Below the pieces are notes generated by a model. The model was not told where the DNA came from. It did not search any database and was given only the letters and a program-made list of their open reading frames with translations. Position numbers and translations under genes: made by a program. Positions 1 to 64,000 of a stretch of DNA of 64,000 nt are shown here, in pieces. Source of the DNA: Cycas panzhihuaensis (Eukaryota; Plantae; Cycadophyta); assembly GCA_023213395.1 (NCBI GenBank), contig CM041465.1, forward strand, positions 241,187,741 to 241,251,740. The letters run 5' to 3'. Positions within the stretch are counted from its first letter, which is position 1; each line of letters begins with the position of its first letter.

Positions 1-1170
1 GCCAGGAATGAAAATTAGTATTATGAGATTTCTTACATGGTATTTCAAATGCAAAAATATCAAAGGTGAGCATAAACATTCAACTGATTTATGTCGGCTC
101 TTAGAAATTTTAAAATAGAGATAGGTGATAATTAATATAGATTTTAATGTAAGTTTTCTAAGGAGATTCTGATAATATAATGACATTATGATAGTAGAAA
201 ATAAGCTAACAAAACCAACACACTACATTCCAAGCCACACTACTCATATTATATCAAAAATCATTTATATTTTTATGAAGGAAATTGTTAGGCTATAGTG
301 TACACCAAAATCTATTGTGCTAAAGAGAGAGATGTTATTTTTCTCTAAAATTCTAGCAATATATATTTTAAGAGTTAGTTATAAAATTAAAATTTATCAT
401 TGAATACCAACTAGAAACTAATAAATAATTAGAAAAACTTAATTAAGTACGTGAAGATATAGTCTAAGTGTATATAATAGAATAACCATCCAACTACGAG
501 AAACATCTCTACTTGGTTGAATTTGTCTATAATAACACAACTCATTCTTCCATGGATATGAGTCCTTTTGAGGTGTTATATAGTAATAGATATAACAAAT
601 CTCTTAATTAGAAAAACTTAGAGGATAGATACATGTTAGTCCTAGAAATACTACAATAAATAGAGAAACAAATGATCAAGATTAGATAGTAGCTAAATAT
701 AGCTCAAGATATCCAAACGATTTGTCAATATACAAAAAAGATAATAAGGAGTTTCAAGTTATTGATCATGTATTCCTACAAGTGAGGCCTAAGTATATCT
801 CACTTAACTTGCTTTCATGTAAAAAGTCCTCACTAAGGTATTGTGGTCCATTTGAAATTTTAGAATAAGTAGGCCAAGTCACTTCTAAGCTTTCTCTACC
901 TCCAAATCTTTAAATTCATAATGTATTTTATATTTTATTATTGATAAAATATGTGTTAGACTTGAGGTATATATTTAAATGGACTAAACTCATAGTTAGG
1001 CCAAGCTTTGACTTTAAAGAAGAATACATAAGGATCCCATATAACAGAAAAAGAGTCTTATGAAATAAAAGAATTAAGCAAGTAAAAGTGAAATGAAAGT
1101 ACTTAACATAAAAAGAGGTTATATAGAAGCTAGAAAATGACATAAAATAATAGTACTTACACCTATTTAT
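1..1170 (+). pseudogene. Decayed Ty3/Gypsy (chromovirus) integrase plus chromodomain; truncated by window start
   Basis: Interrupted translation gives PGMK..I..F...C...KGEH (Zn finger end), SPFEVLY, YCGPFEILE.VGQV..KLSLPPNL.IHNVF (GPY/F motif) and IKQVKVK(W)...EVI(W)KLEND (chromodomain). Many stops from G>A/C>T. Confidence 0.9.
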
Positions 1171-1220
1171 AGTATAATAAAGTTATATCATGAACAATAC
1201 TTTTATGAAAGGGAGATAGA

Positions 1221-1851
1221 TGTAAAGGCTTGACCCTAACTTGACCTATTACCATTCTTGGTAAGGTTGTTTCTTAATTATATATGTAAATTCATTTTAT
1301 TTCATAGCTTTGTTTGTTCTATATAATATGGAAGCTTATTTCATTCCCCACTAGGTGTGAAGATATACCATTTTTGGTTTACTAGATTAGTTAATATGTT
1401 TATGATGGGTTTGTGCTATATTAGGACATGAGGCACTTGTCTCTTTATTTTAACACATTGATCAATATAAATTTTAATATTATTTTTTACTTCTATAATA
1501 TAAAATCAATTGGGTTACTCTTATGGTCAGTACATATAGGGGAGGACATGATATAAATAAGGAGAAATCATTATAAGTAAAGGGCTATTAAAAATATAAA
1601 AATTTATGAATTATTTGGAGCATTATATTTTGTTGGCTAAGTTATATTCTATAATGATTAAATCTACCAACTTGAATATGGCATCTTTAACTTTAAAACA
1701 AGTGGTGGAAATCCTAAAATAGACACTAGATAAGAAAGATATGCAAGGTGTATGTTATAGGAATTTTCTTTCCTCCCACAATGTTAAAAAAGTGAGAGAT
1801 TAGGGTATTGTAGGTATCTTTCTTCCTATTAGTAAGACCTAGGCATGGGAA

Positions 1852-1907
<56 letters not shown>

Positions 1908-4239
1908 AAAACTGTATATTATATCAACACCTTTAAAATAAGATGTGGAAGTCCTAAAATGAACATTAGATAATAAAGTTATTGTAGTTCAAAGCTATAA
2001 GGTTTGAGGCTCATTGGTTACAAACTTAAGAAAACTCATTAAGGTGATAATTTCAAAGGGATAAAATATTATTCAAAATTATTTTTTAGCCTCTTTATAA
2101 TTATTCCATGATGATGAGTATATTGATAAGTTTCTAACAAGTGGTAGAACACCAAATTTAGACGTCATATGAGAAAGTTATCTCCATTTGAAGTTAGCCT
2201 ATTTTATATCATGACTTTCATATTAGTAGCCTCATATTGAGGCAACCATATTGAAATTTTCATATTGAGAATTTTCATGTCAAGATTTTTTTTATCAAAC
2301 TTTTTATGTCATTTTTTTTCAATGACTATGTTGACCTTAAGATAAGGAGTGAAGCCTCCATGAAAAAGTAATAGTTTACTAAAATAGCTATACCTCTCTC
2401 AATTCTTAGTCATTTTTCATACTCCATCTATTTTTTCTAATCTCTCTAACATGGATATCCATTTATATACCTACAATATAATATAGGTGATAATAATATT
2501 ATTTATTAATAAATTCCCTCAATCAAGTGAAAAATCACACTTGGGTAACCTTTTACAATTTTGGTGATATCTCATTTATTTGAAGGGGGATTTTGATGAT
2601 TCTAATTATCATGGAAGCTTTGTTCAATAGCATTCATCTATATGTAATTAAATCTAATTGAAGGACCTATAATATATGTTAATTATATTAAAATATAAAA
2701 GAGTATAATATGGTAGTTTAAAATGCAATCAACAAACCTTCACAGTTTAACTCATAACTTTTCTATCTATTAATGAAATTATCTCAAATTGGTCTTATTA
2801 GATTTATATTAAAAGTATCTATTCACTTGGATAGGTGGGGAGGCATTAAAAGACTCCTTATATAAAGATATTTTTGTTATATGGATGTGAATCCATTAAA
2901 CATTACTCCAATACAAATAACCAAATATACCATTGTAGCCACTATAGCTTAGATCATACCATAAAGCCTTGATGGATTTAATGTCAAGGCACCTACTATC
3001 CTTAAGAAGAAGAACAATCTAGATAGTAGAGGGAGGGGACATATTTGATTTTTGGGACAAAAAGAAGAAGATAAAGGAGAAGAATCACATGTTTTTAGAA
3101 GTGTGGAAGTTGGATGAAAGTGAGGCCCCAACTGAAGAGATTTTGAAGGACTTAGACTTGGATTTAGGCTAAATTTGAAGATATATTAAGCTAAGTAGAA
3201 AAATCCAACTCTCTATTTGGAAAAAAAAAATGTTTAGACATAATTTAAATGTCTTTAAAAAATGGTTACATAGTTTAAGAAAAGGGCAAGAAAGGTTGCC
3301 TTGGGTCATATTTAAAGTTTTGAATTATATTTATCTAACTCAAGTGTGAGTCCATTTCCTAGAATTTCAATTCTAGAGGAGATTATCTAGAAAGGATTTC
3401 ATCTCTTGATGACCACAACCATCCTATATAAGGGACATGATTAGTTGATGTCATAAATATATATATGTAAGTTATTACTTCAATTTCATTGGTCTATTTT
3501 AATGGTGATAAGGTATAGCTTTGACGTAGTGTTAAGAGAGTCCCCTATATGCAAGTTTTATTTATATAAAAGAATTCAAGTTAAGTGATTCTCTTGTCAT
3601 TTAAGAATTGAGTAAGTCCCCTCAGTGATTTGATAGAAATTTAGGTTAATCAAGTCCCCTTTCCTATGAGGGTTGAGTGAGTTTCCTTGAGGGTTAAGAA
3701 AATCATATTTTTGTTCATTGATTTAGAGCATGGTATAGGATACATATGTTACAAAGTAAGGTAGTCTAATGAGATTAATTTAGTGGTGTATTTATGGTAT
3801 GGAATTTCTTGATTATGTCTTGAAGGATGTATAAAATGTAGAAGAATATAATATTATAATAGTAACTATTTATAGAATTAGTACTCTAAATAAATATTTT
3901 ATGAAGGGGAAAGTTTAAGGATTATGTAAAGAGTGATACACCCATACTCCAAAGTTCATATTATATGCTTTAGCTCAAGATTGACTTTCCTCATAAGATT
4001 TCAAAAGTTTAGGTAATAAATCTATCAAAGCAACCTAGTTTGATTTCCCTTGATATCATAAAATTTATAATTTATTTTATTATTGATTATATTTCTTTGG
4101 TTTTTTGTATTTTTGCATTGCTTTCATTAATAAACAAATTTTGATTATAATAGTAAAGTACTTACGTTTGCTTGGATTTATTGCATCCATTAAGAAAACA
4201 TATCCTATTATGCAAGTTCTACTCTAATTAGGCTTTACA
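1221..4239 (+). mobile_element. ~3-kb 3' LTR of the chromovirus element
   Basis: Purine tract GAAAGGGAGATAGA directly before TGTAAAGGC at 1221. Ends TTAGGCTTTACA at 4239, an imperfect inverted match to the start. Partner LTR is outside the window. Confidence 0.7.
1854..1905. repeat. (TA)n microsatellite
   Basis: Direct reading. Confidence 0.98.
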
Positions 4240-4984
4240 AATTCAAGTCTAGGTAGTTGTTTCTAGTTTTATTAGGTAATTTTAGTGAGCTCAATTAAGG
4301 CAAAGTCATGGGTGCCTTTGGGTAGGGTTGGGAACCATGATAGATTATTTCTATCTTTTCTCCTTATTTGGATTCTCTATCTAGTTTCTATTCTAAACAC
4401 ACCCAATAGTGGATTTAGGAGCCTATTTTCATCATTTGATGCATATTTATAGTATTGATTCTCCATTTTTTAGGCCCTCCTATTATTAAGATGTATTTAA
4501 AGGAATTTATTACTTTGAATTTCTTAATTAATATTTAATTTAGAATGAAATATTATGCCTTATTTCTTATCAACTAATTTTGCAAGTTGGGAGTGTATTG
4601 AAAGATCATTTCTTTATGGGCAATAGAGCATATGGCATACTTCAGTTAGACCTAGGCTAAGTATTGAGAGCGACAGAGATAGAGTAGAGCACAAACTTCT
4701 CAATCCATTATTCAAAAAATTAACATAATCTCTAAAACATTGGTGGTGTTATAAAACACCAGGGTACTATGCCCTTGATATTTATAATTTGGGAGGCGAG
4801 CAGGAGCTTCCCTCAACCCACATAATTTTAAAATAAAATAATAATAAAGTATAAAATAAAATATACTTACCTTTATGTTGACTAAAATGGTTGGTGATAG
4901 CTCACATGCTCCCAAGGTGCTTGCACACTTTTAATAAATGGTAATGAGCATTAGGGTAACATTCTCCTCCATAATGTTCATTAC

Positions 4985-7900
4985 GTATAACTCCAAGCTT
5001 TTCTCTAAATTTATGAAACTTAATTTTTCCAAGTGCCTTTGTAAAGATGTCTACTACTTGATCTTTCACGCTGTAATAAACCAACTTAATTTTACCTACT
5101 TAGACAAGTTCCCAAATGAAATGATGCTATGTCTTGATATGTTTAGTTCTACCATGGAAGATCAGATTATATTTCATTTAAATGATGCTTTGATTATCAT
5201 ACCAAATCTTAGTAGGATTTTTTTGCTCCATCTAAAGATCATATAGAAGTCGATGTAACCACACTATTTTGCATGCATCTAAAATTGTTACCTTATACTC
5301 TACTTTTGCCATAGATAAAGAGACTGTATTCTACTTTTTAGTACTCCATGTAATAACTATTGAACCTAAGCTAAATGCATACCTAGATGTAAATTTTTTA
5401 TTATCAATATCACTTGCCTAGTTAGAATTTGTGTACCTAATCAATCTGAAGTTTAGTAAAGGTTTGTGGTATAACGCATAATTTGTTGTGCCCTTTAAAT
5501 ATCATAGAATACACTTAGTTGCTTGCTAATGAGAGGATTTAGGATCTTGAATAGACCTTAATACAACACTAATCATATGCATGATATTAGGTCATGTGGA
5601 TATCAAGTATATTAGGCCCCCAATTAACTATCTATATAATGTGGAATCCACTAGTGTAGAGTCATCAAGTTTGGATAGCTTAATATCAACTTTAGCTAGT
5701 ATAGATAAAACCTTACTCATCTTGAACTTTGGAATAAGTCTAAGGTATATTTTCTTTGAGAGCTGAAAATACCATTATCATCCTACCAAACTTCTAATCC
5801 TAGGATACAATGCATCAACCCCAAGTCAATCATTTTGAACTCTTTACACATGTTAACTTTGAATTTTTGAGAGAGGTAGGAATCATTTCCTGTATATATA
5901 AGGTCATCAACATAAAGTCCCATAATTAATATAGAATTTTCTTTAATTTTAATGTATAAATTTAGATCTAATTAAGTTTATTCAAATCCTTGGTATCTAA
6001 AATATTTGTCTATCCTAGAGTACCATGCTTTAGGTGTTTGTTTTAAACCATAAAGTGTCATTTTTAATTTATACACTTTATCTTCTTCCCCCTGACTTTG
6101 AAACCTTTTGGTTGTTGTATATATATATCTTCTTCAATGTAGCTATTAAGAAAAGAGATTTTAACATTCATTTGATGAACATCTTAGCCCTTTTGGGTGA
6201 CTAGACATAATATCATATGAACTATTTCTATCTATGCAATAGGAGTATTAGTTTCACTATAATCTATGCCCTCTTGTTGGGTATATCCTTTGGTAATAGG
6301 TCTAGATTTGTGTTTGTTAATAGATCTATATGATCTGAATTTAGTCTTATAGACCCATTTGGTTCTAATGGTTATTTTATTGGGAGTAAGATTAATAAGT
6401 TTCCATGTGTCATTTTTCAGTATAGAATTGTATTCTTCTTCAATAGCTTTCTTCCATTCATTATGAGTATCAACCTCTTCAAAAGTGTAAAGCTCATGGG
6501 TTTCCATTACTTGACTCAGAAGGGTAAAGTTAACCTTATGTAAATGAGTAGATCTTCTGTAATAGATATTGTCTAGAATGTTATCCAAGTCATGGTTTCT
6601 TTAAACCCATATAGGGAATCATTGAGGTTGAGAGTGAGAAAATAGAAAGATCTAAGTACATGTGCCTTGATTTGAGTACAACAATCAAAATATTCAAAAA
6701 ATAAAGAACATAAATAAGAAATATAATCATTCAATAGTATGGGTGAATTCACCACCCCATAGGCTCTCTCTCAGGTAGAGCTTTTACATTCATCAAAATC
6801 CAATATCAACTACAAAGGTGCAGGGTAATATTTATAGCCATCTATCAAGATTACAAAGCATTGTGATAGGTTGACTTAATGGCACAAGAGGTGTGCCTGA
6901 TCTCACTATCCAATATGATTTAATTATATAAAAGGGTCCATTAATACATTATAATCATGAGTTTACATAGACAAGAAGAAATAGAGGAGATATTACAATG
7001 TTTTAACAGAGAGGACGTTCCCTCACCACTTGGTCTTGATATATTAATATTTTACCTTGAATCCTGTCTAGGTGGCATATATGTGGACCTAGGAGATAAG
7101 TCAAAGTTTATCATAACATTCTTGCCTTTATCTTAGATACACTTTGAGTGATAATAGTCATCCTCTTTGAATACAACATCTTTACTAACCATGACCTTTC
7201 TTTCTTTGGGGTCATACACCTTATATGGTTTGGAAATATCAATATACCCAATAAACATATACTTAATGCTCTTATCATCAAGCTTGGCCCTCTTTTATTT
7301 AGGAACATGGACATAATCTAGGCATCCAAAGATTCTCAAGTGATGGATACTAGGTTCGTAACTAGTTTATGCTTCTTTAGGTATCATCCACTTAAGGACC
7401 TTGGTGGTATACCTATTTTGGAGGTAAACTATAGTGTGGACAACTTCTACCTAAAACTCATATCCCAATTTCTTGTCTTTTAGCATGCACTTAGCCATCT
7501 CAACTATGGTGTGATTCTTTTGCTCAGCAACCCCATTTTATTATGGAGTGTAGGGTTTGGTGTGTTATCTTCTAATGCCTTGATATATACAATAGGTATT
7601 AAATTTATTACAAATAAATTATCCCCTATTATCTGATCTTAATAAGAGTATCTTGTACCCACTTTACTTTTCTATAAAGGTTTTGAAGTCTATGAAACAT
7701 TGGAATGCATTTGATTTAAATTTCAAGAAATAAATCCATGTTTTTCTTATGTAATCATTAATGAATATAAGGAAATACTTTGCACTAGCTAATGATGGGA
7801 CATCCATAGGACCACAAAGATCTATATAGATTAAATAAAGTGGTCCCTTTTCACTATAACTTCCATTAGGATAACTTTTCCTATGTTATTTTACTAGGCG

Positions 7901-9566
7901 ATAACCTTCATAAATGTCCTTATCAACTTTGATTTATGGTAGCCCTTTAACCATATTCATTTTCTTCATAAGAGCTAAGCTTATGTAATTTAGGTGACCA
8001 ACTCTTTTGTGCCACATGTCACTATCTAATTTGATTGTAGTCTTCAAAGCATAGTTATCTGAGGGGGTTAAAATTAACTTGAATAGTTTATCCTTAGCAC
8101 CACTTTATTCTTTCTCTTATCCTTAATAGTGCATTCACCATTGTTAAATATGTCCTTATAGTCCTACTCCAATATCTATCCCACTGATAAAAGAATTTTC
8201 TTTGGAGTTGGAATGTAGAAAACATTGTCAAGATATCTGTCTTCATCTAAATCTATCATGATGATAACTTTGCCTCTTCTAATAGATTCATGTGAGGTAT
8301 CATCTCCAAACATGATTGAGCCCTTTCTAGTTCTATCAATGGTTTGAAATATTTGATCTTTATGAGTCATATGTGTAAAGAAATCTAAGTTAATGTACCA
8401 AAAATCCTCTCCCTTCTCATGTGCAACCAAACTTTATAGGAATAGATAATTGTTCTTTGTAGTTTCAACAACTGTATTAGCACTACCCCTTATAAGAGGG
8501 TCATTCTTGACAAAGCACCTATCCTTAGTATGGCTAACTTTATTATAAAATATACAATGAATCATATCCCTTACTCTTAGGCTAAGGCTCCTACTCCTAG
8601 GATATTCTCTATCAATGGAGGGTGTCCATCCTCTTTCCAACTATTAACCTTGATTATCCCTTTGTCTATTCTTAAGATTATTGAAGTTAGGCCTTTAAAA
8701 GTTGGCATGACTTGGATAATTTGGAAACATTGGTTTGCTTATTGATGTCTCTCTTAATTTTGATATCTTTATTAGCTAGGATATCTTTGATTTTCTCCTT
8801 GATTTCTTTAGTAGGGAGCTTGGTATCTAGGTTGATGTTCTTAATGTATCTTTTGTCTAGGATTTTGTTTCTCCCCCTTGTGGATTGGTTCGTAGATCTT
8901 AAACTTTCAACTTGGGATTTTGACTTAATCCTTGCTTTAGTTACAAGTGCATATTCTAGGGATTCACTTAAGCATTTTTTCTCCTTAACTGACATTAACA
9001 TAGCATTCAATTGTTCAATCTTTAATATACTTAGGTCTTTTAAGACTTCTATGCTTGTTTCTACTATCTCAAATCTCCTCGTTTCACTAATATACCTAAG
9101 AATCCTTTCAATAACCCTTTTCTTAGTTAGGGTTTACTAAGAGATCTCATCTAATTCACAAGGTCTTAAACCTTTATTATAAATTCATTGATAGATTCAT
9201 TGGGTATCATCTCAAATTTTTAAATCTACTCCTTAATGTTTGTAGGTTAAATGGCACTACACCTTCATAAATAATCTTCAAAATATCACATGCCTCCTTA
9301 GACTTAGATGCCTCACCAACCCTTAGAAAGATGTGGTCTTCTAAAGTATAAAAGATCAAAGTTAGAGACTCATTATCTTTCTTTACATACTCCTTATATA
9401 CTTAATTTTATGCTTTGGTTGTATTTTGACTGAGTTCTATGTAACCTCTCTTCATAATATCACATATATCTTTAGTAATGAGAATGGGTCTGATCCTCCT
9501 ACTCTAATTTAAGAAATTTAATCTATTAAATTTGGGAATTATCATGTTACCAAAACTATTTGCCAT
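4985..9566 (-). pseudogene. Copia-1 gag-pol (disrupted)
   Basis: ATG at 9566 (MANSFGNMIIPKFN..NF..W). Fragments THMT (PR), DLCGP (IN), EWKKAIEEEYNSILKNDTWKL/KGYTQQEGIDYSET and YVDD (RT), DQVVDIFTKAL (RH). Confidence 0.92.
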
Positions 9567-11084
9567 TGTATTTCAAATTAAAGTTTCATTCAAATTATTT
9601 TCCAAAGTTATAGGTTTTCCAAGTAAAATTTTGAAATGTGTCATATTCCCTAAGAAGGTTGTTAGGCTTTAAGTTTATAGTTTTCAAGGGAAGCCTTTAG
9701 TTGTTATTCTATCTAATGGCACCTACCCATTAGTGGAAAATTAGGGACCCAATAGATTAGTATGTGAGGTCTAGGCTCTATGTATCTCAATATGTGGGTT
9801 TCAAAGAAGGTGGAAGACCCCCTTAACTTATTGACAGATCTAATAGTTATGGCTTTATAAACCAAGGCACTCAGCCTCTCTAGGTCTAACCTTAGACCTC
9901 AAACTCTAATGAGGAAAGGTTTCTTACCTCAGTCTTCTACCTAATACACTTGATAGCTAATGACGTTCCTCATACAATATGAGTAGGGCAAGGGAATGTG
10001 CATGGTGGTAACTTTAAGGGTCCTAATCGTTACCCTTATAAGGCTAGAAAATTTGGAGGTTCTTTTAAGAGATTATCATATTTAATATAAAATATATATT
10101 TTATTTGTGGTCTTCTTTAGCAAATAAGGTTCATCCTTAATCAATAAATAAAAATAACATTACAATAAAATGAAAGATATATCACTTTAAATGAAATTAA
10201 TGTAAGATAAATGTTCCATTTTGAAATAAAATAAATATAAAACTAATAATCTTTCAAAATGATACAAATAAGCCTTAAAATAATATGAAATAAAAGGAAA
10301 ATAAAATAGCCTTTGAATGAGCTTATAAGCATGCAATAGGATGCACTCTAAGTGAACTTTTGAATGAAATAAAGGAACTTTAATTGAGCTTGAGATAGAC
10401 TTTAATAATAAATCATAAATCACCTTTAAATAAACCAAAGAAAGCCTAATATGAGCTTCAAGATAAAATGAACAATCTAAAAATAATCTATAAGCTTTTG
10501 AGATGCACTAAATACACTTTATATGAGACTTTAGGGTGTAAGAAAAATCCTTAAATGATCTTTAAAAAATAATCTCTAAAATGAAGTAAATTAATCCTTA
10601 AATAAGCTAAACAAGCTTGATATGAGCTTTAACATAAAATAAATGAGCTAGAAAATGAAATAGCATCTTTAAAATAAAGTTACTTAGGGTTTAGAAGACA
10701 CTTGTTTATGAAAATGGCATCCAAAGATCTTCTTCTCATTTAAGAGGTCAAATTTCACTAAAGACAATAAAATATCAGATGTGAACCTCTAAAAAGTAAG
10801 TGAAATTAGTTAAGGATGGATTAGTATCTAAACAAAATATAAATATGCTTAATATGATTAAATAGTTCAAAAATGCTAAAAAAAGCTTAGACTTAGGTCA
10901 AATAAAAGGGCTAAATTTATCAACCTTAAACTCCTATAAAATAGCCTTAAAACATAATAAAAATAGATTTAGTATATAGATTAGTGAATTAGCTTTCCAA
11001 AAAATCCAGTCGTTTGAAAAACAGACTCCTAGATCAAAAGTTATTAGCAAAATAATGAGGTCATCTCTTTGTGGCAAAAAACTA

Positions 11085-11790
11085 AACTAGGGGGGTTAAT
11101 CCCCTTTCAATAAAGCCCCTTGGTCACCTGAAGGGGGAATAGGACCACCCTCTGACTGGAAAAAGGGGCTACGAACTTGAATAATTATTAAAAAATTTAA
11201 ATTTTTAAAAATCTAAAATTATGAAATATGCCTTAATGGGTTTTCAAATTTGCCCTCAAATTTGAAAATTGAGGTTGTATGGAGCCTTAATGGAACTAAT
11301 AGCTAAGGCCAAGGGGGGGCTTACAAATATGAAAATATCTAAAATATAATTAAATTATTTAAAATCTAAAACCTTTGAAAAGGATTTAATTTAGTTTGAA
11401 ATTTTCTCCTTTTTATAAATGATCATAGTCAAGTGGAGGCATAGTTGACCACTGACTAGGGCTAGGGGCTAGCATAGAATATTTTAAAATTATATAGTCA
11501 AATATTTAAAAACCAAAAAATAATTAAAAGTAGCCTATATAGACTTGAGATCCATCCCTTTTGAGATTAAACCATAATCACGTGGGACTGCAAGAGGACC
11601 ACAAGCTAAAGCAAAGGGGGCTAGCATGTAGACTCCAAATATTATTAAATATAGAAAAATCTTTTAAAAACCAAAAATATAAAAGATAGTTAAATTAAAT
11701 TTAAAATCTACCCATTTTATAACCAAATCAAGGTCATATGATCTAAGCATATAACCATTATCCAAAAGCGAAAGGGGCTACAAATCAGTC
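11085..11790. repeat. Degenerate ~150-bp tandem repeat (about 5 units) in Copia-1 leader
   Basis: AAGGGGGCTA-like anchors at ~11163, 11311, 11464, 11614 and 11772, each followed by an AT tract ending TTTAAAAA(A/T)C(T/C)AAAA. Confidence 0.75.
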
Positions 11791-11972
11791 CTAAAAAAGA
11801 AGTCTAATTTAATTGAATTTAATCAAAACTTTTTTAAAAAATAAATATATGAATGAAACATATACATACTTTAACTAGGTAATAACCAGACAAAAATGTT
11901 GCATAAAAATTAATGAAAATTGATTAAAACAAATTAGATCGATCAACTAAAGGAGCAAAAAGAACATATGAA

Positions 11973-12073
<101 letters not shown>

Positions 12074-13738
12074 GATTGCCAACAGATCAAATGGAATAAA
12101 TAGTGAAGAATGTAGTAGACAAAGCATAGATGACTTAGATGGAGATCACACAGAGAATCCAACAAAGCACCAAATTAGGAGCAAATAAATGAATGATAAA
12201 ATCAAGAAGCTAGATATATATATATATTTTTTCAAAGAACAAAATAAAAAAAAAAAGTGAGAAAAAAAATAATAGATGGAGTGAGAGAGAGGGATACTGT
12301 ATAGTAAATATATTCTTACTATATAAATATATTTTCTTTACCTCCTGATGATGGATATAAGAGAGGGCACAAGCATTCATATGACACACAATCATGCAGA
12401 GGTAAAGGGAGAGTCCACTTAGGCTAGAAGGATGGTACACAAGGTGCTTTTGATGTCAAAATGAAGAGTAGGAGGTTATACAAAGGCTAAACCATACGAG
12501 AATACACAAGAGTTGGATGATAGGAATATAAAGGGCATACAAATATGTAGGAGGTCCATGGAGCTACTTTACAAGTACAAGCTCTAATACCAAATAAGAG
12601 CAATAGAGACAAAGTAGAGCACAAAACTTCTCAATCCATTATTCAAAAAATTAACATAATCTCCAAAATATTGGTGGTGTTAAGAAACACCAGGGTACTA
12701 CACCCTTAATATTTATAGTTTAGGAGATAGGTGAGAGCCCACCTCAACTAATATAATTTGAAAATAAAATAATAATAAAGTATAAAATAAAATATACTTA
12801 CCTTTATTCATTGATGGCTTATGGATAGCTAAAACAGTTGGTGATGGCTTGCATGCTCTCATGGCACTTGCACACTTTTAATAAATAGTAATGAACATTA
12901 GGCTAATAAGTATCGCTTAATGACATTATGTTTCCTTTATTTCAAGTTTAAATTAAAAGATAAGGAAGCCTATGGGAACCTAAGGACCACCTTTGACAAC
13001 TCCTAAGATGGAGTCTCTACCTATTTATATTATTTGGTTTGAATATAGGTATACGCTAACGAATGAAGGAAATAATATTTGCAGGAGAACAAGGCAGAAC
13101 ATATATCAAATAACCATAAACCAATATTGCATCAATACATCAATGTATCATAATCATGATAGCATAAACACAAGAAAGCATTATTGTTCAATCCATTATA
13201 GCAGAAATGAGTATTACAAATTTCTCAAATGTTAGAGGTGGTGTCTAAAGACACCAAGGTTGCACACCCCTTAATATTTATAGTTTGGGGGAGGAGGGAA
13301 ACTCCTCAACCCCTGAATTCAAAATAATATTAACTTAACTCAAATGAAACTAACTCAACTTACCTTAACTTACCTTGACATGTTGAGTATCACATGTCTA
13401 AATTGAAGATGGTTAGGTGTACAATCCTGGTTGGAAAGTGGGAGTGGAGTGATAACACTTAACTCCAACATTCTCCCCCTTAATGTCATCACGAACACTT
13501 GTATCTTTTCCTTAAACTTATGGAACTAGTACTTGAAAAAAGCTTTAAAATTCTGATCTTGATTAACATACTTTAACCTTCTTGTAAAATATATCTCTTT
13601 ACCAAGGAATGATACAAAGAAACTATAAGTAGATTATGCTCGAGTCAAGTCTGTATGTATAGATGTGGCTTTGTCTTTGTCAACTGAAACATTGAGAAAA
13701 TTTTGAATTTAAACTTTATCTTTTGTAATCTTTATGCT

Positions 13739-14227
13739 CTAAACAACTATCATATCATCAAGTTCATTCTTTGTCATATCATCACATTCATTCTTCATTA
13801 TATCATAAGATTCATCTTCATTCTCCCCCTCAAATGGAGGATCAAATCCTTGTGTAACAAGTTGGTCCTGTATTTGATCTGAATCTTCATTGGTTTTGTC
13901 ATCATGATCCACCTGTTCTGCCACCTGTCTTACATGCTCATTAAGAATATCATCAAATACATAGAAGGTATCTCCCCCATAAGTAGAAATCAATACATTC
14001 CAAACTGGTTAAAAAGTTGTTAGTTCAGAAACCTTTAAAAAAATATCATCATTCATAATGCAAAATAATAAACCTAAAACTTTATTATCTTTTCTAAAAT
14101 TTTCTTTAATGCTAAGGTCACATTCATATTATAAATACTTTAAAAGATCATGTTCAATAAAGTAAGTTTGCATGGTGTCATACCATAGTGAAAAGTTATG
14201 GCCATCAAAAATGGGGAATTGTGCCAT
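13739..14227 (-). pseudogene. Truncated Copia Gag N-terminus fused to an acidic tail
   Basis: MAQFPIFDGHNFSLW.DTMQTYFIEHDL...MNDDIFLKVSELTT..VWNVLISTYGG, then a D/E-rich ORF. A matching ORF occurs at 48563. Confidence 0.8.
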
Positions 14228-15817
14228 GTTATTAAAAAACTTTAGTACATATAAGGTATGCTTTTACTAAATCAAGAAGGTCAATAAATACAATGAATAT
14301 ATATAATTTCAAACAAATCTTTTAAAGTATATGTAATGCCTTTTGAAAAATAAATAAACTAAATGCAATAAAGAAATAATGAATATAGAAGTAACTTTGA
14401 GATCATATACCAATATCCCTTTAACGATACAAATCTGAATGTAAATTCTCAATACAATAAATCCTTAGTCTTGATAATAATGTATAATACTGAAAAAACT
14501 GAAATATATGTATATTTTACTTTGAAAGATAAGGAATATAAAGAAACTTTTTTTAAAAAAAGGGTTAGAGGACAACCTTAAGTTAGACAGCTTCAAAAAT
14601 ATACTAAATGATATCAGAATGATGTGAAACTTTACGAGTATGAAGATAAATAAAATATGAATCCAAAGGAACTAACCATTTTGAAAACGGGTTCCTATAA
14701 GTCAAGTTTTGATTAATCAACAAAACAAGCCTTATTTTGAGGCATAACAGGAGCAGGGGGCTCAAAATTACATAAAATCACTAATAAAACTTTAGAAAGT
14801 ATTGAAAAAATAATCAAATATGTTTTTTAAAACTACTAAATATATGTGTGGTTGAAAATTTTTGAAAAACTTTAAATGAAAATATATGAAAAATGACAGA
14901 TTAAGGCTCTAAGTAGTCCAAATTTAATAGATTTTAAAATAAGTAAAAACACCTTAAAACAGATGAAAAACTATGTCAGTTCGAAGGGGAATGAGTTAGC
15001 TTCCCAATGAAGCTAACAGAATTGAAATTGAAGGTCAAACAGAAAAGTTACAGTAAAAACAGTAACAAGTACCTCTATGTAAAAATGTTAAAAAAACACT
15101 AAAAACCACTAAAATGTCAATTTCAACAATTAAAATAATGGTTAAAATAAATTCTAAAAAATAAAATAAAATATGGGTTTTGAAGTTTGTTTAACTAGAT
15201 CAATCTGGAACAAATTTGGGCCAAAAATAGTTTCCAAGTAAGAAAATACAGTCAGATCAAAAAATGATTTTGTAAAAAGTTGAAAAAAGGCTGAAAAAAT
15301 GACAGATTGACTTTAAATCGACTGAAACTGGGTCAAATATGTACCAAATTAGTCATATGACCAATTAAAATTAATCTACAGAAAATTTCTAATCTAATGG
15401 AGGTGGTTTCATCTGAAATCGATGAGCTAATAAGAAGTTATGGCAAAAAAATGCCAATAACTCTATGTAGGATAAAAAATTAAAAAAAAATAAAAATAAA
15501 AAACATTTATAAAAAAATGAAAATCCCATTTAAGGACCACTAACGATCATGTGAGGGTTGAATATGACCAGGGGGATAGGATTCAAGGGTGCTTAAGCTC
15601 TTTAAACACCCATATTTGAAAATTTATACAATTAAATTTAATTTTTTAAAAACTTGATATTAAAAACTATATATAAAAACACAAATGAAATGAAAAAATA
15701 GCTACCGCCATTGGTGCACCGAATTTACTGGGATTGTAGATGATAATATTTATAAAATTGAATTGGCAGTTAAATATAAGTTGCACGATGAAGGGCTGCA
15801 ATATATATATTTGCATA

Positions 15818-15819
<2 letters not shown>

Positions 15820-15911
<92 letters not shown>
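15820..15911. repeat. (TA)n microsatellite at the edge of the cargo
   Basis: Direct reading. Confidence 0.98.
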
Positions 15912-15913
<2 letters not shown>

Positions 15914-15989
15914 GAAAAAGCTACATTGTTATTAAAGTATTAGATATTGCTACCACCACCTAGCACCACCACTTAACCTTTGTCTTTAG

Positions 15990-16161
15990 GAGAATGAATT
16001 AGAATTAAGCCGTGTGTATTTTGGACCAGACTTTCTGGTTTCTGAAAATGGCAGGTTCCGAAAATGGTAAGTTCCACAGGTGGAAGAATGGTAGGTTTGC
16101 ATATAGAAATGTTGATAACCAATGGCTGGTAAATGGGAGCTATATCAATTCGAGAATATGG
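15990..16161 (+). pseudogene. Captured two-exon fragment of an unidentified host gene
   Basis: TTTAG| exon 15990-16066 |GTAAGTTCCACAG| exon 16080-16161 |GTATG. Splices in frame to ENELELSRVYFGPDFLVSENGRFRKWWKNGRFAYRNVDNQWLVNGSYINSRIW. Confidence 0.6.
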
Positions 16162-16256
16162 GTATGATTTGGGACACGAGGAGCAAGACACACCAAAGCA
16201 ATGAACGTCTTTCTGAGGAGAACAACAATCTACCACACTAAAGCAAAATGGTTAGA

Positions 16257-16364
16257 TTTATCAATTTTCATAACCATGATCAAGAAAAACTAGTAATAGT
16301 GTTTATGAATGCCAAATATTTGGGTAGTAAGGCTATGTATGTAGGACAAGCACAAAAAAAAGTA
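16257..16364 (+). pseudogene. Captured poly(A)-binding protein RRM fragment
   Basis: FINFHNHDQEKLVIVFMNAKYLGSKAMYVGQAQKKV resembles plant PABP RRM3 (FVNF...A..A...MNG..LGSK.LYVGRAQKK). Confidence 0.75.
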
Positions 16365-16690
16365 GTGCCGCCCCTACGACTGCATCTGTGTCTGCGTCTA
16401 CACCCTTTTGATTAGTGGAGGCTTTTTTTTTTTTTTTTGTTACAGTAATAATAACTTTCCATGTAAAAACCTCACAGGATTGGAACCGAAGAAGATCAAT
16501 TCATGCAAAGGCACTGGTGGAAAAAATTACTCAAACACCTCTAAAGCCGATTGTAGGTACTACAGGAGAGTCACTGCTAAGCAGAAGTTGACTATAATGG
16601 TGCAGGTTACAGAAATCGGGAGTCGAGCGAAGCCATGCTAGCAGGGAGCCGAACAGAGCCACGCCACGTAAGGAGGAAACCCACGAAGAC

Positions 16691-16862
16691 CCTCTTAGAG
16701 GCAATGCTGCAGTGGCTAGGCTACGCAAGATAAGAATGTTGAGTAGTGGAATGACGAATAATAATGGCACTAAGATGTTGAGGTTTTATACAAATGATGC
16801 TCTCAGCGAGGACTGTTGTATTAGTGATGAGCTTGGGATTCATTGGATTTGTGACTGCTCAT
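16691..16862 (+). pseudogene. Captured Sec61 beta subunit fragment
   Basis: PLRGNAAVARLRK...KMLRFYTNDA, a small deletion/frameshift, then [16 protein letters not shown]. Matches plant Sec61beta [33 protein letters not shown]. Confidence 0.88.
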
Positions 16863-16890
16863 ATTAAGCCATGGCTCCCAGTGAGGAGGA

Positions 16891-16951
16891 AGCTCCCAGC
16901 GAGGGTCGAACTCGTGACCTTTCATTTACTAAGCGAACACATGACCACTGA
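16891..16951 (-). tRNA. tRNA-Thr(AGU) 3' fragment (pseudo-tRNA)
   Basis: rc: CAGTGGTCA..TTCGC-TTAGTAA-ATGAA-AGGTC-ACGAG-TTCGACC-CTCGC-TGGGAGC-T, i.e. anticodon arm (AGT), variable loop, T-arm and 3' acceptor strand. The 5' acceptor strand is missing. Confidence 0.75.
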
Positions 16952-16952
16952 A

Positions 16953-17842
16953 AGCAATTCTTCAATGAGAAGACGTTGAAGACAACTGGTCACTCCCAGT
17001 AGTGTTGAACAGATAAAAATGCGCTCCTTCGAGAGTGATTTTGATGAGAATCCTTCTATGCTTGTTTCTAGAGTGGTATATTATCTTTTATCATGCAGTA
17101 TGATTCTGCTTAATAAAAATTGTTCTCTCAATTTACAATTTTGATGCTAGAATTTCACTAATGTTTTACTAGAACCTTGTCAGTGTGACGATTATCTCTA
17201 GTTGAGTTCTTGTCAATATTATATTCGTTGAGATGCTTCTTACAAATATTTATAGTTTGAAATACATAAATGTTCCAATGTTGATGAGGCTCAAAAAACT
17301 GTGGAGAGGCTTGGAGGGAATTGTTATCATTTTTATGGAGTCACAATATTAACTTTGCATATGGATTTATAGCCCCTATTTATTACTGTTTTTTCTAGAT
17401 AGGAATGTTGATGGAAGAAATATAGTAGTTCAGAAGTTGATGAGAAGATTCAACAGTCCAAAGAGTTTCTTGAATCCCTCAAACTTGGCAACTATTTTAT
17501 GTTTTTTCTGTTTCTGCTCTTTGTTTATCTTCTGTGTGCTAAATAGCTTGGTTAGTGGACTTGCCTCTATTTCTTGTGGACTCTCTAACTAGAGAATATA
17601 TGCTATTCAACCAAGCTGAAGATTGATACTCTAGTAGCTTGTTTATACCAATGTAAAGGATGGATTTCAAATAGAAATAATAGTCTTTTTGATATTGGAG
17701 ATGTACGCATGTATACAGAGAAACTTTTAATTTCAAAATGGCTGCTTTTATGCTTTCAACCTTGTAGCAGGTTGTAAAAGAGAGATATGGCTCCAATCCT
17801 CAAAGAAACCTTAAATGTTTCAAATATTTTTTTGATTAGGAA
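16953..17842 (+). pseudogene. Captured four-exon genomic fragment of an unidentified host gene
   Basis: Exons ~16953-17075, 17403-17487, 17547-17702 and 17771-17842 with GT(GC)-AG introns and phase-compatible joins: ..QIKMRSFESDFDENPSMLVSRV|EC*WKKYSSSEVDEKIQQSKEFLESLKL|AWLVDLPLFLVDSLTREY..NNSLFDIGD|VVKERYGSNPQRNLKCFKYFFD. Some C>T stops and one frameshift. Confidence 0.65.
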
Positions 17843-18098
17843 GTATATTATTTTGTTCTTGGAATACTAGACTTTGACTACTTTGAAGTGACTTATGTTT
17901 GATTTTCTTTGTTCAGTTTTAGCCAATCTATGGTAATAATATCTATGGCATGTAAGCAAATAGCAATATATAGCATATAAATAGTAACAATGAAGAAATA
18001 TTTTTAAAAAATAATGTTCAAGAAATGAATGAAAATGAAGGAAAATAATAGTAAGTCTTATAATTATATTGTAATGGAACTGAAAATTTTGTTTTCAG

Positions 18099-18236
18099 AT
18101 TATGAGAGCTCCTCAAAATACTGTGGATGGGACAAAAACTGATGAGGCTAATTTTGCCACCTTGTTGAGTGCCATAGAGAAAACTCCTGGCTTGTACTTC
18201 TCTTATGATGTTGATTTGATAGTTAATGCACAAAGA
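18099..18236 (+). pseudogene. Captured SAC1-family phosphoinositide phosphatase fragment
   Basis: After TTTTCAG: ..KTDEANFATLLSAIEKTPGLYFSYDVDLIVNAQR, matching the plant SAC6/7/8-type motif DEA.F..LL...E.TPGLYFSY..DLT.N.QR. Confidence 0.85.
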
Positions 18237-19671
18237 TTTTATAGAAATTTCTTCAAATAATAATAGTAAAAGATACTTATTGGAGGAATATACTCATAAA
18301 ACAGAGTCACAATATTAAGAAAATTTTCAAATATTTTGAAGAGAATATATCACAAAAAACTCTTATATATTTGTATTTAAAAATTTTTAGAAATATGTTG
18401 AGCAAATATATAAAAGATATGTGTAAATCTAAAAATGGAACTGAAGAACCTAGAGAGAAGTTGAAGCAGGATATGCACCCAAAAGCTGTAGATCTAAAAA
18501 AACTTGAAAATATAGTCAAAAAATATAATGAAAAATATAGATCTGAAATTAAATACAGCACATCTGAACTAAGTGTAGTAGAAAATACTGAAAAACTTGA
18601 TAAAATAGCAGATCTTAAGCTAAATAATGCAGATCTGACGTGAGTATAGCAGATCTATAGCCAAATAATATAGATCTAAATGAATATATCAGAAAAATAG
18701 TCAAATAACTGCTGAAATAAGTAGATATGTAGACTATGTAGTAGATCTAAAGTGAAATGTAGTAGATCTGAAAAAAACTTATATGAGTCTTGCTTGCAGC
18801 TGAAAACCTTCACAGATCTGAGAAAATATTAGATAAGTAGATAAAAATTTGCCAAGAAATAATGAAATGTATAGTAAAATATATAAATCTTAAGAAAAAT
18901 AGCTCAAATCTGAGAAAAAACTTGAGTAAATGTAACTTACTGTTGATCTCCTTCACAAATCTTTGAAAACATATAGCTTGTAGCTGAAATCCTTCATAAA
19001 TCTGTACAAATCTTTGAAAAATCTAAAAAAACACTTGTTATATCACAAAAATAACTCAATAATGAGATAATCTTGATGAAAAATATATAAAACTTACTAA
19101 AAATTTTTCAGAAAGCTAATATATCTTGCTTATAAGAAAATCTGCCATAGAATGCCAATAAATCATGTTGCTCTTCTTTAAAAACTTCACTAACGGAGAT
19201 GCAATAGCCCAAAATCTTGCTCTTTCGAAAAACTTCACAGATCAGTAATCGCCTGCTCTGATATCAAATGAAGGAAATAATGTTTGCAGGAGAACAGGGC
19301 AGAACATATATCAAATAACCATAAACCAATATTGCATCAATACATCAATGTATCACAATCACAATAGCATAAACACATGAAAGCATTGTTATTCAATCAA
19401 TTGTAGTAGAAATGAACATTACAAATTTCTCAAATATTGGAGGCGGTGTCTAAAGACGCCAAGGTTGCACACCCCTTAATATTTATAGTTTGGGGGAGAA
19501 GGGAAACTCCTCAACCCCTGAATTCAAAATAATAATAAAATAATGTTAACTCAAATAAAACTAACTCAACTTACCTTGACATATTGAGTATCACATGTCT
19601 AAATTGAAGATGGTTAGGTGTACAATCCTGGTTGGAAGATGGGAGTGGAGTGATGACACTTAACTCCAACA

Positions 19672-22600
19672 ATGAAAGCTAGGATGTAAGGAGAGATAGT
19701 AAAATCCCTAGCTTATACAAGCAAGTAGAGTAGTTCTAAGTTTGGAATTATACAAACAATATTTTTTGTATCCTTCTTAGGAACTCATTTTCTTATATTG
19801 TTTCAATTTTCTAGGTTTACTATAATAAATAAAAGGGTTAAGTAATAGAAAGTTTTTTTTATTTTTTTTAAATGAAAGCAAAAGAAAGAATAATGAAACA
19901 ATAAGGTCTAACTACATTTTTTTAAATCAATTAAGAAAGTAAAGCATGCATGCTATTTCTTTTTTGCTTCTCTTTTAAAATAAAGAACAAACTAAAAGAG
20001 ATATTATTTCCTAAAGATGTAAAGTATATTTTTTTTCAAACACCAAAGTAACTAGCATGAGATATAAATAGTGTGATATGCAATATTGTATGTAACTTTA
20101 TGGGAGCCAAAATAACATGCTAAACTTACACAAAACTTTTTTTTTCATGCACATGCTATTTTGACTTTTTAAGAATGATTTTAATATAAATAAGAGATTT
20201 CAAACATGATTTCAATAACTAAGAATGATATGCAACCTATAAAGCTTACATGCAATTAGCTATAGCTGATATCCTTATAAGTAAATGATAAATTGAAATC
20301 ATAAAGAGATTCTATCACTCATGAAATTTTTTAGACATCATGGGATCATTGAACTTCATTTAAATTAATTTTCACAATGATATATTATTCATGCACGCAT
20401 GTTCCTTTTATAAAAAAACAAAAATGAAGAAAAATAAAATCAAGGAATGCAACACCAATAATTTTTAAAAATTTTAATTCTAATAATGAATTCTTGCCTC
20501 AAAATAGCTACCTCCCTTTAATAAAATCAATCTTTTCCTTAAAATAAGAATGAACAAGAAGGAAACTAAGAAGAACAAGCTCAACAACAATTAAGAAATA
20601 AGAAAAAAGTAAGACTAGGTCTCTTAGGAAGCTTGAATAATTGAGAAGAATGAGAGAGAGTAGTTATGTTTCGTGGTGAAGAGTTAGATCTCTGTTTATA
20701 ATAGATAAATTCCTTAGTTTCCCACAAAAAGCTGATCTTTCAACCAAGGTTTTCTAAGGAAAAACATAGATGAAGGAGTTTTAGAAATTAGAAGAAAGAG
20801 AGAAGTATATTTGGTCGCAAGAAATCATTAAAAGAGTACCAAATCAAAAGGAAACTAGAGTACAAAAGACCTTACCAAAGATGTGAAGCTTGAAGTAAAG
20901 AGTTGTAATAAACCAAGTACCTTAAGAAGCAACAACAAGTTAATTTTGAATAATAATCAGATAACAATTGGAGCTCTAGATCTCTTCTTTTGACTTCACT
21001 TTTCTTTTCTCAAAGATGGATATCAAAATCACCAAGTAATCTCTTAATTTTTTTAAGAATTCACTCTTGAAAACTTAGTATCAATCTCACAACATATGAA
21101 TGAATCGACTCTTTAGGGTTTTACAGGGTTCTAAGCATAAATGGAGTTAGTTTCCATTGAATCTAGGTGATACCATATAAAACTAGTGTATTATTTAAAA
21201 AAATTCCATGCATGATGGTAAAAAACGTGAACAGTTATATTTTATTAACAACCAAAAATGTGATTTTATTAATAAAATGTGATCAATTATATTTTTAGTA
21301 GAATAAAAATTTCAATAAATCAAGAGAAAAAAATTACTCATTAAAAAGTTAAAAATTATTTTTTTATTAAAAAAATTATGTAAAAATGACTTAATCAATA
21401 CAAAAGAGTAGACCAAAAGGGGTGAAAACTTAAGCATAAGCCCAAAAATCATGAAAAAGTGATGATTTAAAAATAAAATAAAGAGAAAAATAATAAAATA
21501 AGTAAGAGTTTCAAGCCAAAAAAGATGAGTCATCATGATCATAAAGGCAAGATTTTATTACTATAGTTTTCACTTATTGGGAAATGAAAAAATATAATAG
21601 TACAATCATCATCATTTAACATAGATCATCAAAAAAGCAATAGTATATTTCATCAAAATACATCCTAATACAATATAGATCAATCTTCAATTAATCATAT
21701 CAAATGTAAATAAAGTAGAAAACTTTTTATGATAATAAGATCAATTGAGGGCCATGTTTTGGTGAAATATTTTTCCCTTTGGTACCTAACGCTCCTACTT
21801 CAAAAGAGAAGTTGGATGGTAAAAGGTGACAATGAGCATGATAAAGGTTTTTCTCAAAAAGGTAAAAGGTTTGGATGAGGTATGTAAATGATAGAAAACT
21901 AGCCTACAAAAAATGCTAAAATCAAACTAGATAAACCTTGATGTCACTAGAATGATAAGCTGAAAAGTATTACCAAAATACCTACCCAAATGGACATGGC
22001 TTACACTTACTTGATTGGAAGAAACACTAAATACCCACAAACTATATTGGACTTAAAACCTAGATAGCCATAGTTTATCTCTCATTAACCACATTTTGGA
22101 GAAAGGTCCCTTTGTTAGAGCATAAAGGATAAACTATTATAGTTTTTTGAGCTCATTAACAAATGACTTTTCAAAGCCTTAGACTACCATCGTTTCAACT
22201 CATTAGTAGGTGACTTTTCGAATCTTTCCATTATAGTTTAAACTCATTAATAGAAAAAGGGGCTTAGAGATTTACACTCTCATAGTTTAAGTTCTTCAAT
22301 AAGTAAGAGAGTTTAAAGTTTTTTTAGGGCCAAAAATAAGGATTAAAATAAGAACCAGAATGGGTAAGGGATAACATATCTAGGCCTTCAAAATGCTCAT
22401 TAAAAGTTGAATAAATTAAGGTCAATAATAACCCTAATCAATAGGAAATACATCATTTTCTAATTTCAAAGAGAATTTATCTATAAACAAATATTATTAA
22501 GAGATAATATTAACTTGAATGAATGAAATAGATAAAAGAAAAGTTTTGCTGAGAAAGTAAAGAAAAGCCCTCTCTATTTTTATAATAAAACTTGATATAT

Positions 22601-23934
22601 TTTATTTCATTTTCACATGAAGACTTGAAGAAATGCTAACCTAGAGGGCCTTTACCATTTGATTTTGGAGAGAAATTGGAGGGACTTTGAGGAGAGACTA
22701 GCTCCAAGAGGGGAGGATAGAGATGATGTAGTGAGGAGTTAGGTATCTGGTAAGTCTCTCTTGTATATTTTTTTTTAATTAATTTTTTTTTATAAAAAAT
22801 ATGATAATAGAGAGTGAAAAATATAATTGTAGGGCTAAAAACATGATGAAGTAATTAAAAATATAATTTTATGATTTGGAACAAGAATTAAGAAATTGTA
22901 TTTTTGATTGTGTTATCACATTTTTAGTGTATTGTTACATCTTTTAAATTTGAAAGAAAAAATTAAAAAGTAAAAGTTTTTTTAAAAACTAAAATTACAA
23001 TTTAATGTGATTATTTTTACTATGATGTAGCCTCTAGAGAGGGTGGATACTAGGGAGAATAAAGGATTCGCAATCAAGGGGTTGATTAGCCAACTAACTG
23101 AGGAGGATTTAACTCTATTGAGAGAATATGGTCTATCTTGGGTAAGTGGGTCAACTCAATTAGTGATGGAGTATGAGATCCTTCACAACTTTATTAGTTG
23201 TTAGATCCTATGGAGGAATGTATTTAGAATGCAGGCTATAGGACACATCCAAATTAGTCTTAGAGATATTAGGAGGATCTTAGGAGTTAACTGGCATGGG
23301 GAAAGGATAAAATTGAATACAGTGATTGATAACAAGTCTCAAGAGGCTTATAGCCAGTATTTGACTATCTTTGCTAATTAATTTAATCCTCATGGGATAT
23401 CTATTGAGGCAATGAGCATGATGAAGGGGATTCCTATCATATAGAAGATCATTAATCTCATTATTATTTTTAAGATTGTTAGGACCTAGAACTTCATTGG
23501 GTTTCAACATAGGGGGTAAAAGTGATTAGCAAATATGAGGAGGGGGTCATGATGAATTGGAGGTAGTACATAGCATATAGTATGTGCCTTAAGTTATCCA
23601 GGGCTAGGAGGTAGGGTAGAGGAGGTTTTTCTTCTAGTTCTATTTTAATATATTGGCTATATAACCAAATACCATTGATAAGGCTAGGTGGAGTACCAAG
23701 AGAGCTGACCATTATGGATCTAAAAATGAATAGGTGGTACACAAGAGCTCAAATTTATAATAGGATAACTACAGTGGCAAGGAACATGCATAACCCTCTA
23801 GTAAGTTAAATGACCAATAGGTAGCTAGTAGAGGATCCATATGAGGGATTTCCCATATGGAATGATGATGAAGTCAATACAGTTGAGAGGGAAATAATAG
23901 GAGAGGCTTTTATTACTAGTGGAGGGAGAGGAAA

Positions 23935-23987
<53 letters not shown>

Positions 23988-25660
23988 AGGGATGTACTCT
24001 AAGCAATAAATGGAGCACAAGGTGGAGATAGAGAAGGCTCTATATAGAGAATAAAGTTGGGTTTGATAGATAGGCAAGGGAGGGTAGGTGATAGGTATAG
24101 AGGAGGAGAGGTGGAGCCACCTCAAGAGGCTCCCTAAGAGCCTCAAGGAGAGGTAGTCTTACAGCCAGAAGAGGAGATGATAATAAAGCTAGCAAGATAA
24201 GAATAACTAGCAAGTATGTAAATTAGTGTATGTCTTGAATATGTTTGATTTTTTTTTTTGGATTATTTACCCTTTATATAGAAGATTGATTATAATTGAT
24301 ATATTTTCCATGGAAATATGATGAGAGCCTGACTTTTTTAGAGGTCCAAAAGTTACTTGACATGATTTTCCCCTATGCATTCATGTCAAAGGAACCTTTA
24401 GTGTGGAATATCATTGATCGTATAATGTTAAGGCATCAGATCAAATATTTCAATCTCGCATTACAGGATAGAGATATAATCTAGAACATATAGATGGAGC
24501 TGAGACTTTGAGAGTGAAAGCTTAAAGTGGAAGAGGATGAATGGCATCATCTATGGAAGATGGCATTGGTATAGGCTAAGGGATGAGTTACTCCATCTAA
24601 GAGTACTATAATTTAGTAGGTGAGACATCTTCCACCATGTAGGGAGTCAATACATAGGCAGACTCTAAATAAAGGAGAGAGGGTAAAGTTAAAAGTACAT
24701 GGGAGGTCTCACTAGATCTGATAGAGATAAGCATATTTTGTAGATGTAGAGGATATAGGAGGGAGGTATAAGGTATTTTATAAGCCTCAGATGTTATATT
24801 ATGGGTCACAGAGTGACAGATGTACTATTTATTTTATATTCTATATGTATATTGATCATTTTCTTCATAACTTGTGTAACAAATATGATTAGATGATTGA
24901 TTCTAAACTTATTACCCCCTTTTATCACTCTTTTATAGATTGATATGGTATACATTCACTAGTGTGAGGGTCCATAAAAGCATATAATGATTTTTCTTTA
25001 TCTTTTTTTTTTATATCTTTTGTAATTTTATATTTTTTTTAGATTTTTAGTTAATATGTACATAATAGTTTATACTCACTTTAGGGTATGAAAAGGGCCT
25101 TAAAGGAGAAAAATTATAAGGAATAATAAAGGATAGAAAATAGATAAAAGACAAAAGGGAGTAGATAGACAAGTTTAATAATTCTGTTTCTATAAATATA
25201 AAACCATTTGAATAATAAATAGTAATATATTTATAAAAATAAAAGATGGAATAATATAAGTCCTTTTAAAAGAAAAACTTATATAATTCACATCATACTC
25301 AGGATATAAACATAGATTAAAATCCATATTCATATAATATACCTTAAGAAAAGCATGTTGTTTATAGAATAAAAACATAATTCAACTCAATAAACAACTA
25401 GTTTCTCGAGTATATAGGATTTCTCATTAGCTCCTTCTAGGGGTAAGAAGCTTTTAAGGACTTAGCCCCTACCAAGATCCTCCTCATCCCATGATTCCCA
25501 CACAGGTCTATCTTTTCTAACACATCATTTCATCCTGAAACCTATGATCTTAACCTTTATATTACTCAAACTCTTATCCTTAAAAACGCATAGTTTATAC
25601 TCTTTATGGAGTGGTAGTTTATACTAATTTTGGAGTAGGTTTCCCCCAACAAAAGATGAG
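19672..25660 (-). mobile_element. Probable 3' non-coding region, extra-ORF remnant and LTR of the Tat element (boundaries unresolved)
   Basis: Contiguous with the aRH/INT region. Pro/Ser-rich decayed ORF-like segment at ~23030-24780. Probably continues through element A's TSD to 12994, where TGACAACTCC..GGAGTCTCTACC resembles a Tat/Ogre LTR motif. Confidence 0.4.
23938..23983. repeat. (GA)n microsatellite
   Basis: Direct reading. Confidence 0.97.
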
Positions 25661-25662
25661 AG

Positions 25663-26067
25663 CTAACTGAAACATTCATCCAAGATAAAACAGACTAGAG
25701 TATTAGCTTCAATATTTAAATCCTATGGAATAAAGTAGATATTAACTAAAGATAATAAACACGCCAATGATGAAGCATGGTGGTAAAGAGAAAAGAGTTG
25801 TCAAGAATGTATTTGATATATCCCAACTAACTCGTAAACTATAATCTAAGAGTTAGAATACATGGCAATAGGTCCATGGTAAGATTAGGAAATATAAGAC
25901 AATGCCCTTATAATAGCAAAGTATTCAACTTCATTATTAGTTGCTCTAGGTAAAAATAGATAAATGGATAGGAGGGGATTTCTTGATTGGTCATAAATCA
26001 CCCAAGCAATAGTAGACAGTCTCAGGTTACCTCTACTAACTTTGTCAGTGAAAATACATAATGCCAT
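25663..26067 (-). pseudogene. Additional archaeal-type RNase H (aRH) of a Tat-lineage Gypsy element, downstream of integrase
   Basis: 135 codons with in-frame stops: IFTDKVSRGN...IAWVI...ATNNEVEYFAIIRAL...YSNS*IIV...IP*DLNIEANTL, i.e. the DGASRGNPG / TNNEAEY / DSQLVV / PRE.N..AD motifs. Confidence 0.88.
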
Positions 26068-27149
26068 AGGAAAATAGGATCAATATTTGTAGATAGTATG
26101 ATTGATAAGGGTGAGTGCAAAAATCAATCAATAAGAAGATGGTAATAGATGAAAATAAGTTAGTTTTAATTCCAAGGAGGAAAAGGAAAAAATCATAATA
26201 AGGATAATAATAATCAACTATAACAAAAGGTATTAAGTAGGGTTTGATCATAGCTAAGACCATGATAAACTCAAGCAACTAAACTCAAACATCTTGAATG
26301 ACTCATCTAAATGAATCTAACCTATTATACATATAAGTGGGGATAAAGTTATCACGTGACTTGCCCTAGATTATAAGAGGATGATAATAATATCTTTTAT
26401 TAATTAATAATTTTTTTGATTAATTTTTTTTTTTCCTTTTTGTTTCTTTTACTTCTATTTTTTTAATTTTCTTGATATTTAGAAGAAGAAGAATATTAAC
26501 TTTCTAATTATGAAATACCTTTCCCTAATGTAGCAAGATTTTCTCCTTTTAATAAAAACCAAGATGGAATGATAGAAACCAAACTCATTAGAGATTAAAC
26601 TGTAGGAGAAAGAGGAGATCTAAATTATAGTGCCTCTAAATATAATGGGAAAGTGGCAGAATGAGTTTTCACCTTAAAAGTGTAAATAAAGAAAACTAAG
26701 GATGATAAAATGAAAAGAAAGATAGGTGATAAATGACCAAGAAGGGATCCCTAGAATGAAGGACTAGCATATAAGGTATAACTTGAGTAGCTAATAAAGT
26801 AACTAAAGCTAGCGAATAAATCTCTCATGAAGGATGAGTATTAACAACAAAGCTAGGGGCCTAAATTCTCTCTTGATAATATGGCTCAAAAGAGAAAGTA
26901 TTGATAATCTTGAGAAAGGAGTATTTATAATCAATGCATATGCTAAAAGGGGAAGTAGACTTAGATGATTATAAAGAAGATTACTTTATGAAAGTAGAGG
27001 TAGATTGAAGGAAAGTGAAGAAAAATTAGGAAAGGGAATTATCTATAGTTTTAGCTCTTTGAACAATGAGAATATTCAGAGCTATAGTTTATCCTTATTA
27101 TAGAGACTAGGTTCCACTAGGCATAGAACTTCATCAACTATTAAGAATT

Positions 27150-30100
27150 TATAGGCTTCTTAAATTCCAAGCCTTCTATCATATAAATTCAATAAGCACC
27201 ATTGTTTAAATCTTCAATAATTAGATAAGGTCCAACCCAATTAGGAGAGAGCTTTTGTTGCTTATAATGGAGATATTCTAATTTTAAAACTTTATTACCA
27301 ACATGGAATTTCCTATGCCTAAGCTACCTATCATGAGTAGCTTGAACCTTAGCTTTAGAGGCTATGCTATTTTGTAATTCTTGCAAATGTGTTTCATCTA
27401 CTTTTTCAAGTTTTAAGAGACATGCTTCTCTCTAGAACTCTTCATCAATAAATTCTTTTAGTAAGACATATAAGGAAGGAATCTCAACTTCTAATAGAAG
27501 AATGGCCTCAACACCATAAACCAAAGGAAAAGGATTCATGTCTATATCATTACTGATTAAAGTTTTAGATGCCTATAATGCCAAAAATAGTTAAGTATGC
27601 CAATCTCTATAAGAAGTTATAATGGTTTTAGCTAAAATCTTAGTTAAGTCTTATTAAACACATCAACTTGGCCATTTGTCTGAGGGTGATAAAGGGCAAA
27701 TAGTCTATGGCTAATGTGGAACTTACTGCATAACTCAGTAACATGGGGATTACAAAATAAACACCCATTATCAGTAATAATGATATCAGGTACCCCAAAT
27801 CTATGAATAATATATTAAAAAATAAATGTAACAACAACCTTTCTAGTAATAGAAACTAATGGAATATCTTCACTCCATTTGGTAAAATATTTAATTATAT
27901 TAATAATAAATTTATGGCTATTAGATAAAGCTGGAAGAATTTGACCAATGAGATCGAAACCCCATTGAGAGAAGGGCCAAGGAGAGATGACAAACTTCAA
28001 CTCTTGGGTAGGTTTATGAGTTAAAGTAACATGAGATTAATATTTTTTATATTTTTAAACATAGACATGAGCATCTTTAAATAAGATAAACCAATAATAA
28101 CCCATACAAAGGATACAATAGGCCATAGATTAGCCACCAAAATAAACACCATATGTTCCTTTATGGCACTTTGTTAAGGCTAGAAGAGCTTAATTGAGAG
28201 AGAGACATCTCAACAGAATCACATTAAAAGAACATTTATAAAGTATGCCATTAAGTAAAAGATATTACCTAGCTATGGCTCATATCTGTCTTCTCTTCTT
28301 TGATATCAAAGAAGAAGGGAAATATTTATCATGAAGGTAAGATTTAATCTCTCTATACTAAGGGTTATAGAAGGGATAGTCTATACATGGATAATATGTT
28401 CATTCATAAGAGTATAATTTATAGGTCGATTAGTAAGATTAGGAAGAGGAGAGTTAGCCATGATTTTTGCAATAACCATGTCTTTCTTGGATTTTCTATT
28501 AACCATTTAAAAACTAAATTCTTATAATAATAGGGATCATTTACCTAATTATCTAGTAAGGTTAGTTTTAGTTAGTAGATATCTAATGGGATCAAATTGG
28601 ACAATAAGAAGGACCTTGTTTCTAAGAAGATAATGACGTAACTTCTTAGTGGCATAAATTAAAAAAAGATATTCCTTTTTAGGAGGAGGATAATGAAGTT
28701 CAATTGCCATTAAAGTTCTACTAATGAAATAAATTATCATTCTTTAGCAAAATTATCTTCTTGTGCTAACAACTCTTCTGTAGAAGAGGTATATAGAATG
28801 AAAGGCTTGCTAAACCTTATTGGAGCAAACACAGGTGTTGAGATTAATGCTTTTTTTAGTTTGTCAAAGGACTCTTGAACTTGAGGAGTCCATCGTAATT
28901 TAACATCTTTCTTTAAAATATTGGTGAGAGGCTTAGCATCTAAGGCAAAATTAGCAATAAATCATCTTAAAAAACCAAGCCTACCCAAAATGGATTTGAT
29001 TTATTTTTGAGGTTTTTTTTAGGGGGTGGTATATCAATAATTACCCTTACTTTATTAGAGTTCTTATTACATTGTGAGAGATGATATTACCCAACATCAT
29101 TCCTGAAGTTATAGCAAAAATACATTTGGATAGATTCAAACACAAATAATACTTTTTACATCTTTTAAAAAATGTTCTCAAATAATGTATATGATCTTAT
29201 AATTTATAAGAAAAGGTAAGCATGTCATCTAAATACACTGTAATAATATTGCAAATTAAATCATGAAAAATATAGACCATTGCCTTTTTGTAAGTAGCCC
29301 CAACATTTTTGAACCTAAAAGGCATGACTTTATAAACAAAGGTGGCCCAAGGGGTAGTAAAAATAATCTTATAATGATCTCGTGGTATAATAGAAATTTG
29401 ATAATATCTAGAAGAACTATCCATAAGAGACATGACCTTGAAACTAGTTGTTTGATCCCAAATTTGATCAAGAAAAGGAAGAGGAAAGTTATTTTTGGGA
29501 TAGGCATCATTAATATTCTAAAAGTCAATGCAAATTTAAATTAAGCCATTCTTCTTGGCAACTGGGACTATATTTGTAACCCATTAAGAGTAATCAATGC
29601 TCTTAATGAATCTAACTTTTAATAGTTTCTCAATTCCTATTTGATAGTAGCAAAAAGATGTGGGTGAATAGGTCTTTATTTTTGGCATTTAGGTTTAACA
29701 CCAATAGTAATAATGATATTATGTTTAATGACATAGGGATCAAGACCCTATATATCATTATAATCTTAATAAAAATTTGAATGAAACTCATGAAAGAGAT
29801 ATTTAGACTAAGAAATCTCTTAAGGAGTAGAATTAGCTCCAAGCTTAACAATTTTAGGAGTATCCCCCAATTCTAAGTTGATATCTATAGTTTCTTCCAT
29901 GAGTATAACATTACCCTCTTTAAAACAAGGAGGAGTGGGATTTATAGAGGAAACTATCTCCTAAAGTTAGGAATGATTCATTAGTGGTGAATCAGGTTAT
30001 ATCACCTTTGAAAAACCTAACTTATGATGACAGGATGGAAGATTAAGAGTTGATCCCACTAGATGCTCAAGGATGAACTTGTCATTTTCAAAATGATCTA

Positions 30101-31634
30101 AATAAAATAGGTCAATGAGGAGAATAATTTTAAATAGATTGATATATAAGGAAAATGACTTAAAAGGTGGGGGATCGTCAAACAAAGAGTTTGGATAAGT
30201 AGGTACAAACTTAATAATTGAAGAGATTTGAGAAAAATGAATGGGTCTATTAATGAATTCCCAAGTTAAAGTGAAAGTCTATTCAAATTCACGATGGTAG
30301 GAATGATGATTTTGATTAGATAAAGATATGAAGATGAGGAATAATGGAGGATCATCAATAGGAAAATGAGAAGGAAAAGAAATTATAGAGGCCAAATTCA
30401 TTTCTTTTACTTGATTGAATGTATTTTAATTCCTTTGAGACATAACATTCAAAGGAACAACCTCATCATTTAATTCTAAATCCAAGTACGTATGCAATAA
30501 TATTTTCTTCTCATGTCTATTTAGCCATGTAATAAAAAGAGAATACCTAGAGAAAATAGGTGTTATATGAGTAGGAACATCTTGTGAAGAGGAAACCACA
30601 CGATTCATTGAAGAAGTAGATATTCTAGATGGAATTGAAGTATTGATCGTTGAAGGCAAATATAAAACATATAAGAAATAAGTCTAAGTAGAGAGAAATA
30701 TTTGAATCAGTAATTTCACTCACAGTTGTCTCCTTACAAAATATACTAGAGTGTGATATCATTTCTTCATAAGAAGAAAAAGGTGAAACCAAAGATTGAT
30801 AAGTAGGATTAGAGGAATGAGATGTAGATGAAGAACCTAGTTTAATAGGGATAATTTCAACCAAATTAACAACCTTTACTTCTCCATAAGGAGGAGGAGT
30901 TTTAATGGAAAAATACTTCCCTAAAACTAGAGATTGAAGGAAACATTTTAAGGAGTTAGATGACTCACCAAGTTTAGAGAAAGCCTCAATGAGGGGGACA
31001 AATTGTTTAATAGGTTTTGACCTATGCTTCATAATCTTTAATTTGCTTTCATGGATGAGTCAAAGTTCATCAAAAATGGAAGAATAAATAGTAGCCATTT
31101 AGGTAATCTAAGGTCTACCTAAAAGGATATTATATTCTAGGTCAATATCAATAACGGTTAGTTTAGTATAAATTGTCTTTTCTTATAGGGTCAAAGAAAG
31201 AGTAACTTAACCAAGAGGAACTTTCTAATTCTTATCATATCCTTAGTAAATCCACTCATAAGGGTCAAAGACTTAAATCTCTAAATCCTCAACAAGATAA
31301 AAGGGAAGTACAGTAACATATAATCCCTTATCGATGATAACATATTTAATATTAATGCCATCCTTAATAATTTCAATATAGAATGGGGTATGTCATTTAA
31401 ATCATGAGTGGTATGAGTAGGCAATGTGGCTAAATCAAAAGAAAGTATGGAAGTAGATGAACCAACTATAGTGGTAACTCCTAATGCATCAAATAGGAGA
31501 TGATGTTACTTATGGTAATACTTCAATAGATCTATAACTGAAATACCAATAAGAATAGTATTCAGCTCATTAACTAAAGAAAATGATCCATCCTTTAAAC
31601 TAGAGGGAATGGATCTAAACCTAATGGGATGATA
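27150..31634 (-). pseudogene. Tat-type Gypsy pol (PR-RT-RH-INT), decayed
   Basis: SLMD.SSRYYQI..FTTPWATFVYKVMPFRFKNVGATY..VYLDDML (RT); IYFISRTL..YATKKLRHYL (RH); PWPFSQWGFDLIG..KYFTKW and PNWVGPY (INT). Split from gag by Copia-2. Confidence 0.92.
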
Positions 31635-32139
31635 GGAAATGAAAGAAAGGGTAACATGCACAATGCCACAGGATCGAGAAATTAATAAACACAGGTATAA
31701 TGAGACATTGCATACGTACACAGCATTTCATAGGTAGAAAACCCCTTCTGGGGAAGAAAAACCACCTCACTAATCTAAAATTTTATTGATATCAAAAACT
31801 ATACATAAAACCTTAATGAAAATACCCTCTACATACAATAAACTAGCCTTTGAAATAGGCCTTAGATAACCTCCTAGATTCTTGGAACTAATTCTTAGAA
31901 TCTAAGAGAGACTATTTGTAGTAAGAGAGGTTCATTGAAATGGGCAGTTACACATTTTAACGACCTTTACATAATGATTAAATATTAACATAAATTTTCT
32001 AATATTAAACTTTTAAATCACTTAAATTTATATTTACACATGTGACATAAAGATAACATAAAGTATTAACAATATAAAACTAATATTAATATTCCTAACA
32101 CCCCCCTTTAATGTTAGCTTTTATACAATATAGAAAAGA

Positions 32140-35100
32140 AGGTCTTCATCATGTTGATCCCCCTTTAATGGAGACTTCTTTTATCTTTAACAAATCTCGC
32201 AGGTTTAGAAACTTGACTTTAGTCAAAGACTTAGGAAGTATATCAGCAACCTATAGATCTATAGGATAATAAGAGAAATAAACAATATTATCAGTAACAA
32301 GATTACAAATAAAATGTTGATATAATTCTATGTGTTTAGTTCTAGAATATGTAACTAGATTTGTAGCAATAGCAATAGCACCTTGATTATCAACTTTAAG
32401 TTATATAGAAGAGTTAGGAGATAGACCAATTTCATTTAAAAGAGATTTGAGCCAAAGTGTTTATTTACTTACTTCAACAAATACTCGATATTCAGCTTCA
32501 GTTATTGATAAAGCTAAAGACTGCATTTTTTTGCTAGACCAAATAATAGGTGAAGAATCTAGAAAAATACATAACCTGATGTAGACTTATGGTCATTGAT
32601 GTCACCTGCCCAATCTAAATTAGTATACACTATTAAGGTTAGAGGTTTACTGTAAGAATTATAAGTTAGTCCATAAAAAAATAGTACTTTAAGGATATCT
32701 AAGAATATATTTAGTAGCTTTCTAATGTGATTTATATGGTTTTTACATATAACATGAACATAAAGTAACATCATAAGATATATCAGAGTGAGTATGGGTT
32801 AAATAAATAAGGCTACCAATAAGCTGCCTATATAAAGTTAGATCACACAAGGGTGTGGAACAATCGGTAGATAGTTTTACTCCTAATTGTAGCAGATTAG
32901 AAATTGGTTTAGTATTTTCCATGTTAAATCGTTTGATTAGGTCTAAAATATATTTTGGTTGGGAAATGGTTATTTTTGAATCATGCTAGTAAATTTGTAA
33001 TCTAAGAAAATAGTGTAGAAGACCTAGATCAGTCATTTCAAATTTATTCATTAAGGTAGTCTTTAAGTAATGAATGATGTTAGTTGAAGATCCAATAATG
33101 ATAATATCATCAACATACATGATTAAAATGGTAATATTTTTGTTTTCACATTTGAAATAGAGATTTAGATCACTAATGCATCTAGTGTATCCAATTTGAA
33201 TTAGATAATCATCAACTTTTGTGTACCAAGCTTAAGGAGCTTGTTTTAATCCATAAATTGATTTCTTTAGTTTACAAACTAAATTAGGATTGTCAATAAA
33301 ATTAGGTGATTTAGTCATATAGATCTCTTCTTTGAGATCACCATTCAGAAAAGCGCTCTTTACATCTATTTAATGGATTTTCCAATTAAATTTAGTTGCT
33401 AGAGCAATAATTGTTTTAATGGTATTTATCTTTACAACAGGTGCAAAGATTTCATTATAATCTATACCATCGATTTGAGAAAATCCTTTTGTAACAAGGC
33501 GAGATTTATGTTTTTCAACTGCGCCTGATGAATTGTATTTGGTTTGATAAACCTATTTATAATCAACTACGTTTTTTCTTGGTGGGAGTGGTATGAGTTC
33601 CTAAGTTGAATTCTTCTTTAAAGCATTAAATTCAACTCGCATGGCTTTCTGTAATACAAGATTATTGATAGCTTATTTAAAAGTTTTTGGATCATTGCTG
33701 GCCATTATTTTAGCCATTAATGTATAGTTAACATGTAATTTTTTAGCACATATTCTTCTGGTATCTAAAGGATTACCTACATCAGATCCAACATCGAAAA
33801 ATGTTTTCTTTACCAATACAGGTTGTTTGTTAATAACTATTTCTGTAGTTATAGGTTGAGTTGAGGAGCTAGCTTGAGAAGAAGAATATGTTCTAGTTGG
33901 TTTAGATATAGTCTAATTCTATACTTGTGTAGATAAGGATTCTATAATTTCAAAGTCAACTTATTTATCAGAGGGGTCAACCAAATAGGTATTGGTTAAT
34001 AGATTTTCAATCAGAAGTTCTATATAAGTAGAGGTTGAAGAAGATCCTTCTTCATCAAATATTATATCACGCAAAATTAAAATTTGATGTGTGACTAGAT
34101 CCAAAAGTCCATAGGCTTTACTTTCTTCATTATATCCAACGAAGATATATTTTTGACTTTTAGAATCTAGTTTCTTACATTCTTCTTTGGGAATGTATCC
34201 CCACGTAATACTTCCAAAAATTCTTAAATGATTAACTCAGGGTTTTCATCTAGACCACTTTTGTTTCAGAGTAACGTTTTGTAAACATTTAGTAGGTAAG
34301 TAGTTTAAAAGATAGTTGGAGCAGGCAATTACTTCTACCTACAACTTTAGATCAAGATTCTTTGTATGTAACATGCAACGAGTCATCACAACAAGAGTAT
34401 GGTTCTTGCATTCAGCAACACCGTTTTATTGAAAAGTATAGGCAACAGAATGTTGAAATTGAATTCTGTGCTTCTTACAAAAGAAAATGAATTTTCCACT
34501 TAAGTATTCTTTTGCATTATCAAATCTGAAGATTTTAATTTTTGAGTTTGATTGGTTTTCTATAAGTGTTTTGAATTCAGTGAAAATATCAAACACTTTA
34601 TTACAAATTTTGAGTATGTATACTCAACATTTTCTCAACAAATCATTAATAAATGTGACAAAATAACGAGAGCTAGAATATGAGGTTACATGAAACGGTC
34701 CACATATATCAGAGTGAACAAGTTCAAGTGGAACTTTTGCTCTGAATTGAGTTTTATGTGGAAAATGATCCATGTGTTGCTTACATATTACATAGGATTT
34801 GCAAACACCTTAAACATTATTTAAAGGTAGAAGACCATGAACCATGTCATGTCTTTTTAGGTATTGAAGTTTTCCATAACTAGTATGGCTAAATCGTGCA
34901 TGTTATAATTTACTAATTGGGTCAGATTTAGCTATAAAGGTACTAAAGGACTTTGTTTTGTTATTTTATAAACCCGTTAAACTATAGAGACATATACTAT
35001 GATCAACAGGTCCAGAGGTAATACATTTAAATTTATTAAATGGTTCTTTAATAGTAAATTTATCTTTCCAAAATTTGACAACAAAGTCTTTCTGGAAAAT

Positions 35101-36345
35101 TTGGTAAACAGAGAGTAAGTTTGGTAATAAACCAAGTACGTAGAAGACATCCTTGATTAAACTGTCTTTTAAAGTAACATCACTTGATCCTTTTACTTTA
35201 AGTTAGGTTCCACTTTCAAAAGAAATCTCTTCTTTAGAGTTAGTTTTAGATTGATAAGTGGATAAATTTTTCTGGTGTCGTGTCATGTGATGGGACACAC
35301 CAAAATCAATGATCCATTGTGGTGGTTGATTAGTTGGAGTAATAAATGCAGAAGTTGTTGCCATTAGAGAATGATTATAAGATTATGGTCGAGATTGTGG
35401 TGAACTTTGTAATCCCTTTGAAGCTTCCCATGCTTTTAAAGCTATTCTACTTGTATAGACATCAATAGTATGGCCTTCTTTATGGTAGTAAGCATAACTA
35501 ATGCTCTGAGAAGGATTAATAGTGTTTTGATTTAAAAAAGACTGATTAGAAGTATTCTGATATTTAGATAGACCAGAATACTTAATATTGTTTTGAGGGT
35601 TAGGAGGTGAACCTCTATCAGGTTCCTAGAGTTTTGGACTACTGTTGAAGTTGTTTTGATGTTTATTTTTATTTTGGAAAGAAAAGCCTGAAAAAGATCT
35701 TTCAATATGCCTATTTGAATTAACATTGTTTGATGTTCTATCAATTAACTTATCAACTGATTAAAAGTTATAAGAGGATTATCAGATTGTTGTCTACCAG
35801 TTTTAAAAAAATTAAAATATTTTGGTAATTTGTTTATAGCAAAACAAACAAGCATATCATCGTCTTTGGCATACGTGACTATTTGTTCATCATCACCTAC
35901 TTTAATTTAAGTTTTAATACAGTTACCTAGGTCTTTATTAATTAGTTGAATTTTAGATTAAAAAATCTTCGCCTTTGGAAAAATCATCATAATTAAGATC
36001 ATACAATTGTTATTCTAGGACAACCAATTATTATGTGTCAACCTTATCATATTTCTACTTAAGAGTATTCCAAACAGTGGCTAGATCATCCGTTTCATAG
36101 AACTATCGACTGATTTCTAGTGAAAGTGAGTTCAAGATGGTGCATAGAGATGACTTTGAGTTTATCAAATATACCATATAGCTTTATGAAGTTGTTTCTT
36201 TTAGTTTTTTGAATTCACCTGTTACATATCGCCATATCTTTTGTTATTTAAGCTGATGGGATATGTGATTCCTCCAGTCGACATAGTTTGAGCTAGTTAG
36301 AACTAGAATCGGAATGCAGGTGGTTGACCTTGACATTAGTGCCAT
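32140..36345 (-). pseudogene. Copia-2 gag-pol (disrupted)
   Basis: ATG 36345 (MALMSR..LTSSNYVDW); WIIDFGVSHHMT (PR); HSDICGP (IN); YVDD (RT); DWAGDINDHKSTSGY and VADILPK (RH). Confidence 0.93.
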
Positions 36346-36769
36346 ATTGGGAATTGTAAAAAATAATTAGAAGTCAAAAGATTTAGAAGATCTAGATGAA
36401 TAAACGTAGGTAAAGAAAAGTCACATAAAGAATTTACCAAATACCAGAGTAATCATATTAATATTTCACATACATATTTAAAAAACAGAAAATCATTGTT
36501 GTATGATTAGATATCTTTCCCCTAAAAAGAATTAAATGTTCCCCTTTTCTAAAAAAAATTAATAGTCCCCCTTATTAATATATTTGAAAAAATAAAACCA
36601 AATAATAATGAAGGTGTTATGACAAGAAAAATTTTAAATATTGTTTTAAATGGTTCTCCTTTGGAGAAGAGGAAAGAGTTGCTCACTTAAGATGTCTTTT
36701 TAAAGTATTAGAGATAAGTTTGAGAGAGGGGATGAGTAGGAGACTATAAAAACTAAGAGAAGAAGGAAA

Positions 36770-37450
36770 GAATAATTTGGTATTTTCAAATGATTAAATT
36801 TTTAATCTAATGAACACATATCTTTAAGAGAGGGGATTAAAGGAGGGTTTATGTCAACATTAAAATGAAGTAATAGAGGGACTAATTTAACATTTTTAAA
36901 AAAAATGTAGTTAGAGTGGGTGATTATAATAAATATAATAGAGGATGATTTAATGTAATAATCAATATATAAGAAAGGTAACATAAATGTATTGTATTAT
37001 AGTAAGGGGAGGAAATTAAAGTATATAGGGGTGGTTTATTTTAATTACCCTAGGATCAATAAAAAATGTAGTTAAGGGAAGATGTATTGATTTAATTTTA
37101 AAATGTAGTAAAATTTGATTATTAAAAAGTAATAGGGGGAGAGGATTAATTTTATTCTATAGATCAAATGTAATAAGGGGAGAATTTATAAAGTATTGGG
37201 CGGGGGGGGCTAATGTTTATAAATCAATTGTAATAGGGGAAATTGATTTTAATCTTAAAGTGTAATAGAGAGGGGAGTAATGTAATGATAAATATAATAA
37301 AAAATGAGGGGGTAAAAGTAATAAATATATTTATTGTAAGGAGGAGAAGGGTTGATTTAATAAGGAGAGGTTTACTTAAATTATTAAAATATAATAAGAG
37401 AAGGCTTATGTTAATTACGCTAAAGTTTGAATGAAAATATATATAGAGAA
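36770..37450. repeat. Degenerate TGTAATAGGGGA-type minisatellite in Copia-2 leader
   Basis: Motif variants at ~36869, 37000, 37068, 37129, 37169, 37229, 37261 and 37335. Confidence 0.6.
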
Positions 37451-37579
37451 AAGAATAAATATATATATAATCAAAGGGGGTTAGGGCGACGCGGACCCGA
37501 CCGAATTATGTTATTTTTGAGAGAAAGTTAAAATTAAGAATCATTTGGGATCCAAGGGGGGGTAAGGGAGGCAAAACCC

Positions 37580-38620
37580 TACTTGGTAAACCCAATCATG
37601 GCAGTGGCTCTGTTTGGTTCTCTCTTGCTTCGAGTCACTCCATCAAAGACACTAGCTAAAGGTGGCTCGATTGACACGTTTAGCTTCTAGGTTGAGACAT
37701 TGAGGCATTTGGCTTCCAGTTTAATGCAGATTTGAGTAGTTATGGAGGCATCAAACCCTCGCTGAGGTTTTAGAAATAAGAGCGGTGAGGGTTTAGCGAT
37801 GATCGTTGGAAATTCTCTCCAGCTACAAGTTTGATGGCTTCGGTTCTTCGGCGGCAAAGTGATGGCATCTGAATTAGATTTAAACCATACCATCCGTAAT
37901 GTAAGGGTTTCAAGTCTTGACTTTTTCGTCATCGCAGGTCTTTATTGACTGTAATACCTGTTTGTATATTCTTTCACCATTAGATTACATCTATAATCTT
38001 AGGATCTGTATAATCTAGAGGAACTCTCTTGTGTAGAAATGATTTCAATTTCTATTTGTATTGGCTAGTGAACTGAAGGTCTGCAAGTCTCAGTCTCGAA
38101 AGACACAAGATGTCCTGCCAATTCCTGTACTATCTTCCTCCTACCATTTCTATTATAATATATAATTCCAGAGACAGCATTGAAGTGACTTTATTCAACT
38201 TTCTGTTGGCTTTTAAATCCAAACCATTTATTCAGCATCACAGGTGTATGCATTTGAGCGATCACTTTGACTTTCTATTGGTTTCTGGTACAACCTTATC
38301 AATGAAGCCCTTGACAATAATGCAATCAAATCGAAGCTTGTAAAATCTCATCTTTTTGTAATACCAAATTCCATATGATGGGAGGCAGATAGGGGCAACA
38401 ATAGAGGGCAAGCTCATATCAGGTCTATTTTCAAGACCCTTGCCCACATGAAATGATGCCAAACAGACAACCTTCTGTCTATGTGTTGCTACAAGCATCT
38501 TCCCCAAGAATTTTCTATGACTATCTCAGCTTGCCTGCTATTCATAAGATTCAACCAGGATTGTGGATGTGTAGTGGTTCAATTCCAGAGAATTCAATAC
38601 TATCTTGTAGAATCGCCTCT
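37580..38620 (+). other. Gene-like, CpG-retaining cargo in Copia-2 leader (unidentified)
   Basis: Higher GC than flanks. ATG-initiated pieces (MAVALFGSLLLRVTPS..; MASELDLNHTIRN|VFID) with short GT..AG segments at 37901-37937 and 37951-37983. Confidence 0.45.
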
Positions 38621-39193
38621 AAATAGGAGAAATAATGACAATAGCAGATAATAGCAAGTGTAGATTGCCAGCAGAATAGAAATACAAAAACAATAATGTT
38701 GATGGAGAATCACAGGTGCTGGGATTATGCTCTAATACCATGAAAGCATGGGTAACATGCACAATGCCATATGATCAAGAAATTAACAAACATGGGCATA
38801 ATGAGACATTGCACACGTACACAGCATTTGACAGGTGGAAAACCCCTTCTAGGGAAGAAAAACCACCTCACTAATCTAAAATTTTATTGATGTCAAAAAC
38901 TAGATATAAAACCTTAATGAAAATACCCTCTACATACAATAAACTAGCTTTTGAAACAGGCTTTAGACAACCTCCTAGATTCTTAGAACCAATTCCTAGA
39001 ATCTAGGAGAGATCATTTGTAGAAAGAGAGGTTCGTTAAAATGGACAGCTGTGCATTTCAGTGACCTTCACATAATGATTAAATATTAACATAAACTTTC
39101 TAACATTAAACCTTTAAATCACTTAAATTTATATTTACACGTGACATAAAGTAACAACAATATAAAACTAACACTAATATTTCTAACAGGAAA

Positions 39194-40935
39194 TAAGAGG
39201 TAAAGAGTTAGGATTTTTAGAGATCAAATCATTAGATGATTTGGATGGACCTACACTCTGTAATTTCCTCCATGTTGATAGTTCTCTTCATCTGGCCACC
39301 TTTAGGAGGTATTCGAGCTTGATTATTAGTATGCTTTATTAAAGGATTAGAAGTGGTAGTAGTCTTCTTAGATGAATCAAAACTAGAGGGTTCATCTTCC
39401 TTATCTTACACATGTTTTACCTTGCCTTTATAAACTTTGTTTCTCTTATCTTTATGTTGATGTAAAGAGCTTTTGTGAATCATTTAGCCTTGAGATGTTT
39501 TAGAAGGACGATTTATTTGAATGTTTGTATTTTACATTATGGACTAAACTATATGATATTCACTTATATCGTCGGTGTTTGTTTAGTGGTAAGGATACAG
39601 TTTCATCTTCCTAAAAGGAGAAGAAGGTGTAGATGGAACTTATTTCTTTCTCCCTTTAGTAAGATGAATAACCTTTATTTCTTAAGAAGACTGGCTTTCT
39701 ATAGGACCACCAACATATAACTTGATGTTGATTGCATACTCCAACAACCTAATAGAAGAAGTCAGATGATCATAGGTTGGCTCGAGATAGGAAGTCTTAG
39801 TCATTTGAATGGTCTCTTTAAAAGGGATAGATTTCCTAGACTTTTAAATACCTACTTGTATTTGGAAAGTTTCTAACGCTAAACATTGATTAACGTCTTC
39901 TTTATAGGTTTGAGGACCAAAGTTGAGTACTTTAAAATGGATATGTGGTCTCAAAGCATTGGTAAATAGATAAAAAATGAGACTAGGATCAAGTTGAGAA
40001 TGACATATATATACTTCATCTTGAAATCTTCTCATAAAGTCCCTAGAAGTTTCATCATGATTTTGTTTAATGGCCAAAAGTGATTTAATGTTAGATTTAT
40101 AGGTCTCGTTATATCAAAGTAATTGATGAAAGAGTCAACCAATTATTAAAATAAGAGAATAGAAGTAGAGGGAAGGTAATAAAACTAGTTTAATGCATCA
40201 CCTTGAAGTGATTTAGGGAACAAGCACATCATGACATGGTCATATGGCATGAAATCGGCACAGGCAAGAGCAAATACTTGTAAATGGAAAGTTGGGTCTT
40301 AAGAAGAGTCACCTAAGAATTTAGGTAACTTAGGTAAGACTAGAGGCATAGGAGATAATAGGACCTCACACAGGAAGGGAGACTTCATATAATCAAAGAA
40401 AGGCTTCCTTGGCCTCAATGTGGTAGAGCATTAAGGTAAGGATGATGGGTGTGAGGTGGTAGAAGAAATAGGTTGTTGTTGGGGCAAAGAATAAGCCAGA
40501 AGAGATGATAAAAGATTAAACTTAGTTGTGGGGTTTACTATAGAATTAGTTTGAGGTATAAGGTATTGAGGAAAAATAGGATTGAATGAAGGAAAAGGGA
40601 TTTTGTTGAGGGACCAATCTAGGAAGATGAGATAAAGAGGTAGGATTAGCAAATCCCAAAGCTTAAGATTAATTAACTGAGGAATGAGGATAAAAGTGGT
40701 AAGTATGAGGAATAGGTTGGGAAGAAGAAACTATATTAGACAACCTAAGGGAAGAGATATAAGGTCTAACACCATAGGATATAACTCTATGGGAAACATG
40801 AGGTGGTAATTGAGTTGAGATAGTAATAAGGTGAGAAAAAACTATTCTACTAGGATATAAATGGATAGGTTATGGGATTGAAGAAGATAGACCCACTTGT
40901 TGAGAGGTAAGGATATGAGAAAGACTAAGATTACC
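39194..40935 (-). pseudogene. Tat-type Gypsy gag (continuation beyond Copia-2); 5' end and LTR missing
   Basis: LPKLPKF.G...HLQVF, LFPKSLQGDAL.., and MAIKQNHDETSRDFMRRF (retrotransposon gag KQ..GE..RDF..RF). Confidence 0.85.
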
Positions 40936-41711
40936 ACTAACCTTATGTAAATTTTCTCTATTTCTTATATTTTATATTAGAGTTGTGGGTCACCTTGATA
41001 TATGTGCCACCTCTAAGTAGACTAATGGAGTTCTCTTACTAGTGGTGAGCTAGTATTATAAGTACGTACTCTTTATTGTTCATAATTGAGTTTTGGCCAA
41101 TTCTCCATATATTAAGTTTATTATTATACATACTTTATCTTTTTGTACTTTATTGTTTATCTCTTACTCACCAATAGGGTTTTATGTGATTATTGCATTT
41201 CTAATTCTAACATGGTATAAGAGCCCAAGGTCAATCCTTGTGGACTCTATTATAAATCCTAATATATGTTATCCTTGTTTTTGAGCTTTTAAGCCTTGTA
41301 ATTTTTTTGATGTACCTGCTTGGTGACTTTGTCAAGTTGAAGATCATTTCAAGTTACATCTTATGCATATTTTGTTATGGGATTGTTATCAAGTTTTGAA
41401 GGGCTAATTTGATATTGATGAGAGGTTATTTTCAAGACCATTTTAAGCTGTTTAAAGTCTGTTAAAGCTGTTCAAGTGGACATCTTCCACACACATGGTG
41501 CTACAATAATATTGCATGTAGGTGAAAGTCTATGAAAGTTCATGTTCAGATTTCAATTACTAGAAGACCATCTATGTTACACGTTAGTGGACAAGAATGC
41601 AACTAGGATTATTGATAGCAGTTGAGAGAGTCATTCTTAGCGAGGAGTGACTCCATTTCAATTTTTTTTTTTACAGATCTACAGGTGGATAAAGGTCCTA
41701 TATTATTTCTA

Positions 41712-41714
<3 letters not shown>

Positions 41715-41746
<32 letters not shown>
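41715..41746. repeat. (TA)n microsatellite
   Basis: Direct reading. Confidence 0.97.
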
Positions 41747-41749
<3 letters not shown>

Positions 41750-41947
41750 CTTACTATATTAAAAAAATATTAAAAATTTTCTATATTTGAGGCCTTCAAA
41801 TTTGGCCTATGCTTTTATGTAAAATAAATAAATAAATCTCTTCTATCTGCCAAATTTTACAGCTTCCAAGTTTTGAAGTCCAAGGATTTAGTAAAAAGAA
41901 CCTATATTCAACCCCGTGGCAGAGCTTCATTGGTCCTATATTGTTTT

Positions 41948-42591
41948 TGTTGAGAATACAAGGTCCCCAAACCTTTTAACCGCTACCAAGATCTATTGCA
42001 TTCTTACAACTAGTTACAGAAATCAAAACTTAAGATTACATGCAAGTTATAAAATTAGAGATTATACAATAACATAAAAATAAAAGCTAAACATCACATA
42101 TGCACCTGATATAACGTGGTAAAACCCTAGCAGTATGCTAGGAAAATATCCACACAGGAAAGGTATCGATCTTTATTGCTATAAAATGGAGAAACAGTAC
42201 ATCTCAGTTACAGAGTGCTCTCAGGAATAACAACCAGCCGCCGCCCTCATCACAGTACATTACATTATATACAACATAATAAGAAAAGCCCTAAAATGGG
42301 CTACATAAGAGGGATATCTAGAGCATAAATCTCAACCATAGAATCTAGGGTATTTGTATCGAACAACCCTAATTCTCTTTATATTTTACTATGCTTTACA
42401 TGGCTAATTTTTCAGGTTGGGGCTATCGCCCGCGAACCCCAACCTAGCGGGGGGCGTTCCATACCTCCCGTACCCCCTGGCCAAGGGGGGCTCCTGCCCT
42501 CCTTAAAACTCCCCAAGAAAGATTAGGGGGGGAAACCGTGCCGAAAACATGCCAAAAATTTAACTCATAATTGTTGTCACAATATCCAACA
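41948..42591 (-). mobile_element. Young solo LTR nested in element C
   Basis: TGTTGAGAAT...ATATCCAACA with TTTT on both flanks. Contains the GTGG(T)AAAACCC motif seen in the other minus-strand LTRs; CpGs retained. Confidence 0.7.
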
Positions 42592-44469
42592 TTTTCATCC
42601 ATCAAAGAGGTGTGTTTGGACTAGTTCAGTTTTCATAAAGAATAATCTCTCAGGCATAGAATGGAGGCATCTTTAATAACAACAACTTTAGCATGGGCCT
42701 GACCTTGTCTCTCATCCTTTAGGTCATGTGGTTGAATCCACAAGCGCAACTCTTAGTGATATATAAAGAGTATTCGCTTGATGAAATTATTTACTAAAGC
42801 AGATCAGGGACATTGTTGGCTATTCAACATAACATCCAGGTTTGGAGGATTTGTATATGCTATTGTCCTTGCCCATGGATATTACAAGTTTCATGACTGC
42901 CCTTTGTTGTTTAAGCTTAATGCATATGATTTGACCATGGAGACATTGAATACTATTAGCAGTTGTAATGTTCCTTTGAAATGGCTACGTCATAAAAGAA
43001 GACTAAGATTAAGGAGGCATTAGCGTTGCAATAATCTGAGGTTTGACTCGAGCAATTGGGAATGAATAGATGAATACTGTGGCATCTTATAATGAATGAA
43101 CAGGCACTACTGGAAGGGTGAGAGCATTGATCCAGACTCTTTGAAGGGGAAGTTAGATCATTAAATTAGTTGTTCTGGTACTTGTCTTATTCAGAAAGGG
43201 GTGGCCATGTCGACATTATTAGTAGCCAAGCTTACAAGAACCTTGAGGTTCAATACTATCTTCTCCCACTTTTCACGAATAAATGCTCTACGAGCGCTTA
43301 TAGTAGGACATGAATATATTTAGAATTTCACTTCTCACATTATAGCAGATTCCATATCCTCAAGAGTTTGAAGCTTTAGATATAGAATGGATTTCCTCCA
43401 TAATACAATGGTGACACAGACCTCGTGATGAGGAAACCTGCAAATACTGGTTCCTCATGGCGGTGCCCTGCAAATACCTTACCATGACTATAATGGTGAA
43501 TAGCATCCAGAATATTGAAGATCATGGCGAAGCCCTGCAACTCCATGGTGAATAGATTTCATCTCATGGTGATGTTAAATTTTGACCTACAACTTCGACC
43601 ATCCATGGCGACATCCTAAAGATATGGATGGATAAAATAATAATAGTTGAAACCCTAAAATTTTAGGGTATTCATCTTGCATTAATGATTTTGACATATA
43701 TCATATTTTGGCATATATTATGTTGGTGGATTTCGTCATTTTATTAAAAGGGGTTAAGTTTATTTTTTTGCATATTGAAATTTAAATTTAAATTAATTGT
43801 ATAGTGTTTCAAGTCCACCAACCCCTCATCACTTCAACCCCAAGTCTCATGGAGCTCTCAGACGACCACCAAAAATCTCGTGGAGGGGGCTAGTCCCCAT
43901 TTTTATTATTTTCTAGAGTACCGGTCACCTTTTTGGCTATATCTTGAGATTGGGAGGTCCTTTTTTAGTCCCATCTGTTGCGTTAGGCCTGTAACAGAAA
44001 GACCTTTAATTTGGAAGGTCATTTGATATATTTTGAAGATGTTTTCATGGAGATTTTTTAGTTGAAAGTCATAAATTCTTATTTGTCTTTATTTTTTCTT
44101 GACTTCTATTAGTACATATTACATTTTCGAGGTTTCTTGATGTAATGTACCCCAAATGGGGGGATGACATGTACCATGGACTTATTTTTTGGCTCTTAAA
44201 TAACCCATTAAGCTCATTTTGTACTTCATTCTATGAGAGAGAGTTATATATGCTACACTTAAGTCACATATCATTTTTCAATCATGTAAAAACTTCTAAT
44301 GATGGTTGTTTTGCCCATGGTGGCAAGTTATTAGCCCAATGAAGCATTTTTTAGCCCATATGGCATGTTTGAAGCCATATTGCTATTGTATTTCTAGCTA
44401 TTAGATGCTAAAGAAGTGATAGTCCTATTGAGAATGAGGTATGACACACTTTTAAAGCTACTCTTACTT

Positions 44470-44499
44470 GCCATGTGCCATGTGCCATGTGCCATGTGC
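44470..44499. repeat. (GCCATGT)4 tandem repeat
   Basis: Direct reading. Confidence 0.9.
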
Positions 44500-45856
44500 C
44501 TTATATATTTTTCTACTTACACTCCCATATGAGCAAGGGGTGGAACCTTATTCAGCTACTCTTGCCAGCTCCTAATTGATCCACGTATACAAAGGGAGTT
44601 CCTACCCAACTCACCGTTGCAACGGCTAATGACCCATGCATTCTAATAGATGAACTCTACTTCATATAGACTTTTGCAGTTTTTTAATTCTGTGTAGCAG
44701 CATTTGTGATCTAGCAGACTTTTGAAAACTCGAGCTTATCATTGATGTGATGACATTTACGTAATTGACTATAAGGGGGAATATTTGGTGTAATACCTAA
44801 TTATATTAACCTTATGTAAACTTTATCTATTTCTTGTATTTTATATTAGAGTTGTGGGCCACCTTAATATGTGTGCCACCTCTAAGTAGACAAATGGGAT
44901 TCTCTCACTAGTGATGAGCTAGTATTATAAGTATGTACTCTTCATTGTTCATAATTAAGTTTTGGCCAATTCTCCACACATTGAGTTTATTGTTGTACAT
45001 ACTTCATCTTTTTGTACTTTATTCTTTATCTCTTACTCATCATTAGGGTTTTATATGATTATTGCATTTCTAGTTCTAACATTGAGTTTGTTGGTACATG
45101 TAAAATTAAGATAATAAAAGAATACTTTATATAATATATAACTAATAAGGTAAGATAATATAATATATGGTATTAATAGAATCTAAAATAATCATCGCTT
45201 AAGAATGAAGTTTATTTGTCAAAAGATAAGCAAAGGAATCTATTGGTACACTAAGAAGTATTATGCAATAAAAAAGGATTTATGTATATTTTCTCTCTTT
45301 AAAATCTCTCTAAGAACCCATTAAAAATTATAATTTATTAGAGAATCAAGGCCAAAACAATCAAAAGTGATTGAAAATTCTTTTATTACATTTTTACATA
45401 ATTATTTTATATATAATATATGATTGGTTGCATAATGCACTTGAATGGATCATTTAAGAGTAGATCCTTAAGCCACTTATCATAGAAAATTAGAAGAATT
45501 TGAATTCATTCCATTGAAGTAACTATATGTTGGGGTTAATGTTCATCACGTCACTTCCACCATTTAAACATGTGAGTGCACACATGTGAAGGTAAGTGAG
45601 ATGAGGTTAAGTGTTATTTTAGTTAAGTATTATTTTAATATATTTTAAATTTTGAAGGTTGAGGAGGTTTCCCTCTTCCCTCAAGCTATGTATTTACTGG
45701 GGTGACAAACCATGGTGTCTTTTAACACCACCTCCATTTTGGAAATATGTGCAAGCTCTCAAATATGGATTGAATGTAATATTTGGTTAAAGATCATATA
45801 ATACAATTGATTGATCATTTTGTTTATTTCTTTGCTCTGTCTCCATGTTTTCAAAT

Positions 45857-45940
45857 CCTTCATTTGGTATCAGAGCTTCTTAGTAAAGCGTTCATTTGGT
45901 ATCAAAGCTTCTTGGCAAAGCCTTCGTTTAGTATCAGAGC
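45857..45940 (+). repeat. Three 32-bp tandem units, each with LTR end plus iMet PBS
   Basis: PBS copies at 45865-45876, 45897-45908 and 45929-45940; unit CCTTCATTTGGTATCAGAGCTTCTTGGCAAAG. Confidence 0.92.
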
Positions 45941-48562
45941 TCAGATTTTAGCCTGTTCAAGTCCTTTATTTGAGAGTAAGAAGATCTATTGAGTTTTGAA
46001 GCAAAGATTTATTAAAGCTACTCACGACAAGTAATATATTGGTTTTATTCATTTTTTATAAAGCTTATTAGTAATTTTTATATTATTTTCATTAAAATTT
46101 TAATTATTTTTTATTTATATATGCAAAATAATCTATATTTTTATAGATCTGTATAGGATCACAGCCACAATCAATAAAACATTCAATATTTCATCATTTT
46201 ATGAAGTTTTATTGATAAGTTTTGTATAGTTTCATTGAATTTTTAGTTTTTGTTTTTCATGCATTTACTCCATTTATTTAATATTTCTTCAGATCTGTGT
46301 AGTAACAACTGTATATTTAGCCCAACAGCCTTTTAGAGAAATTATACTAAGGTTTTGTTTGATATTTTATAAATTTTTATTATTTTTTCACCATTTTTTC
46401 AAGGTTTTGTAAGGAACTTAAACTTCTATAGGTTGGTGCAGTCTCCACGGTGAACAAAACCCTATCAAGTGACCAGTCATTTCAAATCTCTCTGAGTCAG
46501 GTCAGTACCAGATTCTACGGTTTTAATTTTCGTTACTCTTACAAAGAGATCTCCCTCTCAGAAGCTTGGTTACTCATTTTAGTAGTAAAACCCCTCTACT
46601 CCACTTCTTATTTACTTATTTTGACTTCATTTTTCATCTGGTTTCTTTTGTAACTATGGTGTAGACCTAATACAAAGTAGACTAAGTAATCTTTGAGGTA
46701 TTATAGGCTCTCACTGAGCCGTACAACCTCTATATAATATGTACATCCTCCACGGCCTTCCTGAGAGCAATCGCTTCATTCTCTCTCTATGATCATTGGA
46801 TCTTTATGAAATTTTAGAGGTGACTTTATAATAGGGATATCTAGCTCTGTCTTAAATTTTGTCTTAATCTAAGTTGTGTATGAAGAAAACGAGCTCCACA
46901 AAGTTTTATCTGTGCGCACAGCCTCTACACGTTTTTTTATTTTAAATTTATTTATGTTTTGATTAAATTTTTATAAAGTTAAACTTTATAACTTTGATTT
47001 AATTTATTTTAATGATATTTGAGGTCCTAATACCCTTCTTCAGTTGACTGGTGATCATATTAATTTCCATGTGACTGAGTCTTTTTCCAAAAGGGGCTTA
47101 TTAAACCCTTTTCTAATTTATTTTTTCATAATAAGCTATCTCGATTGTTTCACTTATAACTTTTGATCCAGGAGTTAATTTTTCAAACAACTAAATCTGT
47201 TGGAAAGTTGCTTCGATTCTCTACATGATGGTATAATATTTTCTTAGATTTGGAGTTGTTTTGATCAAGTTTTAATAGTTTAAATTCACATAATATTTTA
47301 ACTTCCAATTTACTAAGTATAAAGAGGTTTCTTCACTATTTTCACTATAACTTTCTCATCTGATATCTATTTTCTAAACAGTCAGCTTTGTTGGAAAGTT
47401 GATTCAGCCTTCTTCGCACTGGTATATTTTTTAAAAGTGATTTGAAGTTGTTTTGTAGATATTTTAGGCTAATAGAGTTAAAATACTTAATCAAACCTAG
47501 TTCTTCATTATTCAACATTTTTTTAAGCATTTTCTTTAAGAGTTTTTTGCATAAGTCACATTAAAGGGTCTTTAATATGTAAGTGAGTAGTTTTATATAT
47601 TTTTATAAAGCTATAATTTGTTTTTATAGTATTTTAGCATCATGGCTCATATTCAAGCCCTAAAAGGGTCTCTATACATATTCTTTAAAATCTTGAGTTT
47701 TAGGAATCGGTTTTTCGAATAGTTGAATCCGTTAGAAAGGTTATTCAATATTCTATAGTTTAAAATAGGTTCTACTCAATTCTAACATCATTTGGTAGGT
47801 GTTTGAAGCTAGCTACCTTAATCTTTTTGTTTAGTCCTTATATGCATTATCCTATAATTTTTCTAGTATTGCATTGTCTCATAAGGTTATATCTACATTA
47901 TTAATCACAAACAATTTATTCTTGAAGCTATTATTATTCTTTGTCTGCATTTTTTAAGTCTTTTTCATAACAAGAAACTAGATTTTTAGTACTTCAAGCT
48001 AAGTAGAGTTGCATTATCAAATGGGTACAATTTATGTTCTATTTGTTCTTTTTCTATATTTCTTAGAAGAAACTTGTTATTTCTAGATATCTCTATTATC
48101 TAAAGCAAATGTTGCACTTCGGTTTCTTAGTTTTTCTACTACTTACAAAAGGATCTACTACTTTCAAAATGATGGCTAATCATTTTCATAATCTAGCATA
48201 CTTCATTTTTACATTGATAAATGTCATTCATTTTTGCTTTAACTACTCTTTAGCTTTGAAAGATTCAAGTTTAGTTGAAGAATATTATTGAATATCTATC
48301 ATTTCATCATTAAAAATAATTATTTACATTGTTAAACCTTAAAGAAGCATATAGATCATTGCTTTCATAAAAGCATTAATTGATTTAGTTCCATATAAAT
48401 AAGAACCTTTTGTTTCAAAAGATATGCATTTGATTGCATTACTCAACTACATCAATTAAGGGATTCATATTTGTTAAAAAATACTTATTGTCCACTTTAT
48501 GTTATTCATACATTTAAGGTTTTCATTTACTTATTTGAACTCATAAACTAAATGCATTTCAA

Positions 48563-49250
48563 ATGGCAATGTATATGAATGATGTGTTAATTTCTACACT
48601 TGATGGGACCAATTTTCATGTATGTAAAGGATTATTAAAAATACTTTTTATTACAAAAGATATTTAGAAATTTGTAGCATATAGTTACCTAAAGGAATAA
48701 GAAGATTTAAAAAAAAAAAAACCTAATAAATGATAATAAAATCATAGCTTTAATATTTAGTACAATCAATGATGATATATTTGTTAATATTAGTGAATTA
48801 ACTACATCTAAGTCCATTTGGGATACACTAAAATCTATTTATAGAGGAGAAACCCTCAATGTGAATGAATTTAATTATGATAATGATATATATATAAGAC
48901 AAATATTAGAGTAGGTTTTTCATGTTGAAAATATTAATGTAGAAGACTCAAATCGAATGAATGATCACATTGGTGCACATGAAGATGTTTATACATTTGA
49001 CATAATTGTTACTTATAAAACAAAGAATCCAGAAGATAGAATAAAAGATGTAGTTATTCTTTTCTATTTGAAGTAAGTCACACTCACTTGGAGATTGCTT
49101 GAATTAAACTATGTTGAAGGAAACCATTATATAAGAACAAAGATACATGAAGATGAAGGGAAAACAAAATGATATTTGGTCAAGTGCTCATTGAAAGCCT
49201 ACATCAAATATATGTACCACAAGTTTAAGGAAGAATAAAGATGTTCGTGA
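48563..49250 (+). pseudogene. Truncated Gag plus acidic tail and RNase H end of element B
   Basis: MAMYMND...LDGTNFHV...INDDIFVNISELTTSKSIWDTLKSIYRG. Confidence 0.8.
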
Positions 49251-49939
49251 TGATCATTAAGGGGTAGAATGTTAGAGTTAATGTTCATCACCCCACTCAT
49301 ATTATTTACACATGTGAGTGCATGCATGTGAAGATAAGTAAGGTAAGGTTAAGTGTTACTTTAATTAAGTATTATTTTAATATATTTTAAATTTTAAAAA
49401 TTGAGCAACTTTCTCTCATCTCTCAAATTATATATTTACTAAGGTGACAAACTTTAATGTCTTTTGACACTGCCTCCATTTTGAAAATATATATATATTC
49501 TCAAACATAGATTAAATGTAATATTTAATTATACTTATATAATATAATAGATTGATCATTTTATTTATTATTATGTTTTATCTCTATATTTTCAAATCAT
49601 TTATTATAGATAAGTAAGAGTGATATCACAACTCTTAAGTATAGTGTTAAAAATGTAAAAGATAAATAACCTTTACTACTAAATATACATCGTTTAAAAT
49701 AAAAAATAAAATAATAATAATAATAATAAAATAAAATAAACCTAATTATAATATTTTTATGAAGGTAGAGATTATTTATTAAAATATATTCTTATTAATA
49801 CTATCAAAACCAACATACAAACTCATCCTAACATACAATGTAATATAACTAACTACCATGTTCACTAATTTTTAGCGAAGTTATAGATGCGTCTTTACAA
49901 ACAATCAATATTATAATATATGTTCCTTGATCTCTATAT

Positions 49940-50389
49940 AATATTGGCGTAAGGATATCACGTCATTGTGCATCAGTTTAGGGTCGAGAAAATTCTAGAC
50001 GCATTCTCGGTTTGTAACAGTAAAGCATATGTCATAAATTCTTGTGAATACGCGGGAGGGAGAGATAAAGGAGGCGAATTTTAATGGCAGGGAAATGTGG
50101 GCCCTGTGGTGCATTGCACCGCTAACTCGTTGCCACCTGTCATCAGATAACCTTATTTTATATGACCATAACGTAGGCACGCAAATATCATGCGGTGGCA
50201 CCGTGCAGGGGATTATCCGCTCTGATACGAAAATTTCATGTAGTTTTAGCCGGGTGCGCACTGTGGGGAGAGGGGGTTAAGACCCGTAAATACGACCCTA
50301 CTTCCACTTCTCGTCAGAGCGCTTAGGATCCTAAGGCAATAAACAACAGTAGATCTCCGTCGTAGTACAGCAGAACAGACCCCCTGACA
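49940..50389 (+). promoter_or_regulatory. SAUR promoter / 5' region (CpG-rich)
   Basis: Abrupt switch to CpG-rich DNA. TCP-type site GTGGGCCC at 50097-50104, ACGTCA bZIP-type motif at ~49960, TATA-like GTAAATA at ~50286. Motif function is inferred. Confidence 0.55.
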
Positions 50390-50896
50390 ATGAACGGGAT
50401 CAGAATTAACAGAGTCAGCCAGATCGTCCGACTCAAGCATAAGATGAAGATGGCCCTCAATCGCAGGGTCTGCTCGGTTACTTCCTGTGCTCTATCTCCA
50501 ACGTCCGACCAGCGATCGGTTTTCTCGACGACATACGACTCGGACGAAGAATGTTGCAGATGTCCTGCGTCTCCTCCTCCGGACGTGCCCGAGGGCTATT
50601 TGGCCGTTTACGTCGGCAGAGAACGTAAACGCTTCGTCGTTCCCACGTGTTACCTGATACGCCCCGTGTTTCGAGCGCTGCTTCAGAAGGCGGAGGAGGA
50701 GTTCGGCTTCGATCATAAAGGCGGGCTCACCATTCCCTGCGAGATAAACGTTTTTGAACACGTACTGCAGTTGCTCGGAAGAAATGACGGGGATATGCTT
50801 ATTTTAGACGAACTGGTGAATTGTATTTATTGCGATAAATCGGAGGATAATTCTTGTTCCCGTGGCTTTCCGGCCCTTCGGCTGGGAAATGGGTGA
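50390..50896 (+). CDS. SAUR: Small auxin-up RNA (SAUR) family protein, intronless, 168 aa
   Basis: [54 protein letters not shown] (Auxin_inducible domain) and N-terminal SQIVRLK motif; intact ORF. Confidence 0.97.
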
Positions 50897-51597
50897 AGGA
50901 ATTTGACGCAGACACTGTGTATATCCTTTTTTTTTTACGTTAATTGTTGGAAATGTAGGTGGCCGTTAGAAGACGTTAAAACGAAGTCTTGCCCTCCCTT
51001 TGAATCCCAAAAACTGAGAAAACCACGTGCCAACGATGGTGGGGAAATCCGGTTCCAGTACCTTGGCGCTGCCGAATGCATTTGCCGACCGCAAGTGTCC
51101 CACACGTTTTGCCGATTTTCTCATGTCTTTGTAGACGAATCTCAGAGGTGGATTTCAAATTAAATTTCATAAATATGAAATGAGAATTTGAGGGATGTAT
51201 GCGCGGGTCGAAAATGTGTGTTGGCATGAAAACTGCAAGGTTGCGAACAGATAACGTTTGACCATGTTGGATGTCCTCCGGTTTGAGTCATTCGGCGGTT
51301 TTGTGTTGCTCGCCAAACATAATAACAAGAGACAGGGACGAACGGAAAATGTGTCTCCCGTGGGTGACCGTGGCGGAGGTCTGGGGATCGAATAAAGTCT
51401 GGGCACGCCAAATCCACCTGGAGTTAACCTTTTTGAGTGGTCTAACCTCGGTCTAGTTGGGGTTGGATGTATGGTTAAACGTTACGTTTGGGTTTTGATT
51501 ATTTTAAAAGAGAAAATAAAAAGGTGTGCGGTAGCTTTCGAATGCTTTTATTAGTCGTGGATCGATCTCCTTACGTGAATGTGTTTTGGTGCCGTGA

Positions 51598-52850
51598 GTG
51601 ATAAAAGGGTGTTATGACCAATGCTCATTTATTTTGTATACAATAGCATGGACTAGTCCTCCCCAAGGTCTCCACTCAATGAGGGAGCCCTCTATGTGTG
51701 TTCTATGCAAAGAATTCTTTATACCCATCCCACTCCTATATATAATCTCAAGATGCCCATCGCAAACCTCCACAGGTAGACAATGATTATCAATAGTGCA
51801 CTCATGGATTCCAAAATTGTTGCCCAAAATTTGGGAGAACTAGCGTTTGACCAATCAATCAGCTTTCTCTTATTCAACTTGGGCAAGTTTTAAAGGATGC
51901 AATTGATTTCACATGAGTTTTATGTGTATTGGTGGATGCTTTTTATTTCTTATCCTTGTTGAAACATATCTTTTTATCAATCACAAATATTATTCAAAAA
52001 ATTAGGGAGAGAACATTATCCTCTTCATTCCCGTAGATGATGTAAAAACAAAATCTCATAAAGGGTGTAAAAATATACAAATTTATATCATTGCACAAAC
52101 TAAAAGAGACTAGAGTATGCTAAATTTGTTCCCAACTATCGAGTTGAGGGGAAGCTACATGACCCTCTCAAAGATTATCTCATTTGTCTAGTAGACATTC
52201 CCTTACTTTACAATGCTTGGCTTAGGCCAATTAAATATTTAAAGGGGCATTAACTTCTGTCATCTTTGACTCTTCAATCTTTTAACTACCCTAGTTGAGT
52301 TGCATCCTAAATATTTACAACTATTTCTATGGAGATTGAGATGTCCACTTCTATATAGCAGAATGATCATTTCTTGAATTTCTTTGTCCTCTAGATCGAG
52401 TACATTGTCTCTCCTATTAGTACAAGCTCCCCTCTTCTGAATTAACTCTTAATATAGTATAGGAAATTAAACCCTAGTGGTTTATGAGTTATTATAGATG
52501 GGTAAGCTTTCCTTGCACTTTTCACGTCTACGTATCTATTTACAATCCATAAGTGAACAACACAAGTAGAACCATTTCGTTACTAAACATGGCCATTAGA
52601 TTTTCGTTTTCAACACAATATAAAAACTCAGTCCAAAGCATTTTACATATTTATAAAAATTTATGAGAAAACTCTTTGTTGTCCCCAAGTAAGGTTGCAT
52701 TCCATCTGGGTTTTTTACTAGGCACAAAATGGCTTGGATTTAATCACCAATCCATTATAGAAAATTGACTATACATAAAAGGATGCTTTATTATGCATAA
52801 GGCTACTAAATATTCACTCACCTTGGGTGAATAGCTTGTGCATTCGTGAG
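51598..52850 (+). mobile_element. Highly decayed LINE-like fragments
   Basis: IAW..PP.G...PSMCVLCK.......SRCP resembles the LINE zf-RVT knuckle; RTISLLNM (~52570) resembles RT RPISLLN. Confidence 0.35.
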
Positions 52851-52880
52851 GCAAAAAAATTAATGAATGATTTATACTAA

Positions 52881-53045
52881 TGTCATGCCTAAACTTGCAT
52901 ATAAACCCTAAAATTAGTAGTTAGTTTAATTTAGTTAATTATGCAATTGTTTGGTTAACATAATTGTATATATATTAGTTTCTTAGTTAGTAGGGGTTCC
53001 TTTAAGTGATTTGGGAACTCTAAGGCATGTAACCAAGCCATGACA
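52881..53045. mobile_element. 165-bp LTR-like unit (solo LTR, or 5' LTR of the adjacent Gypsy)
   Basis: TGTCATG...CATGACA perfect terminal inverted repeat, flanked by CTAA on both sides. Confidence 0.6.
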
Positions 53046-53109
53046 CTAATAGTAAGCATATGCTATTGTCATGTTATGTTTACATTGTAAGTGGGATCAT
53101 AGAATTGGC

Positions 53110-56100
53110 CATGGCATAGTGTGAAAAAGATGATGGCAAGATGGTAAAGAATTTATCAATGTGAATGAAGAAAGTAAAATCAAAAGCATTAACCTAAGAA
53201 TAACGACATCAACATCGGGACTAGATCAACCATGCAATAGACATAATGAGAAAGGAAAAGTAAGAACTAGTGTAAGGGGTAGTAACCTAAGGTATAACAT
53301 GAATGAGCTAGGATAAAGTAAAGGCATTAAGAATTCAAGTAGAAGGGGGTGTTGAAGTCATAGAGTCCATAGATAAGGATGAAGGTACAACAACCATTAG
53401 TGGGTACAATAGAAAAATTAGTAATTACACAAGGGAGCATGCATCTGATATATATGAATCAATATTACCTCAACAAATTTAATCGAAGATTTCATCACAT
53501 GATTCTTTGCAAGGTGCATCCTTGTCATTGATATCCCTAGTAAATCATTTAATTCAAGAATATTCTATACTATTCCCATTATCATTTGGTCTTTCATGAC
53601 TAGAGTTATCATCAACCAGTTCTCCATCACTAGCAATGTCACCTACGAGATCATCAACATCATCATGTCTTTAAGGAAAGAGAAGTCATCCCTCCATTCA
53701 TCAAGTTTCAATAGGAGTAGAGATCTAGAAGAGCATTTGTTTGCATACATATGAATTTAAGGGATTCATAAGATATTGACAGAAGATGAACTCACTGATC
53801 TTTTCATAACAATGCTACACAGACCTACAATGGTAGGGTTTAGAGTTATGGAGAAATAATTTAAAGGTTGGGATGACATTTAAGCAAAATTTAAGGATGG
53901 AAAAAATGATACTTTAGTAGTGCATAATCTATGACTTTATAACAAAAATACTATGAGTTGATTAAAGAATTTGATAGAAGGATGCAAGTTATTAGAAACA
54001 AGCATACAAATCTTTTATGTACATAACAGGCACAAAAGATGCAAACACACATAAATAGAATTAATGTGATTTTTTTTGGTAAAAACCCACCACAAAATAA
54101 TAGATTATATCGATACCAAAGGTTAAATTTACAATGGACTTAGGATCGCTCTAAATAGATCCATAAGTGTCTCCAATATACATCTGTCATCCTACATACA
54201 ATAATATATTACATCATAATATTCATACCATAGCACACCAAATCAATATTAGTCGGGTTAAGTGGTTAAGTCACCACTTTAACGTCCCCCCTTAATGTAA
54301 ATATAAGATCTTGAAGTCTTCTTAAGGGCTGGACTATCCTTTGTCTTTATCCTTAATGATATATCCCCCTCAAGGATAATTTCACTATGTTCCAAATTGG
54401 TATGAATCTTGATAAAATGGTCTTTAGTAAGAGTTTTGGTAAATACTTCCTTAAGTTATTCTTTACTTGGATATAATTTTACCTAGAACTTCCCTAATTT
54501 AATCTACTAACAAATGTAATGGTATTGAATCTCAATATTCTTTGTACATACATGAAATTCTGGATTCTTTAAAAGTAAAATAATAATTTGATTATTAATA
54601 TATATAATAAGTGTGTAGAAGATATTTTAAGATTCTCCAAAACACCTTACAAGCACACCGCTTCCCTTGTACTTACACTGACCCCTTGGTATTTAACTTC
54701 TATATAAGACAATGCAACATTGGTTTATTTTTTGGACTACCATGATACAAACTAATTACCAATACCAAAAATGTATCCAACAATTGATTTCTTATCTTCA
54801 ACATCTATACCCCAATCTACATCAATATATCCATGCAATTTAGCCTCTCAACTTTAAAGGTATTCAAGTTCAAGATTGAGTGTTCCCTTAATATACTTTA
54901 TAATCCTATTTACTACTACCCAATATAGTCCTTCAAGACTCTGCATATAATGAGATACCAATCCAATTGCATAAGTAATATCAGGCCTAGTATGAGTTAA
55001 GTAAATCAAACTCCCTACTAATTGTCAATATAACGTCCCATTTATAGCAACTTATTTATATCTTTTAGGAGCTTCGTGCCCTTGACATATAGTATTTGCA
55101 TTAGTTTGTAATCTTTCATCTTCAATCTCTCAAGCAACTTTTCTGCATACCTTGACATCATGATGCGATCATCCATCTACCTAACTTCAATGCCTAAGAA
55201 GTAATGAAATTATTTGAGATTTATCATATTAAAAGTATGTCTCAAATATGACTTTATAGATGTAATCATCTTATTTCAATTGCATGTAACAACAAGGTCA
55301 TCAATATATAATACAATAACAATTATTATAGTTTCATTTCTTTGAATATAAAGACTTAGATCCAATTATGTTATCATAAAACCATCCTCCTTTAATCTAG
55401 TATTTATCTTATCATACTAAGCATAAGGTACTTATTTTAATCCATAGAGATATTTCTTCAAATGATACACTGAGTGCTCATATCCTTCCTTCACAGAACC
55501 AAGAGGTTGAGCCATATAAATCTCCTCTTTCAAGTTTTTGTTAAGGAATGTTGACTTTACATCCATCTAGTATAACTCCCAGCCATATGTAACTACTAAA
55601 GCAAGGATTAATTGGACCATTATCATCTTGGAGATTGGTACAAATGTTTTCTCATAATCAATTCCTTCTTTTTGTTTAAATCTCTATGTAATAATTTTAG
55701 TCTTATACTTATCTACCTCTCTATTAGAGTGAAACTTCATCTTATAAACCCACTTGCAACTAACCGCATTCTTGGATGGAGGTAAGGATACTAGATCCTA
55801 TGTGTCATTCTTCATGATTGAAATATACTCCTCCTCCATTACAACTCTCCATCACAAATTTCCTTTCACTTCTTCATATGAAATAGGATCACTAGAATCA
55901 TTAGTGTCCACCACCAAAGTTTGACTAGTATGTTGACTTCTTGTTCTTCATCCATCTTTAAGATCTTTAATCATCACATTAGATTTCTCAATAGTCCTTC
56001 TAACCCATAATATAACACAGGGTGTTGTTTGTGCCTCTTCTTGTAGTAACTCCTTATTATTACTCCCATTTGGTCTTGTTTCCATTTTTAACACAATGCT

Positions 56101-59100
56101 TGGTTCCTTAATCTCTACAACTATTGAAACTCAACTTAGAAATAGAAGAAATGGAGGATAAATCTATCTTCAGATAAGTATGGTACATCATCAACTCATT
56201 AAATATAACATCCCAACTAACAAAAAGCTTTTTCTCTTATGGATCCCAAAGTTTGTAAGCTTTATTTTCTTCTAAGTACCCCATGAAGATACATTTTAAA
56301 CTCTTTCGATACACATCCAAGATGTATACATATACAATGTATATAAATACCTTAAAATAAGTAATGAAAGATTTTTGACCAATCCAACACTCCTTGGGGG
56401 TAATTCCATGAATAATTTTGGTAGGTATCCTATTTAGAATATAAACTGCTATTGTAATAGCTTTTACCCAAAACATTAGCAGTAGATTCTTTGTATGTAC
56501 CATACACAATGCCTTCTCCATCATGATCTGATTCTTCCTCTCTACAATACCATTTTGCTATGGGGTATATGAGATGGTTAATTCTCATTTGATACCATGA
56601 TCAAGATAGAACTACTTAAATGCATTATTGTTATACTCTTTTCTATTATCACTTCTAAAAATCTTTATTTTCTTATCACTCTCATTCTCAATACATACTT
56701 TCCATTTACAAAAACGATCAAGTACTTTATATTTATTTTTCAAGAAGAAGAACTAGGCTTTCTTACTATAATCATATATAAATGCAAGGATAAAATAAGC
56801 ACTTGATATAAAAGGATTTGATAATGGCCCCATCAAATTAGTATGCACGAGTTTTAACTTCTCCTTTACTCTCCAGGCACAATCCCTAGTAAATAGATAG
56901 CGATAGTGCCTCCCATACATCTAACCTTTATAAATACCTTCTAAATATAAAACCTCTGGTACACCTACTACCATCTTTAACCTATTTATAAGGCTGATGC
57001 TCCTATAGTTAAGATAACTAAGACACTCATTCTATAACTTACTCACATCATAAAAACTAGTAACAAAAGCATAATAGGATTCTTTTCAGGCTCTTAATTT
57101 CTCAAACACTTAAAAGTTATCTTAAACTTTTCTAGTAGCAATAATAGAGAAGTTTTTCTTTGAATCCTTAACTATGCATCTATTATTATAAAGATCAATT
57201 TTTATACCTTGCTTGTAGATTTTTCGAACAGAAAGAAGACTAAGTTTTATCTTTGGCATATAATAAAACCCATTGAACTTAGTTCCTATAAGCAAAATGA
57301 AGGCAACATCTTCTATAGGAAAAATATAGGAGGATCTCCAAGAATGACATTAGCATCACTCAGACTTGCATCTAAGACATCAAAGTTTTTCTTCTGATAG
57401 GTAATATGTTTATATTCTCTAGAGTTCAGGATCCAATAATCTTTATAATTTAACTTAGCTGATAACATTGATACCCTAACACAATACACTACTACACTCT
57501 TCCCCTTGTCATCTTGGTTAGCCTTACACTTGTCTTGCTTCTTTAACCAATAATTCTTCTCTTTATAACCCTTTTTCTTGCAATAGTTATACTTACTTAT
57601 AAATTTCTTCTTCTCTTGAGACGTTTCTCCTATTTTCTATGTGAAATTACCTTCCTAAATAACATCTTTCCTTTATATCTTCATGACCGAAGCCTGATTT
57701 GATTATGAACTAATAAGCATTCTATGATGCTTCAACTTGGTATCCTTTGCTAGAATCAGCTTCTTTAGTGATACAAATAATTCACCCTTCATAACTTTAT
57801 CTCTTACATAGATAGTTTGAAAGGTTCCAAATGCAACTAGTAATTTTGACATGATAATCATAAAGAGTAGTGCATCATCAATTAGGTTTGACTTCAATTC
57901 ATTCAACTTGTTCTTCAAATCAATGATCTTATTCAGATGCATATTTGTGTTATTCCCAATCTCTATCTTTGAATTCAATAACTCCATCATAAGAGCAATA
58001 CGATGGTTAGTTTTCTTATTTTTAAATGTCTCATACGACTTTATCTAGATCTCATAAAACGATTCAAAGTTGTAGACTAAAGCTTTCTAGTTTGGAGCCA
58101 AAGACAACTTAAGTAAACCTATAGCTATGAACTATTTCTCCTCAACATGTATACTTTCTTTCTTATCTAAGGGAATGACTAATAATTTAGATTTGTTAAA
58201 GCCCTAATATTGATTCACCATGAGAACTAATTTCACGTTTGCCTTCCACTCATTAAAGTTATTCTTGTTGAAAATAACTAGAGGAACTAACTTTTCTATG
58301 ATAAAAAAATGGAAAATACATGGACACTAAACTAATCTTAAATAAGCTCTATTCCTCCCCAGAAAAAGTAGTCTATTTCAATGACTCAGAATATAAAGGA
58401 TTTACCAAAACTAGTAACCACTTATAAATAGGCCAATAGACTACTCAATAAAAATGCTTTTCTAAATAGTTATAAGTTTGATTTAATAAGCAAAAAATAT
58501 AGCTATGGAGCCAAAGCTCTCAAGCATAAATCATAATATGACAACACAATAAAATAAATATTTACTTAATGTAATGGTTAATCAAATAACTACACCCGTA
58601 ACCTCTCTCATATATCACGAAAATAACCATTCTTCATTCAACGCTACAAAACCTTATATCAATACTCTCAATACTTCATATGCTAAAGAAATAAAAAATA
58701 TATAAGATGGCCCCTCAATATATAGTATAAAATGTACCTATGAATAAACACAACTCTTTGTGGACTTGAGTAAGGGCAACCTCACACAATGGTTGTAATT
58801 TTTTCTTCACAAACTATGATCATGTCTCAACAACAAGCTTACATCTACTGTAATGTCAATCCTACATCTATTGTGTGACACTTAGAATATTTTACAATAC
58901 TATATATCTCATCTAGAATTTGTATGACTTAATACTCTATGCTTGCATCAACATGGATGGTCATATCTACATGATCAAAGACCTCAGTGTTCTAAGATTT
59001 GTGATTGCACACGATGAATATCCTTATACATGTTTACAAGGAGCATGAGTGCATGATTCATTGTGACTTATAATTATGTGCTATACTCTATCCCAATCTC

Positions 59101-62100
59101 TTTGCATCTATGGGAATAAGGAGATCTCTATATATACACAAATAAAAAATAAAGCCCATGATGAATATGATTATGTCTTCATGTCTTTGTGTTAAATCTA
59201 AGTAACACATCACTATTGATTTATCTACACAACTTTAGCTTCTTTGGTTACATCCTTGGTTCATCTCAATGGAGGCTAGTACATCTCTATCGGGTTGTAT
59301 AAATTTCATTTGGTTGCTCAATCAGATGGTGCAACTCATTTATAACTTTTCCCAATTAGATTGACATGAAGGCAATAGTATTATGACATCACACCACATT
59401 ACAACCCTGTAATTTTTCCTCTACACCATTGTCGTGTCTTCTTCGATAGGCATTATAACCAACTTTAAGATGTATGAGGACTACTATTGTATCTCCTTGT
59501 TTATGTCTCTTTGCTTATGCTCACATATGATAGATGTGGCAGCTCTTTCAATTGTTAGAGAAGATTAGTCCTCAACAAAGGGTTAAGCCATCACTACTTG
59601 GTAGCCTATAACCTGAACACTCCACTAACCACTTACTTACTTATACATGCCTTTCTACTCTGATACCATATTAGAAATAAATATATAGATCTTTTATATA
59701 TACAATAAACATGAAAGATGTAAGCACAAACAAATGCAATTAAGATGGAAAAACTTTTCATAAAAACCCACTATAAAATAATAGATTATATTGATGCCGA
59801 ATATTAAATTTATAATGGACTCAAGATCTCTTTAAATAGATCCATAAGTGTCTCTAATATACATCCATCAATCTACATATAATAACATATCAAATCACAA
59901 TATTGTACCATAATAAACCATATTAACATTAGTTGAGTTAAGTGGTTAATTTACCACTCTAACATAAGTGTTGGTGTCTAAATTAAATTCAAAACTAGGG
60001 GATGTCTAGGACTTTAACTAGTTCATGGAAGGAATATTGTCATGATATCAAGATAAATTGGAAATAATGACACCTAATATATATGCTCAAACATTAAAGC
60101 AAGCCCTTCAATTAAAAGAGAGACATTAGGATATGATACCCTAAGAAAGAAAGGATAAGGAAGTGAGCTAGGCTAGTGACACTAAATAACAGTCAGAGGA
60201 CATTTACAACTTACTAAAGAAGGATTTAAAATAAGAGTTGGCAGCACTTGCCATAAAATTGTAGAATCCAATGCTAGAGTGTGGTACATAAAGACATTTT
60301 ATAAATAAATATCAAAAGCATGTCATTAGGTCATCACAACTTTCAAATAGATACTTTTGTGAGATCTCTAATAAACATGTTGGGCATACCATTATGGATT
60401 ACCCATTCCACTTGAAATACACTTATCACCATTGTAGAGGAGTTTTAGTGATGGACAAAGGCTATTCTTTTAGAGTTGAGGCCATTAGCCAACGAGAAGA
60501 CTACTATATAAGGATATATCCTCAATGCTACCGATGCCACCAAGGTGCTTCGTTTGTAATAAGTGGGGACACTATTGGTAAGAATATTGAGACCTATAAA
60601 ATGGTGGAGACAAGGTTTGTGATGATTATGGACCAGGGGATCATGACATTGGATTCTATCCCTTTAAGAAAGTAACTACTATGAAATTGTTACAAAAGTA
60701 TTTCCTAAAGGATATGGGCACAATGAAGTTGATGACCTGGAGTGTCTATCAAGTTCAAACCTATAGATTATTGATGACTATCTAAATTTTATAAAGGAGA
60801 AGAATAAACTAGTGGAAGTTATTCATGTTCTATAGAGGAATATGTGGCAATAAGTTATCAAGTTCAAGAAATTAGCACTATGGTATCTTTCCTTAAAGAA
60901 ATAAGAAAAGAAATAACACCATAATATGAGAAGGGGGTGGCTAGGAGTCCATAAACTTGACATGATATAGAACCAGCTTATATTATTGAGGAGAGACAAT
61001 TCTATCCCTATAGTATATAAGCAAAGAAGATTGCAGTGACCTAATTATTATAATAACTCAACCATCCTTTCAAGTTGTATATGATATGGACCTTAATGGT
61101 TGAAGGATGGACAATACCATCTCAGTGGCTATAAGGGGATGTAGTAGATAGTCGTGAATTTCCACTATGAACTATGTAGCCATAAGAAGAACAACTATAA
61201 TTAGTGCCATCTTAGTAATGACAAGGACACATAGTGGACAATCATGAATTTCCACCATAAATTATATAGCCATAGATAAAACAACTATAAAAAAAATTAG
61301 TGCTTCTAAAAGAGGCAAACTCTATATCTAGAAGAGAGGCTTCTCATGAAAGAGAAATCATTATGCCTTCAAAAGAGGATGTGGTCAACCAAAGAAATTT
61401 AAGGTGTATCATATGTGATAAATAGAAGATGGTGAACTAGGAAAAGGTTGAGAGATTTGAGGTGCTAAGCGCTATGGTAGATGGAGGAGCAAGTATAAAC
61501 ATTCTTTCATATAAAACTTGGAAAAGGATTGGGTAACCTAAACTTAGTAGCTTAACTTTGGCTATTAGTCATGAGGGATAATTGGAGAATTTTTTCCACT
61601 AGAGTCTCTTGCAATATTCCCATTAATATAGAGAGAATTGTGGCTTTTTTAGATTTTGAAATAATCAAGATAAATGAAGGAAGAGAGTTATACCCTACTC
61701 TAGTGGGTTGATCATAACATTATGCAATTGGTACTTGTAAATTGGCTAGACCAAACTTTTACGTTAAGGAATAATAGGAAGAAAACAAAGTTACCCTTCT
61801 TCCTAGTTAAGCCTCCTTTGAGAGTAGAGATGTAAGACACTACATCCAATTCCATGGTTAAGAAGAGTAGTAATTACTCCTCAAAATATGCATATCATTA
61901 TGCAATCATGGAGGATGATGTCATTAAACCTAGATTGGGAGGAGAATAATATATAACACAAATTTTGGGTTTTGGAGTTATGCAATTTATAATTAGGCCA
62001 TTATAAGTTAATGAGTCAACTAATAAGTAATATTAGTAGACATAATAAATTGGAAGAATATATAGACTTCGAGGTGGAGGAATATTTTGAGATGGGTAGC

Positions 62101-62465
62101 TACTGGCCCTACTTCCACATACATGTGGATTGATACCATCGTAGTTCATGAGGAATGGACAGGGTGGCGAGAGCCTCTAATCCTAACTCGACTTACAAAT
62201 GGTTTGTCATAAGGGTGGAAGATTTCTTAGAAGTAAATGAAGAATTTTAGTAGTATATGGTTAGGACAAGTAGGTTATAGGAAAAAATGTATAGTATTAC
62301 GATAATGAATGTCATGGAGGAAAGAGAAAAATACTTTCTATCTTCTTACACTTCAGTGGAGCATGGAAATAGGTCAATCCATATGGATCTAACATATGGA
62401 ATAAATACAAAATTAAGCAAGGTTCCTAGTGAGAAATATTTAACATTACCATAAATAAGGAAGAT
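53110..62465 (+). mobile_element. Decayed Gypsy gag-protease region, split by Copia-3 and cut by Copia-4
   Basis: DLEEHLF (gag) at ~53725; PQCYRCHQ knuckle at ~60520; AMVDGGASINILSYKTWKRIG.PKL (aspartic protease) at ~61470. Flanks rejoin across TSD CAAGT/TAAGT. Confidence 0.75.
53990..59964 (-). mobile_element. Full-length decayed Copia element (Copia-3)
   Basis: LTRs 53990-54284 and 59669-59964; TSD CAAGT/TAAGT; PBS rc TGGTATCAGAGT (59657-59668); PPT 54285-54293; gag-pol ~58300-54330 (MMEKALCM..AVYILNRIPT, YIDD, YIDVDWG). Confidence 0.93.
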
Positions 62466-64000
62466 TGTTAGAAAACACAAATGATGCAAATAAAGTTAAC
62501 ATGATCTTTTACATTAGGCAAATATCAAGTAGAAATAGATCACACGAGACACCAGATTGCCATGGGAAACCCTTACGAGTAAAAACCCACAAATCATAAT
62601 ATTTTACATTATGACAAAATGACTATATTACAAAATTAGACTTTGATCTATATTTATAGATCTAAAGTGCTAGAATATCAATACAATTATATCCATCGAT
62701 TCACTACAATTGAGAATATTCCTCCACATAATTAGGCACATAAATAAGGCCCCATTTATATTAGTCAGTACGGACATATATTCTAATATCTTCTCTTAAT
62801 GTAAATGTGAGGCACTAAATTTTATCATTGGGAATAGATCCCCTCTTAACCTTACCCAAACTAATATGCATGAATGTCGATGTAGCAATCTTCAATTTAA
62901 GCTTGGTGAATAAGTCTATAAGTTGAGCTCAACTTGGATAATCTTCAACTTGCATCTTCCCTGATTTGATTTTCACTCGGATGTAATGGTACTATGCCTT
63001 ATATATGCTCAATTCTTTGGATATGACTCCAACAGACCTACAACCATGTAACTCTCTCTACACTTGATACTTTGTCCATACAACACAACCATATTCCTTT
63101 GACTAAACTAAGAGGTTGAGCCACTTGAGCCATGTGAATCTCCTCTTCAAGTCTACATTAAGGAATATTGATATAATATGATATGATACCCAACTATCTG
63201 AAGCTACTAAAGTAAGGATCAAATGGACCATAAACATCATAGAGACTAGTGCAAATGTCTCATCATATCTTAATCCATCTTCCTGCTAGAAATCCGACAT
63301 AACAAGCTTACCAACTTGCAAATCGACTAGGCTCTTTGCTTCAATACAACTCTCCATTGTGAATCGACACTCATTGGAACATTAGTATCTTTCTCAAGAT
63401 TTGACTGGCATGCTGATCCATGATCTTCAATCATCCTGTAGGTCTTTAATTATTAATGAAACATCAGGTTGCAATCCATGTCTCATCGTCTAATAGCTCC
63501 TCATCATCAATCTGTCACTAGGTCTTGCTTCCATCTCAAGCACAATGTTACGCAAACAAACCTCTACACTTGTTGAATAATGTCATAGAAAAGTGAAGCA
63601 ATGAAGGATAAAACCTATAACTAAATGACACTTAGCATGATATGTCAACAACTCTTGAATCAAAATTTAGATTGATCGTAATGCATTTCCCTTTCAGATC
63701 ACACTGTTTATAAGCTAAACAACCCATGTGATTCAAACTCTTATAATCCTACTACTATAATCTTTATCTAAGATGTGAGCACTCTAATGCACTAAAGGAA
63801 TAAATGGAAGGATTTTGACTTGGTCCAAACACATAACAAGAGGGGAATATATGCCACAAATAAGCACAACAAGGGATCCCATACCTATCCACTATAGTTT
63901 TTGCCACAACCATGGGAGGCAAATATTAACCTGCACCAACCTCACCATCTACATCATGATACTCACCTATAATGTAACCTTACAGGTGAACTATACATAC
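62466..64000 (-). mobile_element. Copia-4: 3' LTR plus internally multi-deleted pol; runs off window
   Basis: LTR 62466-62788 (TGTTAG..TTCTAATA), then RH end (DLFTK), RT pieces (GLRYDETFALV, FLNVDLKRRF), IN (FGPSQNPS) and PR-like pieces within ~1.2 kb. Confidence 0.8.

Follow-up and report, generated by a model that had tools for sequence, protein, structure and literature searches.

A gag-only Copia element of Cycas panzhihuaensis with a foreign, partly host-derived leader block, tentatively read as antisense mRNA copies

The capture of host genes by LTR retrotransposons is already known from maize Bs1, from TRIMs and from surveys of rice, sorghum and gymnosperms, and has been thought to be sporadic, to be in sense and to replace coding sequence. 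In LTR-mediated retroposition, as described for Bs1, for Drosophila and vertebrate cases (Tan et al., 2016, PMC5131818) and in yeast Ty1 assays, partial and intronless mRNA pieces of several genes come to lie between LTRs flanked by a TSD, and the retrocopies arise by template switching of reverse transcriptase (RT). Exon-only, multi-gene mosaics inside LTR elements have precedent (PMC5131818, PMC4717578). For example, the soybean TRIM GmaRetroS15, like other gene-carrying TRIMs, is non-autonomous, and it holds three host gene fragments, exons only, between two LTRs with a 5-bp TSD (Gao et al., 2016, PMC4717578). Copia elements with exon fragments, sometimes several per element, have also been reported among maize Sireviruses (Muyle et al., 10.1101/777037) and in the giga-genomes of gymnosperms (PMC13477047), and siRNA cross-talk with the donor genes has been proposed for such gene-capturing elements (10.1101/777037, PMC13477047). 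Pack-MULEs, Pack-CACTAs and Helitrons likewise carry multi-gene patchworks, although these consist of genomic DNA with introns and are bounded by TIRs or Helitron termini.

The element described here occupies 6.6 kb at 13064-19671, on the minus strand of the window, that is, of the whole 64,000-nt stretch of DNA that was analysed. Both LTRs are present, with TG..CA ends: the 3' LTR at 13064-13470 and its direct-repeat partner, the 5' LTR, at 19269-19671 (both minus strand), which are 6.3% different (21 transitions, 4 transversions and 2 indels). The two copies of the TSD, ACGAA at 13059-13063 and ATGAA at 19672-19676, agree at 4/5 bases. In element sense, a purine run immediately upstream of the 3' LTR forms the PPT (13471-13482, minus strand), and a PBS of the tRNA-iMet type (19255-19266, minus strand; 11/12, one mismatch) follows 2 nt after the 5' LTR. 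A Copia-type gag remnant, comprising the N-terminal part only, lies at 13742-14227 on the minus strand, with N-terminal gag sequence from 14227 to ~13900; it was recognised through a BLASTP match (E 4e-12) with the gag piece of a related element at 45527-49531, which itself matches Pfam Retrotran_gag_2 (E 4e-8), and its DNA is 70% identical to 48714-48862. The remnant itself gave no direct Pfam match. Neither protease, integrase, RT nor RNase H motifs were found between gag and the PPT, and the element is therefore non-autonomous; the neighbouring Copia at 4667-12906 has RVT_2. Thus 13064-19671 is a genuine, defective, TSD-bounded Copia-type element: LTRs, TSD, PBS, PPT and a gag remnant were found, pol was not, and the two-LTR Copia derivative proposed by the first-pass annotation is borne out. 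Its gag-only backbone is common to the related element, and the loss of pol, also common to that cargo-free relative, was a separate and older event.

The leader of this element is untranslated and about 5 kb long, of which about 2.5 kb is foreign. Its gag-proximal native part (14265-15800, minus strand) has a GC content of 0.25, is T-rich in element sense and contains degenerate tandem repeats, with weak collinear homology to related Copia leaders at 10363-11052, 11654-12070 and 47232-47902. Its PBS-proximal native part (18487-19250, minus strand) is roughly 60% identical to 46034-46411 and 45562-46302 in the related element. Between them, a (TA) microsatellite of 46 perfect units (15801-15911) adjoins the foreign cargo. 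The neighbouring Copia also has (TA)46, at 11977-12068, followed on the gag side by homologous sequence, and the tract is a leader feature conserved in the element's family. The interval from PBS to TA differs completely among relatives, at 512 nt, ~490 nt, ~1.26 kb and 3.34 kb.

The cargo block extends over 15912-18486 on the plus strand, its right edge being uncertain between 18246 and ~18800. It forms a composition island, with a GC content of 0.38-0.46 against 0.25 in the flanks, it has no matching counterpart elsewhere in the 64-kb window, and it is missing from the related element. The block is foreign to the leader. In four other Copia elements of the window, Pfam searches of the variable stretches of the leader brought up no host fragments.

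The piece that bears most directly on the origin of the cargo is a fragment of a SAC-domain phosphoinositide phosphatase at 18105-18245 (plus strand). Its best match among 1.84 billion proteins had an E of 7.5e-7, with Syja_N proteins making up 6/7 matches, and tblastn gave E values of 1e-10 to 1e-11; judged by this homology, the piece derives from a SAC phosphatase. It crosses an exon-exon junction at 18226/18227, for which six genomic and two cDNA-type loci of plants served as reference. All six genomic SAC loci (6/6) have an intron at this point, with the sequence AA|GTA.GT, whereas the cargo reads AAT GCA CAA AGA (N-A-Q-R) and the two cDNA-type contigs read N-L-Q-R. By this comparison the junction is a spliced one. 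The piece is an internal segment of the mRNA rather than its 3' end, and its junction, with the downstream exon present for only ~4 codons, is the sole one in the cargo formally shown to be spliced. The spliced junction favours mRNA-based over DNA-level capture. The first-pass annotation had described genomic or pre-mRNA fragments in which introns and splice sites survive, and the one junction that can be tested speaks against this.

Other coding pieces can be named with varying confidence. A poly(A)-binding protein (PABP) origin of the RRM fragment at 16254-16364 (plus strand) is supported by homology to PDB 6r5k (yeast Pab1; E 4.6e-4) and to TIGR01628 PABP-1234 (E 0.018). The coding fragment at 16697-16859 (plus strand), which has an internal deletion and a frameshift, is probably Sec61beta. 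In searches with its two pieces taken separately, Pfam Sec61_beta matched the membrane segment only (16812-16859), at an E of 0.015, a level that is not significant alone given a spurious phage match at E 0.004 in the same scans. An upstream motif at 16775-16801 we take to be Sec61beta-like. The stretch at 17019-17812 (plus strand), earlier regarded as an unknown gene of four exons, offers a lead: it reads as one contiguous, intronless and frameshifted CDS, perhaps of a nucleotide-sugar transporter of the GDP-mannose type and possibly from a near full-length mRNA. In the Atlas it neighbours TPT, Nuc_sug_transp and SLC35F (0.78-0.84), it presumably resembles plant GONST1, and scans against Pfam, NCBIfam, PDB and metagenomes returned no match.

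For the supposed two-exon gene at 15990-16240 (plus strand) no family was found, and the 13-nt "shrunken intron" read into it is a 16-nt tandem duplication detected by TRF at 16040-16075. The supposed exon at 16478-16556 likewise had no homologue, and Pfam, PDB and Atlas lent no support to the "unknown" exons. A T16 run at 16423-16438, longer than any other homopolymer of the 64-kb window, is A16 on the element-sense strand and may be the poly(A) tail of an element-sense piece extending from 16439 to ~16600. The stretch at 16891-16950 (minus strand, element sense) resembles by eye a T-arm and acceptor-like tRNA portion with box A/B-like motifs; it had been called tRNA-Thr, a name that ARAGORN and Rfam, cut-off mode included, did not uphold.

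The cargo thus contains two to three pieces whose host origin and strand are established. The SAC, PABP and probable Sec61beta pieces all lie on the plus strand, antisense to the element, and the orientation tally comprises two well supported pieces, one probable piece and one lead; in the 10 pieces searched on the minus strand, no host family was found. The first-pass annotation had claimed that the leader combines pieces of several unrelated host genes, and this stands (SAC, PABP and, probably, Sec61beta). Its further claim that all protein fragments are antisense holds for the recognisable coding pieces and may fail for the non-coding ones, A16 and the tRNA-like stretch being in sense. The cargo is also decayed, with several frame breaks per kb against a 3% per-lineage change in the LTRs. 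With a little less than even confidence, we regard it as a chain of decayed host mRNA copies, at least one of which was already spliced.

As to how the cargo arrived, our preferred reading, which we advance tentatively and at not quite even chances, is a retroposition-type capture of processed host RNAs into the leader of a gag-only Copia beside (TA)46. We infer the mechanism, its timing relative to integration and the role of the TA tract. The chain would consist of reverse-transcribed, processed host RNAs: those of SAC and PABP, probably that of Sec61beta, possibly a sugar-nucleotide transporter mRNA of nearly full length, and the pieces for which no family was found. RT would have switched templates, driven by microhomology, among RNAs co-packaged in a virus-like particle, with the self-complementary TA tract perhaps serving as the point at which it paused, left and re-entered. 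The coding pieces would be antisense because the host RNAs were copied during synthesis of the plus DNA strand, a stage at which the element RNA is degraded and host RNAs would be the only intact RNA templates. The related element carries a triplicated LTR-end and PBS, which shows strand transfer in this family to be error-prone. Uniform template switching does not predict mixed strands, and the A16 run and the tRNA-like stretch, both in sense, count against retroposition.

Repair after integration is an unlikely explanation, albeit one of real weight: the cruciform-prone (TA)46 could have broken in a resident element, with end joining or templated synthesis adding cDNA- or RNA-templated filler as a one-off that never transposed. 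The cargo does adjoin the TA tract, occurs just once in the window and is missing from the related element, and its possibly mixed orientation, with A16 and the tRNA-like stretch in sense and the coding pieces antisense, would suit such a patch. Yet a 2.5-kb filler of at least five different RNA-derived pieces would be exceptional, 4/4 recognisable coding pieces share one strand, and the cargo, which looks no less decayed than the LTRs, cannot be called clearly younger than the insertion. LINE-type target-primed reverse transcription, which we consider improbable, would make the pieces antisense automatically, since a nick in the T-rich, element-sense leader would prime the copying of host RNA, and template jumping would yield a chimeric retrocopy. 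The strong A/T skew of the leader, the spliced origin of SAC and the position of all coding pieces on the A-rich strand are in keeping with it, as is a 13-bp direct repeat (15907-15919 / 18523-18535) that could be a TSD; chimeric LINE-made retrocopies are known (PMC2104539). However, at least six parts are far above known LINE chimeras. Poly(A) is absent at the expected right end, and the last piece on that side (SAC) comes from the interior of an mRNA; T16 occupies the strand opposite to the one that this model requires, and homology with the related element apparently runs ~35 nt inside the putative TSD.

Both remaining explanations invoke genomic DNA or pre-mRNA, and the SAC junction bears on each. 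The Pack-type carrier of the first-pass annotation, in which genomic or pre-mRNA pieces keep their introns because these are antisense in the element RNA and never spliced, now seems highly improbable: the SAC piece is without the intron that is present in 6/6 genomic loci, the supposed 13-nt "intron" turns out to be a tandem duplication, those of 49 nt and 112 nt would need to be two-gene chimeras, and the "exon" at 16478-16556 lacks a homologue. Several open plus-strand pieces are indeed bordered by AG and GT, and immediately upstream of the SAC homology there is a 3' splice site of canonical appearance. The region 17000-18100 is T-rich on the plus strand in an intron-like manner, but a membrane-transporter CDS, read in sense, would be expected to look the same. 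A Helitron, Pack-MULE, CACTA or other DNA transposon with gene fragments, nested in the leader, is scarcely credible. The TA-rich insertion site, the uniform orientation of the coding pieces and a perfect 14-bp inverted repeat (15612-15625 / 18321-18334) would accord with it; however, a hairpin with a CTRR Helitron end was found on neither strand, long TIRs are lacking, the 14-bp repeat is not accompanied by a TSD, and the spliced SAC junction speaks against DNA-level capture. Helitron or MULE termini bounding the cargo, an outcome named in the first-pass annotation, were not found, and its analogy with those elements was mistaken: LTR-mediated retroposition, as in Bs1 and the exon-only mosaics of soybean TRIMs, fits.

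Returning to retroposition, it is tempting to speculate, unlikely as we think it, that this Copia lineage has a dedicated hypervariable "slot" between PBS and a conserved (TA)n tract, at which RT repeatedly leaves its template while the plus strand is being made and copies co-packaged host mRNAs. Its members would then carry different, mostly antisense libraries of housekeeping transcripts, and their genomic RNAs could act as antisense or siRNA triggers or as camouflage for the element. Should the layout recur, one specific step of reverse transcription, or else a fragile site, would be implicated in a systematic import of antisense host transcripts; exon shuffling, a load of pseudogenes and cross-talk with housekeeping genes through small RNAs are possible consequences. 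As a one-off, the locus would be an ordinary though elaborate scar of retroposition or repair.

The closest described systems share much with this locus. Like the products of LTR-mediated retroposition, it has partial, intronless pieces of several mRNAs between LTRs with a TSD, and the same template switching is proposed. Known LTR-mediated retrocopies, which count against our reading in this respect, are in sense, are LTR-driven and replace coding sequence, whereas the coding pieces here are antisense and occupy the leader next to a TA microsatellite, with pol lost in a separate, older deletion. Gene-carrying TRIMs are 1.2-1.4 kb long and without gag, and their cargo copies are multi-copy (PMC4717578), whereas this element has 6.6 kb, a gag remnant and a 5-kb leader. 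In maize, only 3% of Sireviruses carry fragments, with no orientation bias and a preference for 3' exons (10.1101/777037), in contrast to the specific position and the single strand of the coding pieces seen here; the gymnosperm survey covered neither orientation nor position of fragments (PMC13477047). Pack-MULE, Pack-CACTA and Helitron mosaics are, as here, multi-gene patchworks in a mobile element, but neither TIRs nor Helitron termini were found. What would be new at this locus is a multi-gene, mRNA-derived chain that occupies the leader, adjoins a conserved TA microsatellite and has its coding pieces backwards.

The direct repeats at 13064-13470 and 19269-19671, between which 397 aligned columns show 21 transitions, 4 transversions and 2 indels (K2P 0.067), both start with TG and end with CA when read on the minus strand. 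On that strand a tRNA-iMet type PBS (19255-19266, 11/12 match) lies 2 nt past the right-hand LTR, a purine tract (PPT; 13471-13482) precedes the left-hand one, and the whole is flanked by ACGAA and ATGAA. Stretch 13064-19671 is therefore a single insertion of a 6,608-bp minus-strand LTR element (the carrier), as the first-pass annotation had recognized in describing a two-LTR, TSD-flanked element. All that is left of its coding sequence is an N-terminal portion of gag, from 14227 down to ~13900, and no pol motifs were found between gag and the PPT. This remnant is homologous (BLASTP E 4e-12) to the gag piece of a 4.0-kb gag-only relative at 45527-49531, a piece that itself matches Pfam Retrotran_gag_2 (E 4e-8). 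The relative, whose LTRs are 74% identical, is collinear with the carrier in gag and the 3' end, and a related Copia element at 4667-12906 retains RVT_2; the carrier is thus a member of an old non-autonomous Copia family. All retrotransposons of the window are heavily decayed, and the only ORF of at least 150 aa in the whole 64 kb lies at 50390-50896 (plus strand, 168 aa). Two related Copia elements also have, within their LTRs, a hairpin similar to the stem-loop of histone 3' UTRs (minus strand, 12652-12696 and 13215-13260); its scores against Rfam RF00032 are 26.2 bits (E 5e-4) and 23.9 bits (E 3e-3), short of the gathering threshold, 34.

The carrier's leader, from PBS to gag, spans ~5 kb. 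Its ends (14265-15800 and ~18487-19250) have a GC content near 0.25, are T-rich in the element sense, and are weakly similar to, and collinear with, the leaders of relatives. Between them lies a block, 15912-18486, with GC up to 0.46, a skew unlike that of the leader ends, and no match elsewhere in the window; this block (the cargo) is the extra ~2.5 kb of the carrier compared with the gag-only relative. On the gag side the block borders on a (TA)46 tract (15820-15911), which has a counterpart of the same length in the neighbouring Copia element, at the corresponding site (11977-12068) and followed by homologous sequence. Four Copia elements have a TA microsatellite at a similar place in the leader (11977-12068, 15820-15911, 41716-41745 and 37460-37469), and the interval from PBS to TA is unrelated among them and very unequal (512 nt, 3.34 kb, ~490 nt and ~1.26 kb, respectively). 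Two other Copia leaders contain GC-rich islands (37470-38600 and 42329-42600; GC 0.41-0.57), which could be more cargo. Pfam searches of both strands of these islands gave no match, and low-power scans for host families in them and in islands 12069-12581 and 46432-46650 of other Copia leaders gave none.

Frameshift- or stop-separated pieces of the cargo were searched individually. The strongest case is a SacI-homology phosphoinositide phosphatase (SAC): the open piece 18084-18257 gave seven matches at E <=1e-3 among 1.84 billion representative proteins (best 7.5e-7), six of them SacI-homology proteins, and tblastn confines the match to 18105-18245. A piece of poly(A)-binding protein (PABP; 16254-16364) matches yeast Pab1 (E 4.6e-4) and TIGR01628 (E 0.018). 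The earlier proposal that the leader holds a patchwork of foreign host pieces is borne out. Ten open minus-strand pieces of the cargo, taken as a control, matched no host family. Isolated ORF fragments at three loci in public collections (L020, P0002 and P0006) span exactly the same SAC exon; the fragment at P0006 is flanked on either side by unrelated sequence and may be read-through into introns or a further captured copy in some other plant. Beside the SAC piece, a stop-free plus-strand frame of 130 codons in A-rich leader (18251-18640) is longer than the maximum of 118 reached when the leader was simulated 2000 times under a Markov model, and has no Pfam or PDB match; it may reflect local T-poverty, or be a further piece of cargo or an ORF in antisense.

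Other pieces are less distinct. Because one spurious match, to a phage terminase, reached E 0.004 among the ~80 short pieces scanned, the Pfam match to Sec61beta (E 0.015, membrane segment only) is not significant alone. The adjoining N-terminal motif fits Sec61beta, and we rate this identity as probable. On the same yardstick, matches to DUF3741 (E 0.0057) and a carbohydrate oxidase (E 0.21) were taken as chance. Stretch 17019-17812, previously read as a gene of four exons, resembles plant GONST1, and its Atlas neighbours are sub-threshold members of the same transporter superfamily. Its N-terminal-like and C-terminal-like segments lie ~790 nt apart, and our lead is that the whole is a single contiguous CDS, frameshifted several times, for a nucleotide-sugar transporter of the GDP-mannose type. 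Pfam, NCBIfam and PDB yielded nothing usable for this stretch, and scanning metagenomes for the transporter-like piece was equally blank. Nor did Pfam, NCBIfam, PDB or Atlas give a usable match for 15990-16240 or for 16478-16556, the latter having been proposed as a further exon.

The first-pass annotation held that the captured pieces keep their introns, and here the SAC piece tells otherwise. When metagenomes were scanned with an alignment of bona fide SAC proteins, 29 plant loci were recovered. At six genomic loci, an intron (AA|GTA.GT) comes after the D-L-T-L codons, and two cDNA-type contigs continue N-L-Q-R at the same point; the window reads GTT AAT GCA CAA AGA (V-N-A-Q-R) at 18222-18236, the spliced form. 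The window also reads through a second intron position of four angiosperm-type loci, a point that is neutral because that intron is also missing from the locus most similar in sequence. A supposed 13-nt shrunken intron sits within a 16-nt tandem duplication, and the T-rich plus strand of 17000-18100 is explained as well by membrane-protein CDS and UTR as by introns. We show the cargo to be host-derived and, in at least one place, RNA-sourced.

That all pieces are antisense to the carrier is true of the recognizable coding ones, which lie on the plus strand. T16 at 16423-16438, the longest homopolymer in the window, is A16 on the element-sense strand and could represent the poly(A) tail of a sense-captured piece; if so, it again points to an RNA source, but breaks the antisense rule. 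In addition, the stretch once called tRNA-Thr (16891-16950) is in sense to the element. Neither ARAGORN, even at very lax settings, nor Rfam recognized a tRNA there, and it may be no more than 3' UTR sequence of the Sec61beta fragment.

The cargo lies beside the TA tract, in a non-coding region of a non-autonomous element, where it is tolerated. Tentatively, we favour template switching by reverse transcriptase among RNAs packaged together, in which the self-complementary TA tract would be a site of pause and re-entry, and host RNAs copied during plus-strand synthesis would acquire antisense polarity. In the gag-only relative, the LTR end and PBS are tripled as a 32-nt unit (45857-45940), a sign that strand transfer in the family is aberrant and error-prone. 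Alternatively, the fragile TA tract may have broken once the element had integrated, and its repair captured cDNA; we consider this unlikely, though it is the leading rival. A search for TIRs and TSDs gave only two repeats, which bracket the cargo region in very AT-rich DNA: a perfect 13-bp direct repeat (15907-15919 / 18523-18535) and a perfect 14-bp inverted repeat (15612-15625 / 18321-18334).

LINE-type priming on the T-rich strand seems improbable, and capture with introns kept, against which the spliced SAC junction speaks, slightly more so. Least probable is a DNA transposon nested in the leader: the inverted repeat might pass for its termini, but has no matching TSD beside it, and a scan for Helitron ends found none.

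Multi-gene, exon-only mosaics within LTR elements are already established, in Bs1 and in the cases of PMC5131818 as well as in soybean TRIMs (PMC4717578), and the carrier likewise holds pieces of multiple host genes, with one SAC junction spliced. Gene capture by transposable elements is also known at large scale in maize (10.1101/777037) and gymnosperms (PMC13477047). Orientation is unbiased in maize Sireviruses (10.1101/777037), whereas the carrier's coding pieces run backwards. The words "antisense" and "intron" are absent from a 2026 review (PMC13317346), and therefore no such LTR capture is described there. What is new here is that the cargo sits in the leader, next to a conserved TA tract, and that its coding pieces are oriented backwards.
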